Shown here in pieces: positions 1-64,000 of a stretch of 64,000 nt of DNA. The notes beneath the pieces were generated by a model. It worked only from the letters and a program-made list of their open reading frames with translations, was not told the DNA's origin and did not search any database. The stretch covers positions 1,979,813 through 2,043,812 of the forward strand of contig JBMNEH010000001.1 in assembly GCA_050948665.1 (NCBI GenBank), in the 5' to 3' direction. The stretch comes from Christensenellales bacterium (GTDB lineage: Bacteria > Bacillota > Clostridia > Christensenellales > UMGS416). A program made the translations under genes and the position numbers. Every line of letters begins with the position of its first letter. Within the stretch, counting starts at the first letter, position 1.

Positions 1-118
1 TTTCGACCAGAGAAGAGAAAAACAAACGTTCAAGCGCCGCTTCGTGAATCTTTCGTGTAAAGGACAGATGCATCTGATACGGATAGGGCACGTTCAGGGG
101 ATTGCAGAAGTACTTCAT
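1..118 (-). CDS. 5' end of a CDS running off the left edge, product unknown
   Basis: ATG at 118 on the minus strand. The translation MKYFCNPLNVPYPYQMHLSF... stays open to position 1. It is absent from the ORF track because it has no stop in the window. Only 39 codons are visible. Confidence 0.3.
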   Translation of the reverse strand, partial: MKYFCNPLNVPYPYQMHLSFTRKIHEAALERLFFSSLVE

Positions 119-134
119 AAGGAACCCCGCTTTC

Positions 135-829
135 TTATTTCGCATCCCCGCAGAGCACAGGATCCATGCAGGGCGTCCACCATGCCAGGTATCCGGCCTG
201 CGTGGGGTAGATATCATCCGTCAAGGTACAGCACCTTCTGATCCTCCGTCAGGCTGCAGAAGGTCACGCCATTTCACATGCCGATCACGGTGAATCCTCA
301 GAGATCCGCGCTCCGGTTCAACTCCAAAACCATCTGGTCATATTTGTCGTTGACAAAGCGGGGACTGGTCCGGAAAACCACTGGACAACCCCATGTCTCC
401 CGAACCCATGTGGCGATGTGCTCCACCGAACCCATCACCGTGGCGGTGTCGTACACCGTGAGAGGATATATGCCACTCCATTCTCCGACAGCGAACTGTG
501 TCCAGGCGTCGTTGGTGGAGAACTGGCAGACAAACAGGTCTACGTGCATATTCCTGTCCATCCGCTTCGGGGAGCCACATAGGAATTTTCGCCGCTGTCC
601 ACCAGTTTGTGCCGGAAACTGCTTCTTTCACCATCACTGCGCCGTTTTGAGCGCAGATATAGTCTGCGAACGAGACGCCCATAGCCGTGCTACCGGAAGT
701 GACAGACAAGCCAAGAAACACGATCCGCTTGCCCTTCAGCGGACTGTCCGCTTGCTCTGCCACCGAGGTCACGCCATAGGCGCGGTCATTTCCGGACAGC
801 GAGGCCATCTTTAGGTCGTGCAGCTTCAT
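135..829 (-). pseudogene. SGNH/GDSL-family hydrolase, decayed by several frameshifts and in-frame TGA codons
   Basis: ORF 338..829 gives KGKRIVFLGLSVTSGS...KEAVSGT (SGNH blocks I/II). Block III, DLFVCQFSTNDAW, is in another frame (ORF 298..561). LVDSGENSYVA is in a third frame around 560-600. TGA codons interrupt ADL*GFTVIGM*NGVTF. The block V-like DDIYPTQAGYLAWW...CGDAK ends at the TAA at 135-137 after a further shift. Confidence 0.65.
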
Positions 830-838
830 GAAAGGACC

Positions 839-913
839 TCATCCCCAGTGCCAGCCGCAGAACGCGATCCAAGAGATGATGACCAGTACAATGCCTAGCA
901 GGATATAAGCCAT
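839..913 (-). CDS. Possible 24-aa hydrophobic micropeptide
   Basis: Minus-strand ATG at 913 and TGA at 839-841. Translation is MAYILLGIVLVIISWIAFCGWHWG, one predicted TM helix. It lies 10 nt upstream of the SGNH start. It is below the ORF-track cutoff and has no clear RBS. Confidence 0.2.
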   Translation of the reverse strand: MAYILLGIVLVIISWIAFCGWHWG

Positions 914-941
914 CTTCTTCCTCGCTTTCCATTGGTCTTCT

Positions 942-2355
942 TCATGAGACAACTTCCCCTCGCGCAATCATGCTTCGTGTCTTCCCGTCGGTCCATGCGT
1001 CCACCGTTACCCGAAACACACCTTCCAACCGGATGTTCTCCGAGGAAGCTCCAATACGGACATCAAAGTCTCCCCGCTCGATCTTCCAGCGCATATCCTT
1101 GTCCAGGAAGGCAATCTGGGAAGGGTTGAGGGTGAACCGGACGGTTTCGTTTCACCGGGCTCCAGATGCACCCGCAAGAACCCCGCCAGCTCCTGCACCG
1201 GTCGGGTGCATCCGGCATAGCGGTCGGAAATGTACAGCTGAACCACTTCGTCTCCGGGCTGGCTTCCAGTGTTCCGAATCTCCGCCGTGACGAAAATGCT
1301 CTCAGCGGGCATGATCTCCGCCGCGGAGAGTGTCAGATTACCGTACTCAAACTGCGTGTAGGAAAGCCCGTGTCCGAAACAATACCTCGGTCGGTGGGGC
1401 AGATCCATATAGTCCGCGAAGCCGATGCTACCGCCCTGGTTCCAGGCGGAGCCGTTGGGATGGTTGTAGTACAGCGGAATCTGTCCAGCCTGGTAAACCA
1501 CCGTCACCGGCAGTCTTCCGCCGGGGTTGTACGCGCCGGTCAGCACGTCCGTGATGGCTTCTGCGCCGCACTCAGCAGGGCTCCAAGCCCCCAGGATGGC
1601 GTTCAGGCATTCGTCGGCCGCGTCGGAAGACAGAGGACGTCCGCCTGGATCGCTGCCTGGAAGGGCTTACCGTAGATCTCCCGCAGGAGCCGCGGCGGGA
1701 TGTCGCTGTGGGTACCATGGATGCCGCCTTGGGAGTTGTGAAAAGCCAGGAAGTGCTTGGCAACGCATTCCGGATGATATCCTTTTGAATCAATTCCCTG
1801 TATTCCCCTGACATAGGCAGCGCCCATAGCAGCAACCAGCGTGGGATCCTCTCCGTAAGCTTCCCCGTAACGACCCATGCGCGAATCCCGGGCGATGTCC
1901 AGCACCGGGGCCAGGATGTGCCCTACGCCGAAGGCGCCCTCCTGCCGGACGACGACGCGGGCCAGGTTCTCCTCCAGTTCTGGGTCGAAACCCGCGCCCC
2001 GAGCGATTCCGGATGGCAGGCTGATGCCGTCCTGAACCATGGTGCCGCACAGGCCTTCCATGTGGAATATAGCGGGGATGTGATGCGGACTCAAGTCCAT
2101 GATCATCTTCTGCACCCTGCGCTGCCAAGCCGCCGCTTCCCGCAGATTCCTCATGCTGCGGACCTCCAGGGTGCTGACTTCGCCGATGCCAAAGGATACT
2201 TGCCTGGAGATCCAGTCGAAATCCCATTCCAGGCCGCTATAGGGGAAAATGCAATTGACCTGGGCCATCTTCTCATCCAGGCTCAGGTCGGACAGCAAGG
2301 CTTCCGCCCGTTCTTCCGGGCTCCGGGAATGGTCAGCGTACACAGTGGAATTCAT
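942..2355 (-). pseudogene. GH3 beta-glucosidase-like gene with a large internal deletion and a 3' frameshift
   Basis: The N-terminal 250 aa (ORF 1603..2355) carry GH3 motifs (LSLDEKMAQV, GRYGEAYGEDPTLV, KHFLAFH). The frame breaks after FQAAIQ near 1650. It resumes in another frame as GGRPLS...NAILGAWSPAECGAEAITDVLTGAYNPGGRLPVT...GHGLSYTQFEY (ORF 1007..1546), so the central domain is missing. After PGETK near 1137 a 1-nt shift restores VRFTLNPSQIAFLDKDMRWKIERGDFDVRIGASSENIRL..., ending at the TGA at 942-944. Confidence 0.7.
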
Positions 2356-4579
2356 GGCTACCGCCTCCGATTTCAGTTGTTTTTCCGTCAGGCAGAATCA
2401 CGTTGCAGAGGGTTTGCTCGGGAACTTCCACGCGCAGGATAAAGTCTCTTTCTTTCTGTTCCCAGTTCACGGTGATTCTTCCGAAGGGGCATTCGTAGGT
2501 GCACTCCGCCCAGCTGAGGCCGCCGCCCGGTACGGGCTTGACCCGGAAGCGCCGATAGCCCGGCTCAACGGCTTCCAGTCCGCAGATCCGGCGATAGAAG
2601 AAATCACCCACTGCGCCGTAAGCGTAGTGGTTGAGGGAGGATTCCCGGATGGTCCCGTCCTCCTGCACAGAGCTCCACTGCTCCCACATGGTGGTGGCCC
2701 CGTGCCGCACTTGGTACAGCCAGGAGGGATCACTGTCCTGCAGCAGGAGTTCGTATGCCTCCTGCACACAACCGTTGTCCGCCAGGGCAAACAGCAAGTG
2801 CGGCGTGGCCGGAAATCCCGTGGCCAGGTGACCGCCGTTCTCCCGGATTAGCGTTTTCAGGCGCTCCGCCATCACAGAACGGTTTGCCTCCGTTTCCAAT
2901 CCGAAGGCCATGGCCAGCACATAGGCAGACTGAAACTCCCTCTTCATCCGACCGTGCCCATCGGTGAACACCCTACGGAAGGCGGCTTTCACCTTCTCAT
3001 GCAGCGTCGCAAAGCGCCGGGTGTCTTCTTCCTTGCCGAGAATTCCAGCGATTTTTGCCATCAGTTCACAGGAGTGGGCATAGTAGGCCGTGCCCACCCA
3101 TGCGCCGCGCTTCAACCAGTCGGGCAAGCTTCCTTCGGGCGCACACCAGTCCCCGAACTGGAAAGGCAGTTTCAGGATGTGCGTTGAACCGTAGATCGGC
3201 AGGGATAATGCCGCCCAACGCTTCACATCCGCCATATAGCGCTTCATGGTGGGATACATCATCCGCAGGACGCTTTCGTCCCCGTCCGTCCTGTACAGAG
3301 CCCAAGGAACCAGGATGCAACTGTCCCCCCAGCAGGAGGTGGTGATGACCGGGGTGATGCCCTTCCGGGATGGCACCACGAGGGGGATACTGCCCATGGC
3401 CGTCTGCTCCGTCTTCACGTCCAGCAACCATTTCCGCAGAAAGGTGCTCATGTCAAAGTTGAAACAGGCAGTCGGGGCAAACAGGGCGATATCCCCCGTC
3501 CACCCTTGGCGCTCGTCCCGCTGGGGGCAGTCGGTGGGGATGTCCACGAAGTTGCTCTTGCCGCTCCAGACCAGATTGTTCTGCAGCCGGTTCAGGTCCT
3601 CATTGGAACAGCGGAATGTACCGACAGTCCTGAAGTCAGAATAGAGGGCGATTGCCTCGATCTGCTCGATGTCTTCCCGGCGGATTCCGGAAATGCCGAT
3701 ATACCTGAATCCCATGTATGTGAAACGGGGCAGCCAGTGCTGTTTTCCGTCCCGGCAGATATAGGTCAGCCGCTGCTTTGCGGAGCGGAGATTCTGCGCG
3801 TAGAGTTCGCCCTTCTCCAAGGCTTCCGTGTGGCGGATGACGATTTCCTGTCCTGCCTTGCCGTTTACGATGAAGGAGACCACACCCGCCATATTCTGCC
3901 CGAAATCCGCGATCAGTTCCCCGGAGGGGGCTTCCAGCCAGCAAACTGGTTCCAGTCGCTCGTGAGCCGTAACCGGCAGACCGTAGCGCGCGCAAATTTT
4001 TGGATGAATCCGGAGCTTTTCCGGAGCGGTAGGTCTCCAACCGACATCTGACAGACTGATCCGGGCATCGTACGTCTCCCCATCATAGAAGTCCCCGAAG
4101 CGCCATGGACCGTCTTCTGTCACCTCAAAGGCGCCGTCTGTGCCGATGGTTTCCTCTGTTCCATCTGCGTACCTCAGGACCAAGTCGCACAGCAACGCCT
4201 GTCGGTCTGCAGACAGTCTGGATTTGGATTTATTGGTGTTGTCCACATGGGTGCTGCGCCCCACAGCCCAGCCGCCGGCCACAACAACCGTCAGGGTGTG
4301 CCTCCCGGCGGGGAGATTTTTCACTTCATCGCGGGTGTATTGAAGATGCGCGCTGTAGTCTGTGAAACCGGGTCGGAAACAGTCTTCGTGAAGCCGTTGT
4401 CCATCCAACCACAGGTCATAGATACCCATAGCTGTGGCGTAAACCTGAAGCGAGGTGATGGGCAGTGCCGCGGAAAAGACACGCCGGAAAACCATCGGCA
4501 CGGGAGAAGCGGGACTCTCAAAATGATAAGCCGGATCGCTGATCCATACACCTTTCCAGATTCTTTGTCTCAGTTTCAT
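2333..4579 (-). CDS. alpha-L-rhamnosidase (GH78)
   Basis: Intact 748-aa ORF with the family-typical FVDIPTDCPQRDERQGWTGD and the N-terminal GIYDLWLDGQR pattern. Its stop overlaps the GH3 start by 23 nt. Confidence 0.85.
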   Translation of the reverse strand: MKLRQRIWKGVWISDPAYHFESPASPVPMVFRRVFSAALPITSLQVYATAMGIYDLWLDGQRLHEDCFRPGFTDYSAHLQYTRDEVKNLPAGRHTLTVVVAGGWAVGRSTHVDNTNKSKSRLSADRQALLCDLVLRYADGTEETIGTDGAFEVTEDGPWRFGDFYDGETYDARISLSDVGWRPTAPEKLRIHPKICARYGLPVTAHERLEPVCWLEAPSGELIADFGQNMAGVVSFIVNGKAGQEIVIRHTEALEKGELYAQNLRSAKQRLTYICRDGKQHWLPRFTYMGFRYIGISGIRREDIEQIEAIALYSDFRTVGTFRCSNEDLNRLQNNLVWSGKSNFVDIPTDCPQRDERQGWTGDIALFAPTACFNFDMSTFLRKWLLDVKTEQTAMGSIPLVVPSRKGITPVITTSCWGDSCILVPWALYRTDGDESVLRMMYPTMKRYMADVKRWAALSLPIYGSTHILKLPFQFGDWCAPEGSLPDWLKRGAWVGTAYYAHSCELMAKIAGILGKEEDTRRFATLHEKVKAAFRRVFTDGHGRMKREFQSAYVLAMAFGLETEANRSVMAERLKTLIRENGGHLATGFPATPHLLFALADNGCVQEAYELLLQDSDPSWLYQVRHGATTMWEQWSSVQEDGTIRESSLNHYAYGAVGDFFYRRICGLEAVEPGYRRFRVKPVPGGGLSWAECTYECPFGRITVNWEQKERDFILRVEVPEQTLCNVILPDGKTTEIGGGSHEFHCVR

Positions 4580-4599
4580 CTCGCTTCGCCTCCTGTTCG

Positions 4600-5012
4600 T
4601 TAGACGCTCACTTCGATGGTGTGGATATGGCCGTCCCGGAAATCAGGGAGTAGGTCACCTTGGATGTCCTTGCCGCCCACTGATAGTCCCTTGGCTTCGC
4701 CGCAGCGGATGAGGATGCGATAATCCGCCCCGCGGAAGTGCCGGGTCATCTCCGCCTGCTCCTCTTCGGGAATGTTCAGGGCGTCGTTCAAGTCGGCGAA
4801 GTAAATCCGCACCGGACCGCTGCAGCTCTTGTCCGCCAGCAGGCAGTGGATAGCAGCTTTGACGTGTTCCAGCACGGTGGCCTCGCCCCCCTCTTGCCAG
4901 GAGATGGGGAACTCGAGGATCCCGGCGTCGCCGGTCTCCTTCACCAGCTGACATACCGCCCATATGATCCAGAAGGGCTGGTCGGGAAAGCGAATATCGT
5001 CGTAGGGATACC
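4600..5012 (-). pseudogene. 3' remnant of an (alpha/alpha)6-barrel glycoside phosphorylase/hydrolase (GH94-like), internally deleted
   Basis: The frame is open from about 5012: YPYDDIRFPDQPFWIIWAVCQLVKETGDAGILE...IYFADLNDALNI...RHFRGADYRILI...VGGKDIQG...HTIEVSV. This resembles the xWLxxAvxxYvKETGD, DWNDxLN and C-terminal FRGAxYxI motifs of cellobiose-phosphorylase-type enzymes. Several hundred residues are missing between them. Confidence 0.4.
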
Positions 5013-5035
5013 CAGGTCAGCACGGCGTGGTCGTC

Positions 5036-5290
5036 TCAGAACTAGTGCCTCAGGCGCTATAGGATCTCGTCTTTGGCTTTCTCTGACCGGTCTGCGCCAC
5101 TGCGATCTGCAGGTTGTCCCGGACGCCCTTCTTGCCCACTATGCAGAAGTCCACCCGCTTTTTCAGCCAGCTGTTCATGATGCGGTTGATCTTCTCAACG
5201 GGGTGTTTGCGGACAATCTAGTGTGCTTTTCGGCGTAATGTGCTTTCGCCATCCGGAGCGCCGCTTCCGCTGCGTTGTGGTTCAGATGGC
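5036..5290 (-). other. Unassigned coding-like remnant wedged between the two gene fragments
   Basis: Two broken minus-strand frames: ...LGETRETARRHLNHNAAEAALRMAKAHYAEKH, then IVRKHPVEKINRIMNSWLKKRVDFCIVGKKGVRDNLQIAVAQTGQRKPKTRSYSA*. There is no start codon or RBS, and I do not recognise the family. Confidence 0.2.
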
Positions 5291-5740
5291 GACGTGCGGT
5301 TTCCCGAGTCTCCCCGAGGGATTCCGCTGCGCCGAAGACCAAGTGGATCTCTCGCTCCTCACCCAGATAAGCATGAGTCTGTGCTGCAGCACCGCGCTGG
5401 GGATGAACAGGGCACCATCAGAGCCGGTGCATTCCTGGCCTTCCGTCACCACGCGGGGATGCTGATACAGCGCGGAGGAAGACGTGTCTCTGTTGGTCAC
5501 GGTGGAGAGCGGGCCGCAGAAGGTGGTCAGATCGTCGTCATACGCCGTCACAGGCTCCAAACAAGCTAGGAAGCCGTTGAACCGGCTGTGCTGCGCAAAG
5601 AGGTAGGCAGGCCGGCGGAAGATGCCGTCCAGTTCGGGATCATAGGCTGACTCGATGCTCCGGTACATTTCATAGTACCGGGGATGAGAGAATCCGTCCA
5701 GCGAGAAGCTCACCGTGGAACCTTTTTTATCCGTTCTCAT
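5282..5740 (-). pseudogene. 5' fragment of a truncated gene, unknown glycan-active protein
   Basis: The ORF starts MRTDKKGSTVSFSLDGFSHPRYYEMYRS... and degenerates into low-plausibility sequence after about 120 aa. It is immediately followed by the unassigned remnant and the GH94-like 3' piece. Confidence 0.35.
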
Positions 5741-5743
5741 GCT

Positions 5744-8164
5744 TTACCCCACAATCAGATGATAATTGACCCCCGCAAAATCGCCCTTCATGTCGAAGCG
5801 GATGCCGTTTTCCTCCCTGACACCGGCGATTTCCCCCAGCACCTGGCCTATGGGGTCGAGGGCGAATAGCCTCGCGTTTTCCGCCCGGACAATCATGCTG
5901 CCGTCCAGCACCTCGGCGTACAGCTTTCCGTCCATCCGGACCATGGTAAAGCTGATGCCGGGTATGATCTCAGGGCCGGGGTTGAAGCTCTGCCGGTCAG
6001 TGCCGGTGGTGCCCATGGCGGTAAAGAGGTATTCGCCGGGTTTCCCTTCCAGCGGGAGCAAGGCCAGGGTGATACGGTCATTCTTGGCCCGGACGGTGAC
6101 GCTGTCGGACAGCACAACGGTTTCCTCCGGCGCGCCGCTGAAATAATCAAAACCCGCTGTGTGGACAGTGAACCGGGAGCTGGCCGGATCAAAAACGATT
6201 TCCTTCGTGTCAGAAATCAGCTTGCCGTCCACATAGCCGGTGTCTTCCTCCCAGACGCCCCACCGTTTCATGGCGCCGTCCATTAGGGAGGCGAACGCAC
6301 GGTAGTCACCCATGTGAGCGATCTCGGCGATGTTGTCAAACACCAGCGCGCTGCCGGAGAGATGGACTCCGGGCCCGATCTCCTCACCGCCTTCCGCGGC
6401 CCGGACCAGACGCTCGGGATTCATTACCCGCCGAAAGGCGTCCTCATAGGGCGACCAAGCGTACCAAACGCCATGTTTCGCCCCGCTCAGGTCTCCGCCA
6501 TTCAGGAAGCCCGCATTGACCGCGACATCCGCGTTGCCCTGATAAATTTCCCCCTCCTCCAGGAAAACATTGCGCATCCCTGTCACATAGGGCAGGAAGC
6601 ACATGGGCATGGCGTGGAAGTTGGGCAGGACGGTCAAGTCGTTTTGCGTGTAGACCACGTCCACACGACTCCTTGCGGGAGAGACGGTCCCATTCAGGAA
6701 AACGCTGGCCATAAAGCCCCACTGGCAAATCACCGCTGGATCGTTGTACACATCGAAGATATTCCAGATCTCATCGGCAGGCTGGTCGTCCGGCTTTTCA
6801 GAAGTGTGAAAGTTGTACAGGATCAGCCCGTCCCAATCGTTCAGGCAGGCATAGGCCACCGTGTGCATGAAGGCAGTGGAGTGAAAAGGATGCTCGCCGT
6901 ACTCGTTCCATTCGCTGAGCATGAAGGGCTTACCCTCCACGATAGCCACGGAAGCCAGGCTCAGCAGGGTGGTGGCCATGGAGCCGATGCCCATCTGCAT
7001 GGTCAGGGGATTAGTGGAGACATATTCCGCGGGACCGGCCACCATGTAGGTGTTGTTCTGCACGGGGAGGATCGGATGGTTGAAGTAGCTGTTGTTCTCG
7101 ATCAGGTCGCCGCCAGCATGTCCATAGGCGTCCGCCGCGCCGGTCACCAGGTTGCTGGTGACGATTGGCACCTTTACGCCCAGAGATCTGAGGTAATCCA
7201 TATAGTCCTGATAGAAATTACGGTTGACCTCAATACCGAATTCCATCCAGTCGGCATAGCGAGCCGGCCCCTCCGCCGCGTCCCATGGTCCCATGGGTTC
7301 ACCCACGGACTGATAGAATCCGCCCTCTATGCCTCGTACCGTACCCGTAGTCGGATCTTCATCATCGTCCAGGACGCAGACAGCGTCTAGGGTCCAGGCC
7401 TCCCGCAGGGCTTCCCGGGATCCGTATTTGCGTAACAGGAAATCCCCGAACATGCGTCCCACCTCATCCCGGTAGGGCTTCATGTTCTCTCCCTGATCCG
7501 AGCCCATGTTTCCCTTGATGGCGCTCTCCTCGTTGTTGATCTGCACGGTAATCACAGCAGGATCGTCCTTCAGCGCCAGTCCCGTATAAGGGTTCATATG
7601 GCAGAGCAGCTCCCGGGCATACTCCTTCTGCAGTTCGATCATCCGCGGGTTGTACATCGGATAGCGCTTCATGCAGGAGGGCACACTGCCGGGATAGTCC
7701 AAGCCGTCCCCCTCCAGGAAAGGCCGGGCAACGATCAGATCAATGTGCACATAGATCCCCCTGGATTTCAACTGGTAGATCAGGAAATCGAAACGATTAA
7801 GTCCTTCCGGATTGAAGATCCGGCTGGTGCCCTGCTGATAATCCAGTAGCGGAGCTTCCCGACAGGAGGACCAGGAGCGGGGCTCATCCCCGATGGGTGC
7901 ATCCGCCGCATGGAGACGAACTACATTCACGCCTAGGCTGGCGAGACGTTCGGCAATCCTTTCCGCCGTGGCGTGGTCAGGGGTATTGGAGCGGGCGGCG
8001 ATGTTGAAGCCGATGAAGCGGGCGCGCTGTCCGTCCTCGAAATACAGATGGCCGTCCCTGGCCTGCACAAAGCCTTGTTTACCCGCTGGTGCGTCCAACA
8101 GGTAGGAGAAGTCCAATATCCCCTGGTTGGGGGTCAGTTTGTCGATGCGAATGTGTTGCTTCAT
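5744..8164 (-). CDS. Large clan GH-A (TIM-barrel, GH5-like) glycoside hydrolase
   Basis: Contains RFIGFNIAARSN...GVNVVRLHAAD and INNEES (an NE acid/base-type motif). The start was moved to the ATG at 8164 (MKQHIRIDKL), preceded by AAAGGAGGA. The 46 upstream codons on the ORF track lack an RBS. Confidence 0.7.
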   Translation of the reverse strand: MKQHIRIDKLTPNQGILDFSYLLDAPAGKQGFVQARDGHLYFEDGQRARFIGFNIAARSNTPDHATAERIAERLASLGVNVVRLHAADAPIGDEPRSWSSCREAPLLDYQQGTSRIFNPEGLNRFDFLIYQLKSRGIYVHIDLIVARPFLEGDGLDYPGSVPSCMKRYPMYNPRMIELQKEYARELLCHMNPYTGLALKDDPAVITVQINNEESAIKGNMGSDQGENMKPYRDEVGRMFGDFLLRKYGSREALREAWTLDAVCVLDDDEDPTTGTVRGIEGGFYQSVGEPMGPWDAAEGPARYADWMEFGIEVNRNFYQDYMDYLRSLGVKVPIVTSNLVTGAADAYGHAGGDLIENNSYFNHPILPVQNNTYMVAGPAEYVSTNPLTMQMGIGSMATTLLSLASVAIVEGKPFMLSEWNEYGEHPFHSTAFMHTVAYACLNDWDGLILYNFHTSEKPDDQPADEIWNIFDVYNDPAVICQWGFMASVFLNGTVSPARSRVDVVYTQNDLTVLPNFHAMPMCFLPYVTGMRNVFLEEGEIYQGNADVAVNAGFLNGGDLSGAKHGVWYAWSPYEDAFRRVMNPERLVRAAEGGEEIGPGVHLSGSALVFDNIAEIAHMGDYRAFASLMDGAMKRWGVWEEDTGYVDGKLISDTKEIVFDPASSRFTVHTAGFDYFSGAPEETVVLSDSVTVRAKNDRITLALLPLEGKPGEYLFTAMGTTGTDRQSFNPGPEIIPGISFTMVRMDGKLYAEVLDGSMIVRAENARLFALDPIGQVLGEIAGVREENGIRFDMKGDFAGVNYHLIVG

Positions 8165-8330
8165 GGGATTATCCTCCTTTATGCCCGTTGTACATGCTGT
8201 CAGCCATAGATGCCCGTTGCACATGCTGTCAGCCATAGCGGACCGCAAAGAATTAGCGTCAGAATCGTCAGGAATTCCATATAGGCAGCCGCTCTGTGCC
8301 ATCGTCTTCGTTTCGGCATGAAATCCCCTC

Positions 8331-8366
8331 TAACAGAAAAGTGCTGCTCTGTCTGCAGAGTAGCAC
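8331..8366 (-). terminator. Rho-independent terminator downstream of the AraC gene
   Basis: An 11-bp stem, gtgctgctctg/cagagtagcac (one G-U pair), at 8341-8366, followed on the minus strand by TTTTCTGTT. Confidence 0.5.
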
Positions 8367-8421
8367 GATTGCTTTGGCAATTATTGCAATTTTGAAGCCG
8401 ATTTTATAAAATTGCGCATTC

Positions 8422-9609
8422 CTATTTCAATCTACTGTTTTTCTTTCTGTACTGCATCGGGGTCAATTCATATGCCTTTTTGAATACATTCTGGAAATAG
8501 GACTGGCTGGAATACCCCAGATATGCGCTGATATCCGCCAGGGAAGCGCTGCTGTAGCTCAGCATATTGCAGGCTTCCTCCATTTTGCAGCGGGTGATGT
8601 ACGCATTCACTTGGATCCCCATCTCCGCCTTGAAGCGCCGCATCAGCCAGGAACGGCTCCGGCTGATTTGGGCCGCGATCTCGTCAATGCTCAGCGGACC
8701 GTTGACGTGATTCCGAATATAGGTCACACAGCGATAAATCTCGGAAGACAGATCCTTTGGCATCCGTGCGTTGCCGGTGCGCTGGCACAGATCCATCATC
8801 ATGATGTACTGCAGCCGGTGCACATCCTCGATGGTCTGCATCTGCTCGCATTCCATCGAATATAATTCCAGCAGCTGATAGGCCTTCTCCTCATCCATTC
8901 CACCGGGAATCGCTCCTAGCACGACCGCTTTAGAGCCTGCTCCGATCAGAATGTTTTTCGCGTGACGCAGCGGATTCCTGGCCATGCGTCCTTCCCGGGG
9001 AAACTCCCGCACACTTTCCAGAAATGCCTTCAGACGGCCTGTGTCTCCCATCTCAATATGATGATACAGTTGCGTTTCAAAAGCATAGGAACTGTGCTGT
9101 GCTTCATTCTCCATGGATTCAATCGCCGTGCTCAGCTCCCGGCGGGACCGTTCCGTCCGCTCGTCGATGTCTTCCCGGTAAAAATCTTCCGGATTCACTT
9201 CCTTGCTGTTCAGACACAGATGCAAAAAGGACAACGCCCTCAGGCACTGAGGATGACTGCAGACCGGTATACCCTGCAGCAATTCAGACAGCTGTTCCCG
9301 ATAATCGGAGGGCACTTGCTGTTCCATCAGGAGCATCTGGATGGTCTCATCGGTCACAGGTGTCGTGAAGACCGGGCCGATGAAAAGGTCATAACCAGTC
9401 CCCTCGATCCGTACGTGGCCGTATTCCAGATCGGGAGAGAGTGAACAGAATTCCGGATTATGGGACGGCGCATAGACCTTCCAAGTCGTGTCCGGGAGAA
9501 AGGAAAGCATCTCTCCGAGGGAAGAGTAGACCGGTTTCCCATTCTCTAGAAGATTGACCGGTATGCCGGTGGCATTAAAGTAATGCCTGCTAAATGCGAT
9601 ATAGTCCAT
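8422..9609 (-). CDS. AraC family transcriptional regulator
   Basis: C-terminal double-HTH signature: YIRNHVNGPLSIDEIAAQISRSRSWLMRRFK...LADISAYLGYSSQSYFQNVFKKAYELTPMQYRK. Confidence 0.85.
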   Translation of the reverse strand: MDYIAFSRHYFNATGIPVNLLENGKPVYSSLGEMLSFLPDTTWKVYAPSHNPEFCSLSPDLEYGHVRIEGTGYDLFIGPVFTTPVTDETIQMLLMEQQVPSDYREQLSELLQGIPVCSHPQCLRALSFLHLCLNSKEVNPEDFYREDIDERTERSRRELSTAIESMENEAQHSSYAFETQLYHHIEMGDTGRLKAFLESVREFPREGRMARNPLRHAKNILIGAGSKAVVLGAIPGGMDEEKAYQLLELYSMECEQMQTIEDVHRLQYIMMMDLCQRTGNARMPKDLSSEIYRCVTYIRNHVNGPLSIDEIAAQISRSRSWLMRRFKAEMGIQVNAYITRCKMEEACNMLSYSSASLADISAYLGYSSQSYFQNVFKKAYELTPMQYRKKNSRLK

Positions 9610-9769
9610 TATATCCTCCCAAAATTGGTTTGCATCCGAGAAGGATCCCGTATTCTATTTTACAATAATATGTGCATTTTTACAACAGCATATCATAAAT
9701 AAGATAGTATACAGGTAAATACTTTGACAGCGTTCGCCCACCCGAGGAGCCGAAGGTATGGAACTCCAA

Positions 9770-10338
9770 TGATCCATACCGGAAAAATATCTAGCGCTAC
9801 AACCGAAAATACGGGAAGGGTGAAAAAAGCAGCACGCCCACGCTGAACAAAGAAACCATCAAGGGATTATTTCTCAAAGCCTACACCCTGCTCATGGCGG
9901 ACAGGGACACCATTGCTAAGGACTTCCGGGTACTTGCTGATATGCTGGGAGATACCACGGCACTGGACGAGAAAACAGCATCACGCAGAAAGAGATCGAT
10001 AAAGTGGTCGTGCTCAACAGCGCATTCATCCGCAGTCATACGGTGACGGGGACAAACAAGGAAGAACTCAGCATAAAGACCGCTGAGTACGACGAAAGCT
10101 TCAAAAAGGCTGATGCCAAACTGGGTAAACTTCGGACAGAGTGTCAGGAAAACCTCAACCGGAGCTGGAGATTACCGGTTTCATCGATTCTTTGCTTCAA
10201 CAGCCCCTCGTTCTTGAACAGTGAGATGATCAATTGTGGAACCTGTCGGCACAGAAAGCAGTCGTCTCAGCTGATGGCATGGTAGAATTTATCAGAATAA
10301 TATCATGGCCAGGATTGATTCACGATTCTTGGTCGTGA
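9770..10338 (+). pseudogene. C-terminal remnant of a large serine recombinase (mobile-element integrase)
   Basis: LNKETIKGLFLKAYTLLMADRDTIAKDFRVLADMLGDTTALDE, then a frameshift to QKEIDKVVVLNSAFIRS...YDESFKKADAKLGKLRTE, then a second shift to LEITGFIDSLLQQPLVLEQ-TGA-DDQLWNLSAQKAVVSADGMVEF. This matches the coiled-coil tail of Clostridial large serine recombinases. The catalytic N-terminal domain is absent. Confidence 0.6.
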
Positions 10339-10572
10339 TTCTTTTCGGGCGGCATGACCGCCATTTTTCAATGGGGCTGCGGGAAAGGTGTACAGGCCTA
10401 CGGGAAACCGGCTTCCCGTAACCCCATAGGCACACAAAACGGAAAAAACGCCTGTCCGGGGCTTTAATCAGATATGTATGGGCAACGAAAAAAATACAGT
10501 AGCCTCGTATCTAGCGGCTTTCCGATCAAAATGCAACCACCCTAACCTCGTATCAAGATTAGGGTGGTTGAG

Positions 10573-10648
10573 TGGTGGTCTGTATTGGACTCGAACCAAT
10601 GACCCCTGCGATGTGAACACAGTGCTCTACCAACTGAGCCAACAGACC
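10573..10648 (-). tRNA. tRNA-Val (anticodon CAC)
   Basis: 76 nt: GGTCTGT acceptor stem, GCTC/GAGC D stem, CTGTG-TTCACAT-CGCAG anticodon arm, TTCGAGT T loop, encoded CCA. Confidence 0.9.
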
Positions 10649-10668
10649 ATGTCCCGAAGAACAAAAAA

Positions 10669-10697
10669 ATTATAGCACGGAGGTAGAGTCGTGTCAA
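10669..10697 (-). promoter_or_regulatory. Consensus sigma-70-type promoter for tRNA-Val
   Basis: On the minus strand, TTGACA (10697-10692), a 17-nt spacer, then TATAAT (10674-10669), about 20 nt upstream of the tRNA 5' end. Confidence 0.65.
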
Positions 10698-10913
10698 GAG
10701 GGCGTCGTGGAAAAAAGCCACTCTAATCGCTGTCGACGGACCGGGTATCCGGGCGATTTTCGGGATCCGTAAAGGATGGGTTTTCAATTTCTGAAAAAGA
10801 ATACCGACAAGCCCCTGCGCAGGAACACAACTGCCGGCTCCGCGTTGCCGCGGAATATCCGGTCCTGTGTGTCTCCACGGCGGTTTCCTCTCCGCCCCTG
10901 TCTGCATATTGCG

Positions 10914-10946
10914 CAAAAAAGCCGGAGGGTCACCCTCCGGCTTTTT
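10914..10946. terminator. Bidirectional rho-independent terminator
   Basis: aaaaaa-gccggagg-gtcac-cctccggc-tttttt, immediately after the stop of the 10953..12800 gene. Confidence 0.75.
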
Positions 10947-10952
10947 TATCAT

Positions 10953-12800
10953 TTATGCTCTTTGAATATACCAATGCAGTTCACCCTGCGCAACAGGCGC
11001 TTGCGGCGTCAGCCGCAAACGGTAAAGGGAATCCTCACCGAATACAGTCTTCACTCTGGCATCCTCTGTGTTGACTTTTTCTACAGCAACCTTCCATCCG
11101 GCGTCCCAGGTCAGCAGCGCATCCCCGATACGCGCGGTGTTTCCCTCTGTCACGGGGCGCGGACCGCAGAGAAAGTTCAGCGTAATGTCCGCTGTCTTCT
11201 CACCGAGATCAAACCGCTCTTCAACGGAAACCGTCTCCTTCTCCCGGTCAAGGGCGGCGGTGCGCACCCAGGATCGAAGGCCGGCCTCCGGGGGATACGC
11301 GCCGGCGATTTCGCAGGAGAATACGGAAACCCCTTCCCTATCGGAGGATGCAACCTCCCCCGCGGCAAATTCCGTTCCGTAATACTGTCCCGCGCCCCTG
11401 ACGGTGGGCAGGTTGTGGTAATCTGAAACCATCGTCCAAAGCGTATACCGGGTCTCGTCCCGGAAGGTCAGGGCGGAATAGGCTTCCGCGCCGGAATCCA
11501 CCAATACGGGCCGGCCATCCAAATACACGATCATATTGCCCACGTCGTTATGGTTGTGGTTTTCCCCGTTATGTCCTCCCTTTGCCGCTAGGAAAAGTCC
11601 CTTATCGCTGCCGCCGAACTGCCGGGCAGTCATGACCTGCACGCCGTCCATCCATACATACCGATAGAAGGGGGGCTGCCCGTCCTGCTGTCCGGGTTCC
11701 GCCGTCAGCTGCAGCAGCAGGCTGCGGAAATCATGGATGGTACTTCGTGTCTTATGTTGGTAGGATTGGTGCCTGCGGGCATAAGCCGCCAGCCCCTCCA
11801 TGCCCGCGTCACCCACACGGCGGCCGTAAGCCTGCACCATACTGCTGTTCAGAAGCAGCTTGGGATGACAGTCGGCGAAATTAACGAAATATTGTCCGGA
11901 TATATGGGTACGGGTAATATAACGGCCCATTTCTCCGATGATCGGCAAATCGAAGTAATCTATTTTTCCGTCGCTGACCCGGTAGAGCAGCTCCAAGCAA
12001 TGGAAAAGCGCGCCTGCGGCAGCGCCCCAATAGGAGGGGCCTTCATCGCAACCCCCGTCACTGTGATAGGTGGCGATAAATCGGTCCAGCAGCCGCAATG
12101 ATTTCCTTACCCCGGCCGTGCGGCGGTAGGGGTCGGTTTCCACCAATGCCAGGCAGGTCAGCACATTGGAAACGATCCAGGGGTTCCAGTTGCAGGTAAA
12201 CCCGCCCTCGGTATTCTGCCCCATCCAACGGAAATCCTCCCGCAGCAGGAAAGGGTCGATGACCCGAGAGGTGATCTCCTTTGCCATCCGCCTAGGGATC
12301 AGGGGAGAAACCTCCGCCAGCCTGTCTCCCAACAGATAATAAATGTACGCCATATTCCCGGCGGTTTCGCCGGCAAACAAGTCAAGGAAGGGCTGCTCGG
12401 GATCCGGCAGGGATGAACGGGGAAGAGCCGACAGCTCGTTATGCGCTGGGATGCACCAGGAGGTTTCCTCGCAGATCAACCAAATACCGTCAATAATACT
12501 GTCAATATAGGTTCCCTTGTTTTCGATCAGCTCCGCCACCGCCCGGAGATACAGAAGATACCGCCGGGAGAAACAAAGCCCCTCGTAACGGGTACGGTTA
12601 CCATCCCGCTGAAAATCCATATACCGGACGGCGGTAAGCTGGGCATATGCCTCGTCCTTCCGCTCCTCCGCTTCGGCCAGCACCTCTTTTGCCCACTGCC
12701 CGTCTCTGGAAGCCCACCAATCGGGATCCTTCGGGCAGGGCTGAAACCGTTCCCGCGGTATCAGCAGGGAATGCAGATCCGGATATCTTTCCTGTAACAT
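10953..12800 (-). CDS. Heparinase II/III-like family protein (polysaccharide lyase-like)
   Basis: 615-aa ORF with GGHNGENHNHNDVGNMIVYLDGRPVLVDSG, typical of the heparinase II/III C-terminal domain, and an (alpha/alpha) toroid-like N-terminal half. Confidence 0.7.
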   Translation of the reverse strand: MLQERYPDLHSLLIPRERFQPCPKDPDWWASRDGQWAKEVLAEAEERKDEAYAQLTAVRYMDFQRDGNRTRYEGLCFSRRYLLYLRAVAELIENKGTYIDSIIDGIWLICEETSWCIPAHNELSALPRSSLPDPEQPFLDLFAGETAGNMAYIYYLLGDRLAEVSPLIPRRMAKEITSRVIDPFLLREDFRWMGQNTEGGFTCNWNPWIVSNVLTCLALVETDPYRRTAGVRKSLRLLDRFIATYHSDGGCDEGPSYWGAAAGALFHCLELLYRVSDGKIDYFDLPIIGEMGRYITRTHISGQYFVNFADCHPKLLLNSSMVQAYGRRVGDAGMEGLAAYARRHQSYQHKTRSTIHDFRSLLLQLTAEPGQQDGQPPFYRYVWMDGVQVMTARQFGGSDKGLFLAAKGGHNGENHNHNDVGNMIVYLDGRPVLVDSGAEAYSALTFRDETRYTLWTMVSDYHNLPTVRGAGQYYGTEFAAGEVASSDREGVSVFSCEIAGAYPPEAGLRSWVRTAALDREKETVSVEERFDLGEKTADITLNFLCGPRPVTEGNTARIGDALLTWDAGWKVAVEKVNTEDARVKTVFGEDSLYRLRLTPQAPVAQGELHWYIQRA

Positions 12801-12876
12801 CTTGACCTCCTCATCATATCCTGTACAGTCTCCCGTTTATAAGGAAAATCCTACCCCGGAGTTCTCTCCGTCGTCA

Positions 12877-12906
12877 TGGACAATCCCCTAACCGATATGT
12901 TATACT
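12877..12906 (+). promoter_or_regulatory. Candidate promoter of the adh operon
   Basis: TGGACA (12877-12882), an 18-nt spacer, then TATACT (12901-12906), about 25 nt upstream of the GGAAGGAGA RBS. Confidence 0.35.
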
Positions 12907-12930
12907 TTATTTTACACATATGGAAGGAGA

Positions 12931-14115
12931 ATGCGTATGGATAATTTTGATTTTTGCAGTCCCACCCGGTTTATATTCGGCAAAAATGTTGAAGAGAAAG
13001 TCGGAGAAACAGTCAAATCCTTTGGCGGCAGCCGCGTTCTCATACAGTACGGCGGCGGTTCCGCGGTAAAAAGCGGTCTGCTTGACCGAGTCACCTCCAG
13101 CCTGGACGCGGCAGGGGTCTCTTGGGTAACCCTGGGCGGTGTACGGCCCAACCCCAGGCTTTCCCTGGTGCGGGAAGCCATCGCCCTATGCCGGGCGGAA
13201 AAGGCGGATATGCTGCTGGCGGTGGGAGGCGGTTCGGTTATCGACTCGGTAAAGGCAACGGCGCTGGGCGCCTGCTATGACGGGGATGTATGGGATTTTT
13301 ATGAGGGAAAGACGGTTCCGGAGAAAATCCTGCCTCTGGGTACGGTGTTGACGATGGCGGCCGCCGGAAGCGAGGGCAGCAATTCCTCTGTCATCACAAA
13401 TGAGGAGGGAAATTTGAAACGGGGTCTCGGCTGTGAATTGACCCGTCCCCTCTTCTCCCTGATGAATCCCGAGCTGACCTATACCGTACCCGCTTACCAG
13501 ACTGCCGCCGGCGCCGTTGACATACTGGCCCATGTGATGGAGCGGTATTTCACCAACACCCCCAATGTGGAGCTATCGGACAGGATGAGCGAGGGGCTGA
13601 TGCGCGCCGTGCTGCGCAACGCTCCCATTGCTATCGCGGAGCCGGACAATTACGCTGCCCGGGCAGAGCTGATGTGGGCTTCCACCCTTGCCCATAACAA
13701 CCTTTTGGGCGTCGGGCGGGAGACGGATTTCGCCTCCCATCAGATCGAGCACGAGTTATCCGGGCTGTATGACGTGGCCCACGGCGCCGGTCTGGCCGCT
13801 ATTTTTCCCAGTTGGATGCGCTTTGTTTACAAGCGGAACGTGCCCCGGTTTGTTCGTTTTGCCACCCGGGTCATGGGCGTCGAGGGCGACCCCTTTGATA
13901 TCGAGGGTACCGCGCTGGCTGGCATAACAGCGCTGGAGAAGTTCTATCTGTCCATCGGAATGCCCATTACCCTTACGCAGCTGGGTATCCCCGGGGACAG
14001 GCTGGAAGAGATGGCCCGCAAGGTAAAGAAGCACGACCCGGTCACCGGCACAACGGGGCATTTTGTCCCCCTGACGGAAGAAGACTGTCTGGCTATCCTG
14101 AAAGCCGCTTTATGA
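12931..14115 (+). CDS. Iron-containing (group III) alcohol dehydrogenase, YqhD/butanol-dehydrogenase-like
   Basis: FDFCSPTRFIFGKN...VLIQYGGGSAVKSGL...AVGGGSVIDS..., with histidine-rich metal-site motifs (HQIEHELS, HGAGLA). The start could instead be the ATG at 12937. Confidence 0.85.
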   Translation: MRMDNFDFCSPTRFIFGKNVEEKVGETVKSFGGSRVLIQYGGGSAVKSGLLDRVTSSLDAAGVSWVTLGGVRPNPRLSLVREAIALCRAEKADMLLAVGGGSVIDSVKATALGACYDGDVWDFYEGKTVPEKILPLGTVLTMAAAGSEGSNSSVITNEEGNLKRGLGCELTRPLFSLMNPELTYTVPAYQTAAGAVDILAHVMERYFTNTPNVELSDRMSEGLMRAVLRNAPIAIAEPDNYAARAELMWASTLAHNNLLGVGRETDFASHQIEHELSGLYDVAHGAGLAAIFPSWMRFVYKRNVPRFVRFATRVMGVEGDPFDIEGTALAGITALEKFYLSIGMPITLTQLGIPGDRLEEMARKVKKHDPVTGTTGHFVPLTEEDCLAILKAAL

Positions 14116-14921
14116 GCATTATCGATTTTCATACCCACACCTTTCCCGACGCCATTGCCCCTCGGGCCATCGCCGCTTTGGAGCGGCAGGCGGGCATCTG
14201 GGCAGCGGGGGACGGCACGGCCGCCGGCCTAACACAGAACCTGCTGGCGGCCGGGGCGGACTATGGCCTGATCGCGCCGGTTGCCACAAGGCCCGGGCAG
14301 GATGATGCCATCAACCGGAAAATACCCGGTTTCCGGGAGGGCCCTTTGCTTCATCTCGGAGCCCTCCATCCCCGGTCGGAAGCTCCGGGAAAGGTTATCG
14401 CCGGCATCAAAGCCGCAGGATTGCCCGGGGTGAAATTACATCCCGGCTACCAGCGGTTTTCCTTGGAGGAAACAGATCTGTATCCGGTCTATTCCGCTTT
14501 GGAGGAGGCGGGGCTGTTTGTGTTGTTCCATGCCGGCGGCGATCCCGGCTTTCTCCCGCCCCATGGCTCCCGTCCGGAACAACTGGCGGATCTGGCAAAA
14601 CGCCACCCCGGGCTGATCATCATTGCGGCGCATATGGGGGGCATGTTTATGGAGGAGGAAGCCCTCTCGGCCTACAAAGGGCTCCCCAACCTTTATATAG
14701 ACACCGCCAACTGCGTCGGGATGTTCCCGCCGCTCCGATTCAGGGAGATGATCAACACCGTTGGCGCGGACCATATCCTTCTGGGCAGCGACTGGCCCTG
14801 GGAAACTACCGGCCGCTCCATACGCTGGCTGGATTATATGGAGTTGAACAACACCGAGAAACAACAAATACTGGGTGGAAACGCTGCCCGGCTGCTGGGA
14901 TTGGAGAGTAAACCATGTTAG
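14112..14921 (+). CDS. Amidohydrolase-2 family metal-dependent hydrolase (TIM barrel)
   Basis: N-terminal IIDFHTHTFP metal-binding motif, plus HMGG and GSDWPW. ATGA overlap with the adh stop. Confidence 0.7.
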   Translation: MSIIDFHTHTFPDAIAPRAIAALERQAGIWAAGDGTAAGLTQNLLAAGADYGLIAPVATRPGQDDAINRKIPGFREGPLLHLGALHPRSEAPGKVIAGIKAAGLPGVKLHPGYQRFSLEETDLYPVYSALEEAGLFVLFHAGGDPGFLPPHGSRPEQLADLAKRHPGLIIIAAHMGGMFMEEEALSAYKGLPNLYIDTANCVGMFPPLRFREMINTVGADHILLGSDWPWETTGRSIRWLDYMELNNTEKQQILGGNAARLLGLESKPC

Positions 14922-16024
14922 ATTTGGATATCCGGCAATTCTGGAAGGATGATGCCCTTGCCCACAAGGAAAACTGCTTCAGCGCCGAAGCCCCTCAGGC
15001 GGCCCTCGGGTTGCGGATGAGCCGGGAATGCGTATACGCGGAGCTGGGTGAGGAAGGCAATCCCTGGGGTGAGGAGCCCCGGGAACGGCAGCTCGACCTC
15101 AACAAACGCTACAACGATAAAGCGGAGAAAATCGTGGGCATACGGCTGCTGCCGGAGGATCTTCCCCCCACTGACGCCGTTTTCCCGGCAGTTCGGCAAA
15201 TCGGTGAGGTTTTCGGCGGAAAATATATCTTTAACGGCTCCTGGTGGCTGGAGGGGTCCCTGGAAACTCCTAAGCAGCTTGAACGGCAGCTGGATTGGAT
15301 CGAAACCATGGATTTCCGCGGCTTCGTACTGCCGGATAACTGGGAAGCCGAGAAAGCGCGTATCTATGAGACCTATGGGATCCGGCCCCCTCTTTACAAA
15401 GGAATGCGGGGGCCGGTCACCCTGGCCTGCTCGGTGTACGGCATTGAGAACCTGATTTTTCTGGGATATGACGATCCGGATCTGTTCGAACGGTTCAGTG
15501 AAACCATAAAAAACGTGATATTCCGATATATCGACCTGATGGGTGAAGAAGCCGGGTATACAAAAGACACCCTGCCCCGCGGCTTTGAGTTTTATGATGA
15601 TAACAGCTGTCTGTTGACCCCGAAGCTGTATGAAAGATTCGGCTATCCTGTACTCCGGGATGTGTTCGCCAGGATGTCCCCCGACCCCGGGGACGTCCGC
15701 TACCAGCACTCCGACTCCGCCATGGGGCATTTGCTGCCCATACTGGGGAGGCTGGATCTGAACGGCTGCAACTTCGGTCCCACGGTGTCGGTGGAGGAGA
15801 TACGAAAGCACCTCCCCAACGCTCGCATAGACGGTCAGCTGGCACCCTTTGCCCTGATGCAGAATGATCTGGCCTGGATAGAAAGGGATGTCCTCCGGGA
15901 TATAGAAGCTGCCCGCAGCCACCGGGGCCTGAACATCACCACCGCCGGCTCGGTCAACAACGGATCCCTACTGACCAGCATGCGCCATATCATGGCGCTG
16001 ATACAGAATTACGGAAGGTACTGA
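14915..16024 (+). CDS. Uroporphyrinogen-decarboxylase (URO-D)-like family protein, function unknown
   Basis: The C-terminal half (HSDSAMGHLLPIL...LNGCNFGP...IDGQLAP) resembles URO-D/MtaA-type TIM barrels. It overlaps the upstream gene by 7 nt. Confidence 0.5.
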   Translation: MLDLDIRQFWKDDALAHKENCFSAEAPQAALGLRMSRECVYAELGEEGNPWGEEPRERQLDLNKRYNDKAEKIVGIRLLPEDLPPTDAVFPAVRQIGEVFGGKYIFNGSWWLEGSLETPKQLERQLDWIETMDFRGFVLPDNWEAEKARIYETYGIRPPLYKGMRGPVTLACSVYGIENLIFLGYDDPDLFERFSETIKNVIFRYIDLMGEEAGYTKDTLPRGFEFYDDNSCLLTPKLYERFGYPVLRDVFARMSPDPGDVRYQHSDSAMGHLLPILGRLDLNGCNFGPTVSVEEIRKHLPNARIDGQLAPFALMQNDLAWIERDVLRDIEAARSHRGLNITTAGSVNNGSLLTSMRHIMALIQNYGRY

Positions 16025-16112
16025 ACTCGGAGCTTCCGTCGCCGTGATCCGGGAAACCCTGGAAGCATTCTCCGCCGGAGATCGGTGAGGAGCCCCTGTT
16101 TTATCGGGTCAT

Positions 16113-16150
16113 AAAAAGCCTTCTTTGTCGCAAAGAAGGCCTTTGTTTTG
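16113..16150. terminator. Bidirectional terminator between convergent genes
   Basis: A perfect 10-bp stem, gccttctttg/caaagaaggc (16118-16140), flanked by AAAAA and CTTTGTTTT. Confidence 0.65.
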
Positions 16151-16403
16151 ACTATAGTGCCTGTATACGGGAAGAGGCTGAGGCTGCCGTATCGCGTCCA
16201 TCATGTCGCGTATGACCTCCCCTTATCATCGGGCGTTGTGAAGCGTGGCAGGCATGTTTCTCGATTATCCGGCTGTCAGGAGCGAACCTTCATTCCTTCT
16301 CCTCAAAAAGCTTCATCATGTCATCGTATGAGACGTACAGCCCGGGCCCCTCCGCGCCGCTGTCCCCGTATCTCCTCCTGTCAGCGGCATGTAAAGGCGA
16401 TCC

Positions 16404-17444
16404 TTACAGCCGCATCTCCTCCCACTGGTCCTCCATTTCTTCCACCAGCTTGAACTGGGTACGGCAGCGGTCAAGGTTCTGCCCCTCCCGGCTGATCTTA
16501 AAGTAATGATCCCCCTCAAGATAATCGGTGAGAAAGCGCACACCGCATTCAAGGGTCATGATTTTTGCGCCCAACGGCAGGGACTGCATCTCCTCCTGGG
16601 TCAGCCGGCTGCAGGCCGAAAGGTACCCCTCCGCGTACGCCCGGTAGAGGGAAATATCCATACGCACCTTCCCCAGATTCCTTTCATCCTCCGGCGCGGT
16701 CGCAGCGCCGAAACGGATGGAATCGCCGAAATCGTAGGCCGCCAGGCCCGGCATCACCGTATCCAGGTCCACCACGCAGAGCGGCTTCCGTGTGACGCTG
16801 TCCAGAAGGACATTATTGATTTTCGTATCGTTATGGGTGACCCGAAGGGGCAGTGCCTCCGCCTCCCGCATACGCTGGAGCGTACCGCCCATCTCCTCCC
16901 GGGCCATGGCAAAATCGATTTCCCTTCTGACGGAGGCCGCCCTCCCCATCGTGTCCGCACGGACAGCCGCCTTCAGCTTTTCATAACGGGATACGGTATT
17001 ATGAAAGTTTGGGATGACCTCATGCAGCGTTTCGGCGGGAAAATCCGCCAGGGACTGCTGAAATCCGCCGAAAGCCACGCCGCATTCATAAAAATCTCCG
17101 GCGTTCTCCGCCTGTTCCAAGCACAGGCAGTCTTCTATAAAATCCAGTACCCGCCAGCAATTCCCGTCAGGCGCTTCATAATACCAACCTCCCTCTGCGG
17201 TAGGCACCACCGTCATCGTGCGCCGCGGATCATCGGTCCTGCTCCGCAGGTACTCCGTTACCGCCACAATATTCTCCATCAACGCCGATATATCCGGAAA
17301 AACACTCCTGTTGACACACTGCAGGATATACCGCTTCTCTCCGTCGGTATCAATCAGATAGGTATCGTTGATGTGCCCGCTGCCGTGCCTGTTCCACCCC
17401 GTGGCGGTTTCTCCGATTTGGAAATTCGACATAATATTCCGCAT
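16404..17444 (-). CDS. N-acetylhexosamine 1-kinase-like (NahK / APH-type phosphotransferase)
   Basis: GSGHINDTYLIDTDGEKRYILQCVNRSVFPD...LMENI..VTEYL parallels the Bifidobacterium NahK N-terminus. The HNDTKINNVL catalytic loop and VVDLDTVMPG are also present. Confidence 0.7.
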   Translation of the reverse strand: MRNIMSNFQIGETATGWNRHGSGHINDTYLIDTDGEKRYILQCVNRSVFPDISALMENIVAVTEYLRSRTDDPRRTMTVVPTAEGGWYYEAPDGNCWRVLDFIEDCLCLEQAENAGDFYECGVAFGGFQQSLADFPAETLHEVIPNFHNTVSRYEKLKAAVRADTMGRAASVRREIDFAMAREEMGGTLQRMREAEALPLRVTHNDTKINNVLLDSVTRKPLCVVDLDTVMPGLAAYDFGDSIRFGAATAPEDERNLGKVRMDISLYRAYAEGYLSACSRLTQEEMQSLPLGAKIMTLECGVRFLTDYLEGDHYFKISREGQNLDRCRTQFKLVEEMEDQWEEMRL

Positions 17445-17671
17445 ACGAATCCTCTATTGCATCCCGCTCCCGCGGGTTATTATTTAATAACACAGACTAG
17501 AAAAAATTCAAGAAGATTGCGTCCGCCCCGTATTATACCATCCGTTCCCCGCTCTTCGCAAGTCCGAAATCCGGTGGTAAAACGATATACACGTGATTCC
17601 GCCGCCGGGTAAATCCGTCGCAGCGGGAAGTGCGGGGGCTCCCGCTTCCCACTGCGCCAACCCCCAAAGGC

Positions 17672-17700
17672 TTGACGCGGCCGGACATTTATGCCATAAT
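17672..17700 (+). promoter_or_regulatory. Sigma-70-type promoter for tRNA-Arg
   Basis: TTGACG (17672-17677), a 17-nt spacer, then CATAAT (17695-17700), 44 nt upstream of the tRNA. Confidence 0.55.
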
Positions 17701-17743
17701 GACACAGTTCCTGGAGCGTGATGCTTCGGTATGCCAATCCCCT

Positions 17744-17820
17744 GTTTCCGTAGCTCAGCAGGATAGAGCGTCCGCCTCCTAAGCGGAAGGCCGGGAGTTC
17801 GAATCTCCCCGGGAACGCCA
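17744..17820 (+). tRNA. tRNA-Arg (anticodon CCT)
   Basis: 77 nt: GTTTCCG/CGGGAAC acceptor stem, TCCGC-CTCCTAA-GCGGA anticodon arm, TTCGAAT T loop, encoded CCA. Confidence 0.9.
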
Positions 17821-17860
17821 GAAGCCCGATTTCTTTGATAAAATCTGGCTTCTCTTTTTT
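17821..17860 (+). terminator. Rho-independent terminator after tRNA-Arg
   Basis: gaagcccgattt / aaatctggcttc, a 12-bp stem with one mismatch and an 8-nt loop, followed by TCTTTTTT. Confidence 0.7.
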
Positions 17861-18369
17861 CTGCATTTTAAACAAAGAGTTCTGTATTTTAATTAGTTCC
17901 TCGCAAAAATCAGCTGTTTTCCTTTTTTGAATAAAAACACCAGCATACCGACCGCATATGATAAAGCTTTGCTACGAAAAATCATAGGCAAATGTCAAAA
18001 AACATCAATAGCGAAATAACACAAACTTCGGGTATAGCTTAAGTTTTTCTGTCAGAATCCTTTCAGACAAATGACAAAAAATCCAAAATATCTCACAACA
18101 TGTAATCCGCGACATGGATTTCTTTAGTGGCTATATATTGGTTGGTGGAGGAGACCAACAAAACAATTTTAATCACCTATTCTATCTGCTTTTTGTGGAT
18201 TTAGAAGAATTAGAATCAAACGCAACTAAATATAATTCGCTTAATTGGATTTAGAAAGCTCATTGAGCACTACCTATATTATCAGCGACACACAAAGACC
18301 TGCTCAAAAACCTGCATGCGCTTTTCTTTTTTTGATTCGAAAGATTTACACATCCGCCTGCGCAGGAGT

Positions 18370-19509
18370 TTATTCAGTAAACCGCCCAACCCGCAGCATC
18401 CGATCCGGCAGCCTGGGTATGCGGCCCGTGGTCAGGCGGATAGCCTGCGCTAGGCAGACGGGGATACAGTCGCCGCACTTGGTGCACCAGTGATCAAAGA
18501 TTATATGAATATACCCGACAGCGCCGTCGATGGCGCCGGTAGGGCAAACGCTTCGGCATCCGGCACATCCCGTGCAGGCAAAAGGATCCACATATACCTT
18601 TCGAAAAGCAATGCAGCTGTCCGCCACGCACCTGTGTTTCCTGATATGCTCCTCATACTCTTCTTTATAGACTTTCATAGCGGAAAGGGCAATTCGGGCG
18701 GCGTTTTGTCCCATGGAGCAAGCGGTTGAGAAAGCCATAGCTTCGCCGATTTCCCCGGACAGACGCAGCCCGTCCCAACTTCCCTTATCCGACGTCACGT
18801 CCTTTTGCACAGCCTCCAGCTGCAGCAGACCCTCCCGGCAGAATACACACTTACCGCAGCTATATTTTCGGGAGGTAAGCAGTTTTTTTTGCACCAGGTC
18901 AATCATGCAGTCGGCATCCGTAATCGCGCGGAGTACGCCGTTTTCTATATTAGCCTGCGCCACTGTTATTTGCAGAGCCTCAGCAGTTCTGACCTCGTAC
19001 CCGGTCTGCACCCCCTTTACATGCTCGCCGAGCAGATCGCCAATCCTGGTGTCCGGGTTGATTTTTCGAATATCGTTACCATTGACACTGACATACACTC
19101 CGGGAACATAGCTGCCGGAGGTAATGTCTGAAAGCTCAACCATGGTAACAATATGGGTCAGACAGCAGTCCTTATCGGCGCGGACGTCCACAATACCGCA
19201 AACCAGTTCGATATTATCGGCTTCCGCCTCCGTTTTAAGCGAACGGAATAAATCGTCCGCATACGCAGGAATATGCAGCACCTTGCACTCCGTACCGATG
19301 ATTTGGGCTACCGATTTCATACCGGCAAAGACTTTCCCGGCATCTCTTCGAAGAAGCGTCAAGGCGGCCCCCTCTGTGTCTGCATTGTTCAGGGCGACGA
19401 CCAAAGCACGCGCCCCATGACAGGCAGCGAGCTTTTGCGCCATCTCTTCGGGATAGAGGCCGTATTCCCGCAGCCCGCTGACTTTGATCTGTTCCAAAAG
19501 GTCTGTCAT
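18370..19509 (-). CDS. NuoF/HydB-like Fe-S subunit with a degenerate FMN/NADH site, plus a C-terminal 2x[4Fe-4S] ferredoxin domain
   Basis: The start is set at the ATG at 19509 (MTDLLEQIK), which forms an ATGA overlap with the upstream stop. YSCGKCVFCREG and ACSMGQNA match the NuoF [4Fe-4S] motif. Where NuoF has GLRGRGGAGFP this protein has GLREYGLYP. The C-terminus carries two CxxCxxCxxxCP motifs. Confidence 0.65.
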   Translation of the reverse strand: MTDLLEQIKVSGLREYGLYPEEMAQKLAACHGARALVVALNNADTEGAALTLLRRDAGKVFAGMKSVAQIIGTECKVLHIPAYADDLFRSLKTEAEADNIELVCGIVDVRADKDCCLTHIVTMVELSDITSGSYVPGVYVSVNGNDIRKINPDTRIGDLLGEHVKGVQTGYEVRTAEALQITVAQANIENGVLRAITDADCMIDLVQKKLLTSRKYSCGKCVFCREGLLQLEAVQKDVTSDKGSWDGLRLSGEIGEAMAFSTACSMGQNAARIALSAMKVYKEEYEEHIRKHRCVADSCIAFRKVYVDPFACTGCAGCRSVCPTGAIDGAVGYIHIIFDHWCTKCGDCIPVCLAQAIRLTTGRIPRLPDRMLRVGRFTE

Positions 19510-21635
19510 TTCCCGCTCCCTTCTTCTTTTTCCGCATAGTCCGCCCACAAATGAGGCTTTGCTATTTGCAGCCGCAGATCGCATTGCAAGCATCGGCTGG
19601 CCTCGCAGCCGATGTCGCCATCGCGAATGCCATGATCGTACAAGCAGAAGTTATCCCTTCGGCTTTCGGCGGGGTCGATTCGGCTTTCCTTGCGGCGAAG
19701 GTCACCAAAGCCCTGGATCACGCCGATACGGGGATCGGCCGGCTCCGTCGGGGCCAGCACCTCCGTAATATCGCCATCGCCGCCCAAATAGCGATCGATC
19801 TGGGAGGCCGCCTCTCTTCCAGACTGAATCGCCTGAACAACAGACTTAGTGCCGTAGATACAATCGCCGGCGGCAAAAACACCGGGAATATTGGTGGATT
19901 TGTCCGTTTCCGCGTTGGCAACGAAAATGGAATTGCCCCTGCCCAGCGTTAAACCGGCGGCGGCGGTGATATCCGGGCGTTGCCCGGTGGAAAAAATCAC
20001 CGTGTCGCAAGCGATATGGTGAAAGCTTCCCTCCTCTTTCTCGATGACGGCACGGCCCTCTTCGTCAAAACAGAATCGCCTGACGTTCATAAAGTCCACA
20101 CCCGTGACATGCGCCTCCCCTGTGATCCGTTCAAAGCTCCGTGCGGGATAGACGCGGACGCCTTCTTCCTCAGCCGCCCTGATCTCATCCTGCGAAGCGG
20201 TCATTTGATCCCTGGCCTCCAGGCAAGCCAGGCAAACCTCCTCCGCGCCCAATCGTATAGCCGTCCTGGCACAGTCGAAAGCAACATCGCCACCGCCCAG
20301 CACCACGACCCGATTCCCAATGCCGGCGGGCAACCCCATGGCAACCTCCCGCAGAAATTTAATATTGGGCATGACCTCAGGCAGACCACTGCCCTCCATG
20401 GACAGAATCACGCCATCTGCGCAGCCAATCGCCATCAATACAGCGTCATATTCTTTCAGCAACTCCGCAGGCCTTTCAACCCTGCAGTCGCACTCGAATT
20501 CTATACCCTGATCTGCAATGACCTGCGCCTCCCCGGCGACGACCTCTCCGGGCAGCCGGTAGACGGGAATACCGTAACGCATCATACCCCCCACTGCAGG
20601 CAGCGCTTCCTTCAACGTGACCTGATGCCCCTGCTTACGCAGGTAGTAGGCCGCCGTCAATCCTGCGGGGCCGCCTCCCACAACGCAAATCTTCTTTTCG
20701 GTATCGGGGAGCTGCTTGCCATTGCCCATCCAAGCCCTGCCCGTATCGCGCTCGGCGGCATAGCGTTTGATACCCCGGATGGATATGGGTTCGTTCAGCG
20801 CGCCGCGCCTGCATTCCTCCTCGCAAGCACGGGTGCATACCATCCCCAGCACCCTCGGAAACGGGGCCTTTTCCCGAACCACCGCAACAGCGGCATCGTA
20901 ATTGCCTTCCTTCACGAAGCGGACATATCTTGGAACATCGGTATGCGCCGGGCAGGCGAACCGGCAGGGAACCACCTTGTCCTCCTTTTTTCGGTTTTCA
21001 TGACCTTCCTGCCACTTGTCCTGAATAGTACCGGTGGGACAGACCTCCGCGCAGGCGGTACAGAAGCGGCAGTTGGCATCCAGCAGGAGCCTTCCGTGCA
21101 GGGCATCCACAAAGGTTTCCAGATTCTTCCGCTGATACTGCAGCACCTTTACGCCCCGTACCTCATTGCAGATCCGGACGCAGCGGCCGCAAAGCACACA
21201 TCGATTCATGTCCTGCAGCAGCATGGGATTCTCTTCGATCGGCTTAAACCTCCTTGCCCGCATCTTCATCCGCCCGGTCTTGGGGCCGATGTACTGGATC
21301 AGCGTCTGGAGCTCGCAGTTGCCGTATTTGGAGCAGGTAGAACAATCTTCCGGATGCCCCGCGAGCAGCAGTTCCATCGCTAGCATCCGCAGGCGCCTGA
21401 TTTCCTCGCTGTCCGTACGGATCTTCAGTCCCTCGCGGGCTTTCATCATACAGGAAGGAAAGACGCCTTTCTTTCCCTCCTCCTCCACGATACACAGCCG
21501 GCAAGCGCCAAGGGGGCTCAAGTCACTGTGATGGCAGAGGTGCGGAATATAAATACCGTTTTCCAGCGCACAGTTCAAAACGTTTGCCCCTTCTTCCGCA
21601 TTGAGATTGATACCGTTGATTGTAATACGCACCAT
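19506..21635 (-). CDS. Fusion of a NuoG/HydA-N-type [2Fe-2S]/[4Fe-4S] domain with a GltD-like NAD(P)H-dependent FAD oxidoreductase
   Basis: N-terminus: ITINGINL...ACRLCIVE (2Fe-2S), HPEDCSTCSKYGNCELQ and CVLCGRCVRIC clusters. C-terminal part: ICVVGGGPAGLTAAYYL...VGGMMRYGIPVYRLP...VVVLGGGDVAFDCART...GVFAAGD, typical of the glutamate synthase small-subunit family. Confidence 0.75.
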   Translation of the reverse strand: MVRITINGINLNAEEGANVLNCALENGIYIPHLCHHSDLSPLGACRLCIVEEEGKKGVFPSCMMKAREGLKIRTDSEEIRRLRMLAMELLLAGHPEDCSTCSKYGNCELQTLIQYIGPKTGRMKMRARRFKPIEENPMLLQDMNRCVLCGRCVRICNEVRGVKVLQYQRKNLETFVDALHGRLLLDANCRFCTACAEVCPTGTIQDKWQEGHENRKKEDKVVPCRFACPAHTDVPRYVRFVKEGNYDAAVAVVREKAPFPRVLGMVCTRACEEECRRGALNEPISIRGIKRYAAERDTGRAWMGNGKQLPDTEKKICVVGGGPAGLTAAYYLRKQGHQVTLKEALPAVGGMMRYGIPVYRLPGEVVAGEAQVIADQGIEFECDCRVERPAELLKEYDAVLMAIGCADGVILSMEGSGLPEVMPNIKFLREVAMGLPAGIGNRVVVLGGGDVAFDCARTAIRLGAEEVCLACLEARDQMTASQDEIRAAEEEGVRVYPARSFERITGEAHVTGVDFMNVRRFCFDEEGRAVIEKEEGSFHHIACDTVIFSTGQRPDITAAAGLTLGRGNSIFVANAETDKSTNIPGVFAAGDCIYGTKSVVQAIQSGREAASQIDRYLGGDGDITEVLAPTEPADPRIGVIQGFGDLRRKESRIDPAESRRDNFCLYDHGIRDGDIGCEASRCLQCDLRLQIAKPHLWADYAEKEEGSGK

Positions 21636-21659
21636 GGGCCTTGCCTCCTTTCTTCCCGC

Positions 21660-23108
21660 TCAGACCAAATCAATGTAGGCGGCAGCTTCCTTGCCCGCGA
21701 TACGGCCGGTGTTCAGGGCAAAGCCCATGGAGTTACCCGGTAACAAGAACATATAGCTGTCGTCATAGATGTTGCATGCGTCCGCGCCCACGGCATATAG
21801 ACCGGGTATCGGGTCAAATTCACGGTCACAGCACTCACAATTCTCGTTGATGCGGATGCCGCCAACGGTACCGTAGCCGGAAGGGCGCAGGGTTGCAGCA
21901 AAATAGGGCGCCTGAATAAGGGGGCGCAAATACCGGCGGTCCTTAAAAAATTCTTCATCGCAGGAATCACAGTAGATATTATATGCCTCTACAGTCTTTC
22001 TTAAATTCCGCGCGTGGATTCCGGCCTTTTCTGCCAGATCCTCCATCGTATCCGCCGCAAAGAAGGTGTCAAATCCCTGTACCCTCGCCTGTTCCAGCCC
22101 GTCATAGAAGTCCGATACATCCGGGTTGGTACGGACAAGGCTGGTCACGTCAACGCCGTTGCGGATATAGCCGTGAACAATGGAGGAATCCACAACGGAA
22201 AAGCATGTCCGCCTTTTCTGATGGGATACGACATTGCCCAGGAATGTTGTGTTCTGCATGTGTTCCTCGTTCATGACCCGCTTTCCGTTCAGATTGACCA
22301 GCAGATTAGGTTGCGTGAACACGTTTGCAACGGAACCCGTAATGGAGCCGCCGTTTTCTACCTCAGCAATCAGCTCCACCCTAACAGGGGTCTTTTCCGC
22401 ACCTGCGTCCCAGGCCATCCGCAGTCCGTCTCCCATCAAGCCGGGGATGGCAAAGGAAAACAGGTCTTCGCCGTGAAGAAATCCCGTCTCCTCTCGGATG
22501 AGTACCTTATTTGCGCCGGCGCCGCCAGTCGCCAGTATAACCGCCTTGCAGTCGATGCGTACTTCCCCGCCCGACTTATCGGCGGCAACGAGACCGCACA
22601 CCCTGCCGTCCTTCTTCAGAATCTTCCCCCCGGGGGTCTCCAATAAAAACTGAACGCCCAGTTCCAGAGCCCGCGCATATAAAGCCTTCACCATGAATGA
22701 CGCGGCGCGGGGACCAATACTTTGGTTCGTCTTAACGATATGCCAGGTAGGTTCAGATTTGGGGAAGTAGCGGAAGGCGCCCTCAAATTCCACGCCCATC
22801 TCCTCCAGCCATTCAATGGTATCGGCCGACTGGGCGAAATATCGCTTGACCAGACGGGCGTCCGCATTATAGTGGGTATACTCCATGAACATATTGAAGG
22901 CTTTTTCTACCGTGATATCCTGCATCTGCCGGCGATGGTACTTCGTGCCGATGCCGAGAGGACCCATGCCCATGTTGGCGGCGCCGCCCACCGTGGCGGC
23001 TTTCTCGCAAACAATGACCCTGGCTCCGCACTCCGCCGCCTGAACCGCTGCGGAGAGACCGGAGGGGCCGCCCGCGATGACCGCTACATCGGTTTCATAT
23101 TTTTTCAT
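21660..23108 (-). CDS. FAD-binding flavoprotein reductase/dehydrogenase of the fumarate reductase / KstD (FAD_binding_2) type
   Basis: DVAVIAGGPSGLSAAVQAAECGARVIVCEKAATVGG dinucleotide fold, VILATGGAG, and the C-terminal GLYAVGADA...NSMGFALNTGRIAGKEAA. No signal peptide. Confidence 0.75.
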   Translation of the reverse strand: MKKYETDVAVIAGGPSGLSAAVQAAECGARVIVCEKAATVGGAANMGMGPLGIGTKYHRRQMQDITVEKAFNMFMEYTHYNADARLVKRYFAQSADTIEWLEEMGVEFEGAFRYFPKSEPTWHIVKTNQSIGPRAASFMVKALYARALELGVQFLLETPGGKILKKDGRVCGLVAADKSGGEVRIDCKAVILATGGAGANKVLIREETGFLHGEDLFSFAIPGLMGDGLRMAWDAGAEKTPVRVELIAEVENGGSITGSVANVFTQPNLLVNLNGKRVMNEEHMQNTTFLGNVVSHQKRRTCFSVVDSSIVHGYIRNGVDVTSLVRTNPDVSDFYDGLEQARVQGFDTFFAADTMEDLAEKAGIHARNLRKTVEAYNIYCDSCDEEFFKDRRYLRPLIQAPYFAATLRPSGYGTVGGIRINENCECCDREFDPIPGLYAVGADACNIYDDSYMFLLPGNSMGFALNTGRIAGKEAAAYIDLV

Positions 23109-23368
23109 AACGACCTCCTGATCATAGGTCTCTTAAAAGGATTCGGATTGCGCACATACATCAGACGATCACAGCACAACCGGGGGTTCGACAGTTGTCT
23201 GCACGCCGCCTCCCGGCACGGTCACTTTCGGATCAGAGGCACGGGCCGGCGCTGTTAGGGCTTTGTCCGGCGGACGAGACATTTCCTCACTGCTCTCAGT
23301 ATCCCGTACAGTGCCGAACCCCTTTTTTCATCATTTCTTCTTTTTCGTTTCCGTTTTTCGCTTCGTAT

Positions 23369-24421
23369 TCATGTTTCGGGATGCACTGCCTTGCTGGTGC
23401 GGGCAGACTCTCTCACCGCCTCCATGATTCGTAGCACCCTGCGCACCTGGGCGGTCTTGACTGCCGGTTCCTCCTCGCCGTTCATTGCCCGAATGAATTG
23501 ATCGAAGTAATCGCGGTGGCTGACATTGACCTCAGGCAGTGGCTCTTCGATCAGCAGACCGGGGGGAGGGGGACCAAAGCTGCGGGTGGGACCGGCGGCG
23601 GTCATGGTGATCCTGCCGGGTACGTTTTGCAGCAGATGCGCGGTTCGGACGATTTTGCCTTCCCCGTCCCATCCGTCGATGATGGCGCTTCCTTCATTGC
23701 CACCGATGAACCATCCCCGTTTGGGAGTCAGATAATAGGTGCCCAGTTCGATCACACCGGTAACGCCGTTCCCGAATTTGAGCAAAATGTTGAAATAATC
23801 ATCCACCCATTCGTTGATGACATTGCGCAAATCCGCATATAAGCTCACCACCGGCGTGTCCACCATCTCCAGCATCTGGTCGATCAGGTGTACACCCCAG
23901 TCATAGAGCATGCCTCCGCCCATTTCCGGGTAAATATGCCAGTCGTGCATATTCCCGTTAAAACCGTAAAGCTGGCTCTTGATCACATAAGGTTGCCCCA
24001 CCATGCCCCGGTCGTAGACCTCCTTCATAATCCGGAAATCACGGTCCCAGCGGCGCTGATGATGTACCGTGAAAACCACGCCCGCCCTTTGGGCAGCCTC
24101 TGCCATACGGTCGAACTGCGTAACCGTCATGGCAGCCGGCTTTTCACAGATAATATGCTTGCCTGCTGCCGCTGCTTTTTCCACCATCTCCAGATGGCTG
24201 GGATTTGGAGTGGAGATGATAACCGTGTTGATGTCGGCGCGGGACAGCATCTCGTCCATACCGGCGTAGGTTTCAACCCCGGCAGGCACGTCCTTCAGCT
24301 GTTCGGGATTGATATCCGCCACAGCTGTAAGACGGATCTGCTCCTCGGGGAAGGTCGCCAGCATATCCGCGACACAGTGGCCCATAAAACCAAAACCGAC
24401 GACGCCGAATTTAATTTGCAT
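23369..24421 (-). CDS. Gfo/Idh/MocA family oxidoreductase (DgpA-like candidate glycoside 3-oxidoreductase)
   Basis: IKFGVVGFGFMGH Rossmann N-terminus and the EKPAAMTV motif. It lies 3 nt downstream of the TIM-barrel gene. Confidence 0.7.
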   Translation of the reverse strand: MQIKFGVVGFGFMGHCVADMLATFPEEQIRLTAVADINPEQLKDVPAGVETYAGMDEMLSRADINTVIISTPNPSHLEMVEKAAAAGKHIICEKPAAMTVTQFDRMAEAAQRAGVVFTVHHQRRWDRDFRIMKEVYDRGMVGQPYVIKSQLYGFNGNMHDWHIYPEMGGGMLYDWGVHLIDQMLEMVDTPVVSLYADLRNVINEWVDDYFNILLKFGNGVTGVIELGTYYLTPKRGWFIGGNEGSAIIDGWDGEGKIVRTAHLLQNVPGRITMTAAGPTRSFGPPPPGLLIEEPLPEVNVSHRDYFDQFIRAMNGEEEPAVKTAQVRRVLRIMEAVRESARTSKAVHPET

Positions 24422-24424
24422 AGT

Positions 24425-25483
24425 TCAACCTCCGATTGCTCTTTTCAACGCTTCCTGATGACGGCGAACCTGTTCGATGGAATCCACGGGACGATCTACT
24501 CTGAGATGCTCGCCGCCTTCATACTCGGTAGACAGATAGCCCTTATACCCGGCTTTTTTGAGCGCGTCCACCACCTCGGGAATGGCAGTAGCGGTTTCCA
24601 CATAGTCCTCATTGGTATTGTAGCACTTGGCATGGATATGGAAGATGCAGTCGATATTGTCGATAAGATCCTGCGGTTCGGACCAGGAAAACACGAAACT
24701 TTCGCCCGCATAATCTAAATCAACCTGACCCCCGCCGGCGCGCTTGACGGCCTCCATCATTTCGCCCATCCCGTTCGCCATGCGGTATTCCATATTCGCC
24801 CTGCCCAAATTCAGATCATACCTGATCTTTGTAAAGCTCTTTGCCACACGGTCGGCGTAGAAATCATCCACGATTTGGATACATGCCAGCTTTGCACCTC
24901 GGCGCAGGTACTTTTCCCGAACAACGTCCGGGATATTTTTGCAGAAAATACCCATATCGGGAATAAAGCCAAAGAATTTTGTACCAGTGCGGGTGATCAT
25001 TTCCATATAGCCGTCCGCCCAAGAGGAGTTCAAAGAGAAAGGGGCGTGCACCTCCAGGCCGATTTTTACGCCCATCTGCTCCGCGTATTCCAAAGAACCC
25101 TCGATCACGGGCATTGGGGTGGACACCAGGGTACGCAGGTTGGAAAAACCCAGCATGGACGCCAATCGAATATCCCGCTTCATCATGTTGACCTGTTCTT
25201 TCAAGGTCAGCGTGCGGTTATCATAGAGCTTGAACTCCAAAAACGCGTCATAGCAGGAAGGGTCGAGCTTATATTGTTTGAGCCAACCAAACCACTTTTC
25301 CCGGAACGCCTCTTCCTCGATGGGGAGCGGAAATCTGCGGATCATCTGCTCCGGGAGCAGTTCCACACCTGTGGCACTGGTTCTGGCAACCTCCCGCAGG
25401 CAATCTTCCAAATCTAACTGCTTATTATAGAATTCGTCCTGATAGCTGTACAGGGAAACGCTTCTTTTGATATCGTAATGCAT
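24425..25483 (-). CDS. Xylose-isomerase-like TIM-barrel protein (sugar phosphate isomerase/epimerase family), a candidate C-glycoside deglycosidase alpha subunit (DgpC-like)
   Basis: 352-aa AP-endonuclease-2/XI-like barrel (GVELLPEQ, GLEVHAP, HIHAKCY, STEYEG metal-ligand-type motifs), paired with a DUF6379-like small subunit directly upstream. Confidence 0.6.
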   Translation of the reverse strand: MHYDIKRSVSLYSYQDEFYNKQLDLEDCLREVARTSATGVELLPEQMIRRFPLPIEEEAFREKWFGWLKQYKLDPSCYDAFLEFKLYDNRTLTLKEQVNMMKRDIRLASMLGFSNLRTLVSTPMPVIEGSLEYAEQMGVKIGLEVHAPFSLNSSWADGYMEMITRTGTKFFGFIPDMGIFCKNIPDVVREKYLRRGAKLACIQIVDDFYADRVAKSFTKIRYDLNLGRANMEYRMANGMGEMMEAVKRAGGGQVDLDYAGESFVFSWSEPQDLIDNIDCIFHIHAKCYNTNEDYVETATAIPEVVDALKKAGYKGYLSTEYEGGEHLRVDRPVDSIEQVRRHQEALKRAIGG

Positions 25484-25494
25484 GGTATTTCTCC

Positions 25495-25887
25495 TTAGAT
25501 TTCAAAGTCCGCGGAGCAGTCCGCTTCCACCGTAAAGGGCATATAGGAGGGTGCGATAGACTGATGACAATCAATATGATGTTTGCCGGGTGTCAGGCCG
25601 CCTTTTTTCATGACCGTTACGGTAGCGAATTCACCAAATTCCCAGCGATACTCCGGGTCAATCACCGTGCGACATTCGTCCAGTGTGAACATCTCCTCAT
25701 TGACTGTCAGACGCACATCCTCCCGGTCTGCCGTCTTTCCGTCCACAACTACTTTAATGTCTCTCAGGATGGACAAAGTGAAAGAGCGGTAATACTGAGC
25801 TTTGATCTCAAAGCTGTAACCGATGATCTCACCGTCGCGCAACACATTCATAAATGCGTTTGGGTTAAAATACTTTCTTCCGATCAT
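25495..25887 (-). CDS. DUF6379-like small protein, a candidate C-glycoside deglycosidase beta subunit (DgpB-like)
   Basis: 130 aa. The pattern F..N....G.I.GY......YYRS..LS.......VDG....ED......E.FTL.E.......RWEFGE.ATV.V.K.GGL..G.H......SY.PF matches my recollection of CGD beta subunits. RBS GGGAGGAACGTC-ATG. Confidence 0.55.
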   Translation of the reverse strand: MIGRKYFNPNAFMNVLRDGEIIGYSFEIKAQYYRSFTLSILRDIKVVVDGKTADREDVRLTVNEEMFTLDECRTVIDPEYRWEFGEFATVTVMKKGGLTPGKHHIDCHQSIAPSYMPFTVEADCSADFEI

Positions 25888-26064
25888 GACGTTCCTCCCA
25901 AAGCGATAAAATTACAACGTAAACATAATACGTTCTGTTTTGTCTATCCTCATTCCGATTCTTGTTGCAATGTCACACAAATTTGACCCATACCAAAGTC
26001 GCTTCCGTAAAAAGGACAAAAATCACATGCGTTTCTTGTCGTCCCGTCCCTATGCTTTGCGATA

Positions 26065-28464
26065 TCAGGAATACTGGCAGGTTAAATGGACATAAGTGAT
26101 CTCGTTGGGTTCCATGGTGATATCGAATGACAGCCTCCCGTTATCAGCATCCAGCCGCTTCATTGCCATTCCGGGGGTCACGATGCGGCTTAAATACCGG
26201 ATCTCGTCCCGGCTCATTTCCTCGGGGCTTGACATGGACACCCATTCATCCTGAAGGCTGCCGCTGCGTTGGTTTACCGTCAACCGTTTAAGTAGGTATG
26301 TCCCGCCCGCTTTGCCGGGCAGGGAGAAATGGATGCTTCGCTTTTTGACATCCTCAAAAAGATTGTTTTGTTCCGAAATCGGGATCTCACCCTCCCGCAT
26401 CAGCGAGTACCTGTGGCTCATATTCTTCAGGTTATGGCATACGATGCGCCAGTTGCCGGAACCATTGTCGGTAATGATATAGCAGTCTTCCCGCCGGTAC
26501 ACATATCGGCCCAGATGGTTCATGAAATCAAATGCGTAAAATGCCGGCTTTCGAATACCGTCGCGTGATAACAAGCCGCCTCCGCCGTACAGGATGGATC
26601 GCGTATCTGCGTAGGCGCTGTACAGGTCGGTTCCGACCCAGTAGCCCATCACATCCGCAAGATCAAGGCTCTCCAAAATATCCCGGACGAGATATGCACC
26701 CTTCATGCAGCTGTCGTTCAGACTGTTCCGGCTAGAGATGGAAAAATTCCACTCGGACACATGCAATTCCTTGTCTGTGAATCCCTCTTCGTCCATGGCG
26801 TCCCGCACAAAGTGCAGGGAGTTATGCAGCAGATTGGCCGCCCGGCTCTGATTTCTGTCCCTGTCCATGGTATACAGTGTATAGGGATAGCAGTACAGGG
26901 AAATAAAATCCGGATGCTGCTCTTTCTTTTGCCATGCGCGCAGCAGCATTTTGACCTGCTCGCCGCCATAGCGCATGGTCAAACCGCCGCCACCCAGTTT
27001 CGCGCCGGGACACAATTCCCGTATCTGGGCCGCAGCCACGTTGAATCTTTCCAGATACCGTTCCCCCATAGACCTAACCAAATCAGGATCCTCTATGGTC
27101 CAGTTCTGCTCGCCTTCCGCGCACCAAATCTCAAAATACCAGCTTTCCAGCTGCTCCGCGCTGTATCGGTTCATCAGATGGATTAACAATCTACGCATAA
27201 AATAACGGATGCTGTCCGCGGATTCATCTACCTGCGCTTTGTCCGTATGGATGACATCAAAGGCGTCGCGCAGCAGAAGCTTTGGTTTGGGACGCAGCTC
27301 GATATAGGGCTTCATGCCGTTTTGAAGCAGGAAATCGATGACCTGATCTAATCTGTTGAAGTTGAAGCCGGTCTCTACGTCACCCAACTGCATTCCCGCG
27401 GAATGTATATCCCAGAACCGCACATACTCAAAATGGAGCTCCTGCTTTAAAAGTAAAAGGTGTCTTTGGATATCGGACTGTAACAGGTCCTCCGCCGTAC
27501 CGATATTGATCATCCGGCACCAGTTGCGCTTAAGCAGCCGCTTAGTGGCGCTTTCTAGCGTAACGGCATGCGTCAACTGATTGACATGCTTTGTTTCCGG
27601 GATAAAGTATCGGTCGAAATGCTGTTCCAGCCGCTTGCGGGTATCCGTTTGTGAGGTTTCGTTCTGGGTCGCTGGACCATGCTGACTGATCCACTGACGA
27701 CGGTATTCCGTCGGGGTCATATTATAAGTCTGCTTGAACGCCTTGTTCAGCGCTGCTGAGGAAGCAAAGCCAGCCTCCGTAGCGATGCGGACAACAGAAA
27801 GATCCGAGTGAAGCAACTGAGAAACCGCATAATTCAATCGCACCTTGCTCAGATACGCGGCAAAGCCCATGCCGAAGTGCCGTTTAATATATTTGGAAAG
27901 ATAAGTGTAACTCAAATACGTCCGCTTGGCCAGATCCTCCAGGCGAATGGGCTTATCAAAGTTCGTCTGTATGAAGGCGGCGATCTCATGTTTTCTGGCA
28001 TCGAATTTTTGGGTCTCCTCCGGGTAATGATCGTTCTCCCTGTTTAAAAGGAAATCTGTGGTCAAGATGTGTAAAAACTCATAGAAAAGGCTGTTCAGGT
28101 AGATAATGTCCTTGCCCTGTCCGTAATACTCTTCGAAAATGATTTTGCGGAAAATGCGGCGGAGTTCTTCGCAGCCCTCCGTATTTCCGTCGGTGGTGTT
28201 GCACCAGAAGAGCACCATATCCTGCTTCATCAGGGAGCAAAGCCGGGAATAGGAAATGTGGAGAGTGACCCCCAAAAAATCTCCTTCCGAAAGGTAAGCG
28301 TGGTTTTTATCCGCGTTTACCAACAGAAAGTCATCCTTATGCAGACGGCACCGCTTGTCCTCCAGTGTAAACACAGTCGTTCCGTCCAGAACGTAGAAAA
28401 ACTCGATGTCTGTATGGGAATGCATAGACGACAATGGCTGAAAAACGAAAGAAAACGTAAACAA
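26065..28464 (-). CDS. One-component regulator: cupin + AraC HTH fused to a GH39-like domain
   Basis: The N-terminal cupin (HSHTDIEFFYVLDG) and AraC HTH (LEDLAKRTYLSYTYLSKYIKRHFG...IATEAGFASSAALNKAFKQTYNMTPTEYRR) are followed by a roughly 500-aa GH39-type barrel (EYVRFWDI...YFEIWCAEGE...LHVSEWNF). The start is set at the TTG at 28464 behind GAGGAGG; the ATG at 28425 is an alternative. Confidence 0.7.
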   Translation of the reverse strand: MFTFSFVFQPLSSMHSHTDIEFFYVLDGTTVFTLEDKRCRLHKDDFLLVNADKNHAYLSEGDFLGVTLHISYSRLCSLMKQDMVLFWCNTTDGNTEGCEELRRIFRKIIFEEYYGQGKDIIYLNSLFYEFLHILTTDFLLNRENDHYPEETQKFDARKHEIAAFIQTNFDKPIRLEDLAKRTYLSYTYLSKYIKRHFGMGFAAYLSKVRLNYAVSQLLHSDLSVVRIATEAGFASSAALNKAFKQTYNMTPTEYRRQWISQHGPATQNETSQTDTRKRLEQHFDRYFIPETKHVNQLTHAVTLESATKRLLKRNWCRMINIGTAEDLLQSDIQRHLLLLKQELHFEYVRFWDIHSAGMQLGDVETGFNFNRLDQVIDFLLQNGMKPYIELRPKPKLLLRDAFDVIHTDKAQVDESADSIRYFMRRLLIHLMNRYSAEQLESWYFEIWCAEGEQNWTIEDPDLVRSMGERYLERFNVAAAQIRELCPGAKLGGGGLTMRYGGEQVKMLLRAWQKKEQHPDFISLYCYPYTLYTMDRDRNQSRAANLLHNSLHFVRDAMDEEGFTDKELHVSEWNFSISSRNSLNDSCMKGAYLVRDILESLDLADVMGYWVGTDLYSAYADTRSILYGGGGLLSRDGIRKPAFYAFDFMNHLGRYVYRREDCYIITDNGSGNWRIVCHNLKNMSHRYSLMREGEIPISEQNNLFEDVKKRSIHFSLPGKAGGTYLLKRLTVNQRSGSLQDEWVSMSSPEEMSRDEIRYLSRIVTPGMAMKRLDADNGRLSFDITMEPNEITYVHLTCQYS

Positions 28465-28495
28465 TATATTTTCCTCCTCTCTCAGCGATATCGTG

Positions 28496-28524
28496 ATTAT
28501 ATCAGATTCGCATAGGATAGGCAA
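28496..28524 (-). promoter_or_regulatory. Candidate promoter of the AraC::GH39-like gene
   Basis: On the minus strand, TTGCCT (28524-28519), a 17-nt spacer, then TATAAT (28501-28496), just downstream of the terminator hairpin. Confidence 0.4.
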
Positions 28525-28545
28525 AACGGAGTTCAGATACGTACA

Positions 28546-28590
28546 TCAAAAAGCAACCGGGATCCAGCGTTCGCGCCGGATCCCGGTTGC
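28546..28590 (-). terminator. Rho-independent terminator of the Gfo/flavoprotein unit
   Basis: A perfect 13-bp stem, gcaaccgggatcc/ggatcccggttgc (28553-28590), with a 12-nt loop, followed on the minus strand by TTTTTGATG. Confidence 0.75.
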
Positions 28591-28592
28591 GA

Positions 28593-29597
28593 TTATTTCA
28601 GTTTTACGTTATGATGCGCGGTCTCATCTACAGGCCAGGGAGGTCGGTCAAAATCCGCAAAGGGCTGTTTCAGCTCCTTCAGATTCCGGATGGTACCGGA
28701 AGGCTGGGCCTGGGTCTTGATTTCGATGGAATGTTCCAGCTTGCCGTCCCAGCGCAGGCGGCTGCGGTCCAGCTCCTCGGGGACATATTCCACATGGATT
28801 CTGCCGTCTATGATCTGCAGGCTGCCTCGGATACCGCAAACAACGCAATCCACGGATCGCCTGTCACGGGAAACCTGCAAGAGACGGGTATGGCAGACAG
28901 GGCAACACCCCTCTTCATCGCCCCGCCATGCGGTCCTCTCTTCCTCGGACTCGGCGTTGACGGAAGCGACAATGTTCCTGCCGACTTTTTTCATGCGTTC
29001 CATCATGACGGGGTTGCCTGCTACGTTCTCGAAAGCCATTGCGCCGTGGTACTCTACGGTGTCCACCACATCGATCCCCAGAGGGAAAGTGAACTCAAAC
29101 ATCATGGGCAGCGTCAGCACGATCCAGTTCTCAGTCATGGCACCGCCGACCGAGATGAGCGCCGCGCTGCGCTTTTTGAAAGAGCGGATGTCAGGCAGTT
29201 TCTCTTCAGGCAGGCCTGCCGCAAGTCCTTCCTCATATGCGGCCTTTCGGAAGGTGATGTCATGGCTGGGGCCGATGCGGTCGCAGACGGTCTTAAAGCG
29301 CCCGGTTACTGAAGTTTCATAGGTGGGGCATGCCAGGATTACCGCATCGGATTGCATGATGCTCTCGTCCAAAATGTCAAAATCGTCATGTCGGACGCAA
29401 TAGCCCCGCCCTCTGCCGGTCATCATGCCCACAGTGCAGGCGATACAGCCAGTGCAGTTGGAAATATTCAAGTCGTCCGCCCGCAGAAAAGCGGTCTCGT
29501 ATCCCGCTTCCTCACAGACCATCAATGCCTGTTTGACCATAACGTCGCAGTTGCCCACCTTTCTGCCAAAAGAGACTCCCAGTACTTTTTTAGCCAT
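28593..29597 (-). CDS. Iron-sulfur flavoprotein (Isf / NADPH-dependent FMN reductase-like) with a C-terminal zinc-ribbon extension
   Basis: The start is set at the ATG at 29597 (MAKKVLGV) behind AAGGAGA. It has a flavodoxin-like fold with the compact cluster motif CTGCIAC...C. The C-terminal half contains CCPVC...CVVCG. Confidence 0.6.
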   Translation of the reverse strand: MAKKVLGVSFGRKVGNCDVMVKQALMVCEEAGYETAFLRADDLNISNCTGCIACTVGMMTGRGRGYCVRHDDFDILDESIMQSDAVILACPTYETSVTGRFKTVCDRIGPSHDITFRKAAYEEGLAAGLPEEKLPDIRSFKKRSAALISVGGAMTENWIVLTLPMMFEFTFPLGIDVVDTVEYHGAMAFENVAGNPVMMERMKKVGRNIVASVNAESEEERTAWRGDEEGCCPVCHTRLLQVSRDRRSVDCVVCGIRGSLQIIDGRIHVEYVPEELDRSRLRWDGKLEHSIEIKTQAQPSGTIRNLKELKQPFADFDRPPWPVDETAHHNVKLK

Positions 29598-29734
29598 ATA
29601 CTTCTCCTTTTCTTTGGAGGACCGGTGCCGTATTATACACATACTGTCGGGAACCTTATGGATCCTCCGGCTGTCACGATTGCAAAATTTATTGAAGTTT
29701 CGCGCCTATGAAGGTTGCGGCGTCGTATTTCTCT

Positions 29735-30844
29735 TTAAAAGAAGACCTCTTTTCCGATTTCGGCGGAGTGATAGATCGCGTCCAGGATCTGTGTGACAAC
29801 GAATGCCTGCTCGGGCCTAACCAGCGGCTCCCTGTCATTGAGAATGGCATCCAGCCATTGGTCCTGCTCGCGGACCGCTTCCGCAGCGGCGCCTCCCTCA
29901 AAAAAGTCGACCACCCCTGCGGGGGATATGGTCTTCTCCATCAGCTGACCATGTTCAACGGTGTTGTAAATCAGTTCATCCCTGGGATAACTGCCGCCGT
30001 GGCGAATCTCCGCGCCGGCTTTGGTACCGCACAGCGTGGTGGAAGCCTCCATGGATTTGAGAATATTCAGCGCCCAGCTTGCTTCCAGAAAAATGGCGGC
30101 GCCGTTTTTCATTTTTATCAAGCCAAAGGCGGAGTCCTCCACCTCAAAGGTCTTGGGGTCCCAGGGACCGAACACGTTTCCGTCCGGACCGTGTTTCTCC
30201 CGCCCCAGCTTGAAAAAGACCTGCCCGCTAACCGATGCCGGCTCATAATTGTTCATCATCCACAAGGTAAGATCCAGCGCATGGGTACCGATGTCGATCA
30301 AAGGACCGCCGCCCTGCAGCGCTTTATTTGGAAACACACCCCAGGTAGGAACCGCGCGGCGGCGCAGAGCATGGGCTTTGGCAAAGTAGATGTCACCCAA
30401 CTCGCCAGCCTCACAGGACGCGTGAAGAGTCGTAGTGTCGTTGCGGAAACGGTTCTGGTAACCGATGGTAAACTTCTTGCCAGACTTTTTCCATGACTCG
30501 ATCATTTTCGCGGCGCTCTCCGTATCGTGGGCCATGGGCTTTTCGCACATAACATGCTTGCCCGCCTCGAAGGCAGCTACGGTCACCGGGCAATGAACAA
30601 CATTGGGCGTGCAGACATGGACCGCGTCGGTCTCCACGGTCTTGTCCGCCAGCATTTCGTTGTAGTCGGTATAGCACTTTGTGCCGGGTACGCCGTACTT
30701 CGCCGCGGCCTTCTCCGCACGCTCTGGCAGAATATCGCAGAAAGCGACCATCTCACAGCGATCGGAAAATTTCGCGAGAGAAGGCATATGCTTCTGGTTG
30801 GCGATGCCGCCGCAGCCGACAATCGCAATTCTCACTTTTTCCAT
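29735..30844 (-). CDS. Gfo/Idh/MocA family oxidoreductase (second copy)
   Basis: VRIAIVGCGGIANQKH..., EKPMAHD, GGGPLIDIGTHALD. Confidence 0.8.
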   Translation of the reverse strand: MEKVRIAIVGCGGIANQKHMPSLAKFSDRCEMVAFCDILPERAEKAAAKYGVPGTKCYTDYNEMLADKTVETDAVHVCTPNVVHCPVTVAAFEAGKHVMCEKPMAHDTESAAKMIESWKKSGKKFTIGYQNRFRNDTTTLHASCEAGELGDIYFAKAHALRRRAVPTWGVFPNKALQGGGPLIDIGTHALDLTLWMMNNYEPASVSGQVFFKLGREKHGPDGNVFGPWDPKTFEVEDSAFGLIKMKNGAAIFLEASWALNILKSMEASTTLCGTKAGAEIRHGGSYPRDELIYNTVEHGQLMEKTISPAGVVDFFEGGAAAEAVREQDQWLDAILNDREPLVRPEQAFVVTQILDAIYHSAEIGKEVFF

Positions 30845-31029
30845 TGTTATCCTTCCTTTTTCATTCCTAATATTTTTGTCTCAATTCTCATTTTAGCAAA
30901 TCGGACGGCGCTCTGATTCGTATTTCTTGTCATGAAATACAATCGGATTCACCTATCGGACCGTGGTGAAAAAGCACGGAGCAAATTTTGCAGTCATTCT
31001 CTTGTATATTTTTGTTGTTTCGCCTCCGG

Positions 31030-31434
31030 TCAGATTATCTGCGCAAACGCTATGACGTAATCTCCCTCCCCGGCGATACTGACAAGAAGCTCCCTTCCCC
31101 CTGTCCGATCCAATACCGACCGAAGAGCGGCGGAGTACAGGATCATCGGGCATCCATCCTCCCGCTGCAGCGTTTCTACGATGCGCAAATCGAAAAGATT
31201 TGTCTGCTTGCAAGAAAGCGCCTTATAAACCTCCTCCTTTACCGCGAACCGTCCCGCAAAAAAACGCCAGTAATCCGCGGCATGCGCCGCCAGGGCAAGC
31301 TCCGCCGGCGTAAAGGTCCTCCGAACGAAGGCGCCCCCTAGGCGTTCGTCCATCGCGCGCAAGTCGGAAACGTGCACGCAATCGATGCCGACGCCTTTGG
31401 GCGTGTACTGCGCGTCGACCCAGTCCTTCAGCAT
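31030..31434 (-). CDS. acpS: Holo-ACP synthase (4'-phosphopantetheinyl transferase, AcpS type)
   Basis: 134 aa with GIDCVHVSDL...FTPAE...FAGRFAVKEEVYKAL and the C-terminal SIAGEGDYVIAFA. TAATG overlap with the upstream gene. Confidence 0.75.
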   Translation of the reverse strand: MLKDWVDAQYTPKGVGIDCVHVSDLRAMDERLGGAFVRRTFTPAELALAAHAADYWRFFAGRFAVKEEVYKALSCKQTNLFDLRIVETLQREDGCPMILYSAALRSVLDRTGGRELLVSIAGEGDYVIAFAQII

Positions 31435-32438
31435 TACGTTTTATTCCCCGCAGCCCGCGCGGCAGAGATTACGATATTGCCCTTGATTTCCTCTAGAGGT
31501 GCGCTGCGGGAACAGTCGCATACGATGCCGCGAAAGCCCTGCAACATGGGACCGTAGGCATTGGCACGGCCGAACAGCTGAATGAGCTTCACCGCGATAT
31601 TGCCCGCGTTCAAATCGGGCCATATGATTACATTCGCCCTGCCCGCCACCGGGGACAGCCTGCTGACCTTCTTTTGCGCCACCGCGGGGACAATGGCGGC
31701 ATCTAGCTGGAATTCGCCGTCGATGGCAAGATCCGGCCGCAGCGCGTTGGCGATTGCGACCGCTTCCCTTACCCTGTCGACCTTCTCCCCTTGTCCGGAG
31801 CCTAAGGTGGAGTAGCAAACCATGGCGCATCGGGGCTCCCAGTCCAGCAGCTCGCGTACCGTGTCGCAGGCGGAGATTGCGATGGAAGCCAGCTGTTCGG
31901 CGTTGGGATCGGTGCATACCGCACTGTCGCCCACTGCCAGCAGACTGCCCTCGCTGCCTTCATAGCCGGGGATATCGCATAGCCCGATGGAAGAAACCGT
32001 GGTAATGCCGGGTCTGAGGCCGATCATCATCTGACCCGCCAGCAATACCTCCCCCGTGCTGTTGTCGATGCCCGCGAAAGTCACGTCCACATCCCCGACC
32101 GCCTGCATCGCCATGGCAAAATATAGCGGATTTTCCATCCGACGGTGCAACGCGTTCGCTTTGAGTATCCTGCCGGGCTGATTCACATAGCGGTCAATCA
32201 GCGCGACCCTGTATGCGGTGTCATGGATGTCTGCGAAGCTGAATACGGAGGTGTCATAACCTCGGCGGGAAGCCAGGGCGCACAACGCGTCGGCGTTGCC
32301 TACCGGCACGGGGACGATCAGCCCCTCCCGTCCGGTTTCATAAGCCGCCCGCATCATCTTTTCGTTTGCAGCCTCGGGGAATGCAACTCTCTGGGGACGT
32401 GAACAGGCTTTTTCGTACAGCCTGCCAAATATGTTCAT
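31434..32438 (-). CDS. Phosphate acyltransferase of the Pta/Ptb family
   Basis: RVAFPEAANEKMMRAA..., ...RANVIIWPDLNAGNIAVKLIQ...AYGPMLQGF...DCSRSA, typical PTA_PTB motifs. ATGA overlap with the ACP stop. Confidence 0.8.
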   Translation of the reverse strand: MNIFGRLYEKACSRPQRVAFPEAANEKMMRAAYETGREGLIVPVPVGNADALCALASRRGYDTSVFSFADIHDTAYRVALIDRYVNQPGRILKANALHRRMENPLYFAMAMQAVGDVDVTFAGIDNSTGEVLLAGQMMIGLRPGITTVSSIGLCDIPGYEGSEGSLLAVGDSAVCTDPNAEQLASIAISACDTVRELLDWEPRCAMVCYSTLGSGQGEKVDRVREAVAIANALRPDLAIDGEFQLDAAIVPAVAQKKVSRLSPVAGRANVIIWPDLNAGNIAVKLIQLFGRANAYGPMLQGFRGIVCDCSRSAPLEEIKGNIVISAARAAGNKT

Positions 32439-32677
32439 GACAGTTCTTTCTCAACCAGGTCAATGATCTGGCCGATGGTTGCGCACACTGAGGCGTCCTG
32501 CAAAGCGATCATCACATCCAACTCGTTCTCCAACTCCGAGATCAGTCCGACCATTTGAATAGAGACACCCTTCAGATCATACTTGAAGGAAGTGTCTGCC
32601 GTCAGCCCGGCGGCCTCCCTTCCGTAGACCATGGCGACCGTTTCAATCACCTTTGCTTCCAGTTCTTTGTGATCCAT
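32435..32677 (-). CDS. Acyl carrier protein-like (80 aa)
   Basis: Four-helix ACP-like length and pattern, with a candidate phosphopantetheine serine in DLKGVSIQMVGLISELE (VSI in place of the canonical DSL). Confidence 0.6.
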   Translation of the reverse strand: MDHKELEAKVIETVAMVYGREAAGLTADTSFKYDLKGVSIQMVGLISELENELDVMIALQDASVCATIGQIIDLVEKELS

Positions 32678-32702
32678 ACCCTAACACACCTTTCTTGTAT
32701 GA

Positions 32703-33110
32703 TTACTCGTCCAAATCAAATACGACGGTCTTATACCCGTTCCGCTGAAAAATAGCCGCCCTGATCCTAATCGGCAGTCTCTTTACCAGGTCGTCCCGGT
32801 TCTTCCTGCTGATGCCGCGAACCACGGCATTCAGGCGGGCGCCTTCCTTAAGCACCACCTCTCCGTAGGCATACCTGCCCAGTAGTCTGTATTCCGGCTT
32901 GGAGGATAGAGCTGCGGGCAGAACGATGGAGTGCATCGCAGCCTCACCGTCGATCTCCACCCATTCCATTTCAAAGCATCCGCAGGTGTTGCAGGCATAC
33001 ACAGGCGGAAACTCCACAGCCCCGCATGCGCGGCACCTTCGGCCGGTGATTTTTCCCTCTTCCAGATTCTGATAAAATCGCTCCACTACTTTTTCCAACT
33101 TGATGCTCAT
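32703..33110 (-). CDS. DUF35 Zn-ribbon / OB-fold protein (thiolase partner)
   Basis: CRACGAVEFPPVYACNTCG rubredoxin-like ribbon followed by an OB-fold-length C-terminus. It lies 13 nt downstream of the thiolase-like gene. Confidence 0.7.
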   Translation of the reverse strand: MSIKLEKVVERFYQNLEEGKITGRRCRACGAVEFPPVYACNTCGCFEMEWVEIDGEAAMHSIVLPAALSSKPEYRLLGRYAYGEVVLKEGARLNAVVRGISRKNRDDLVKRLPIRIRAAIFQRNGYKTVVFDLDE

Positions 33111-33123
33111 ATTCCGCTCCTCC

Positions 33124-34461
33124 TCAGTTCACGGTCCTCAGAATGATGGCGCACACATTCTGGCTTCCGCCATAACCCCGCAGCATGGCGGTACGGGGCA
33201 GCTTTTTTACCTGCCGTTCGCCGCAGGCGCCGCGCATTTGCATGCAGGCCTCGTACACGTCCGCCAGGCCTGAGGCGGCATGCGCATGGCCGAAGGAGGT
33301 GCGTCCCCCATTGGTATTGATGGGTTTATCGCCGTCATATGCGGTGCGCCCCTCGCAAATATACTTCCAGCCCTCGCCGTAGGGAAGGTATCCAGCGATC
33401 TCCGCAGCGTACAGGTGGGAAGTGATGATGAAGTCGTTCGCAAAAAACAGATCCAGTTCCTCGGGTTTTACGCCGGTAAGCTCGTAGACCTGGCGCACCG
33501 CCTCTTCTGTGGCTCGGATTTCGAAATGGGGGTTGGTAGCCTCGCAGGCGGCGGAGCCGATACCCAAAACCTCAATCGGCTTATGGGTCAGCTTGCGGGC
33601 GATTTGGGGGATTCGGTCGGTAGCGCAGACGATCACGGCGGCGGCGCCGTCGCACTTTCGTTCTATGCCCTCCATCCGCAGCAGGTCGCCCATCTTCGGA
33701 TTGTAAGGGGAACGCATATAGTCCATCACATCCTCAAAGCCCCTTTCCGCGGCGATCTCAGCAAATTCCTTTCTCTCCAAAGCCAATGGATTTTTTGCGG
33801 CGTTGCGGCGGTTGTTGATCGCCATCCAATTCAGGGTGTCGTCCATCTGCTCAGGCGTTATGCCGCGGGTGCGGACATAATCCTCCGCCACATCATCGTA
33901 GATCAGGTTCATGGGTGCCATAAGGGAGCGGGCGTAGTTGCGGTCATACAGCCACATGGTACTGGCCAAGAACCGGTCCATGGGCATCTTTTCCCTTTTA
34001 TAAGGGTGCTTAGGAGTTTCTATAGTATCATCGGGACCGAAAGGAGCGGGAACGGAGTCGCCGAATTCCACGCAGCCCGACAGCACGCAGTCATATTTTC
34101 CGGAAGCCACGACGTTGACCGCCTGCTCGATTGCCAGGTAACCGGTGCAGCAGGCCTCCGAATGATGGATGGATCCCTTGCCCCTCATGCCGAACCAGTT
34201 GCCGATTTGGATATTCGGGGTCAGGTAGTTGGAACCGTTCAGGGGGCTGGCTTCGCCATGAAAATAAAAGCTCACATCCTTGGGGGTCACACCTGCGTCC
34301 TCCATGGCTTTGAGCGCCACATAGCCGAACAGTTCTCCCTCGGTCAGGCCGTTGGTCTCCTCGTGATCCACGGTATACATAAAGGGTGTGCACCCCGCCC
34401 CGATGATGGATACGCTTCTGGCATAGGGACGAATCTTAGTTCGGTTTACATAGTTTTGCAT
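33124..34461 (-). CDS. SCP-x/nonspecific-type thiolase-like protein
   Basis: Nucleophile context HHSEACCTGYLAIEQA, the C-terminal NTNGGRTSFGHAHAASGL motif and GYGGSQN. 445 aa. Confidence 0.75.
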   Translation of the reverse strand: MQNYVNRTKIRPYARSVSIIGAGCTPFMYTVDHEETNGLTEGELFGYVALKAMEDAGVTPKDVSFYFHGEASPLNGSNYLTPNIQIGNWFGMRGKGSIHHSEACCTGYLAIEQAVNVVASGKYDCVLSGCVEFGDSVPAPFGPDDTIETPKHPYKREKMPMDRFLASTMWLYDRNYARSLMAPMNLIYDDVAEDYVRTRGITPEQMDDTLNWMAINNRRNAAKNPLALERKEFAEIAAERGFEDVMDYMRSPYNPKMGDLLRMEGIERKCDGAAAVIVCATDRIPQIARKLTHKPIEVLGIGSAACEATNPHFEIRATEEAVRQVYELTGVKPEELDLFFANDFIITSHLYAAEIAGYLPYGEGWKYICEGRTAYDGDKPINTNGGRTSFGHAHAASGLADVYEACMQMRGACGERQVKKLPRTAMLRGYGGSQNVCAIILRTVN

Positions 34462-34493
34462 GCAATACTGCTCCTTTCGCCGCGGGCGGTCTT

Positions 34494-35603
34494 CTATCCT
34501 TGCTTGTCAATTTCCTCGGGTGTCCATACGGGCCTGCCTGTATAAACCTTAGCGGTTTCCTCCCCACTGAGTACGCGGGCGGCGCCGGCGGCCATGGCTT
34601 CCAGCTCAAATTCACCAGCATACACATAAACCGGGGCAATCCAACTGCAGGCTTCCGTGATGCCGACTGTCAATTTTGCGCTGTGCGCCATGCCGCCGCT
34701 CAACAGGATCCCGTCGACCTTTCCGTGAAGCACACCCGCCATGGCGCCGATACAACGGATGATCTGATAAACCATGGTGTCCCAAACCAGCGCGGCGTAT
34801 TTGTCCCCCTGTTCGATCATACCAAGCACCTCCCGCGCGTTAGAGGTTCCCAGATGGCTGACAAAGCCACCGGAATGGGTACACAGGCTCTTTATCTCCT
34901 CCTGGTCGTGGCTGTAGCTGTAGTCGATCAACCCGGAAACAGGCAGCGCGCCGCAGCGGGTCGGCGTCATGGGCCCTTCGCCGCCGACGGTATCAAATCC
35001 GTCGATCATACGCCCCCTTTCGTGGGCAGAAACGGAAATCCCGCCGCCGACGTGACAGCCGATATAGTTGCACGATTCGTAAGTTCTTCCCCGGGCGATA
35101 CTATGCCGAATGGCGGTTTCTTTCATATTCAGCGCGTGGAGATGGACGTTCCGGTAGATGCCCTTTACGCCGGTCATGCGAGCGCAAAGGGTCAGCTCAT
35201 CGGTGTCGGGTGGGTTCAGGATAAAGCAGGGTTTTCCGTACTGCAGTGCAAAGCCGTACGCCAGCTGCGGACCCAACTGCGCCGGGTGCTGGATGCCGTT
35301 TGCCCCCCGGGTGGCGTCAGCCAGCAGAATATCGTTGATCTCGTATACGCCGCCCTCCACACTCAAAAGCCCGCCTCCCCGTCCCACAAAGGCATCCATG
35401 GAAGAGAGATCGACCCCCGCCTTCTCCAGCGCGTTTAGAACGGTCTGCTTCCGGTAGGCCAGTTGTGCGGAGATCCCACCAAACCCTGCAAGGCATTCCG
35501 CTTCGTGTGTTACGTTTATGGAAAATATTTCCCGTTTTCCATGAAACACGCCGATCTTTGTGGATGTGGATCCGGGGTTGATTGCGAGAATTGTGAATAC
35601 CAT
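34494..35603 (-). CDS. buk: Butyrate (short-chain acyl) kinase
   Basis: ILAINPGSTSTKIGVF..., ...FVGRGGGL..., HLGTSNAREV. The start is set at the ATG at 35603, 7 nt after GGGAGGG. Confidence 0.85.
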   Translation of the reverse strand: MVFTILAINPGSTSTKIGVFHGKREIFSINVTHEAECLAGFGGISAQLAYRKQTVLNALEKAGVDLSSMDAFVGRGGGLLSVEGGVYEINDILLADATRGANGIQHPAQLGPQLAYGFALQYGKPCFILNPPDTDELTLCARMTGVKGIYRNVHLHALNMKETAIRHSIARGRTYESCNYIGCHVGGGISVSAHERGRMIDGFDTVGGEGPMTPTRCGALPVSGLIDYSYSHDQEEIKSLCTHSGGFVSHLGTSNAREVLGMIEQGDKYAALVWDTMVYQIIRCIGAMAGVLHGKVDGILLSGGMAHSAKLTVGITEACSWIAPVYVYAGEFELEAMAAGAARVLSGEETAKVYTGRPVWTPEEIDKQG

Positions 35604-35851
35604 GTATGACCCTCCCAAACAATTTCCGATTCTACCATGGAAATAGGATCTGCCGTATGCTTTTCAAATTTGGTGCGAAATGAACTTTATTTTTATGATT
35701 ATAAAACATGCAAAAGAATAAAGCAAAATATACTCTGGAAATGAACCCGGCCTACACCGGCTGAGGGCGGATAAAGAAGTGTGCCCGTATATTCGGGAAA
35801 CAATGATCCGATGCGAACCCCGGCCTACCTGCTTCGGTTGCAAGAAATATT

Positions 35852-37132
35852 CTACTTTCCCTCCCGCTCCATGGTGGGGGTAATTCCGTAGGTTTGCCGA
35901 TAGACCTTGCTGAAATAGGCAAAACTGTCATAGCCGCATTGGATGGCGATTTCGCCGATGGAGAATCTGGATTTTTGCAGGAGCTTTCGTGCAAACTCCA
36001 TCTTGATTTTTGTGATCAGCTCCTTGCAGTTGAGATCTTCCAGTTCCTTGATCACATGGCTCACATAACCCGGCGACATATGCAGATCCTCCGCGATTTG
36101 GGTGCGAGTAATGGGTTCTGCCATATGCTCTTCGATATACCTGCAGATCTGCGCCAGATGTTGTCGGTCCCTCTGTTTCATGGAATCGATTTCCCAAGAA
36201 AAGGGCTTCGGCTTCACGGGAAGCAGACAAACAGCGCCGGAATCATGGGACAGCCCGAATTCGATCTCCTCGCTGCGCAAGGAGGAAAGCGCTTCCCGGA
36301 TATGCTGAAAATCCGTACCGCAATACAGCATCCGCGCCGCGCAGCCGATCTCCGCCTCCGACGCATCATAAACCTTTTGCAACGCCTGTTCCATCCGGTC
36401 CGTCAGCGGCGCAAAGAATACGGTGAAGAAAACATTCTCCTGAGGAAACCAGGTAATCCTTGCCAGCGACTGGCGCGGCAGAACAGTATCCAGGAGTTTC
36501 CGATACAAGCTTAGGATCGCCACAGGCTCTAACGGGATTCGGTGCCAGCTGCGGATATGTCCATAGAGTATGGTGCAGGGATCATCGCGCTTGCAATGCA
36601 GGCTCATCCGGCTCAATTGGTTGATTTGGCCATCCAACAATGCGGGCTGCAAAAAACTTTCCTGATAGGTCGGCCAGTTTTCAAAGATAGACTGCGCCGT
36701 GGCGTTGATAACCGCAAAATCCTGTCCACGATAACGGATCAGCTCCTCGCTGCGGCTGCGCGCACTGCGGTTTGCCACCGCCTTGCGCACAGCTTGAATC
36801 ACGTCCTCGTACCGGGCAGGCTGTAGTACATAGTCGGACACCTTCAGAGAAATTGCCTGTTTGGCATACAGAAAGTCCGCATGGGAAGTCAAAAGGATAC
36901 ACTCTGTATCTGTCACCCGCTCTCTCACCCAGGCAAGAAGCTCCAGCCCGCTTCCGCCGGGCATTTCGATATCGGTGATCAGTATATCCGTTTTTTTTTC
37001 TCGCAGGATCGCCCGCGCTTCTTCGGCGGACCCAGCTGTGAACACCTCTGATATGCCCAGCTTGCTCCAGGGGATACAGGAGACAAGGGAGGTCAGAATG
37101 TTGGGTTGATCGTCAACCAGCAGTATGTTCAT
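35852..37132 (-). CDS. Response regulator with AraC-type output domain (YesN-like)
   Basis: Receiver domain NILLVDDQ...DILITDIEMPGGSG, plus a C-terminal AraC HTH (IAEDLHMSPGYVSHVIK...IAIQCGYDSFAYFSKVYRQTYGITP). Confidence 0.85.
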   Translation of the reverse strand: MNILLVDDQPNILTSLVSCIPWSKLGISEVFTAGSAEEARAILREKKTDILITDIEMPGGSGLELLAWVRERVTDTECILLTSHADFLYAKQAISLKVSDYVLQPARYEDVIQAVRKAVANRSARSRSEELIRYRGQDFAVINATAQSIFENWPTYQESFLQPALLDGQINQLSRMSLHCKRDDPCTILYGHIRSWHRIPLEPVAILSLYRKLLDTVLPRQSLARITWFPQENVFFTVFFAPLTDRMEQALQKVYDASEAEIGCAARMLYCGTDFQHIREALSSLRSEEIEFGLSHDSGAVCLLPVKPKPFSWEIDSMKQRDRQHLAQICRYIEEHMAEPITRTQIAEDLHMSPGYVSHVIKELEDLNCKELITKIKMEFARKLLQKSRFSIGEIAIQCGYDSFAYFSKVYRQTYGITPTMEREGK

Positions 37133-37154
37133 ATCCGCTTCCTCTTACAGAATG

Positions 37155-38771
37155 CTATCGGGAGTCTTCCGGCCGAATAGGAAAATGGATCTCCACCACA
37201 GCGTGGGTTTTGTCATTGCGGAAGGTGATGCCTGCCCGGTCGCCGTAGGCCAGCCACAGGCGGTAGCGTACGTTTGCGATGCCAATGTGCTCCTTTCCAT
37301 AGTACATTTGCGAGGGATCGGCGTTGTTCAGCGCTTCCAGAGACTCCGCCGAGAAGCCGCTGCCGTCGTCCCGGATCGAGAGCTCCGCGAAGGGCTCGCC
37401 CTCATCTGACAGCTTCAGTTTCGCTTCGATACGAATCTCCAGCAGATCGTTTTGCCTGCTGTGCTTGATGCTGTTCTCCAGGAAGGTAAGCGCCAGCATA
37501 GGCAGACAGAGCGCGTGCAGCGTCTCGCTTTCCAAGTTAAAGGACAGTCGAAGCTGCCGCCCCATCAACTGACAGAGCTGCGCATATCCCTGCACCGCCG
37601 CAAGCTCCTCCCGCAGAGTAAGGAAACTGCGGTTGTCCTGAAAGAGATATCGCAGATAATCGGACATGAGGAACACCATCTCCTGGATCTTCCCGTCTTC
37701 GTGGATCGACGCCAATGCATTGATATTTTTCAGACAATTTAAATAAAAGTGAGGACGGATCTGCAGCTGGAAATATTGCAGCTGCGCCTGCGCCGCATCC
37801 AGCTGACTCTTGATGCGCTGCAGCTGCGCCGCCTGCATATCGTCAAGCATTTTATTGAAGCCGTCGTAAAAGTCATTGATCTCTTTCATCGAGGACCTTT
37901 CCTCGATGCGGTAGGCGGTATCCTCTTGGGAGATCCGACCGAATGCCTCCCATAGCCGCCGAAGGGGCTCGATCAATTGCTTCTGCATAGCCCGTCCTAC
38001 CAGAAGGATTGCGGAGATAAGGATCACGATCAGGATTGATATGAGTAGCTGCGTGGCATTGTAGCCGCGCAAGAAAGCGGAACGGTATTCCCGCATCACG
38101 ATTTGCATGGGAAAATATCTGAATTCCTTTGCGCTGATGTATTCGGTCGATCGCGCGTCTAAAGGAAGAAACTGCAGGTCGTGGGTTCCGTCTACGGAAG
38201 CCGTGTAGGCCTGATAGCTTTCGTTGCAGCAGGGATCTGCCAGCACGGCAAGGGTGCCGTGCCGGTTTCGGTAATAGGTCACCGCCAGTGTTGTTTCTTC
38301 CAGCGGGATCAATGCGTGAGCGGTCATCCCGGCGCCGGCTGGTTTACTCGCCTCAAAAGTCAACAGTGCGTAAATCTCGGGCTCGATCGGCTGCAGATTG
38401 GTGAAATAGTAGCGGTCACATGCAGCGTTGTACAACACAAAACCGATGATTTCCGGAAAACCGGAAAATGCGTCGCGTAACTTACCGTTCATGAGGGTGG
38501 CGTATTTGGTGACCCGTTCCGCACCGGAGGAATTGCAAAAGACAAGAAAATCCATGCTGTCCACACAACCCTGGACATTTCCGAAGGCCCGCAGCAGAGA
38601 GTCTTCCACGGAAGAAACGATCATGCTCTGGTTGCTGCCGATCATATCCAAATTGCTCTGTTCCATGGTCCGGATCATAGAGTTGTGCAAAAACAGCAAT
38701 AGAATAACACAGGGTATGGTGATCCCCAAAAATGCCGCCCACAGAGTCTGAAAGGGCTTACGTCGTTTCAT
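37155..38771 (-). CDS. Sensor histidine kinase (YesM-like, HisKA_3/His_kinase-type)
   Basis: The start is moved to the ATG at 38771 (MKRRKPFQT) behind GGGGAGGA. It has two TM segments flanking a sensor domain, a HAMP-like region, QIRPHFYLNCL (H box) and the ATPase motifs NSIKHS...DDGSGF. Confidence 0.8.
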   Translation of the reverse strand: MKRRKPFQTLWAAFLGITIPCVILLLFLHNSMIRTMEQSNLDMIGSNQSMIVSSVEDSLLRAFGNVQGCVDSMDFLVFCNSSGAERVTKYATLMNGKLRDAFSGFPEIIGFVLYNAACDRYYFTNLQPIEPEIYALLTFEASKPAGAGMTAHALIPLEETTLAVTYYRNRHGTLAVLADPCCNESYQAYTASVDGTHDLQFLPLDARSTEYISAKEFRYFPMQIVMREYRSAFLRGYNATQLLISILIVILISAILLVGRAMQKQLIEPLRRLWEAFGRISQEDTAYRIEERSSMKEINDFYDGFNKMLDDMQAAQLQRIKSQLDAAQAQLQYFQLQIRPHFYLNCLKNINALASIHEDGKIQEMVFLMSDYLRYLFQDNRSFLTLREELAAVQGYAQLCQLMGRQLRLSFNLESETLHALCLPMLALTFLENSIKHSRQNDLLEIRIEAKLKLSDEGEPFAELSIRDDGSGFSAESLEALNNADPSQMYYGKEHIGIANVRYRLWLAYGDRAGITFRNDKTHAVVEIHFPIRPEDSR

Positions 38772-38868
38772 TGCCGTCCGTCCTCCCCGGATATGTTTAC
38801 GATAACAGAGGAAATCGCTTTTTGCAAATAACAAAGGGATAAATGGACAAATGGTTATAAAAATCGAA

Positions 38869-38906
38869 GGAATATCGGAAAAAAAGTGATAGGATATCGG
38901 AAAAAA
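38869..38906. promoter_or_regulatory. Direct repeats in the divergent kinase/ABC intergenic region, a candidate response-regulator site
   Basis: GGAATATCGGAAAAAA (38869-) and GGATATCGGAAAAAA (38892-) are about 23 bp apart and end about 28 nt upstream of a TATAAT at 38934-38939 that lacks a good -35. Confidence 0.3.
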
Positions 38907-39052
38907 TTTATACCCTTTTGTTCGAAAAGTCAATATAATGTAAAGAGAAAGTATAGAATCAGCAAGCGATGTTCGGACTTATTATGCCGAATATGCTTTT
39001 GGCTAACCACTCTATTGTGAATGATCCGTAAGAACGGGAGAAAGGATACACA

Positions 39053-40039
39053 TTGTACACAAGGAAGACGGTAAAACCGGACAGGCCTCCCGCCCCGAAG
39101 GGGTATATCATCGGCGGCGGGATTCGTGCGATTCCGCATAATCTGTTGCTGGATATACGGCGCAACAAGCTCGTATATCTGCTCCTCTTGTTGATTCTGG
39201 CTTATTTCGTGATCTTCTGTTATATACCGATGGGCGGGCTGGCTATGGCGTTCGAAAAATATTCTCCTGCCAAAGGCCTGTTCCGCAGCAGGTGGGTGGG
39301 CCTGGATAATTTCCGGACCTTCTTCGGCGGTCCCTACCTCAAACGGCTGATCCGCAATACCGTGGCGATCGGTCTTTTGGATTTACTGGTCAATTTCCCC
39401 GCCCCGATCATTTTTGCGCTGATCCTGAATGAGATCAAATGGAAGCCCTTCAAAAAAACGGTGCAGACCATCAGCTATATGCCCTATTTTATCTCTGCTG
39501 TCGTAGCGTGCAGTCTTGTGGTCATGTTCACAAGGGCCGGTGGCGCCATCTCCGAAGCCGTATCATTCCTCACCAACACGGAGGGACGGAATCTTTTAAA
39601 CGAGAAGCAGCTCTTTTGGCTGATTTATGTTCTACAGAATCTTTGGCAGGGTCTGGGCTACGGTTCCATTATTTATCTTGCTGCGCTCAGCTCCGTCGAT
39701 CAGACACTGTACGACGCCGCCGTTATAGATGGTGCCAACCGTTGGGGTCAAACCATTCATGTTACTATTCCCAGCATCATGCCCATGATCATCATGCTGC
39801 TGATCCTGCGTATGGGCATGGTTTTCAACGTCGGTACAGATAAGATACTCCTGTTGTATTCTCCCGCCAACTATGAGTTCTCTGATGTCATCAATACCTA
39901 TGTCTATCGTCTCGGCATTGTGAATAACGACTATGGTGTTTCTACCGCGGTCGGCTTATTTAATTCCGTTATTGGTACCATCATGCTTCTGATTACAAAT
40001 AAAATCGCCAAGAAGTTGTCCGGTACCAGTATGTTTTGA
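39053..40039 (+). CDS. ABC transporter permease (LplB/YtcP-type polysaccharide/oligosaccharide importer)
   Basis: Six-TM MalF-like permease. RNKLVYLLLLLILAYFVIFCYIPMGG is an N-terminus typical of LplB. TTG start behind GAAAGGA. Confidence 0.75.
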   Translation: MYTRKTVKPDRPPAPKGYIIGGGIRAIPHNLLLDIRRNKLVYLLLLLILAYFVIFCYIPMGGLAMAFEKYSPAKGLFRSRWVGLDNFRTFFGGPYLKRLIRNTVAIGLLDLLVNFPAPIIFALILNEIKWKPFKKTVQTISYMPYFISAVVACSLVVMFTRAGGAISEAVSFLTNTEGRNLLNEKQLFWLIYVLQNLWQGLGYGSIIYLAALSSVDQTLYDAAVIDGANRWGQTIHVTIPSIMPMIIMLLILRMGMVFNVGTDKILLLYSPANYEFSDVINTYVYRLGIVNNDYGVSTAVGLFNSVIGTIMLLITNKIAKKLSGTSMF

Positions 40040-40056
40040 TGAGGTGGTAACTGCAA

Positions 40057-40941
40057 ATGGTACAAAAAGCGTCTCCTTCCCGGATCCTTTTTCTGATTGC
40101 GGTCGTGATCCTGCTGATCATCATTGCGCTAATATGCTTCCTGCCGATTTGGCACGTGATCATGGGCTCTATCTCCAATCCCTCTTACCTGACGGTCAAT
40201 AAGGGATTGATCCTGAAGCCCCTGCACAATGTAGACTGGAATGCCTACAAGATCATCGCCGGTTATCAACGGCTGTGGCGGGGCTACCTCAATACGATCA
40301 TCTATATCGTTCTGCAGTGTGTGGTCACCGGCTTTCTCACGGTCATTTCCGGTTACATTTTCTCCCGCAACAGATTCTTTTACCGCAACAGCTTCATGCT
40401 GTTCATCTCCTTCACCATGCTATTCAACGGCGGCATGATCCCACTGTATATGGTGGTGCGGAAACTGGGGATGCTGGATACCGTTTGGGCAATGATCATT
40501 CCGGGCGCGCTGAACGTGTTTAACATTCTGATGATGCGCACCTCCATGCAGGGCATCTCCGATGAGCTAGAGGATGCGGCGCGGGTAGACGGCGCAGGAG
40601 ATTTCGTGATCATGTTCAGGATTATACTGCCTCTGTGCAAGGCCACTTTTGCGGTAATCATGCTGTTCACGATCGTAGGGAAATGGAACGAGTATATGTC
40701 CGCGCTTCTGTATCTCCCCACTAAGACCGAATTATACCCTCTGCAGATGATTCTTCGTACCATCTTGCTGAATACTTCCAAAGAGATCACATCCTCTACC
40801 GATGTTTCCGGCGCCACCCTGTACGCCAGAAATGTGGAATTGGCGGCCATTGTGGTTTCCACCCTGCCGATTCTGTGCGCTTATCCCTTTGTACAGAAAT
40901 ATTTCGTCACAGGCGTGACGCTGGGCGCGGTCAAAAGCTGA
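40057..40941 (+). CDS. Carbohydrate ABC transporter permease (LplC/MalG-type)
   Basis: EAA-loop region DELEDAARVDGAGDFVIMFRIILPL. Confidence 0.8.
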   Translation: MVQKASPSRILFLIAVVILLIIIALICFLPIWHVIMGSISNPSYLTVNKGLILKPLHNVDWNAYKIIAGYQRLWRGYLNTIIYIVLQCVVTGFLTVISGYIFSRNRFFYRNSFMLFISFTMLFNGGMIPLYMVVRKLGMLDTVWAMIIPGALNVFNILMMRTSMQGISDELEDAARVDGAGDFVIMFRIILPLCKATFAVIMLFTIVGKWNEYMSALLYLPTKTELYPLQMILRTILLNTSKEITSSTDVSGATLYARNVELAAIVVSTLPILCAYPFVQKYFVTGVTLGAVKS

Positions 40942-41001
40942 ATTTACTCAATCAAAAGCCATAGTCCACCGGACTAAGGATAATAACAAGGAGGAAAACC
41001 A

Positions 41002-42663
41002 ATGAAAAAGCATGTGAAAATTCCAGTACTACTGCTGGCTGTCATCATGATCTTTACCATGTTTGCCGGCTGCAGCAAGACCAGCTCCGACAAGCCCTCG
41101 GAAGATGCCGGTCAGCAAGAAGCAGCTATGCCTGATTACGTCACCCGTGAGGTGGGAGGTTTGGGCTTGCCTCTCTGCGCCGAGAAGGAAGAACTCACCA
41201 TATGGCTGGTCTACAGCGGCGCCGTCGTTACCGATCTGAATGATATCGAAGGCGTCAAGAGGATGGAAGAGAATACTAATGTTCACATCAACTGGATTCC
41301 CGTTGAGCAGAACGAACTAAGAGACAAATACGGCATTCTGCTGTCTTCGGGTGAATATCCCGACATCATCTACGCGAACATGGCTTATCCCGGGGGGTTT
41401 GAGAAGGGCGTTGAAGACGGTGTCATCCATCCCGATATGGATACGTTGATCCGTACGTATATGCCTAATTACATGGCGCTTATCAACTCCAGCGATCAGG
41501 CCCGCCGCGAGGCGTCCTCTGATGCCGGCAAGCTGCTCGTTGCCCGCACTATCGTTGGTCAAGATAAGACCGCGGAATCAGAAGGCACTTATCAGGGATT
41601 GGCTTATCGTGCCGACCTGTTGGAGGATCTGGGCCTGGATGTTCCCACCACCGTCGAAGAGTGGCACGAGGCGCTTGTCGCCGCAAAGGATGCAGGCATC
41701 GAAGCCCCCTTCAACCTTGATCAGAACGGCGGCTCCCCCCTGGCTTTGGCATGGGGTGTCGCAACCGACAACTGGCTGCAGCTGGACGGTGATAAGGTCG
41801 TCTGCGGCGCTACCCTCCCCACATTTGAGGGCTATCTGGAAACCATGAAGCAGTGGTACTCTGAGGGGTTGATCAACCCCAACTTTACCTCTTTCCACTA
41901 CTATCTGACCACACCGGAATCCGTCAACTCCAACCAGTGCCTGCTGTACAGCCGGGTGCTGTCCGCTTTCACCGGCAAAAACTATGTGAATTATCGTATG
42001 GTCACCGAGCAGCCCGATGCGTTCCTGCAGGCCATTCCCATGCCAGTGCTGAAAGCCGGCGATGAGGTCATTCAGTACGGCAATCGTCTGATTGCCAAGG
42101 AGGGCGCGTATATCACCACCTCCTGCAAGAATCCCGAACTGGCTGCCAAGTGGCTGGACTATCAGTACAGCGAAGAGGGGCAATACCTGAACTGGTACGG
42201 CATCGAGGGTGTAACCTATGAGATCGGCGAGGATGGTACGCCCGTCTTTACCGATATCGTGTTCAACAACGATACCGGCATGTCTCCCTCCGACTTCCTT
42301 CAAAAGTACGCCCTAAACCAGGGCCAGAGCTGGCTGGGCAAGCACGACGTTTCCGCCAGCTGGAAGATCTCTACAGCCGCGGCCGGCGGCCAGAATCAGG
42401 AGCTGATCTCCGTCGCGATCTGGAGCGAGCCCAAAACCAACATTTACCTCACTGATACCATCACTCTCACTGAGGCGGAGGGCGACGAGGCCAATACTAA
42501 GATGACCGCGCTGAGAACCATGATCGAAGAGTATACCGTCAACTACATCATCGGTCAGGAAGTAAAGCCTTTTGAGGAATTCCAAAAAGATCTGATCGAG
42601 TTCGGTGTTGAGGATGTCGTAGCCATCTATCAGGCCGGCTACAACCGCTTCCTCGCAAGGTAA
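41002..42663 (+). CDS. Extracellular solute-binding lipoprotein (LplA-type, about 550 aa)
   Basis: Signal peptide with the lipobox MFAGC|S. The large family-1 SBP size is typical of LplA-like oligosaccharide binders. Confidence 0.8.
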   Translation: MKKHVKIPVLLLAVIMIFTMFAGCSKTSSDKPSEDAGQQEAAMPDYVTREVGGLGLPLCAEKEELTIWLVYSGAVVTDLNDIEGVKRMEENTNVHINWIPVEQNELRDKYGILLSSGEYPDIIYANMAYPGGFEKGVEDGVIHPDMDTLIRTYMPNYMALINSSDQARREASSDAGKLLVARTIVGQDKTAESEGTYQGLAYRADLLEDLGLDVPTTVEEWHEALVAAKDAGIEAPFNLDQNGGSPLALAWGVATDNWLQLDGDKVVCGATLPTFEGYLETMKQWYSEGLINPNFTSFHYYLTTPESVNSNQCLLYSRVLSAFTGKNYVNYRMVTEQPDAFLQAIPMPVLKAGDEVIQYGNRLIAKEGAYITTSCKNPELAAKWLDYQYSEEGQYLNWYGIEGVTYEIGEDGTPVFTDIVFNNDTGMSPSDFLQKYALNQGQSWLGKHDVSASWKISTAAAGGQNQELISVAIWSEPKTNIYLTDTITLTEAEGDEANTKMTALRTMIEEYTVNYIIGQEVKPFEEFQKDLIEFGVEDVVAIYQAGYNRFLAR

Positions 42664-42723
42664 TGTCCGGTCCCCGCGGGTAAGGAATGGTCCTTCCCCG
42701 CTCGCATAAAAAGGAAACCCGTC

Positions 42724-42775
42724 GGGAGCGATTCCCGGACGCTCTGAGGCATGAGGCGGTCCGGAAATCGCTCCC
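42724..42775. repeat. Long inverted repeat (17-bp stem, one mismatch, 18-nt loop)
   Basis: gggagcgattcccggac ... gtccggaaatcgctccc, between the SBP stop and the GH5 start. No T-tract follows. Confidence 0.5.
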
Positions 42776-42930
42776 ACAACCTATTTGGAATACCAAAAGG
42801 AATAGGAATTTGAAAGCGATAGCTTTCTGCCCTGTTTTGTGGTTTTCGTCTTGAAGAGGGTCGGCGACCTCGGCGGTAAATTCCCGGGATTGAAAAAGGC
42901 CCCATTTCCGCAGAAAGGATAATTATAAGT

Positions 42931-44637
42931 ATGAGCAGATACGATAACGAGTTAGTCAAAGGTGTGTTAAAAACCAAAAACGGCCGTTTCATCAATGGTG
43001 AAGGGCAGGAACTGGTGCTTCACGGCCATAGCTGCGCCAATTGGCAGAATGTGGAAGGCTTTATGATCGGCGGGATACCCACACCCGTCGAGGTATTTAA
43101 GTTTTGGCTGTTTCCCGGCCCCGGAAAAGATCATAACCCCGAACGCTGGACCTGCCGCCGTACGGTTTCTCAGGTCATACGCGAGCTTTGCGGTGAAAAG
43201 TACCTGGAAACCTTCTGGGATCGCTGGGAAGAAAACCATCTGCAGGAAGGCGATATCGCGCTCATGGCGAAGCTCGGCTATAACTGCCTGCGCGTGGTGC
43301 TCAACGCCAATGCCCTTCTGTATGAAGAACCCGGTATTCATTTTAACGAGAAAGGCTTCGCTCGGTTGACCAATGTTCTGGATTGGTGCGAGAAGCATCG
43401 CCTCTATGCTATCCTGGATATGCATGGCGTAGTGGGCGGCAACAACGGCGCCACCGGCGACAGCCTGTTCTGCGAGTATCCCAGTCTGTTTCTAGATGCC
43501 GAAAGCAAAGAGCGGCAGATCATCCTGTGGGAGGAGATCGCCCGCCGTTACCATCAACGCTGGAATCTCGCCGGTTACGATCTTGTCAACGAGCCTATTT
43601 CCTCTCCCGTGCAGCACGAGCATATCCCGCTGCTGGCTGACTATTACCATGAGTGCATCGCCCGCCTGCGAAAAATCGACAAAGAGCATATCATGTTCCT
43701 TGAGGGCGCCAAGTACGCACGCGATCTTAGGATATTCGACCAAGACTACGATCCGGTGTACCATAACTGGGCGATCTCCCTCCACCTGTACGGCGCCTCT
43801 CCCGAAATCAAGGATCTATATCCTTGGCTGCTGAAACGGGAAGAGCTGAACGTACCTTTGTGGATCGGCGAATGCGGTTCCCGTCCCGTCCACAACGCGA
43901 TTTTCTTCGATATCTGCGCGCACTACGGGATCGCGTATACGCTCTGGGGCTTTAAGACCGCCATGGGCGGCGAGCGTCCCCCCATGTCCGTAGGTCATCC
44001 GCTGCCCAAGGATTGGGACAAAATACACGCCTATCTCTCCACCGGTCCCCGCCCGTCCTACGTCGAATCCCAGCGAATCATGGATGAGTACATCGAGTTG
44101 ACCAAGCTGGAGTATTGCACCGTGAATTATGACTATCCCCGCATCAGTGCCAAGCATCCCGATATCACCATCGGGGGTGCGGGCTATGATATGTTCCTTG
44201 AGGACGGATCACGGTACTACGGCAAATGGGAGCTGAGTAACTATCTTAATTTTCGCCTGGAGGACCATACTAAGTTGGTGTGGGCAACGGAAAAGAATAA
44301 ACCATACCCCGATTTCCGTTGGTACGACGATCCCAATGTTGAACGATATGACCCCCTGGAGGATCTTGCGTTGGAGCTACGCAGTGGCGAGTTTGCCAAT
44401 TACACCGTCCACGAGGTACGGCGTGACTGTCATATTACTGTGGAGGGTATCGGCGAAGGCGAAGCCGATGTGCTGTGTAACAGCGAGAAGATTGGTCATA
44501 TCCGTCTGGAAAAAGGGAACATCCTGCAGCCTGTCTGTGCGGAGACGCTGACGATTCCGGCAAGCGAGGAGGCCACCGTGAAACTGGTAGTCACCTCTGG
44601 CACAATGACCGTAAAGTCCGTCAAATTCCATTATTAA
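42931..44637 (+). CDS. Glycoside hydrolase family 5
   Basis: GYNCLRVVL..., DMHGVVGGNNG, AGYDLVNEP (acid/base NEP) and WIGECG (nucleophile context). Confidence 0.8.
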   Translation: MSRYDNELVKGVLKTKNGRFINGEGQELVLHGHSCANWQNVEGFMIGGIPTPVEVFKFWLFPGPGKDHNPERWTCRRTVSQVIRELCGEKYLETFWDRWEENHLQEGDIALMAKLGYNCLRVVLNANALLYEEPGIHFNEKGFARLTNVLDWCEKHRLYAILDMHGVVGGNNGATGDSLFCEYPSLFLDAESKERQIILWEEIARRYHQRWNLAGYDLVNEPISSPVQHEHIPLLADYYHECIARLRKIDKEHIMFLEGAKYARDLRIFDQDYDPVYHNWAISLHLYGASPEIKDLYPWLLKREELNVPLWIGECGSRPVHNAIFFDICAHYGIAYTLWGFKTAMGGERPPMSVGHPLPKDWDKIHAYLSTGPRPSYVESQRIMDEYIELTKLEYCTVNYDYPRISAKHPDITIGGAGYDMFLEDGSRYYGKWELSNYLNFRLEDHTKLVWATEKNKPYPDFRWYDDPNVERYDPLEDLALELRSGEFANYTVHEVRRDCHITVEGIGEGEADVLCNSEKIGHIRLEKGNILQPVCAETLTIPASEEATVKLVVTSGTMTVKSVKFHY

Positions 44638-44709
44638 ACTGTTTTCTTTCTCGGCAGTCTCTCTTGAAACAACATGGGAGACCGTACTTTCAGTATCGGG
44701 AGGTTCGTG

Positions 44710-46314
44710 ATGTATCCGAAGAAGCTCACAAGATCCGTTATCTCCAGCCCGGATTTCCCCGTAGTTGAGACCGCGCGAGGTAAGCTCCGCGGTCTTTGGA
44801 AAGAAGGGGTTTTCATTTTTCGCGGCGTCCGCTACGCTGCGGCTGGCCGCTTCCGCCTCCCGGAACCGCCCGCACCGTGGAAGGATACACGGGAAGCCAT
44901 TATTTACGGGCCAGTCTGCCCGGAAGTACATACTGCCATTGCCCATGATCAGTATAGCGTTCCCCATTACCATTATATTCAGGATGAGGATTGCCACTAT
45001 CTGAACATTTGGACGAAGCACATTGAAAAAGGCGCAAAAAGGCCGGTCATGGTTTGGATTCACGGCGGCGGCTTCTCTACCGGTTCATCCATCGAGCTAT
45101 ACGCCTATGACGGACATGAGCTCTGCGACTTCGGAGATGTGGTTGTGGTTTCCGTAAACCACAGGCTCAATTGCATCGGCTATCTGGATCTGTCCGCTTA
45201 CGGTGAGAAATACAAGTATACCGGAAATCTGGGGCAAATCGATCTTTTGGCTGCGTTGGGCTGGATTCGAGAAAATATCGCCACCTTCGGCGGTGATCCC
45301 TGGAACGTGACCATCATGGGTCAGTCCGGTGGAGGAGGAAAGGTCAGCGCGCTGCTGCAAACGCCCGCCGCCGCGGGATTGTTCCACAAAGCCTGTATTC
45401 AAAGCGGTTTATTTGAAGGCTCTGGCGATGTCTCTCCAGAAAAATCTCGGGCAATGGCAAAGGAGGTCATAGACACGCTGCGCCTTTCCGACATCCATGA
45501 GATCGAGACCATCCCCTATTATATCCTCGCAAGGGCCGCCCAAACCGCGCAGGATCGGATGACTCAGGAATTCGGCTTCGGGCTGCATTTCGGCCCTGTG
45601 GCGGACGGTGATTTCTATCTGGGTTCCGGTGAAAGACGTCCCTTTATGGAGGGAACCAAACAAATCCCCCTCCTTGTCGGCTCCGTATTGGGCGAGTTCG
45701 ATCAGAACTACAACCGGGTCTATGCCCCTGGCAGTAAGAACAACTGGCCGAGGGAACTGGTTTGGCAGCTGCTACGCGAAGCCTTCGGCGACAAGGCGGA
45801 AGCCGTGGCGGAAGCGCAGCAGAAAGCTTATCCCGGCTCCAACATCGTCGACAGCCTGTTCATCAACAGGGGTTGCCGCGTTCCCGCAAGGGATTTCTGT
45901 ATCAAGCGCGCGAAAGAGGGGTGCGCACCCGCCTATAACTGGCTGTTCAATCTGGAATGCCCTTTGAACGGCGGAACCGTTGCGTGGCATAACGCGGAAG
46001 AGGCGTATATGTTCCACAACGCCTGTTATCTGGAAGCCTCCTATATCCCCGGTGTTTCCGAGGCTCTGCAGGATGCCATGACCGGCGCGTGGGTCAGCTT
46101 CGCCCGCACGGGTGACCCAAACCATGTCGGAATGCCCCTATGGCATTCCGTGACGGACGGAAACGGTGCCTGTATGATCTTCGACCGCGTGATCCGGGAG
46201 GCGTATCATCACGATAGCGAGCTGATGGAACTGCTGCCGTTAAGATCCATCACGAGCAAGAACTCTCGCCGTCCGACGACAGTTTTCGGCGGAGGCCCCA
46301 GACAAAGCCTGTAA
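44710..46314 (+). CDS. Type-B carboxylesterase (PnbA-like), copy 1
   Basis: The start is set at the ATG at 44710 behind GGGAGG. VMVWIHGGGFSTGSS oxyanion motif and GQSGGGGKVSALL nucleophile elbow. Confidence 0.85.
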   Translation: MYPKKLTRSVISSPDFPVVETARGKLRGLWKEGVFIFRGVRYAAAGRFRLPEPPAPWKDTREAIIYGPVCPEVHTAIAHDQYSVPHYHYIQDEDCHYLNIWTKHIEKGAKRPVMVWIHGGGFSTGSSIELYAYDGHELCDFGDVVVVSVNHRLNCIGYLDLSAYGEKYKYTGNLGQIDLLAALGWIRENIATFGGDPWNVTIMGQSGGGGKVSALLQTPAAAGLFHKACIQSGLFEGSGDVSPEKSRAMAKEVIDTLRLSDIHEIETIPYYILARAAQTAQDRMTQEFGFGLHFGPVADGDFYLGSGERRPFMEGTKQIPLLVGSVLGEFDQNYNRVYAPGSKNNWPRELVWQLLREAFGDKAEAVAEAQQKAYPGSNIVDSLFINRGCRVPARDFCIKRAKEGCAPAYNWLFNLECPLNGGTVAWHNAEEAYMFHNACYLEASYIPGVSEALQDAMTGAWVSFARTGDPNHVGMPLWHSVTDGNGACMIFDRVIREAYHHDSELMELLPLRSITSKNSRRPTTVFGGGPRQSL

Positions 46315-46329
46315 AGGAGGAAAACGGCC

Positions 46330-47943
46330 ATGTATATGCGTAAGCTCTCAGATCAGGTGATCTGCACCTACGATGACCCGGTTGTTTCTACCAAATACGG
46401 TAAGCTCCGCGGTTTAAAGCGTGATGGCGTCTATATATTCCGTGGTATTCGGTATGCCGACGCCAAAAGGTTTCACTTTCCCACGGAGGTCGCGCCATGG
46501 TCGGGGGTAAGGGAGGCTTATCAGTTCGGCCATGTATGCTGCGAGCTCAACACGCCTGTGCCCCACGACCAGTTTCCTGTCCCCCATTTCTTCTATCCCC
46601 AGAACGAAAACTGCCATTATCTTAACATCTGGACGAAGCATCCGGATGTAAAAGCAAAGCGCCCCGTGATGGTATGGCTCCACGGAGGCGGTTGGTTTTC
46701 CGGTTCCTCGGTGGAATTGCTGGCCTACGACGGTGAGAATTTGGCGCAAACCGACGATGTGGTGGTCGTTTCCCTCAATCACAGGCTGAATGTGCTGGGC
46801 TATCTGGACTTATCCGCCTACGGCGAAGCGTATCGGGATTCCGGCAATGCTGGTCTTGCGGATCTGGTAATTGCGTTGAAATGGGTCCACGAAAACATAG
46901 CATCGTTCGGCGGCGATCCCGACAATGTAACTATATTCGGTCAATCCGGCGGAGGAGGAAAGGTGGTCGCTTTGATGCAGACGCCGGCTGCCGACGACTA
47001 TTTCAATAAAGCGATCATCGAGTCCGGCGGATTCTCCGGTCAGGGCAGGAAGAGGGTTTCCGAGGCGCGGCGGCTTTCACAGCGCTGCGCCGCGCTGATG
47101 CTGCAATATCTGCGTATTGCCCCCGCGGATATAAAAAAAATCGAGACCGTTAACTGGTACGATCTGGCCCATGCCACCATGAACGCTATATGGACGATAC
47201 AAAACAAAGAGGGCGGGCGCGTGAATTGGGCGCCCCATCCTGACGGATCCTACTATCTCGGGCATCCGCTGGATTTTGGCTGGCGGCCGGGGTCCCTGCG
47301 CAAACCCATGCTAGTCGGCTCTGTCATGGGCGAATTTTCGGGCAACTTTAACCGGAAGATCGGCGATGGCATCAAAAACAAATGGGATGCGGCCACCACC
47401 GCCAATCATGTGGCGGAGCGCTTCGGCGGGAAAGCCTCCGAAATGACGGCGTTATTTGCCGGTGCTTACCCCGACCGCAATCCGGCGGATGTGCTATTTC
47501 TGGACACCCGGCTGCGGAGAGGCTGCCTGCAATTCTGCCTTGCGCGGGCAAAGGCGGGCGGCGATACCTGGAACTGGCTGTTCAATCTGGAATCCCCCTT
47601 TAACTATGGTACTGTAGCGTGGCATAACGCGGAAGAAGCCTATGTGTTCCGCAATGCTTCCTACATGGAAGCCCAGTACATCCCGGGCATATCCGAGCGA
47701 CTCGAGGATCAGATGGCAGGCGCGTGGGTGCAGTTTGCTAAAACCGGTGATCCCAATTTTGAGAAGATCCCCTCATGGCCAAAGGTCACGGCGGACAGTG
47801 TCCCCACCATGTGCTTTGACGCGGTGACCGATCTGCGTACAGATCACGACCGCGAGCTGATGGAGCGATATCTCGACGAGCCCTTGCAAGGTTTCCCCGG
47901 AAGCGGTAAAATGTATGCCATGTTCGGCGTAGAGCCTGTATAG
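46330..47943 (+). CDS. Type-B carboxylesterase (PnbA-like), copy 2
   Basis: VMVWLHGGGWFSGSS and GQSGGGGKVVALM. Collinear paralog of the upstream gene. RBS AAAGGAGGA. Confidence 0.85.
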   Translation: MYMRKLSDQVICTYDDPVVSTKYGKLRGLKRDGVYIFRGIRYADAKRFHFPTEVAPWSGVREAYQFGHVCCELNTPVPHDQFPVPHFFYPQNENCHYLNIWTKHPDVKAKRPVMVWLHGGGWFSGSSVELLAYDGENLAQTDDVVVVSLNHRLNVLGYLDLSAYGEAYRDSGNAGLADLVIALKWVHENIASFGGDPDNVTIFGQSGGGGKVVALMQTPAADDYFNKAIIESGGFSGQGRKRVSEARRLSQRCAALMLQYLRIAPADIKKIETVNWYDLAHATMNAIWTIQNKEGGRVNWAPHPDGSYYLGHPLDFGWRPGSLRKPMLVGSVMGEFSGNFNRKIGDGIKNKWDAATTANHVAERFGGKASEMTALFAGAYPDRNPADVLFLDTRLRRGCLQFCLARAKAGGDTWNWLFNLESPFNYGTVAWHNAEEAYVFRNASYMEAQYIPGISERLEDQMAGAWVQFAKTGDPNFEKIPSWPKVTADSVPTMCFDAVTDLRTDHDRELMERYLDEPLQGFPGSGKMYAMFGVEPV

Positions 47944-47962
47944 AGCCTAAGGAGGAAGGTAA

Positions 47963-48580
47963 ATGCTGCGCCTTGACCCGGAAAGCAAAGGAGTGCAGAT
48001 ACTGGAAAGGCTTGTGGATCTGATGATTGCACAAGTGCTGTTCATCGTGGCCTGTATTCCCGTTATTACGGCGGGCGCAGCCCTGACTGCCCTATTCTCT
48101 CTTTGCCGCAAGCTGCAGCAGGAAACGGTTACCTCTGTGGTCAAGACCTACTTCCGGGATTTCAAGGGAACCTTCCGTCAAAGTACGGCCGCTTGGCTCC
48201 TTCTTCTCCTTGCGGCTGGTTTGTTGTATCTGGACATCCGCTATTACGCGGAACAGACGGTGCCGCGGAGCATTGCCTACACACTGAGCGTTGCGGTGTA
48301 TATGGAGGCGTTGTATCTGTTTCCCCTGATGGCGTGGTTTGACAACAAACTCCTCATCCACCTTCGCAATGCTCCTTTACTGGCGGTCAGGCATATCCTG
48401 ACCACGATCTTGGTAACGGTGTTATACGGCTGCGTTTTTCTTTTAAGCCGCCTTCTTTTTCCTTTGTTTATTTTTTTCGGTTTCAGCGGAAGCATTTATC
48501 TTGCTACTTTTCTCTTCGCCAAAGTATTCCGCAAGCACGGCGCTCCTCCTGCGAACAAAGCAAACGCTGGTGACGCATAG
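47963..48580 (+). CDS. YesL/DUF624 family membrane protein
   Basis: About 200 aa with multiple TM segments. The N-terminal pattern LVDLMIAQVLFIVACIPVITAGAALTALF is typical of DUF624 proteins found in sugar loci. Confidence 0.6.
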   Translation: MLRLDPESKGVQILERLVDLMIAQVLFIVACIPVITAGAALTALFSLCRKLQQETVTSVVKTYFRDFKGTFRQSTAAWLLLLLAAGLLYLDIRYYAEQTVPRSIAYTLSVAVYMEALYLFPLMAWFDNKLLIHLRNAPLLAVRHILTTILVTVLYGCVFLLSRLLFPLFIFFGFSGSIYLATFLFAKVFRKHGAPPANKANAGDA

Positions 48581-48777
48581 TGTTACGTAATGGAACCGAC
48601 AAACGCGAATCATAAAAACACCCGGAGCTTTCCATAGCCGCCGGGCGTTCGCATTTTTCTCCTTCCGAACTGCCGCCCACAGCTGGAATGTCATAAGCTC
48701 TCAGCAAGGCAGAGACCGCGGGACCATTTTCCCCGTTCGTTCCGCGTTCGTTGCCGCAATACCGGCTATCCGCAAAG

Positions 48778-50016
48778 TCAGGGCTTCCAGTAAGCGTCAA
48801 GGCATTCTTTGGCGATCTGCACATAGCGTTTCCCGCGCGCATAGTCCCCGTAAATCGTGCCGACCTCCCGCTGGGCAACCTCCAGCAGACAGCCGCTTGC
48901 TGCTTCGTAGACGCCCCGGAAGTATGTGCGCAGCGCTTCCTCATCCAAGGGGCCGGGGTTGGTCACATATTCCGCCCGCGGCTTGGAATAGCACACCACC
49001 TTCGTGCCGCGCAGGTATTCACCCACCCTCTTCTCGTTGTTGAAGGGCGATACCGACAGCTTGCGCAGGTTCTTCCACTTTGAGAGATAGTCGGGCCAGA
49101 TCGCGTCCACCCGTTCGCAGCAACCGTAGGACAGCAGCCCGTAACGCCGGGCCAATCTGTCCTGATAAGGAAACACGAATTCTCCGAAGGCGGAGGGAGA
49201 CACCGCCGTGGTCTCCTGTGATTCCAGAAAGCCCCATATATCCCGTGTGCTTACAGCCTTGTCCCGCGGCAGCTCGTGATTGAAGGCAAAACTCTCCTGC
49301 GCCACCGGGCTGATATCGCAGGCGGGCAAAAGAAGACCCTGCCGTTCCAAATGATCATAGTATCGCTCATAGACGCCGGTCGCCATATCCATGACCTCAT
49401 GGAGCGCGTCAGGGCAGTCGTACATGGAGATGTAATAGTTTTCCATGCCCATCAGGTGTACCAGAGGATTGGTAATCGCGCCGGTCAGGCTGGGCTGAAC
49501 AAAACGCGCGGGCAATATATCGCCGAACAGGTCGGACACAAGTTCGTATTTTTTGCGTGTGCCTTCCTCGTCCACCTTAAACGTGCCGCCGCGAAGCCGG
49601 TCCATCTCCGCCTCCAGGTTCTCGATCACCGGATCGATATGAAAACCCTTGCCCCTGTCGGTGCGGGTGATCTTGGGCGCTGTTCCTAAGGGAGACACAG
49701 AGGCCGAAAGCTGAATATCAAAAGTGGGGGATATCGGCGTGTCATCGTCAAACAGCTCCCGCCCCGCCATCGTGGAAAGCAGCGCTTCCTCAATGCCGCG
49801 GGCATCTTCGCCCTCGCATTCGAGACGGGTGTATATCACCTCGTCCGTAAAGTTGCTGAACAGCAGCCGCACGGTGGGCGTTTCGCGTTTTCCTTCGCCC
49901 AGCGCCCGCCACTTTTTGAGGATTTCTTCGTTTGCTCCGGACGCGGCGAACTCTGCCTGCCTACAGGCCAGCGCACGCAAACGATTCCGGTCCTTATCGG
50001 TTATGATATCGGACAT
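48778..50016 (-). CDS. Conserved hypothetical, URO-D-like TIM-barrel family (paralog A)
   Basis: The start is set at the ATG at 50016 (MSDIITDK) behind AAAGGAGAAGG. It shares WGF-ESQET-VSP, VFPY and YGCCE motifs with 52927..54141. Confidence 0.5.
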   Translation of the reverse strand: MSDIITDKDRNRLRALACRQAEFAASGANEEILKKWRALGEGKRETPTVRLLFSNFTDEVIYTRLECEGEDARGIEEALLSTMAGRELFDDDTPISPTFDIQLSASVSPLGTAPKITRTDRGKGFHIDPVIENLEAEMDRLRGGTFKVDEEGTRKKYELVSDLFGDILPARFVQPSLTGAITNPLVHLMGMENYYISMYDCPDALHEVMDMATGVYERYYDHLERQGLLLPACDISPVAQESFAFNHELPRDKAVSTRDIWGFLESQETTAVSPSAFGEFVFPYQDRLARRYGLLSYGCCERVDAIWPDYLSKWKNLRKLSVSPFNNEKRVGEYLRGTKVVCYSKPRAEYVTNPGPLDEEALRTYFRGVYEAASGCLLEVAQREVGTIYGDYARGKRYVQIAKECLDAYWKP

Positions 50017-50114
50017 CGTGTTCCTTCTCCTTTCTGTAAACCGCATACGGCGGAAAATCGTAGGGCAGTCCATATTTCTGGCGTATATACAGCGCTCCGT
50101 CGGAAAGCAGTATG

Positions 50115-52388
50115 CTATACCTCCCACGCAAAGGGTTGGGGCAGCGCCGCGATTTTGTCCACCCAGGCCAGCATGCGCGCCGCCTCATAGGCGGGGTAGC
50201 CCGAGATATAATGGTTGCCAAAGGTTTGACCGTCGGTTTGCCAGGTTATCAGATACAGCTTTTGCCGCCCGGCCAGTTCGCGGATATGGCCCAGCACGAT
50301 GTTCTCATTGGCGGGGGAGAGCGCTGTTCCCTCTATATACGTTTGGCCGGTGTCACCGTCCCACACGCGGTAGGTAACTTCTTTGGTTTCGCGGCTGTCG
50401 TTGCCCAACACCACGGCGTGCGACCAATCCGTCAGCTCGTCCATCATCACGGCGATGGGCTGCTGCACGCGGCGGATATAATAATAGGCCAGTTTTTTGG
50501 CGTAATAATAGTCCACCACGGCGTCGGATATTTGCGGCCATCCGTCCAGCAGGTTCCACCATATAATCCCGGTGCGCCGCCATTTTTTAATGCGCGTACG
50601 CTCGATAAAAAACTTTTTGGCTTCCGCCTGGGAGATTTGCGACAGCCGCGCAAATTCGGCCAGATCCGCCGGCACCCGGCCAAACAGCAGGTCTACCTGG
50701 TCGTGCATCAGTCGGATACGGTTGTACCCACGCGCGCCGAAGGGCAGGTAATCGGTGTTGTGCGCGTCCCAAACAGGGTCGTTCAGCCACTGCCCCAAAT
50801 GCTCCGGCGGGATATATTGTTTGAGCGAAGTCACCGCCGGGCAGCCGTGGTAGCCGCATTCACTGACAAAATGCGCCGCGGTGTGCTTGTAAAAATCGTC
50901 TTTAAAATAGGCCCGCGCGCCCCAGTTGTGCTGTTCCGGCACCTGATAACGGGCAATGCCATCCGGGATGTAGGGACTGGAGGGCAAAAACACCCGATAC
51001 GGGTCGTGCATGCGCACCACGCGGGGCAGCACCTCCCGCGTCAGCGCGTTGTAACGGCTGTTGTCGCAGGGCAAATGCAGAGCGCTCAGTCCCTCATCCA
51101 CCTCATTGTCGCCCGCCCACAGCAGGATGGAGGGATGGTTGCGCAGCTTGCGCACCACATGGGCGGCTTCCTCCTCAATCTGCGCGGCAAAGGCCGCGTC
51201 GGGGGAGTACACCGCGCAGGCCATCGCAAAATCCTGCCAGACCAATATTCCCCGTTCATCGCATAGGTCAAAAAAAGCATGGTCCTCGTATACATTGCCG
51301 CCCCAGCAGCGGACGATGTTGCAACCGATATCATGTAATAAATCATGCCCGGCCCGCAGGCGCTGGGCATCGCGGCTGTGTAGTGCGTCCAGCGGCACCC
51401 AGTTGCTGCCCTTGCACATTATGGGCACATTGTTGACAAAAATCCTGAACGCGCCGTCATCACCAGGCTTCATCACATGCTCCAGCCCGATGACCCGCAG
51501 GCCGATACGCTCCTGCTTTCGCGCCAGCACCTGCCCGTTACGTTCCAGCGTCATGGTGATATCGTACAGGCAAGCCCTGCCATACCCCCGCGGCCACCAC
51601 AGGCGGGCGTCCGGGACCCGGATGTTCAGGCTGCCGCTGACAAAGGGCGCGGGCACGGCCTTCTCAAATATATGATCGCCGCAAACTCCCCTGACCCGGA
51701 TGGTAAACCCGTCCAGGGTGGGCGCGTCGGTATGGTAGCGGTATTTGACCAGCAGCTCGGCGCCGTCTCCGGTCAGGTGTGTGGTGGCATAATAGGTGTC
51801 GTCCAAGCGTGTGGCGGGCTGGCTGTCAAGGTGTACGCCCCGCCACATACCGGCAGACAGAAAGCGCCCCATGATGTCCCATCCAAAGGAGGAGGGCGGC
51901 ATGCGCAGCACGGCATATTCGTCTTGGCGCAGCATAGCCGGGAATTCCATGCCGCGCGCTTCGTTGATGGCGGAGCGGATACGCACCGCGATGTGATTAT
52001 CCTGTCCGTAGCGCAGCGCGTCGGTCACATCCATCGTGTGCGCGATCAAAGCGTTGCGCGTTTCACCCACCGGAATGCCGTTTACGTATATGCGGGCAAA
52101 GGTATTCAGTCCCTCAAACGTCAGCGTCCAGCGCGTTCCGCCGCGCTGCGGCATAGCGAAGGTGCGCTCGAACTGCCAGCTGTAAAACTCATATTTGCGG
52201 AATTTGTACAGGTGATCGGCGTAAAAGGGATCGAGCTCCGCGCCCGCGCGGACCAAATCAAGCTCCACATTGCCGGGTACCCGTGCCGGGATACGCTGCG
52301 CCCCCCGGCGGAAGTCCGACAGGTCTTCCGGCAGTGGCCCCTCCTCCGGGCGATAGTACAACTCCCATTCACCGTCAAGCGATATCAT
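50115..52388 (-). CDS. beta-mannosidase (GH2)
   Basis: The start is set at the ATG at 52388 (MISLDGEWELYY) behind GGGAGG. RCWGGNVYEDHAFFDLCDERGILVWQDFAMACAVY and WAGDNE are beta-mannosidase-type GH2 motifs. Confidence 0.8.
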   Translation of the reverse strand: MISLDGEWELYYRPEEGPLPEDLSDFRRGAQRIPARVPGNVELDLVRAGAELDPFYADHLYKFRKYEFYSWQFERTFAMPQRGGTRWTLTFEGLNTFARIYVNGIPVGETRNALIAHTMDVTDALRYGQDNHIAVRIRSAINEARGMEFPAMLRQDEYAVLRMPPSSFGWDIMGRFLSAGMWRGVHLDSQPATRLDDTYYATTHLTGDGAELLVKYRYHTDAPTLDGFTIRVRGVCGDHIFEKAVPAPFVSGSLNIRVPDARLWWPRGYGRACLYDITMTLERNGQVLARKQERIGLRVIGLEHVMKPGDDGAFRIFVNNVPIMCKGSNWVPLDALHSRDAQRLRAGHDLLHDIGCNIVRCWGGNVYEDHAFFDLCDERGILVWQDFAMACAVYSPDAAFAAQIEEEAAHVVRKLRNHPSILLWAGDNEVDEGLSALHLPCDNSRYNALTREVLPRVVRMHDPYRVFLPSSPYIPDGIARYQVPEQHNWGARAYFKDDFYKHTAAHFVSECGYHGCPAVTSLKQYIPPEHLGQWLNDPVWDAHNTDYLPFGARGYNRIRLMHDQVDLLFGRVPADLAEFARLSQISQAEAKKFFIERTRIKKWRRTGIIWWNLLDGWPQISDAVVDYYYAKKLAYYYIRRVQQPIAVMMDELTDWSHAVVLGNDSRETKEVTYRVWDGDTGQTYIEGTALSPANENIVLGHIRELAGRQKLYLITWQTDGQTFGNHYISGYPAYEAARMLAWVDKIAALPQPFAWEV

Positions 52389-52429
52389 GACACAGCCTCC
52401 CAAAATTGATATGCTTCGTCCTCCCCCGG

Positions 52430-52930
52430 CTAATTCTCCCGGAGGTCCGGTCTCAGGCGGCGGCAAATCTTCAGCAGCGGCACGCCCAGCAAGTAACAGA
52501 CCGCAGCCTCCCCCGCGGCCACCGTCAATATAGTGATCCACAGCGAATAGTTCGTCCAGCCCAGCGCGGTCAGCATGCTCCCCACCACAAGGCCGTTCAC
52601 CGCCACGGGAGGCAGCGCCGCGAGCCAGTCGTTCTTGCGTAGCTTCCAGGTCAGCCAGGCCGCCAGCAGCGTGGCAAGGGAGCCGAAGATCACATCCCAT
52701 ATCCCGGCGCCCGATACGATATTGGCCAGCAGGCATCCCACAAAAAGCCCCGGGATCGCGGCAGGCGTCAGCGCCGCCAGCAAAGTCAGCGCTTCCGACA
52801 CCCGGAACTGTATCGGGCCGTATTGAAACACCCCCAGTGGCGTTAAATTGAGAAGCAGTGTCACGCCGGCATACAGAGCGGCGATGATTCCCGCCCTGGC
52901 GATATAGAGAGCCGCTCTCTTCCCCTTCAA
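52430..52930 (-). CDS. queT: QueT family transporter (ECF-type S component for a queuosine precursor)
   Basis: AALYIARAGIIAALYAGVTLLL...YGPIQFRVSEALTLL... A TTG start at 52930 overlaps the upstream TGA (TTGA), with GGAGG 10 nt upstream. Confidence 0.65.
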   Translation of the reverse strand: MKGKRAALYIARAGIIAALYAGVTLLLNLTPLGVFQYGPIQFRVSEALTLLAALTPAAIPGLFVGCLLANIVSGAGIWDVIFGSLATLLAAWLTWKLRKNDWLAALPPVAVNGLVVGSMLTALGWTNYSLWITILTVAAGEAAVCYLLGVPLLKICRRLRPDLREN

Positions 52931-54141
52931 CGCGCAAATGCCTCCACTTCTTCTTTTGCGATACGGACCCATTCCGGAATGCGCCGGGCGTCATATTGTA
53001 CGGTATGCACGTCTTTCATAATGAACTCCACATTGCAGCCCCGGGAGGCCTCCAGCGTTGTCCGGATATCCTGCCGTATCTCCTCCTCATGGAAACGCAC
53101 CGCGATCATCGCGGGGTTGGGCTTCCGGGAGAATACCGCCCTGCCCCGGAGAAATTCCCCCATGATCTCCTGTTCGCACCAAGGTGAAACCGAGACCCGT
53201 CCCAGGCGGGGGATCCGCTCTATCAGCCGGATACGCTGATGCACCCCCTCACAGCAGCCGTAGCAATTCAAACCGAAGCCCTGCAGCAGTTCCAGCTCAT
53301 AGGGAAAGACCAGATGTCCGTACATACGGGGGGATACCCCCACCGTTTCCTGAGACTCGGAAAAGCCCCAGCAGCTCATCTGCCCCTCCCCTTCCAGCCG
53401 ATGGGTATAGGCGATCCCTCCGGAACCCGTGTACCCGTCCCGGCGGTTGGGTGCCCACAGCCCCTCCCGCGTCATCATATCCAGGAAATTCTGCCCGTCC
53501 CGGCGGAGCAGCTCCATCAGCGCCTCCACCCCCTCTGGGTCATCCACCATCTGCACCATCATCCCCTCCAGGCCGATAAGCTGGATCGCCCACCGGGTCA
53601 GCCCCATGCTCCAGCAGGGCAGCTGGGGATCCTGCCGCACCTCCAGTATGTCGCCGAGGGTGTCGGCGGCATAGGCCGTTTCTCTCTCAAACGCCGCCCG
53701 ATCAAAGGTATAGCGCCGGGGATGGATCCGGGTCAGCTCCTCCTCACCCAGATTTTTCAGCGGCGGCGTCCAGGTATAGCTGCCCCTGTTTTCCCCGTAG
53801 GTTTTCGGGATATTCACTCCGAATCCGTCATCGGAAATAGGCAGCCCGATATACAGCGCCGGGTCAAAGGCGGAATCATCCCGAAACACCCGGATCCTGT
53901 ACAAATTCCTGCGGAGCTGCAGCTCCCATTTCCGGGCATAGGGATCTTCGCACCGAAGATCCTTATCGCCCACCAGCTCGTCAAAGGAGCCCTCCGGGAA
54001 GCAGACCACCAGGGGTTTCCCCGTCTGCAGGTCATTATGCCGGTACCACGCGGCCCGCAGTTCCTCCATTTCCCGGGTATCCGTCAGCTCCCGGAACTCC
54101 GCGGCGAGGCCCCGCAATATTTCCCTCTCCCTATTCAGCAA
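52927..54141 (-). CDS. Conserved hypothetical, URO-D-like TIM-barrel family (paralog B)
   Basis: WGFSESQETVGVSPRMYGHLVFPYELELLQGFGLNCYGCCEGV... aligns with WGFLESQETTAVSPSAFGEFVFPYQDRLARRYGLLSYGCCERV... of paralog A. Confidence 0.5.
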   Translation of the reverse strand: MLNREREILRGLAAEFRELTDTREMEELRAAWYRHNDLQTGKPLVVCFPEGSFDELVGDKDLRCEDPYARKWELQLRRNLYRIRVFRDDSAFDPALYIGLPISDDGFGVNIPKTYGENRGSYTWTPPLKNLGEEELTRIHPRRYTFDRAAFERETAYAADTLGDILEVRQDPQLPCWSMGLTRWAIQLIGLEGMMVQMVDDPEGVEALMELLRRDGQNFLDMMTREGLWAPNRRDGYTGSGGIAYTHRLEGEGQMSCWGFSESQETVGVSPRMYGHLVFPYELELLQGFGLNCYGCCEGVHQRIRLIERIPRLGRVSVSPWCEQEIMGEFLRGRAVFSRKPNPAMIAVRFHEEEIRQDIRTTLEASRGCNVEFIMKDVHTVQYDARRIPEWVRIAKEEVEAFAR

Positions 54142-54316
54142 AGCGCACCTCCGCCCGAATTATGTCAACTGTACCATGGAGTATACCACAGCCGCTCCGG
54201 AAATTAAAGCCGAATACGAAACCGGAAGCGCTGCTCCTTCCCATACGCGGCAACGGCGTGAAAGAGGCCCTCAATTTCCCGGGATACCGCCCGGAAAGAT
54301 TTTCGCAAACCATAAA

Positions 54317-54345
54317 TGGACAAAAACATATGACCGTGCTATGAT
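54317..54345 (+). promoter_or_regulatory. Candidate promoter of the membrane-protein gene
   Basis: TGGACA (54317-54322), a 17-nt spacer, then TATGAT (54340-54345). Confidence 0.4.
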
Positions 54346-54375
54346 AAACACACTCTTTCGTTGCGAGGTGATTCC

Positions 54376-56289
54376 ATGGGCGGCGCGATCCTTTGTGTCT
54401 ATATGGCGGCAGGGGGCTGGGTATGCTGGAAGCGGCGGCTCCACCCCAGTCCGATTCTTTCCGCCTGGCTGGGCTCCGCTATGGGGCTGGTCGCCATGTG
54501 CTGGCTGCCGGCGGCATTCGCGCTGCTTTTCGGGAAGCTTTCGCTGCTGTGTTCCCTGCTGGGACTGGGGGTCTGGCTGGCCGCCGTGGCGTTGATCACC
54601 TTCCTGCCCAGGCGGGGCCCTTTCCTGCCCGATACGCCTCCTGAAAAGGGGGTACTGCAGCACCTGACGGCCTTCACGCTTCCCCTGCTTGCGCTGACGG
54701 GGGTTTTATTCATTACCCATATTCTGCTTCCCGGAAAGGGCGGTCTTTACGGAGGGCAGTGTACCTACGGCGATCTGTCCATGCATATGGGGATCATTAC
54801 CTCCATCGCCGAGCAGGGCACCTTCCCGCCGATGTATTCCATATTTTACGGAGAGAAGCTAGGATACCCGTTCCTTGTGAATTCTCTTTCCGCTTCCATG
54901 CTGCAGTTGGGAGACAGCCTGCGTTTATCGATCATTTTCCCCAGCATCCTGATGAGCGCCCTGGTTTTCTCCGGTTACTGGCTCTTTGTTTATGACGCCA
55001 CCGGGCGGAAACGGACGGCCACCCTCTCCGGGCTGCTGTTTTTCATAGGCGGAGGACTGGGGTTCTTCTACTTTCTGGACGGTGCGGCGGAAAACCCGTG
55101 GAACTTCACCCGGATCTTCACCGGTTATTATAATATGCCCACCAACTTTCTGGATTGGGACCTGCGGTGGGTGAATGTCATTGCGGATATGATGATCCCC
55201 CAGCGCACGACTCTGCTGGGCTGGGCCGTGCTGCCGGCGGGTCTCGTCCTGCTGCGCTCCGCCGTGCGGAGCAACGATCGTTTGCGTTACCTTCTTTCCG
55301 GTCTGCTCATCGGTTCCATGCCCATGATGCACACTCACAGCTTTGTGGCCGCAGGCTTCATCGGTATCGGCTGGGCCCTGACGGAATGGCCCTGGCGGCA
55401 GGGACTGCGGGCCTGGGGCCGTCGGGCAGCGGACTGGCTGGCTTTCCTGCTGCCCTGCGCCCTACTGGCGGTGCCTCAACTGCTTGTCTGGATTTTTCCC
55501 CAAAGCAGCCATGAAGGCTTCATTCGCCTCTCGGTCGACTGGGTCAATACCCGGGATCCCTCCCCCTGGTTCTGGGTAAAGAATCTGGGGATCCCCATCG
55601 TACTGCTGGCTCCCGCTCTCTATGCCGGCGGCAATCGCGTATGGAAGTGGTACTCAGGCGCGGCGGCGCTCTGGCTGGTTTCCATGCTGGTAGCTTTCCA
55701 ACCGAATCCCTATGACAATAACAAGCTGCTCCTTGTGTGGTGGATGCTGTCGGTGGTTCCGGTAGCCGCTTATATGGGGATCATCTGGGACAGGCTGAAG
55801 TCGCTGCCCGGCCGCGCCTGGCTGGCTGCCGCCGTCTCCGTCCTGCTCTTTACCAGCGGCCTGCTGACGCTGGCGCGGGAACTTGTTTCCGGCGGGCAGT
55901 ATTTGCTGTACGGCAATGATTATGTGGCCGCCTCCGAGTATGTAAAGGAGCATACCGAGCCGGATGCTTTGTTTATCACCGGCAAACAGCACCTGAATCC
56001 CATCGCCGCGCTGGCCGGAAGGAATATCTGGGTGGGCAGTCCCAGCTATCTCTATTACCACGGGTTTGATACGGAGGCGCGCAACGATCAGGTGACCGCC
56101 ATCTATACCGACACCGAAACCGCGCTGACCCTTCCCGCGGAACTGGGCGCCTCCTATATTCTGGTGACCGATTATGAAAGAGGGAATTATCCCGGCTGCG
56201 ATGACCGCCTGCGCGAATGCTACCCCGTGTTCTTTCGGCAGGGAAGCGTTACCATCTATTCCGTGACCGGCAGCCCTCCGGTGAAGTAA
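54376..56289 (+). CDS. Polytopic membrane protein, possibly a GT-C-fold glycosyltransferase (PMT_2/ArnT-like)
   Basis: More than 10 predicted TM helices and a C-terminal soluble-looking domain. The start is set at the ATG at 54376 behind GAGGTG. The family assignment is by overall architecture only. Confidence 0.35.
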   Translation: MGGAILCVYMAAGGWVCWKRRLHPSPILSAWLGSAMGLVAMCWLPAAFALLFGKLSLLCSLLGLGVWLAAVALITFLPRRGPFLPDTPPEKGVLQHLTAFTLPLLALTGVLFITHILLPGKGGLYGGQCTYGDLSMHMGIITSIAEQGTFPPMYSIFYGEKLGYPFLVNSLSASMLQLGDSLRLSIIFPSILMSALVFSGYWLFVYDATGRKRTATLSGLLFFIGGGLGFFYFLDGAAENPWNFTRIFTGYYNMPTNFLDWDLRWVNVIADMMIPQRTTLLGWAVLPAGLVLLRSAVRSNDRLRYLLSGLLIGSMPMMHTHSFVAAGFIGIGWALTEWPWRQGLRAWGRRAADWLAFLLPCALLAVPQLLVWIFPQSSHEGFIRLSVDWVNTRDPSPWFWVKNLGIPIVLLAPALYAGGNRVWKWYSGAAALWLVSMLVAFQPNPYDNNKLLLVWWMLSVVPVAAYMGIIWDRLKSLPGRAWLAAAVSVLLFTSGLLTLARELVSGGQYLLYGNDYVAASEYVKEHTEPDALFITGKQHLNPIAALAGRNIWVGSPSYLYYHGFDTEARNDQVTAIYTDTETALTLPAELGASYILVTDYERGNYPGCDDRLRECYPVFFRQGSVTIYSVTGSPPVK

Positions 56290-56372
56290 AAACCCGCCGG
56301 GGTATTGCAATTCCCGCCGTCATGGGTTATAATGACCATCGGCCTTGCAGGGATCACATTCCTGCCCCGCCC

Positions 56373-56465
56373 GGAGAAGTCGCCTAGTTTGGTCGAGGGC
56401 GCACGACTGGAAATCGTGTAACCGTCAAAAGCGGTTCGAGAGTTCGAATCTCTCCTTCTCCGCCA
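56373..56465 (+). tRNA. tRNA-Ser (anticodon GGA)
   Basis: 93 nt: GGAGAAG/CTTCTCC acceptor stem, CACGA-CTGGAAA-TCGTG anticodon arm, long variable arm (ACCG-TCAAAAG-CGGT), TTCGAAT T loop, encoded CCA. Confidence 0.9.
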
Positions 56466-56468
56466 AAT

Positions 56469-56508
56469 AAGGCAGCAGACTTTGATAGAAAGTCTGCTGC
56501 CTTTTATT
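56469..56508 (+). terminator. Rho-independent terminator after tRNA-Ser
   Basis: aaggcagcagacttt / aaagtctgctgcctt, a 15-bp stem, followed by TTATT. Confidence 0.7.
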
Positions 56509-56647
56509 GTGCTCAAAACTGCTTCAAACACTTGAAAACAGGCGTTCTTTATCGTTTTTGAATCATATTGTCTGTGAAACAACCCGCCCCGGGGTCATTT
56601 CCAGGACCGGTTTTTCTTGTTTTGGGGGTCGCGGCGGACTTTCTCAA

Positions 56648-56723
56648 AAGTAAAAGTTTGCTTTGTGGGGTTATCGTTTGCTTTTTAAGTAAAGGTTTGC
56701 TTTGTGGGATTATCGTTTGCTTT
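56648..56723. repeat. Two tandem 37-bp direct repeats (period 39 bp), each containing GTTTGCTTT twice
   Basis: aagtaaaagtttgctttgtggggttatcgtttgcttt (56648-56684) and aagtaaaggtttgctttgtgggattatcgtttgcttt (56687-56723), with 35/37 identical. A fifth, related ttgctttgct lies near 56787. Confidence 0.8.
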
Positions 56724-56823
56724 GTGTAATTTCGTTATTAGCCTAATTGATTTTTTTATATTCTGCGTGTCATTGGTAAGTAAAATTGCTTTGCTATTGG
56801 AATTTTCACGCACATACTTATAC

Positions 56824-56985
56824 TCATCGTACAATGATATGTTTGCACATGCTGGTCTTTCCACATTCCAGACAGGTCAGTCTGCGTTTTGTAAACGTAT
56901 GATAGGCTTTCACATAGTCTTTCATCTTAGGAATAAAGAGATGTCCGCAATTCGGACATTTGAAATATCCTACGTTGATCTCCAT
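56824..56985 (-). CDS. Small zinc-ribbon protein (53 aa), possibly the detached C-terminus of a frameshifted TM + Zn-ribbon gene (56824..57188)
   Basis: MEINVGYFKCPNCGHLFIPKMKDYVKAYHTFTKRRLTCLECGKTSMCKHIIVR (CxxC...CxxC), below the ORF-track cutoff. The adjacent 72-aa ORF 56970..57188 encodes two TM helices in another frame. Confidence 0.35.
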   Translation of the reverse strand: MEINVGYFKCPNCGHLFIPKMKDYVKAYHTFTKRRLTCLECGKTSMCKHIIVR

Positions 56986-57246
56986 CGTAACTGCTGTTCC
57001 CGTACCTGCAACGCAGTAATTGCGGCAAAAGCAATCAGCAGGATTCTAACCGCCGTAGGCATTTCGATATGCGTTGCGATTACCACAAGCGTACATACCG
57101 TAATGATGGTAATATAATGCCGCACATAATAGATTGAAGCATTCTTTTTTTGTTCTTTCTGTTTTCTTCCTGAAGGTGAAGTAAACAAAAAAACGGAACA
57201 AATATGTCAAAATGTATAAAACAGGAAAAGGAATAAGAAATATACG

Positions 57247-57275
57247 TTGACAAAGTGTAAATAACAGAGTATATT
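57247..57275 (+). promoter_or_regulatory. Candidate promoter of the CUT2 ABC operon
   Basis: TTGACA (57247-57252), a 17-nt spacer, then TATATT (57270-57275). This leaves an AT-rich leader of about 200 nt. Confidence 0.45.
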
Positions 57276-57479
57276 AACTATTTAGTAGCATAATTTCATA
57301 ATTTAATTATTAGCAACAATTATTAATAACTTATAATAACTTGTTCCAATTTAAGAAAAAGCTGCAGCAAATTGAATGCATAAATTCAGGGGTCATTTAT
57401 CATGAAGTAATTGGCGTTTTGCTAACGTACAAACACAACGCAGCATGGATCCAAATCCTAAGGATTGCGAGGTTTGAAG

Positions 57480-58991
57480 ATGGAAAATGAACGGATTTTA
57501 TCGGCACGCAAAGTATGTAAAGCCTTTGGTCCAACACGCGCGCTGATTGATGTGGATGTAGAAGTCCGCAAGGGCGAAATCCGTGGCTTGATCGGTGAGA
57601 ACGGCTCCGGGAAATCTACCTTTTGTTCGATTGTGGCCGGCGCTCTGGAAAAGGACAGCGGCGAACTGGAACTCTATGGCAAAAAGTATGAACCCAAGAG
57701 CATGGTGGATGCCCAGAACCATGGAATAGCCATGATCGTGCAGGAAGCCGCAACGCTCCCGGGATTGGATGTTGCATCAAACATTTTTGCCGGCCGTTTA
57801 GAGCAATACGCAAAACTGGGTTTTGTAAACTGGAAAAAAATCTACGCAGAAGCTGACCGTATTCTGGAAGAGATCGGCGTCCCCGAGATTAAGGGCAGAA
57901 TGATCATCGAACAGTTGAACTTCGAGGACCGCAAGATTGTAGAAATCGCGCGCGCCATGGTCTGCGATCCTGATATTCTGATTATCGACGAGACCACCAC
58001 CGCCCTGGCCACCAAGGGACGCCGATTGATTTATGATTTAATCAACCGGATGCACGAGCAAAACAAGGCGGTGCTCTTCATCTCCCATGACCTGGACGAG
58101 CTGATGGAGCGCTGCAACACTATCACCGTGCTCCGTGACGGCCTGATCATTGATACCCTGGACCGTGAGAATATGTCCGTTGAGCGAATGCGCTCTTTAA
58201 TGATCGGCCGTGAGCTTCAGGGCGATTATTACCGTCCCGATTATGACGGCACCAGCTCTGACGATGTATTGCTGAAAGCAGAGCACGTGAGCCTGCGTCC
58301 GTACTTCAAAAATATTGATGTCGCCCTGCACAAGGGCGAGATCCTTGGCTTCGGCGGTTTAGCCAACTGCGGTATGCACGAACTTGGCCGACTGCTCTTC
58401 GGCTTGGAAAAGAGCTTGACCGGTAAAGTCACGCTCTATAAAGACGGTAAGGAGATCAAGATCACCAGCGCCTCTGTGGCTGTGGATAACGGTGTGGCTT
58501 ACGTTTCCAAGGACCGTGATAAAGAATCCATCATCCTGAGCGCCAGCGTCAAGAACAATATTGTGATGCCGGCTTTGAAGAAGCTTTCTAAGTTCCTCGG
58601 CTGCATTACACCTAAGTCGGAGAAGAAACTGGCCAATGAGCAGATTAAGGTTATGAGCATTAAGTGCCGCAACTGCAACCAGCTTGTTAAGGAACTGTCC
58701 GGCGGCAACAAGCAGAAAGTCGTCTTCGCCAAGTGGCTGGGTACGGATACGGATATTTTCATTTTAGATTGTCCTACCCGCGGTATTGACGTGGGAGTCA
58801 AGGCCGACATGTACAAGCTCATGATGGATCTGAAAAAGCAGGGCAAAGGCATCATTATGATCTCTGAAGAACTGCTGGAACTCATAGGTATGAGTGACCG
58901 TATAATGATTTTCAAGGATGGAAAGTTGGCAAAGGAATTTATGCGCAGCGCCGATCTGAAAGAGAAGGACATCATCGAATATATTATCTAA
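57480..58991 (+). CDS. Sugar ABC transporter ATP-binding protein (CUT2, duplicated ABC domains, RbsA/MglA-like)
   Basis: Walker A GENGSGKST, signature and Walker B ILIIDETT, and a second domain with LSGGNKQKVVFAKWL and IFILDCPTRGIDV. Confidence 0.9.
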   Translation: MENERILSARKVCKAFGPTRALIDVDVEVRKGEIRGLIGENGSGKSTFCSIVAGALEKDSGELELYGKKYEPKSMVDAQNHGIAMIVQEAATLPGLDVASNIFAGRLEQYAKLGFVNWKKIYAEADRILEEIGVPEIKGRMIIEQLNFEDRKIVEIARAMVCDPDILIIDETTTALATKGRRLIYDLINRMHEQNKAVLFISHDLDELMERCNTITVLRDGLIIDTLDRENMSVERMRSLMIGRELQGDYYRPDYDGTSSDDVLLKAEHVSLRPYFKNIDVALHKGEILGFGGLANCGMHELGRLLFGLEKSLTGKVTLYKDGKEIKITSASVAVDNGVAYVSKDRDKESIILSASVKNNIVMPALKKLSKFLGCITPKSEKKLANEQIKVMSIKCRNCNQLVKELSGGNKQKVVFAKWLGTDTDIFILDCPTRGIDVGVKADMYKLMMDLKKQGKGIIMISEELLELIGMSDRIMIFKDGKLAKEFMRSADLKEKDIIEYII

Positions 58992-59013
58992 GGAAGGGGA
59001 GGATATAGCCACT

Positions 59014-60003
59014 ATGGATAAAAGCAGCGCCGAAAACCTGCAGATCCAAGCAAGACTGGATAAGCAGGCCGCCAGAAAGCAATTATTTGACAAATTTGTC
59101 CCTTATCTGGGTCTTGCGTTTCTGTTTGCTTTGTTTGCGATTGTGACCAAGGGTCTGTTCATTCAGGCTGAAAACCTGAAAAACATGGTGGAACAGTGCT
59201 TTACCATGTGCTTGGTCGCTACCGGCGCGGCATTCGTCTATGCCCAAGGCAACATGGACTTCTCCATTGGCTCCGCCTGTGGTGTTGCCCAGATGGCCGG
59301 CGGCATGCTGATGATCAAGCTGGGCGTACCAATGCCTCTGGCAATGGCTGTCACGCTGCTTATCCCTGTGCTGACTTGCTGCCTGGTCTCCCTGATTTCT
59401 GTGGTCTTCAAGGTGCCGGTGTTCATCGGTTCCATGTGTGTCCGCGCACTGCTTGCAGGTTTGCTGACCATCGGTGTTTCCCGTAATGAGATCCGTATTC
59501 CCATTGGCGACTATCCCATCATGACCAACAACTTGTTCAAGGGACTTATCCTGTTGGCAGTGATTGGTGTGGGTGTATATCTGTTCCACTTTACCCGCAT
59601 GGGCAAGCAGGCCAAGGCTATCGGCGGCAATAAGAACACCGCCATCCAGGCCGGCATCAAGGTGGTCAAGCAGCAGTTCCTGGCCTACATTATGTTGGGT
59701 CTGTGTGTAGGTATTGCTGCTATCTTCCAGATGTACCGTTCCTCCATTATCAATATGAGCTCCGGCAGCGGTATTGAGTTTAACATCATGCTGGCTGTGG
59801 TTCTGGGTGGCTTCCCCCTGACCGGGGGCGACAAGGCCACCTTGCCCGCAGCTATCATCGGCGCCATCAGCGCGACCCTACTGGTCAACGGCCTTGCTAT
59901 GTGGGGCCTGGACCCCAACGTCCTTAATGGTGTCAAGGGTCTGATCTTCATCGTGATGATCGGTTTGAGTTATGACCGCAGCGCTGGTAAACTGATCAGC
60001 TGA
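59014..60003 (+). CDS. CUT2 sugar ABC transporter permease (RbsC-like)
   Basis: About 10 TM segments. The GGNKNTAIQAGIKV motif is typical of the RbsC/BPD_transp_2 family. Confidence 0.85.
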   Translation: MDKSSAENLQIQARLDKQAARKQLFDKFVPYLGLAFLFALFAIVTKGLFIQAENLKNMVEQCFTMCLVATGAAFVYAQGNMDFSIGSACGVAQMAGGMLMIKLGVPMPLAMAVTLLIPVLTCCLVSLISVVFKVPVFIGSMCVRALLAGLLTIGVSRNEIRIPIGDYPIMTNNLFKGLILLAVIGVGVYLFHFTRMGKQAKAIGGNKNTAIQAGIKVVKQQFLAYIMLGLCVGIAAIFQMYRSSIINMSSGSGIEFNIMLAVVLGGFPLTGGDKATLPAAIIGAISATLLVNGLAMWGLDPNVLNGVKGLIFIVMIGLSYDRSAGKLIS

Positions 60004-60079
60004 CAACAGAAGGCAATAATTATATATTTTCCGCAGCGTTTGCTGCCGGAATACAACAAATTAGAAAGGAAACGAAAAA

Positions 60080-61291
60080 ATGAAAAAGCTTATTACTCTA
60101 CTTTTGGCGTTGGCCCTGTTTGTTGGCCTGGTGGCCTGTAACCAGAAACCCGTTGATACCCCCAATGATGATGCTGCGGTCAGCGAGGCCGGTGCTTCTG
60201 GCGGAACCTCCGTGGATGAGGGTGGTAAAGTTACTACCACCTATAAGGATCCCGCGGAAGTGGTTACCGATAAGGAACTGCCTGCCAAGAAGATCCTAGT
60301 CATCTATGCACAGTTCACCGATAAGCTGGGTTCTCAGTTTAAGGCTTCTCTGGAATACCTGGCCGGCCCCCTGAACATTGAGTTCGTCTTCTTGGAGACC
60401 GGTTTCGGCGGTGATGAAGCCCTGACCGCCATTCAGGCCGCTCTGATGAATGACTATGACGGTTGCATCGGCATCGGTGCTGATGAGGCCACCATCAAGT
60501 TATTCAACGATGCTAAGGTCCCCTACATCATTCATAGCGCTCGCCCCGCACAGGATCTGGTTCCCATCGTTTCCAACTACGAGTACTATTTGGGTGCAGT
60601 TGTTGTTGACGACTACATGGCCGGCTATAACATGGCTGACTCCCTGTATCAGCAGGGCTGCCGTAATGTCGGTTGGTTTGGCTTAAACCACGGTTTGTCC
60701 CCCCAGCACGACCAGAGAACCGCCGGTTTCTTGGCAGGTGTCGCTGCTCATGAGGATATGAACCTGATTAACGAAACTTATGACTACAACGCAACTGACG
60801 CTATTGCTATCGCTGCCGCTACTTACCCCGAACTGGATGGCTACGGTTGCACCTTTTTGAACGAGGCTACTTACAACCTGCTGGAGACCGAAGGTCTGGT
60901 CGACCAAATCAAGATCGCCGGTATCGATATCTCCGAGTCCACCGGTAAGTACTTCGAGACTGGGACTCTAGCTTATATCGCCGGTGGTAATTATGTTACC
61001 ATGCAGATTTCTTTCGCAGTTCTGTACAACTACCTGCTGGACGGCACCAAGATGATCCCCGACAGCTCTGAGAACATACAGATAAACAACATCGACATCC
61101 GTACTTCCGAAGAGTTCAAGAACTATATTAAGTACTTGGATTCCGGTGTTCCCGCCTTTACTCCCCAGGAGATCCTGGACATGACCCACTACCAGAATCC
61201 TGAAATGGATGCCGCCGCTATGGAAGCGATCGCAAAGGCTTACACTCTGGAAGATGTCATGAACCGTCACGCTGATCTGCTGATCGATTAA
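60080..61291 (+). CDS. Sugar-binding lipoprotein (periplasmic-binding-protein type I)
   Basis: Signal peptide with the lipobox LVAC|N, then a low-complexity linker and a PBP-I-like fold. Confidence 0.75.
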   Translation: MKKLITLLLALALFVGLVACNQKPVDTPNDDAAVSEAGASGGTSVDEGGKVTTTYKDPAEVVTDKELPAKKILVIYAQFTDKLGSQFKASLEYLAGPLNIEFVFLETGFGGDEALTAIQAALMNDYDGCIGIGADEATIKLFNDAKVPYIIHSARPAQDLVPIVSNYEYYLGAVVVDDYMAGYNMADSLYQQGCRNVGWFGLNHGLSPQHDQRTAGFLAGVAAHEDMNLINETYDYNATDAIAIAAATYPELDGYGCTFLNEATYNLLETEGLVDQIKIAGIDISESTGKYFETGTLAYIAGGNYVTMQISFAVLYNYLLDGTKMIPDSSENIQINNIDIRTSEEFKNYIKYLDSGVPAFTPQEILDMTHYQNPEMDAAAMEAIAKAYTLEDVMNRHADLLID

Positions 61292-61379
61292 TTTGCTCGG
61301 CAACAAGCTACAAAGGTCAAAGGTAATACTGTATAGCGAATTTGATAAGCCGCCTGTTGCGGCCAATGGAGGTGCTCCC

Positions 61380-62381
61380 TTGAAAAATCAAAACAATATT
61401 GGTAAAAAGATATTGGGCATCTTGATGGCCCTGGCTCTGCCGGTTCTGGTTTATGTGCTGTTCGGCGTGCTATCCGGCGGCCGTATGTTTAACGCCCGCG
61501 CGATTACGACTACTTTGCGCACAACTGTCCAGCCTGCCATTATCTGTTATGCGCTGCTGTTGGGCATGAATATCGGCATGATGAATTTCTCTGCCGGTGC
61601 GATCGTTCTGTGCTCCGCAATTATCGGCAGCGGTTTGAGCAATATGTTGGGCTGGGGATTACCCGGACTGATTCTCTTTGCTATGCTGACGGCACTCCTG
61701 TGCAGCGCAATTATGGGCGGCTTGTATAACTGGCTGCGGGTTCCCAGTATGGTTTTGAGCTTGGGATTGATGCTGGTTTACGAAGCTTTGCCTCGTGTAT
61801 TCTTCCCAGCCGGCGCTGTGATCGCCACCGAGAATGGTTTCCTGGCAAGAGTCCCTTGGATCTTTGTGGTGGCTGCCATCACAATGTTCATCTTCTATGT
61901 GCTGTTTAACAAGACCGCCTATGGTCATAACGTTCGCGCTATTGGCGCCAATCAACCTGTGGCTCTGGCAGCCGGTCTAAACCTTGATAAGATTAAGTTC
62001 ATCAACTTCCTGGTTAGCGGTATCTTCCTGGGCATTGCCGCTGTGCTGCATATGTCTAACAGCGGCAAGATACAGAACGTGGCCGCCCTGGGCTCCATGA
62101 CCGTTATGATGGATGCCTTTATGGGCGTGTTCCTAGGCATGCTGCTCTCCCGTTGGTCCGATCCCAGCATTTCCGTGTTCTGCGGTGTGCTGACCATGAA
62201 AATCATGGCTACCGGCTTTGTGGCCGTAGGTCTGGAGGCTGTGTGGAAAGATGTTGTCACCGGCGTGTTTATGCTAATCATCATGACGATTTCTGTCAAC
62301 GCAGCGATTCCCGCCATCAAGAGGGCGAACAATATCTTTAAGGGCGAAGCGGAGGCTGAGTACGCGAAACAGCTCGATTAA
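61380..62381 (+). CDS. Second CUT2 sugar ABC transporter permease
   Basis: The AIGANQPVALAAGLNL motif indicates the RbsC family. The start is set at the TTG at 61380, 7 nt after GGAGG. The ORF-track start at 61293 (also TTG) lacks an RBS. Confidence 0.75.
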   Translation: MKNQNNIGKKILGILMALALPVLVYVLFGVLSGGRMFNARAITTTLRTTVQPAIICYALLLGMNIGMMNFSAGAIVLCSAIIGSGLSNMLGWGLPGLILFAMLTALLCSAIMGGLYNWLRVPSMVLSLGLMLVYEALPRVFFPAGAVIATENGFLARVPWIFVVAAITMFIFYVLFNKTAYGHNVRAIGANQPVALAAGLNLDKIKFINFLVSGIFLGIAAVLHMSNSGKIQNVAALGSMTVMMDAFMGVFLGMLLSRWSDPSISVFCGVLTMKIMATGFVAVGLEAVWKDVVTGVFMLIIMTISVNAAIPAIKRANNIFKGEAEAEYAKQLD

Positions 62382-62477
62382 CAAAATAAACTTGGAGGGG
62401 GGAGATGCAGCAATGTAGTAAGCTTTTCCACCCCTCTTTTAAAAGATTGTACGAATTTTATGAAAGGAGCAAAAGGT

Positions 62478-64000
62478 ATGAAACGATATTTATTCAATGA
62501 CGGGTGGCTGTATAGTGCAGGTGCCACCGGCTCTCTGGCGGCTTTTCTGAGCGACATTGCCCCTCCAGTACCCGTGACCCTGCCCCATGACGCACTGATC
62601 GGCACGGAACGCGTTGAAGATCAGAGTCTGAATCCTGTTGCCTTCTATAAAGGCGTCAATATGAGCTACTCCAAGGAAATCCAGCTGACTGAGGAATGCC
62701 TGAAGGATAAGACCTATATTCTGGAGTTTGAAGGCGTTTACCAGATGGGTTATCTGTATGTAAACAATGCATTCGTTGGTGAATGCAAGTACGGCTACGG
62801 CAACTACTTTCATGACATTACCCATTATTTGAAACCGGGCAAGAATGTCATCAAGATGACCGTTAAAAACGGCGGAAATCCCGCGGGCCGTTGGTATACC
62901 GGTGGCGGCATCTATCGGGACGTGAACCTGTATGTGGCCGACAAGCTGCATATCAAGGTCACCGGGACCCGCGTTTCCACCGAGGATGTGGATGACGTTA
63001 TGGCGACGCTGAAGGTCATCGTACCCGTAGAGAATAAGACCGACAGGGTCATGGACGCCGTGATCGTCAATGAAGTTCTCTGCGATGGTGGCCATGTAGT
63101 TTCTTCCGCCCGTGCGCCCATCACCCTGCTGCCCGGCCAGGAAGAAGATGTCCGACTGAGAATGGTGGTGGAAGAGGCTAAGCTGTGGGATGAATTCACC
63201 CCCAATCTGTATACCATCCGCACCACCCTGTATAAGGGCGAGGAAGTCTGCGATACCTTTGAGGATCAGTTCGGCATCCGTAAGCTGCAACTGGATGTGA
63301 AGCGCGGCTTGCGTATCAACGGCAAGACGGTCAAGTTCCGCGGCGGTTGCATCCACCATGACAACGGAGTCCTAGGCGCCGCTACTTTTGAAGCGTCCGA
63401 AGAGCGCCGTGTCCGCCTGATGAAGGAAGCCGGCTACAATGCCATCCGTATGGCGCACCACCCCATGAGCAAGGCTATGCTCCGCGCCTGCGACAGACTG
63501 GGCGTATATGTTATGGATGAGTTCTCCGATGTCTGGTGCACGACCAAGGCCGAATTCGATTACGGCTTGAACTTCGCTACCAACTGGGAGCTCGACGCCA
63601 AGAACCTGGCCTACAAGGACTATAACCATCCCTCCGTGATCTTCTACTCCATCGGCAACGAGATTCCCGAAACCGGCAACAAGTTCGACGCCGCCTGGGG
63701 TAAGAAGTTGACCGACGCCATCCGCTCCGTGGACGATACCCGCTATGTAGTGAACTCTGTGAACCTCCTGCTGTCTATCATGGGCCGCATGGATGAGATC
63801 ATTGCCTCTATGGGTATCGGCGGAGACGAAGGCGGTGACAACAAAGAAATCAACTCCCTGATGTCGGATCTGGGCTCGGTTATGGGCGAGCTGTCAAAGC
63901 ATCCCATCGCTTCCGCCGCAACGGAAGAGGCGTTTGCCCAGGTGGATATCTCCGGTTATAATTATTCCGAAGACCGTTATGAATCCGATTGTGTTCAGTT
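62478..64000 (+). CDS. GH2 glycoside hydrolase (beta-galactosidase/beta-glucuronidase-like), 3' end outside the window
   Basis: ATG at 62478 behind AAAGGAG. MKRYLFNDGWLY...GIYRDVNLY...FRGGCIHHDNGVLGAA...AGYNAIRMAHHP...YSIGNEIPE stays open to position 64000. It is not on the ORF track, which lists only the antisense ORF 62490..63359. Confidence 0.85.
   Translation, partial: MKRYLFNDGWLYSAGATGSLAAFLSDIAPPVPVTLPHDALIGTERVEDQSLNPVAFYKGVNMSYSKEIQLTEECLKDKTYILEFEGVYQMGYLYVNNAFVGECKYGYGNYFHDITHYLKPGKNVIKMTVKNGGNPAGRWYTGGGIYRDVNLYVADKLHIKVTGTRVSTEDVDDVMATLKVIVPVENKTDRVMDAVIVNEVLCDGGHVVSSARAPITLLPGQEEDVRLRMVVEEAKLWDEFTPNLYTIRTTLYKGEEVCDTFEDQFGIRKLQLDVKRGLRINGKTVKFRGGCIHHDNGVLGAATFEASEERRVRLMKEAGYNAIRMAHHPMSKAMLRACDRLGVYVMDEFSDVWCTTKAEFDYGLNFATNWELDAKNLAYKDYNHPSVIFYSIGNEIPETGNKFDAAWGKKLTDAIRSVDDTRYVVNSVNLLLSIMGRMDEIIASMGIGGDEGGDNKEINSLMSDLGSVMGELSKHPIASAATEEAFAQVDISGYNYSEDRYESDCVQ

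Follow-up and report, generated by a model that had tools for sequence, protein, structure and literature searches.

A predicted heteromeric C-glycoside deglycosidase cassette in a flavonoid-degradation gene island of a Christensenellales bacterium

Three adjacent genes of a Christensenellales bacterium raise the question whether they encode an enzyme system that breaks the C-C bond of C-glycosides and, if so, which glycosides are its natural substrates. Cereals, grasses and herbal medicines are rich in C-glycosyl flavonoids and, to our knowledge, the bacterial enzyme systems described as freeing the bioactive aglycones from these compounds are few. The genes lie in a window of 64,000 nucleotides, by which we mean the whole stretch of DNA analysed (GenBank assembly GCA_050948665.1, contig JBMNEH010000001.1, positions 1,979,813 to 2,043,812). 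The original prediction had described them as a DUF6379-type beta subunit, a TIM-barrel alpha subunit and a Gfo/Idh/MocA oxidoreductase, separated by gaps of 11 and 3 nt. All three open reading frames are present with this spacing:

25495..25887, minus strand: dgpB-like gene, 130-aa beta subunit of a C-glycoside deglycosidase (CGD; CGDB/DUF6379), PF19906 match
24425..25483, minus strand: dgpC-like gene, 352-aa metal-dependent TIM-barrel alpha subunit, predicted to be catalytic, PDB 8qvc_A match
23369..24421, minus strand: DgpA2-type Gfo/Idh/MocA oxidoreductase, 350 aa, candidate glycoside 3''-oxidase/transhydrogenase, PDB 9m37_A match

The gaps are located at 25484-25494 (B-C) and 24422-24424 (C-A2), and each start is preceded by a Shine-Dalgarno sequence (GGGAGG for B, AAGGAG for C and GGAGG for A2). 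The same string of genes was found on independent public contigs, a 173-kb contig from JGI and a 17-kb contig from Logan.

The 130-aa protein matched the profile of the CGD beta subunit, PF19906, over positions 3-112 of 112 (E=1.3e-34, 118.9 bits at a cut-off of 27.6), and its assignment to DUF6379 was thus confirmed over the full length. Its best match among PDB sequences was DgpB2 of strain W974-1 (9m3a_B; E=1.8e-15), followed by P581a DgpB1 (E=2.7e-13), DfgB (E=2.7e-12), PUE DgpB (E=1.2e-10) and, weakly, the beta subunit of the D. aerius CGD (E=1.9e-10). In 79 of 82 loci, the beta gene immediately preceded the alpha gene, and natural beta-alpha fusions exist (8qrz, and matches of 434-537 aa in the representative search). 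B and C appear to be a co-inherited adjacent pair, and we predict that their products form a heteromer.

The 352-aa protein carries a PF01261 domain (E=2.9e-13) and matched all eight solved CGD alpha sequences in phmmer searches (E=1.6e-71 to 6.5e-24). The best of these was 8qvc_A, according to its PDB title the C-glucosyl deglycosidase of D. aerius TR0125, with 42% identity over 317 aligned residues (E=1.6e-71). Beyond it, DgpC, DfgA, AgCarB2, MtCGD, P581a DgpC1 and W974-1 DgpC2 were matched at approximately 1e-24 to 1e-42, with identities of 29% for DgpC and 37% for DfgA in the aligned parts. The metal site of CGDs consists of two Glu, one Asp, one His and one Lys (E147, D179, H269, K271 and E305 in AgCGD2), and mutagenesis has identified a catalytic His with a supporting Glu, H143/E301 in PuCGD and H149/E307 in AgCGD2 (Mori et al. 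2021, PMC8563793). In the alignment to DgpC/CarB by which the original prediction proposed to judge the alpha subunit, all of these residues are present: E144, D176, H284, K286 and E320 align with E141, D173, H263, K265 and E299 of PuCGD, and H146/E322 with its catalytic pair. The metal-site residues were invariant in 79 orthologues, in all of which H146 was kept as well; E322 was kept in 78 of the 79, the single exception being E322K.

An AlphaFold model of the alpha subunit (pLDDT 81, pTM 0.83) was compared to the PDB using Foldseek. The best 16 matches were all CGD alpha chains with TM scores of 0.64-0.85; sugar isomerases and epimerases came next, with a drop in E-value from 1e-16 to 6e-10. 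The closest structure was again 8QVC (TM 0.85/0.92, rmsd 2.6 Å). The variable region of the alpha subunit (approximately residues 183-268) exceeds those of 8QVC and DfgA in length, and the aglycone pocket may therefore not have the same shape as in these two enzymes.

The third protein of the cassette matched PF01408, PF22725 and PF02894 (E=2e-25 to 1e-16) and contains the motifs CEKP and DWGVH. Along its whole length, it shares 58% identity with 9m37_A (E=2.4e-129), deposited as 'P581a DgpA2 and isoorientin complex', and matched PUE DgpA at E=5.7e-20 only. The original prediction had also pointed to a second Gfo/Idh/MocA gene nearby. This gene was found upstream, together with two genes and a hairpin that lie between it and the cassette:

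29735..30844, minus strand: PUE DgpA counterpart, 369-aa Gfo/Idh/MocA protein, putative C-glucoside 3''-oxidase, PDB 7xr9_A match
28593..29597, minus strand: homologue of flavone reductase (FLR), FMN_red family, 334 aa from the start set by the gene caller, 7d38_A and PF03358 matches
28553..28590, minus strand: strong intrinsic-terminator-like hairpin, 17-bp stem with 12 G-C pairs, then a T-run
26065..28464, minus strand: AraC-family regulator with cupin and GH39-like domain, 799 aa from ATG, Cupin_2, HTH_18/HTH_AraC and Glyco_hydro_39 matches

The 369-aa protein is 65% identical to PUE DgpA (235 of 361 residues, E=2.9e-164), also matched W974-1 DgpA1 (E=4.9e-140) and contains the motifs CEKP and DIGTH. 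By sequence comparison, it is the real DgpA counterpart, and the oxidoreductase within the cassette is a distinct paralogue of the DgpA2 type. The usual order in 80 related loci was dgpA-B-C(-A2), and among the 68 relatives with enough upstream sequence, 34 had a DgpA-like gene (77-86% identity) immediately preceding B-C. Here, dgpA and B-C are separated by the genes for the FLR homologue and the AraC/GH39-type regulator. Because the 369-aa protein is a close DgpA counterpart and the 350-aa protein a DgpA2-type paralogue, we read the locus as dgpA ... dgpB-dgpC-dgpA2, in which an insertion of two genes sets dgpA apart. The second part of the earlier claim, that a B-C-A order sets this locus apart from dgpA-B-C, was therefore rejected, as the DgpA counterpart lies upstream and A-B-C(-A2) is the norm.

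The FLR homologue, whose longest open reading frame reaches 29642 (349 aa), had a single PDB match, 7d38_A (E=1.4e-35, FLR residues 2-279, moderate identity), and matched PF03358 at E=1.9e-11. 7D38 is the FLR of Flavonifractor plautii (PMC7862272). The apigenin contacts of FLR comprise G106, S147, W149, H271, I275 and T279; of these, H271 and I275 were compared and are the same in both proteins, and the alignment also contains a common Cys-rich insert. The hairpin behind the gene would close a dgpA-FLR-like transcription unit. The AraC/GH39 protein (Glyco_hydro_39 E=2.6e-47; start of the longest open reading frame at 28524) has homologues in 38 of 82 loci and is likely the local regulator. A promoter-like site (28524..28496), overlapping the TTG start of its gene, comes from a scan that overall performed no better than on shuffled sequences (12 sites found versus 10.7 expected), and of these signals the 17-bp hairpin alone is taken as evidence. 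At the Rfam gathering threshold, three tRNAs were the only matches in the window, and neither a riboswitch nor a leader was detected close to the cassette.

The composition and the oxidation and lyase chemistry originally predicted are thus supported by the sequences and their conserved residues as well as by fold and synteny, and the cassette is well supported as a further member of the known CGD family. We consider it probable, judging by homology, that it encodes a glycoside 3''-oxidoreductase and a heteromeric Mn2+-type CGD of the DgpBC type. In the mechanism that we infer from homology in all its steps, the glycoside would probably be sensed by the AraC/GH39-like protein, and there would be two transcription units, one comprising B-C-A2 and perhaps also the reductase genes downstream, the other dgpA and the FLR-like gene. 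DgpA, the DgpA2-type enzyme or both would oxidise the 3''-OH of a C-glucosyl polyphenol to the 3''-keto form with NAD+ that stays tightly bound. The alpha subunit would bind the keto-sugar at the metal held by its five conserved residues, H146, placed by E322 via a water, would remove the C2'' proton, and the aryl-C1'' bond would be broken in a beta-elimination-like manner, yielding the aglycone and 2-hydroxy-3-keto-glucal. The beta subunit would form part of the aglycone pocket. The glycal would take up water to give 3-keto-glucose, which the NADH form of the oxidoreductase could reduce to glucose in a redox-neutral cycle.

Among the known systems, the CGD of D. aerius TR0125 (8QVC/8QVD/8UMC) likewise consists of two subunits, a 347-aa TIM-barrel alpha and a 125-aa DUF6379 beta. 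Its alpha subunit is the best match in sequence and fold and has identical E-x-H, D, H-x-K and E-x-E motifs, but the host is an aerobic Deinococcus, the window alpha has approximately 25 extra residues at 216-244, and the beta subunits resemble each other only weakly. Its cluster presumably contains a FAD/GMC-type oxidase instead of a Gfo/Idh/MocA protein. The DgpA/B/C system of strain PUE (PuCGD; 7BVR/7EXZ/7XRF, DgpA 7XR9) stems from a human gut member of the Clostridia, has the B-then-C order and carries out the same three-protein chemistry as predicted here. It differs in that dgpA of the window lies two genes away from B-C, in the extra DgpA2-type gene after C, and in one residue of the alpha subunit: Y303 of PuCGD, proposed to clash with 6-C-glucosyl flavones (PMC8563793), is Gly324 here. 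A Gly occupies this position also in DfgA, which together with DfgB and DfgE (EuCGD; 7BVS/7DRE) represents a gut/rumen Lachnospiraceae CGD system of E. cellulosolvens acting on 6-C-glucosyl flavones. DfgA has 290 aa and is without most of the insert at 183-266, and the gene order is alpha before beta, judged from the protein names. The dfgABCDE cluster also includes the O-glucosidase pair DfgCD (PMC11170127). The proteins of W974-1 and P581a (9M3A and 9M3B; DgpA2 in 9M37/9M39), whose activities are taken here from PDB titles, provide the best matches of the beta subunit and of A2, whereas their alpha subunits are distant from that of the window (E=2.6e-42 and 2.4e-24). AtOGE of A. tumefaciens is an O-glycoside-specific beta-eliminase performing the same chemistry on 3-keto-glucosides at what is, through convergent evolution, effectively the same Mn2+ active site (PMC10628242). 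It is unrelated in sequence and no relative of the window protein, and the abstract on it names no DUF6379 partner.

With regard to the substrate, the original prediction had cautioned that C- and O-glycosides cannot be told apart from sequence, and this caution is well placed: PuCGE cleaves 3-keto O- and C-glucosides alike (Bitter et al. 2023, PMC10628242), and homology therefore leaves the bond class unfixed. In a literature search, no published activity turned up for this group of orthologues. Its natural substrates are most likely C-glucosyl flavones, namely orientin, isoorientin, vitexin and isovitexin, based on gene context and the DgpA2 PDB title: the FLR homologue adjoins dgpA, A2 resembles the DgpA2 crystallised with isoorientin, and the orthologue group is widespread in herbivore and human gut bacteria. 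A true CGD acting on other compounds, such as mangiferin (a xanthone), puerarin (an isoflavone) or C-glycosides of the anthrone or ellagitannin type, has a small chance of being correct. The metagenome-assembled species CAKRHR01, which carries a 79%-identical orthologue (L017), rose with the conversion of mangiferin to norathyriol (PMC12101588), and the upstream oxidase is close to the puerarin oxidase DgpA; the FLR homologue next to dgpA and the DgpA2 homologue crystallised with isoorientin speak against it, and Gly324 in place of Y303 weakly points the same way.

It is improbable that the pair is chiefly a beta-eliminase for 3-keto-O-glycosides, acting on flavonoid O-glucose with C-C cleavage absent or incidental. 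The dual activity of PuCGE would allow it, DgpA-type enzymes oxidise O- and C-glycosides (PMC11239390), and the window contains GH3 and GH78 O-glycoside hydrolase genes. However, ordinary O-glycoside hydrolases are thereby already encoded nearby, all solved proteins with a PF19906 partner were deposited as C-glycoside deglycosidases, the dedicated AtOGE is of unrelated sequence, and the O-glucoside activity in E. cellulosolvens and C. scindens is assigned to DfgCD (PMC11170127). Public labels such as 'sugar phosphate isomerase/epimerase family protein', 'TIM barrel protein' and 'AP endonuclease' would suggest an ordinary sugar(-phosphate) isomerase or epimerase next to an unrelated hypothetical protein; the PF01261 fold is indeed common to the alpha subunit and ketose 3-epimerases, and NCBIfam held no model for either CGD subunit, nor for the FLR-like protein. 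This reading is hardly conceivable, as epimerases rank after all CGD chains with 9-15% identity and TM scores of approximately 0.5, the H-x-K and E-x-E motifs are those of the CGD active site, the small protein matches PF19906 over its full length and the B-C adjacency is essentially invariant. We thus retain a CGD acting most likely on C-glucosyl flavones.

The cassette is located inside a flavonoid-degradation gene island, in which it is followed by three genes for putative redox proteins:

21660..23108, minus strand: vinylphenol-reductase-like FAD flavoprotein, 482 aa, function predicted, PF00890 and NF053717 matches
19506..21635, minus strand: 2Fe-2S / NuoG-type 4Fe-4S / GltD-like NAD(P)H flavoprotein, 709 aa, Fer2_4, NADH-G_4Fe-4S_3, Fer4_20 and Pyr_redox_2 matches
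18370..19509, minus strand: Fe-S protein with NuoF C-terminal 4Fe-4S domain and 2x[4Fe-4S] ferredoxin domain, 379 aa, PF10589 and Fer4 matches

The 482-aa protein matched PF00890 (E=1.4e-47) and, as its best NCBIfam model, NF053717 (VprA) over the full length (E=6.5e-83). Its score of 279 bits is below the cut-off of 600, which places it as a relative of VprA outside that family, and two Fe-S proteins go with it, unlike in the single-protein VprA model. An assignment as fumarate, urocanate or tricarballylate reductase was rejected, as H365, R402, H504 and R544 of Shewanella Fcc3, which we take to be the fumarate-site residues, are replaced by E, Q, Y and L. The 709-aa protein matched NF009454/NF009410 at approximately 1e-125; in relatives, its gene is found together with the 482-aa gene, and it is likely the electron-input subunit for the flavoprotein. 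The 379-aa protein matched PF10589 (E=3.3e-16) and Fer4 families; the start of its gene overlaps the stop of the 709-aa gene, and it has 379 aa on the public contigs as well. Of 34 related loci with complete flanks, 19 contained the 482-aa gene, and the flavoprotein with the two Fe-S/NAD(P)H genes downstream is often linked to the cassette. In the wider window, genes for a GH78 rhamnosidase, GH3 and a carboxylesterase fit with the use of plant glycosides. Genes for ACP, thiolase-like, phosphotransacylase and kinase proteins are occasionally linked to the cassette. No transporter genes were found inside the operon in the window.

We tentatively propose, as a possibility suggested by these sequences, that dgpBC-A2 is the front end of a larger, hitherto undescribed module, in which the flavoprotein, the 709-aa protein and the NuoF-C-terminal/ferredoxin partner make up a novel reductase complex driven by NAD(P)H or ferredoxin. 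If so, the complex would act on the freed aglycone, for example at a C=C bond conjugated to the phenol of a flavone or chalcone, or on 2-hydroxy-3-keto-glucal, and C-C bond cleavage would be coupled to an energy-relevant reduction. The known flavonoid route is FLR-CHI-Fcr-Phy; with the linked ACP, thiolase-like, phosphotransacylase and kinase genes, the locus would instead outline a complete fermentation pathway for C-glycosylflavonoids unlike it.

Alpha orthologues with 71-90% identity were found across Lachnospiraceae, Oscillospiraceae, Christensenellales and Anaerovoracaceae from guts of humans, mice, rabbits, horses and ruminants. The CGD orthologue group is thus very widespread, strongly conserved and so far uncharacterised. 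The core enzyme by itself will not surprise specialists; the locus adds a candidate set of partners, comprising the two oxidases, a reductase that resembles FLR, a putative Fe-S reductase complex of VprA-like type and a regulator with a GH39 domain. Correct annotation of the group, in place of 'sugar phosphate isomerase/epimerase', would improve the prediction of C-glycoside converters in gut metagenomes.

The cassette of the original prediction was confirmed: the open reading frames (ORFs) of the three genes occupy exactly the predicted stretch, all on the minus strand, with gaps of 11 nt between B and C and 3 nt between C and A2.

25887..25495, minus strand: B, beta-subunit gene, 130 aa, Shine-Dalgarno GGGAGG-N6-ATG (ORF list)
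25483..24425, minus strand: C, alpha-subunit gene, 352 aa, Shine-Dalgarno AAGGAG-N8-ATG (ORF list)
24421..23369, minus strand: A2, oxidoreductase gene, 350 aa, Shine-Dalgarno GGAGG-N7-ATG, overlapping the stop codon of C (ORF list)

Two public contigs, one of 173 kb from a JGI metagenome and one of 17 kb from Logan, have the same gene string with 100% identical proteins. The predicted composition (DUF6379-like protein, TIM barrel, Gfo/Idh/MocA oxidoreductase) was borne out by matches to PF19906, to alpha subunits of C-glycoside deglycosidases (CGDs) and to DgpA2, respectively. For the 130-aa protein there is a full-length match to PF19906, which Pfam now calls "C-glycoside deglycosidase beta subunit" (E=1.3e-34; positions 3-112 of the 112 in the profile). 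Solved beta subunits with matches to it are W974-1 DgpB2 (1.8e-15), P581a DgpB1 (2.7e-13), DfgB (2.7e-12), DgpB of strain PUE, with which a comparison had been proposed (1.2e-10), and Deinococcus aerius CGD beta (1.9e-10); the fused CGD of Microbacterium testaceum matches in its N-terminal part. Since only 313 matches at E<=1e-3, among them fusions of 434-537 aa, were obtained from 1.84 billion cluster representatives, the beta-subunit family is small and specific.

The 352-aa protein matches all eight solved CGD alpha sequences, best the D. aerius TR0125 C-glucosyl deglycosidase (8qvc_A, E=1.6e-71, 42% identity), and is 37% and 29% identical to DfgA and DgpC, respectively. By structure and mutagenesis, Mori et al. 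2021 assigned the Mn2+ site to E147, D179, H269, K271 and E305 of AgCGD2 and the catalytic pair to H143/E301 of PuCGD, the DgpB/DgpC pair of PUE (PMC8563793). In the HMMER alignment to DgpC, the metal ligands and the catalytic His/Glu are all in place: E144, H146, D176, H284, K286, E320 and E322 correspond to PuCGD E141, H143, D173, H263, K265, E299 and E301, and the seven residues are kept across 79 orthologues with one exception, E322K. The best PDB matches of an AlphaFold2 model of the protein (mean pLDDT 81, pTM 0.83) are 16 CGD alpha chains (TM 0.64-0.85). A function as a plain sugar isomerase is all but ruled out, as sugar isomerases and ketose epimerases (9-15% identity) rank below all of these, with E-values falling from 1e-16 to 6e-10. 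Taken together, the CGD alpha matches, the active-site residues and the fold ranking mean that the public label "sugar phosphate isomerase/epimerase" is an under-annotation. A helical insert between barrel strands (residues ~183-268, window 24680-24937) is well conserved inside the orthologue group; it exceeds its D. aerius CGD counterpart by about 25 residues, is nearly missing from DfgA and may be a lid setting aglycone specificity.

According to its Pfam domains, the A2 protein is a Gfo/Idh/MocA oxidoreductase. Its closest solved relative is 9M37, "P581a DgpA2 and isoorientin complex" (E=2.4e-129, 58% identity), compared to only 5.7e-20 for PUE DgpA. The 369-aa Gfo/Idh/MocA protein encoded at 30844..29735 on the minus strand matches DgpA 7XR9 with E=2.9e-164 and 65% identity, and W974-1 DgpA1 with E=4.9e-140; in a Catenibacillus genome paper, 66% identity to DgpA was called "very high" (PMC11170127). 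At the sequence level, the 369-aa gene is thus a close DgpA counterpart. A second such oxidoreductase does lie nearby, as the original prediction had it, but the DgpA role moves to this gene and the cassette enzyme is of DgpA2 type.

The window proteins were mapped onto 80 related loci from one-genome-per-species contigs, with alpha subunits 71-90% identical. In 79 of 82 loci, B precedes C. A DgpA-like gene (at least 75% identity) is found directly upstream of B in 34 of the 68 loci with enough sequence, and 19 of 67 loci have an A2-like gene directly after C. This makes dgpA-dgpB-dgpC(-dgpA2) the usual order, i.e. the textbook order plus an extra oxidoreductase, and the B-C-A order does not stand as a departure from it, the DgpA counterpart being present upstream. 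In the window and its nearest relatives (loci L003, L006, L013 and L037), two genes separate dgpA from B-C, an FMN_red protein gene followed by an AraC-family regulator gene. Carriers among the relatives include Mediterraneibacter glycyrrhizinilyticus, three Faecalicatena species, Schaedlerella arabinosiphila, Pseudobutyrivibrio, Catenibacillus, Blautia, Oscillospiraceae and Anaerovoracaceae, from hosts such as humans, mice, rabbits, horses and ruminants. A tRNA-Arg(CCT) gene (17744-17820, plus strand) borders the all-minus-strand block 18370-35618; this border and the 71-90% alpha identity across several bacterial families hint that the block moves horizontally. Some relatives have extra genes upstream of dgpA (L047:5131-8215, L008:4219-6991): two more AP_endonuc_2 TIM-barrel proteins and a third Gfo/Idh/MocA, possibly a DfgCD-like O-glucoside system or glycal hydratase, plus an Opp-type ABC transporter, an MFS_2 glycoside transporter and a carboxylesterase. 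Several loci (L014, L017, L033 and L034) have a second B/C pair (30-32% identical).

The following genes surround the cassette within the block:

31030-35618, minus strand: run of six genes, phosphopantetheinyl transferase through kinase-like gene
28593-29642, minus strand: FLR-like FMN_red protein, only PDB match 7D38 (E=1.4e-35)
26065-28524, minus strand: AraC regulator with cupin and full-length GH39-like domain (E=2.6e-47; Pfam)
18370-23108, minus strand: trio of 482-, 709- and 379-aa genes (Pfam)

The entry 7D38 is FLR, a flavone reductase from Flavonifractor plautii (PMC7862272). Two of its apigenin contacts, H271 and I275, recur unchanged in the aligned window protein, and both proteins have a Cys-rich CxxC...CxxC insert. 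The FLR-like gene lies directly downstream of the DgpA counterpart, and a terminator-like hairpin with a 17-bp stem (28590-28553) closes this unit; 9 related loci have copies of the FLR-like gene at 74-85% identity, and about 20 more have distant paralogues. The GH39 part of the regulator may be a ligand sensor instead of an enzyme, and a promoter-like site at 28524-28496 suggests a start at the 799-aa ATG (28464), not that of the 819-aa TTG ORF. AraC/GH39 homologues (24-76% identity) are found in 38 of 82 loci. The six-gene run encodes a 4'-phosphopantetheinyl transferase, a PTA-like phosphotransacylase, an 80-aa acyl carrier protein (ACP), a DUF35/zf-ChsH2 protein, an SCP-x-type thiolase-like protein (445 aa) and a butyrate/acetate-kinase-like protein. 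The run resembles an ACP-linked module for C-C cleavage with ATP yield; in about 8 other loci, e.g. L005, L054, L067 and L068, some of these genes are linked to dgpBC.

No convincing terminator was found in the 260-nt spacer between A2 and the downstream trio. The trio comprises an FAD_binding_2 flavoprotein (482 aa), a protein with 2Fe-2S, NuoG-type 4Fe-4S and GltD-like NAD(P)H/FAD modules (709 aa) and one with NuoF-C-terminal/2x[4Fe-4S] domains (379 aa). The best curated family of the flavoprotein is the vinyl phenol reductase VprA (E=6.5e-83, full length), at 279 bits below the 600-bit cut-off. H365, R402, H504 and R544 of Shewanella Fcc3, which bind and protonate fumarate, are replaced by E, Q, Y and L, so a dicarboxylate substrate is unlikely. 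The trio recurs beside dgpBC in many Clostridia, with the flavoprotein in 19 and each Fe-S partner in 12 of 34 related loci having at least 9 kb on both sides. We found no described function for it; it is a candidate aglycone or glycal reductase. It is also the one element that might be new, and its genes are outside the reported cassette coordinates. Elsewhere, the window is rich in plant-glycoside genes (1603-4579, minus strand; 12931-16024, plus strand; 39053-52994): a GH3 fragment, GH78 alpha-L-rhamnosidase, GH5, GH2, two carboxylesterases, Fe-ADH, Amidohydro_2, a URO-D-like gene, a histidine kinase with AraC response regulator and an ABC sugar transporter. The Pfam search gave zero matches for three large ORFs (5744-8302, 48778-50127 and 54361-56289).

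The sequence features are the sole part of the mechanism shown here, and its steps are all inferred from homology to PuCGD/AgCGD2 and DgpA. DgpA and/or A2 would oxidise the 3''-OH of the sugar, the alpha-beta complex would bind the 3''-keto-glycoside at the metal, and H146 would take H-2'', whereupon the aryl-C1'' bond would break to give the aglycone and 2-hydroxy-3-keto-glucal. Hydration of the glycal would follow, and the oxidoreductase in its NADH form would reduce the product back to glucose, a fate summarised in PMC12101588 and PMC10628242.

Flavone C-glucosides would be the favoured substrates because of the adjoining FLR homologue, the DgpA2-isoorientin relationship and Gly324. Gly324 occupies the position of Y303 in PuCGD, a residue suggested to keep out 6-C-glucosyl flavones (PMC8563793), and is a weak pointer. 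A non-flavone C-glycoside such as mangiferin is a possible natural substrate, given that mangiferin conversion correlated with the MAG species CAKRHR01 (PMC12101588), whose locus L017 holds a 79%-identical orthologue. Action as an O-glycoside eliminase is improbable: all solved PF19906-containing enzymes were deposited as C-glycoside enzymes and dedicated O-eliminases belong to other families, although PuCGE cleaves both bond types (PMC10628242), in agreement with the original caution that substrate class cannot be read from sequence.

Every testable defining feature of the CGD family was found for the cassette, whose deglycosidase activity is predicted. The earlier interpretation is supported but for two points, the gene order and the choice of the oxidoreductase to be called "DgpA". 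With its two oxidoreductases and its FLR-like neighbour, the locus refines the known CGD system and does not depart from it. As an annotation the result is solid and useful, and its chemistry is unsurprising. The cassette belongs to an uncharacterised, widespread gut CGD clade, of which the D. aerius CGD is the closest solved relative.

Follow-up and report, generated by a model that had tools for sequence, protein, structure and literature searches.

Phosphotransacylase (Pta) and butyrate kinase (Buk) normally run towards ATP in fermenters. In Pta, CoA site 2 is made up of Arg87 and Arg133, and both influence the Km for CoA (PMC6461089). In thiolases associated with DUF35 proteins, the HDxF His is reported to be essential both for condensation and for acetoacetyl-CoA thiolysis (PMC12960953). 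The Friedel-Crafts C-acyltransferases PhlC and MucB, whose substrates are phloroglucinol or tetramic acid, have lost this residue (PMC12960953; PMC6392133). Here we describe a gene set that brings together a thiolase with its DUF35 partner, a dedicated acyl carrier protein (ACP), a Pta-like enzyme and Buk, and for which we found no published description in the literature, in line with the original prediction, which named no characterised pathway with these genes.

Results

A tightly coupled six-gene operon

The window, a 64,000-nt stretch from Christensenellales bacterium (GCA_050948665.1, contig JBMNEH010000001.1, positions 1,979,813–2,043,812 of the forward strand), carries six co-directional genes on its minus strand at 31030–35603. 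In order, these encode butyrate kinase (369 aa, 34494–35603), an SCP2/ACAT-type thiolase-like C-C enzyme (445 aa, 33124–34461), a DUF35 partner with a Cys4 zinc ribbon and an OB-like C-terminal part (135 aa, 32703–33110), the ACP (80 aa, 32435–32677), a Pta-like phosphotransacylase (334 aa, 31434–32438) and an AcpS-type phosphopantetheinyl transferase (PPTase; 134 aa, 31030–31434). From buk to the ACP gene, the spacings are 32, 13 and 25 nt; the last two junctions are overlaps, ATGA between the ACP stop and the pta start and TAATG between pta and acpS. All six reading frames are present, the junctions matched the original prediction exactly, and our Pfam and NCBIfam profile search bore out each of its six family assignments. 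A GGGAGG ribosome-binding site lies 8 nt before the ATG start of buk; in the open reading frame list, the gene runs to a TTG at 35618. Upstream of buk lies an A+T-rich intergenic region of 248 nt (35604–35851), the probable promoter/operator of the module, which contains an imperfect inverted repeat (35685–35723) and matched no Rfam family at threshold.

The core of the module is conserved

We sought relatives by scanning species-representative genomes, which gave matches in 234 stretches, and counted genes in the best 80 loci of these, with a denominator of 66 denoting loci with enough flanking sequence. Thiolase, DUF35 and ACP formed an unbroken unit in 66/66 informative loci, always with DUF35 after the thiolase, and Pta was present in 61/66, so the clustering of these four genes far exceeds chance. 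Buk was found in 48 of 58 loci, at one or the other end of the cluster, ahead of the thiolase or behind pta. The grouping therefore stands, but not for all six genes as a conserved unit, since AcpS was present in only 14/58 loci: the conserved core is thiolase-DUF35-ACP-Pta, usually with Buk, and AcpS is accessory. An Sfp-type PPTase replaces AcpS in five other loci and in locus L089. A PPTase of either type is encoded in about one third of loci. The module is kept across Lachnospiraceae and Oscillospiraceae despite shuffled gene order, which supports the view that its genes are one functional unit. Its cultured hosts include Mediterraneibacter glycyrrhizinilyticus, M. faecis, Schaedlerella arabinosiphila and Petralouisia muris.

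Two loci carried duplicated sets. One Buk-Pta pair is shared in L070 by two paralogous thiolase-DUF35-ACP sets, one on either side of it. L089 (M. faecis) has a complete module and, about 2.5 kb further downstream, a second set. These arrangements look like a funnel into a single ATP-forming pair. The paralogous class adjoins an enoate reductase (Oxidored_FMN + Pyr_redox_2 architecture), an FLR-like (flavone reductase-like) gene, an AraC-GH39 fusion and a GPH transporter. In many relatives, an SfMCT-type monocarboxylate transporter or a small DUF1097/DUF2798 membrane protein adjoins the module, and no acyl-CoA ligase or CoA-transferase was among the recurrent neighbour families of the related loci.

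Active-site motifs of the thiolase and its partner

The thiolase (Pfam Thiolase_C_1, 94 bits) keeps the nucleophilic Cys104 (EACCTG) and the GH motif (GHAHAASG). Unlike canonical DUF35-associated thiolases, which need the HDxF His, it has an Asn at that position: the motif is NDFI throughout the 49-member family, made up of the window protein and 48 homologues, and also in the 51%-identical paralogous thiolase. The nearest 50%-identity thiolase clusters have N, T, P, G or C here, and HDCF/HDAF reappears only in distant relatives. PhlC and MucB likewise lack the His. As the His is reported to be essential and its replacement is family-wide, the thiolysis of a β-keto thioester that was originally proposed appears doubtful on these motifs, as does ordinary acetoacetyl thiolysis. 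Classical thiolases also have an Asn at the equivalent position of their NEAF motif, however, so the loss of canonical activity is not proven.

Sequence matches in the PDB comprised archaeal ACAT, SCP2 thiolases, BbsB and PhlC, with archaeal ACAT (E = 1e-30) nearer than PhlC (E = 3e-13). The AF2 model (pLDDT 93) gave Foldseek TM scores of 0.70–0.78 to DUF35-associated thiolases, and did not separate archaeal ACAT from PhlC. The DUF35 protein (zf-ChsH2 zinc ribbon, 32.6 bits) matched ChsH2(DUF35), the archaeal DUF35 of 6esq and PhlB-type chains, and its four Cys are unchanged across 49 homologues.

A carrier protein and an altered phosphotransacylase

The ACP matched Pfam PP-binding with 32.6 bits, and scored under all NCBIfam AcpP cutoffs. 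Its candidate modification site, Ser39 in the motif LKGVSIQ, aligns with Ser36 of E. coli AcpP and does not vary among 47 homologues or in the paralogous class. AcpS scored 55.6 bits with PF01648 (ACPS) and 56 bits with TIGR00556 (cutoff 45.35). Given the invariant serine, the recruitment of two PPTase types, the ATGA junction with pta and the lack of acyl-CoA ligases or CoA-transferases among recurrent neighbours, the ACP is likely a genuine carrier and the thiol partner of the module.

The Pta-like enzyme matched PF01515 (PTA_PTB) with 259.6 bits, and reached 225 against the TIGR00651 cutoff of 311. It keeps the catalytic Asp307, Ser309 and Arg310 (M. thermophila numbering), while in 47/47 members Arg87 is replaced by Pro or Glu and Arg133 by Leu; in the Pta copy beside the paralogous class, the two residues are Asn and Met. 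In contrast, solved Ptas have Arg133 in 5/5 aligned, and Arg87 in the 3/3 placed in the multiple alignment. Loss of both arginines would fit ACP as the thiol substrate, and is suggestive of a changed substrate but not diagnostic, since their loss in P. gingivalis Pta lowers activity only moderately (PMC6461089). Together with the retained catalytic residues, the invariant ACP serine and the PPTases, it lends support to the idea, raised earlier, that this enzyme acts on ACP and not CoA. By profile score, Buk is a true butyrate kinase (TIGR02707, 359.6 bits with a cutoff of 289.1; NF002834, 392 bits), a better fit for a short aliphatic acid than for an aryl-propionate.

The operon lies in a flavonoid and C-glycoside catabolic island

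A DgpA orthologue (C-glycoside 3''-oxidoreductase; 29735–30844, minus strand; PDB 7xr9 DgpA, E = 2.9e-164) lies 185 nt downstream of acpS, with no terminator predicted in the gap, and is followed by an FLR homologue (334 aa, 28593–29597, minus strand) and then a strong terminator (28553–28590). The only PDB match of this homologue was 7d38 (E = 1.2e-35), the FLR of Flavonifractor plautii (PMC7862272). Further along the minus strand, Pfam and NCBIfam identified DgpB (CGDB; 25495–25887), a DgpC-like TIM barrel (24425–25483), a Gfo/Idh/MocA oxidoreductase (23369–24421), a VprA-like FAD reductase (21660–23108), a GltD/NuoG-like Fe-S flavoprotein (19506–21635) and a NuoF-C/ferredoxin protein (18370–19593). 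The neighbourhood also holds a rhamnosidase, GH3/GH39, carboxylesterases and ene-reductases.

Among relatives, 28/58 loci have FLR-like genes no more than 8 kb from the module, and in L063 one is inserted between DUF35 and ACP. DgpA was counted in 6/58 loci and is the immediate same-strand neighbour of the module in L010, L014, L016, L017, L027, L043, L068 and L074; the reductase trio travels with the module in 14–17 of 80. The association is frequent, not universal, and some loci, such as L007 and L046, have unrelated neighbours. The operon is embedded in a flavonoid/C-glycoside catabolic island, and this polyphenol-catabolism context, absent from the original prediction, is the most informative clue.

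That prediction had also placed the operon directly downstream of a YesMN-type system. A YesN-like response regulator (35852–37132) and a YesM-like histidine kinase (37155–38771), both identified by Pfam, do lie upstream of buk on the same minus strand, but in none of the 80 species loci does a YesMN homologue adjoin the module; the pair is a local neighbour that probably serves the divergent sugar ABC transporter at 39053–42663. Relatives have a divergent PucR-type regulator instead (27/58 loci).

Discussion

This analysis established what the genes encode, that their synteny is conserved, the state of their active-site motifs and their genomic association with flavonoid genes; from these we infer that ACP is the thiol partner, which class of substrate is used and which way the flux runs. 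Several points count against the mechanism set out below: the thiolase's closeness to archaeal ACAT rather than PhlC, the Asn of classical NEAF motifs, the moderate effect of site-2 arginine loss in P. gingivalis, the true butyrate kinase score of Buk and the non-universal flavonoid association. Furthermore, by our own rough estimate, cleaving a fully aromatic acyl-phloroglucinol with a thiol to yield a thioester would be unfavourable (about 0 to +20 kJ/mol), making an aromatic dihydrochalcone a poor ATP source. The mechanism would thus need a non-aromatic (reduced) β-di- or triketone, or strong product removal.

In our proposal, the glycosidases, DgpA/DgpBC, and FLR-like and other ene-reductases of the island would convert plant flavonoid glycosides to a β-dicarbonyl intermediate, either a dihydrochalcone-type acyl-phloroglucinol or acyl-resorcinol, possibly ring-reduced, or a reduced ring, for example dihydrophloroglucinol or 1,3-cyclohexanedione. 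Cys104 of the thiolase-like enzyme, held by DUF35, would attack a carbonyl, breaking the C-C bond by retro-Claisen cleavage and acylating the enzyme; the acid/base His of canonical thiolases may be dispensable here because the leaving group would be a stabilised enolate or phenolate. The acyl group would then pass to the phosphopantetheine thiol on Ser39 of the ACP, made holo by the co-encoded AcpS or, in other genomes, by a PPTase encoded elsewhere. Phosphorolysis of acyl-ACP by the Pta-like enzyme would give acyl-phosphate, from which butyrate kinase would form ATP and a free acid, probably exported in many relatives by the adjacent SfMCT-type transporter or DUF1097/DUF2798 membrane protein. 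The gene set is an uncharacterised conserved module of gut Clostridia, and we tentatively suggest, as the best reading and with somewhat less than even confidence, that it may cleave a β-dicarbonyl of flavonoid breakdown onto ACP and gain ATP through acyl-phosphate, independently of CoA.

Organization of the operon and its flanks

All six minus-strand open reading frames (ORFs) that the original prediction had placed at 31030-35603 were found in the ORF listing and in the sequence itself: buk (34494-35603, 369 aa), the thiolase gene (33124-34461, 445 aa), a DUF35 gene (32703-33110, 135 aa), an acyl carrier protein (ACP) gene (32435-32677, 80 aa), a pta-like gene (31434-32438, 334 aa) and acpS (31030-31434, 134 aa). 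The junctions could likewise be read off the sequence as described, with gaps of 32, 13 and 25 nt followed by ATGA and TAATG overlaps, and profile searches against Pfam and NCBIfam upheld every one of the six family calls. Shine-Dalgarno sequences were recognisable before most of the starts, and were weaker for the two overlapping genes.

Upstream of the operon lie a 248-nt A+T-rich spacer and then a YesN/YesM-type two-component system. The A+T-rich region upstream of buk contains an imperfect inverted repeat of 13 nt (35685-35723; CTTTATTTTTATG / CAAAGAATAAAG-like), a possible operator. On the other side, acpS is followed by 185 nt with no predicted terminator and then by two more genes on the same strand. 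The only convincing terminator in our promoter/terminator scan, a strong one at 28590-28553, lies after the second of these, a homologue of the flavone reductase (FLR) gene; promoter-like sites in the same scan were no more frequent than in shuffled sequence. We found no riboswitch or leader when we scanned the operon and its flanks against Rfam, where the sole match, to Rev72, scored 22.6 bits against a threshold of 289 and was attributed to chance.

Conservation of the gene set

We scanned one genome per species and obtained 234 stretches encoding a relative of the thiolase, the best 80 of which were analyzed; companion frequencies were counted in those of the 80 loci that had enough flanking sequence. 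Hundreds of thiolase homologues at 75-91% identity came from gut metagenomes and isolates, including Mediterraneibacter glycyrrhizinilyticus, Schaedlerella, Hespellia and Pseudobutyrivibrio, with Faecousia metagenome-assembled genomes the nearest. The module itself occurs on hundreds of gut contigs of human, mouse and ruminant origin, and its cultured carriers include M. glycyrrhizinilyticus, M. faecis, Schaedlerella arabinosiphila and Petralouisia muris.

DUF35 and ACP genes each accompanied the thiolase gene in 66 of 66 loci, pta in 61 of 66 and buk in 48 of 58, while acpS was present in only 14 of 58 and was replaced in several loci by an Sfp-type phosphopantetheinyl transferase (PPTase). 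A DUF1097 membrane protein (29/58), an FLR-like reductase (28/58) and a divergently transcribed PucR-type regulator (27/58) were also frequent neighbours. The grouping that had been proposed as a six-gene unit is thus conserved, but on these neighbourhood counts, the acpS count among them, we dropped the full set as the unit in favour of a core of four to five genes. Gene order is variable, with buk first in the lineage of the window and last in most Lachnospiraceae, an indication that selection for proximity, and not only common descent, keeps the genes together. By comparison, the position of the operon directly downstream of YesMN, to which the original prediction had drawn attention, proved to be local: this system was never beside the module in the other loci examined. 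We rejected YesMN as a regulator of the module because no homologue accompanies it elsewhere among the best 80 of the 234 loci, and the pair probably serves the divergent sugar ABC transporter.

Two variations in layout were also observed. In seven loci that are the closest relatives of the window (L010, L012, L014, L017, L073, L080 and L084), buk and the thiolase gene are separated by a gene for a DUF2798-like membrane protein of 146 aa, where the window itself has the 32-nt gap. A 7.7 kb Logan contig (P0104) encodes a 592-aa protein with both Thiolase_C_1 and zf-ChsH2 domains, which represents either a fusion of thiolase and DUF35 or read-through across the 13-nt gap.

A thiolase without the HDxF histidine

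The thiolase is of the SCP2/ACAT type (PF22691, Thiolase_C_1, 94 bits), and its best matches were archaeal ACATs, trypanosomatid SCP2 thiolases, BbsB, PhlC and MucB. A search of 1.84 billion cluster representatives returned only 86 at E <= 1e-30. An AF2 model built on 74 diverse sequences reached a pLDDT of 93, and Foldseek against the PDB gave TM scores of 0.70-0.78 to 6et9_C, 7yvy, 3zbg and 7pxp; because ACAT-like and PhlC/MucB-like enzymes scored alike in this range, the structure gave no functional discrimination.

Cys104, within EACCTG, aligned with the CAS of 7yvy, and a GHAHAASG motif is present, both being at least 90% conserved in 49 family sequences. At the HDxF motif, however, the module thiolase has N-D-F-I opposite the HDAF of 7yvy and 4bia in two independent alignments. 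The Asn that stands in place of the His is itself at least 90% conserved in the 49 sequences and occurs in the paralogue as well; the nearest 50%-identity clusters have N, T, P, G or C at this position, and HDCF or HDAF is found again only in distant relatives. Both Claisen condensation (H284A) and the thiolysis of acetoacetyl-CoA (H294Y) have been reported to require the HDxF His, and loss of this residue marks the branch that became the Friedel-Crafts C-acyltransferases PhlC and MucB (PMC12960953), which act on phloroglucinol or tetramic acid through an acyl-Cys intermediate (PMC12960953, PMC6392133).

The partner protein belongs to the DUF35 family (PF12172, 32.6 bits), has an invariant Cys4 zinc ribbon and adjoins the thiolase in all 66 loci. 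In their fold, nucleophilic Cys, GH motif and adjacent small Cys4 zinc-ribbon DUF35, the two proteins resemble DUF35-associated ACAT-type thiolases, which are also the closest matches (E 1e-30 to 5e-18, TM 0.72-0.76). They differ from these in the Asn for the HDxF His, in the lack of an HMGCS partner, in being encoded with an ACP, a Pta-like enzyme and Buk instead of CoA-dependent partners, and in an insertion of ~60 residues around residues 136-200 of the thiolase, where AF2 was less confident (pLDDT 66-86).

PhlACB of P. protegens (5m3k/5mg5) and MucABC of S. macacae (9vbo) share with the module the combination of thiolase and DUF35 subunits, the loss of the HDxF His, acyl-Cys catalysis and substrates that act as stabilised carbon nucleophile or leaving group, phloroglucinol and tetramic acid in their case; flavonoid catabolism yields phloroglucinol-type rings. 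Their inactive HMGS-like third subunit, PhlA or MucA, is nevertheless absent from the window operon and from the recurrent neighbours in the 80 loci, and PhlC ranks below the ACATs in similarity to the module thiolase (E 3e-13, rank 15 in the PDB sequence search). The lost His also has a different replacement, Asn in the module, whereas the H294Y mimic and Tyr298 of PhlC suggest Tyr in those enzymes, and the two systems are biosynthetic and without a link to ACP, Pta or Buk. Residues assigned to the substrate and the proton shuttle in PhlC are His56, Tyr124, Asp137-Thr132-His144 and Tyr298.

Classical thiolases have an Asn at the equivalent position of their NEAF motif, so the module thiolase may retain the oxyanion-hole role, and what is missing is the acid/base. 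Loss of the acid/base would be expected if the carbon leaving group or nucleophile were a stabilised enolate or phenolate and not acetyl-CoA.

A dedicated carrier protein and a Pta-like enzyme lacking CoA-binding arginines

The 80-aa carrier protein (PF00550, PP-binding, 32.6 bits) might have lacked a modifiable Ser, a concern raised by the original prediction, but alignment placed its Ser39 opposite Ser36 of E. coli AcpP, and this Ser is invariant in both classes of the module. This Ser lies within G-[AV]-S-[VI]-Q and not DSL, the preceding Asp having been lost, and an acidic helix II follows. The protein fell below every NCBIfam cutoff for housekeeping AcpP (best 43.9 vs. 66), and no fab genes were found near the module or among the recurrent neighbours in the best 80 of the 234 loci. 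AcpS (PF01648, 55.6 bits) exceeded the cutoff of TIGR00556 (56 vs. 45.35) and missed that of the acpS equivalog_domain model TIGR00516 (51.2 vs. 59.8).

The Pta-like protein matched PF01515 with 259.6 bits, yet fell under the curated cutoffs of TIGR00651 (225 vs. 311) and NF007233 (237 vs. 310). An alignment with the enzymes of M. thermophila, P. gingivalis and S. pyogenes showed the catalytic Asp307, Ser309 and Arg310 to be retained in 47 of 47 family members. Both arginines of CoA site 2 are absent from the same 47, with Pro or Glu in place of Arg87 and Leu in place of Arg133; in the Pta beside the class-2 system, Asn and Met take their places. Among solved Ptas, Arg133 is present in 5/5 of those aligned and Arg87 in 3/3 of those placed in the multiple alignment. 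Arg87 and Arg133 form CoA binding site 2, where acetyl-CoA was seen in the P. gingivalis structure, and mutating them changes mainly the Km for CoA (PMC6461089). We found no CoA ligase or transferase among the recurrent neighbour families of the best 80 of the 234 loci. Together with the coupling of the Pta-like gene to the ACP gene, the loss of the site-2 arginines and this lack of CoA-activating neighbours make ACP the most likely thiol substrate of the enzyme, as far as can be inferred from sequence.

Buk scored above its family cutoff (TIGR02707, 359.6 vs. 289.1, residues 5-352). The module therefore has the ingredients of Pta-AckA or Ptb-Buk, namely a PF01515 enzyme with its catalytic Asp, Ser and Arg and a Buk above the family cutoff, with pta and buk adjacent or near each other in most loci, and departs from them in a Pta that lies below the NCBIfam cutoffs, lacks the site-2 Arg and is coupled to an ACP gene. 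FakAB-PlsX-ACP is a system in which acid, acyl-phosphate and acyl-ACP are interconverted without CoA, and by analogy the module would follow the same CoA-free logic. The proteins are nonetheless of other families: PF02504 was absent from the Pta-like protein, in which PF01515 was the only match at E <= 0.01, so its resemblance to PlsX is functional only; the kinase is Buk and not FakA/FakB, the chain length is presumably short, and the partner is a thiolase and not phospholipid synthesis. Each module protein comes from a known superfamily, and the whole would work like Pta-Buk substrate-level phosphorylation and like the acyl-phosphate/ACP exchange of FakAB-PlsX, while it falls outside the canonical ACATs by its HDxF motif, outside Pta by cutoff and arginines, outside PlsX by domain and outside PhlACB by the third subunit.

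Polyphenol-degradation genes around the module

The gene immediately after acpS (29735-30844, minus strand) encodes an orthologue of DgpA, a C-glycoside 3''-oxidoreductase (PDB 7xr9, E 2.9e-164), and the sole PDB match of the FLR homologue that follows was 7d38 (E 1e-35), the structure of flavone reductase FLR (PMC7862272). Further along the minus strand, 23369-25887 encodes a C-glycoside deglycosidase set of DgpB (CGDB domain), a DgpC-like AP_endonuc_2 TIM barrel and a second Gfo/Idh/MocA enzyme, and 18370-23108 encodes a reductase trio made up of a FAD_binding_2 reductase, a 709-aa GltD/NuoG-N-like Fe-S flavoprotein and a NuoF-C/ferredoxin protein. The first of these matched the vinyl-phenol reductase VprA best, with 279 bits, below the cutoff. 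As listed, the first two ORFs of the trio overlap by 88 nt, so one start is probably further downstream. A rhamnosidase, GH2, GH3 and GH5 enzymes and two carboxylesterases are encoded elsewhere in the window.

Several other features of the window were noted. An AraC-type regulator (cupin + HTH_18) is fused to GH39 in a 799-aa protein (26065-28464, minus), and homologues of this fusion lie beside the module in unrelated genomes (loci L003-L006, L009, L047, L061, L063, L068, L072 and L089). The alpha-L-rhamnosidase gene lies at 2333-4579 (minus), a 250-aa ORF at 1603-2355 (minus) has only the N-terminal part of a GH3 domain and is possibly truncated or frameshifted, and the two COesterase-family carboxylesterases are in tandem at 44674-47943 (plus). 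At 12931-16024 (plus), three genes form an operon for an Fe-alcohol dehydrogenase, an Amidohydro_2 protein and a URO-D-like protein, which may take part in modifying phenols or methoxylated aromatics. Pfam gave no match at E <= 1e-4 for four large ORFs of 404-852 aa, at 5744-8302, 48778-50127 and 52927-54141 (all minus) and at 54361-56289 (plus).

Unbiased clustering of all ORFs in the best 80 of the 234 loci returned PucR, FLR-like and DUF1097 proteins as recurrent companions, along with the reductase trio in 14-17 loci and, in 16 loci, a monocarboxylate transporter of the SfMCT type that exceeded its NCBIfam cutoff with 423 bits; an MBL-fold protein, PPTases and DgpA were rarer ones. In at least eight species DgpA directly adjoins the module on the same strand, at differing positions, and in one locus (L063) a gene for an FLR-like flavoprotein 76% identical to that of the window is inserted between the DUF35 and ACP genes. 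A secondary-metabolite (PKS/NRPS-like) cluster was set aside because no such genes recur nearby in these 80 loci. According to published surveys, genes like FLR and Fcr have a wide distribution that includes Faecalicatena, while homologues of phloretin hydrolase (Phy) are limited to few species, mainly E. ramulus, F. plautii and A. hadrus (PMC8398226).

A second class of thiolase, DUF35 and ACP

We also found a second thiolase-DUF35-ACP class that is 51% identical to the first and equally abundant. In one locus (L070, 3200-9997) the two classes flank a single shared Buk-Pta pair, with a SnoaL-like protein between the sets, and in M. faecis (L089, 2453-11743) they lie ~2.5 kb apart, the second set having its own Sfp-type PPTase. 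In M. faecis the class-2 set is followed by an MFS transporter and then by an enoate reductase of Oxidored_FMN + Pyr_redox_2 architecture, the architecture reported for the flavanone-cleaving reductase Fcr. Beyond this reductase lie an AraC-GH39 fusion, an FLR-like gene and a GPH transporter.

Proposed mechanism and alternatives

We tentatively propose, with a probability somewhat short of even, that the module cleaves a beta-dicarbonyl compound and conserves the energy of the bond. Glycosidases, Dgp enzymes and reductases of the island would generate the beta-dicarbonyl intermediate, the thiolase/DUF35 pair would cleave it through acyl-Cys104 and the acyl group would pass to holo-ACP, from which the Pta-like enzyme would form an acyl-phosphate and Buk ATP, with the acid leaving via the monocarboxylate transporter. 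We favour a non-aromatic, reduced substrate, such as a ring-reduced dihydrochalcone, dihydrophloroglucinol or 1,3-cyclohexanedione, which agrees with the many reductases of the island and with a Buk whose score is that of a true short-chain butyrate kinase. The hydrolytic enzymes Phy and dihydrophloroglucinol cyclohydrolase (DPGC) split a beta-di- or triketone by a retro-Claisen reaction (PMC10470551, PMC8398226). They share with the module the pathway neighbourhood (FLR, Fcr-like reductases, glycosidases) and the chemical problem, but are of unrelated families and use water, so that the bond energy is wasted, whereas the module would store it as a thioester and then as ATP.

The main rival to this cleavage reading has the same enzymes running in the acylating direction: Buk and the Pta-like enzyme would spend ATP to convert a short carboxylic acid into acyl-phosphate and then acyl-ACP, and the thiolase/DUF35 pair would C-acylate a stabilised carbon nucleophile (phenol, resorcinol, phloroglucinol or a beta-dicarbonyl) in a Friedel-Crafts or Claisen-type reaction, yielding an acyl-phenol or modified polyphenol. 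Ptb-Buk can run in the activating direction in some Firmicutes, a point that the original prediction had made; the monocarboxylate transporter beside the module in 16 of the best 80 loci could import the acid; and acylation of an aromatic acceptor is thermodynamically favoured by a rough estimate. The missing HDxF His is common to the C-acyltransferases PhlC and MucB, which accept acetyl-CoA and, by a cited title, other thioesters as acyl donor, and PMC12960953 cites SmzB, a Friedel-Crafts acylase that depends on ACP. We still consider this direction unlikely, since the surroundings are catabolic (glycosidases, reductases, PucR-type regulators), neither PKS, NRPS or tailoring genes nor a PhlA/MucA-like third subunit occur among the recurrent neighbours in the best 80 loci, and a fermenter has no obvious gain from an ATP expense inside a degradative island; two thiolase sets on one Buk/Pta pair, as in L070, also suit a funnel better than biosynthesis. 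It is improbable that the enzyme is instead an ordinary 3-oxoacyl thiolase using ACP, which would interconvert acetoacetyl-ACP (or another 3-oxoacyl-ACP) and acetyl- or acyl-ACP and be joined to short-chain acids via acyl-phosphate, for example as a branch of butyrate-type fermentation or a FabH-independent priming route, with no polyphenol link. Such an enzyme would lack not only the HDxF His, whose mutation abolished both thiolysis and condensation in related enzymes, but also a Cys acid/base at that motif (NDF for HDCF) and seemingly at the C-terminal CxG position, the latter read from the sequence by eye. The best sequence and structure matches, archaeal acetoacetyl-CoA thiolases, do speak for it, as do the bona fide butyrate-kinase family membership of Buk and an Asn first in the motif as in NEAF; however, butyrate or fatty acid synthesis reductase, dehydratase, enoyl reductase and fab genes are absent from the recurrent neighbours in the best 80 loci, the ACP is under all AcpP cutoffs, and this reading would not account for the recurrence of FLR-like, DgpA and ene-reductase genes near the module.

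We think it quite improbable that the thiolase and Pta use CoA as usual, with ACP and AcpS not the thiol partners and the carrier protein in a separate or structural role. The use of ACP is deduced from sequence, the characterised SCP2-type thiolase/DUF35 pairs and Ptas in our structure and literature searches all use CoA or no cofactor, and site-2 Arg mutation reduces Pta activity only moderately. Against this, the ACP gene lies between those for DUF35 and the Pta-like enzyme in 66/66 loci, with translational coupling to the latter, the Ser of the ACP is invariant, PPTases were recruited twice independently, and both CoA-binding arginines are gone from every family Pta while the catalytic residues are kept. 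The substrate could also be the sugar-derived product of 3-keto-glycoside chemistry and not the aglycone: DgpA-type oxidation and then cleavage by DgpBC release a keto-sugar (2-hydroxy-3-keto-glycal), of which the thiolase would cleave a diketo derivative to yield ATP. DgpA is the same-strand neighbour of the module at varied positions in at least eight species, DgpB/DgpC-like genes and a second Gfo/Idh/MocA gene are in the window, and Buk fits a short aliphatic acid; but DgpA adjoins the module in only 6/58 complete loci, compared with 28/58 for the FLR-like gene, and the paralogous class is tied to ene-reductases, not Dgp genes. The known Dgp sugar product is an alpha-hydroxy-enone or 1,2-dicarbonyl, which is not an obvious retro-Claisen substrate. 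We regard this reading as very improbable.

Significance

The original prediction had held that this combination was not known from a characterised pathway, and our full-text search of 8 million papers bore this out: no description was found of an SCP2-type thiolase/DUF35 pair with a dedicated ACP, a Pta lacking its CoA-binding arginines and Buk. Database names for the module proteins are generic only, and when the literature was searched for the genes behind resorcinol reductase or cyclohexanedione hydrolase, only the phloroglucinol paper came up. In its strongest form, which we put forward as doubtful, the cleavage reading would make this the first carrier-protein-dependent substrate-level phosphorylation, in which a His-less thiolase/DUF35 pair performs a retro-Claisen reaction onto ACP and an ACP-adapted Pta relative and Buk complete the route, so that widespread gut Lachnospiraceae and Oscillospiraceae would gain ATP from flavonoid rings in place of energy-wasting cleavage by Phy or DPGC. 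The module occurs in cultured strains and is therefore directly testable.

If the cleavage reading is true, the Pta-like enzyme would be a natural Pta variant specific for acyl-ACP, and the thiolase would add another branch to the thiolase/DUF35 scaffold, the Friedel-Crafts relatives of which are of interest for biocatalysis. The module would constitute a new form of energy conservation, in which ATP is obtained from C-C cleavage via an acyl carrier protein and not coenzyme A. Flavonoid degradation by gut bacteria, the process that decides which bioactive phenolic acids reach the host, would also gain a missing C-C cleavage step, or an alternative one.
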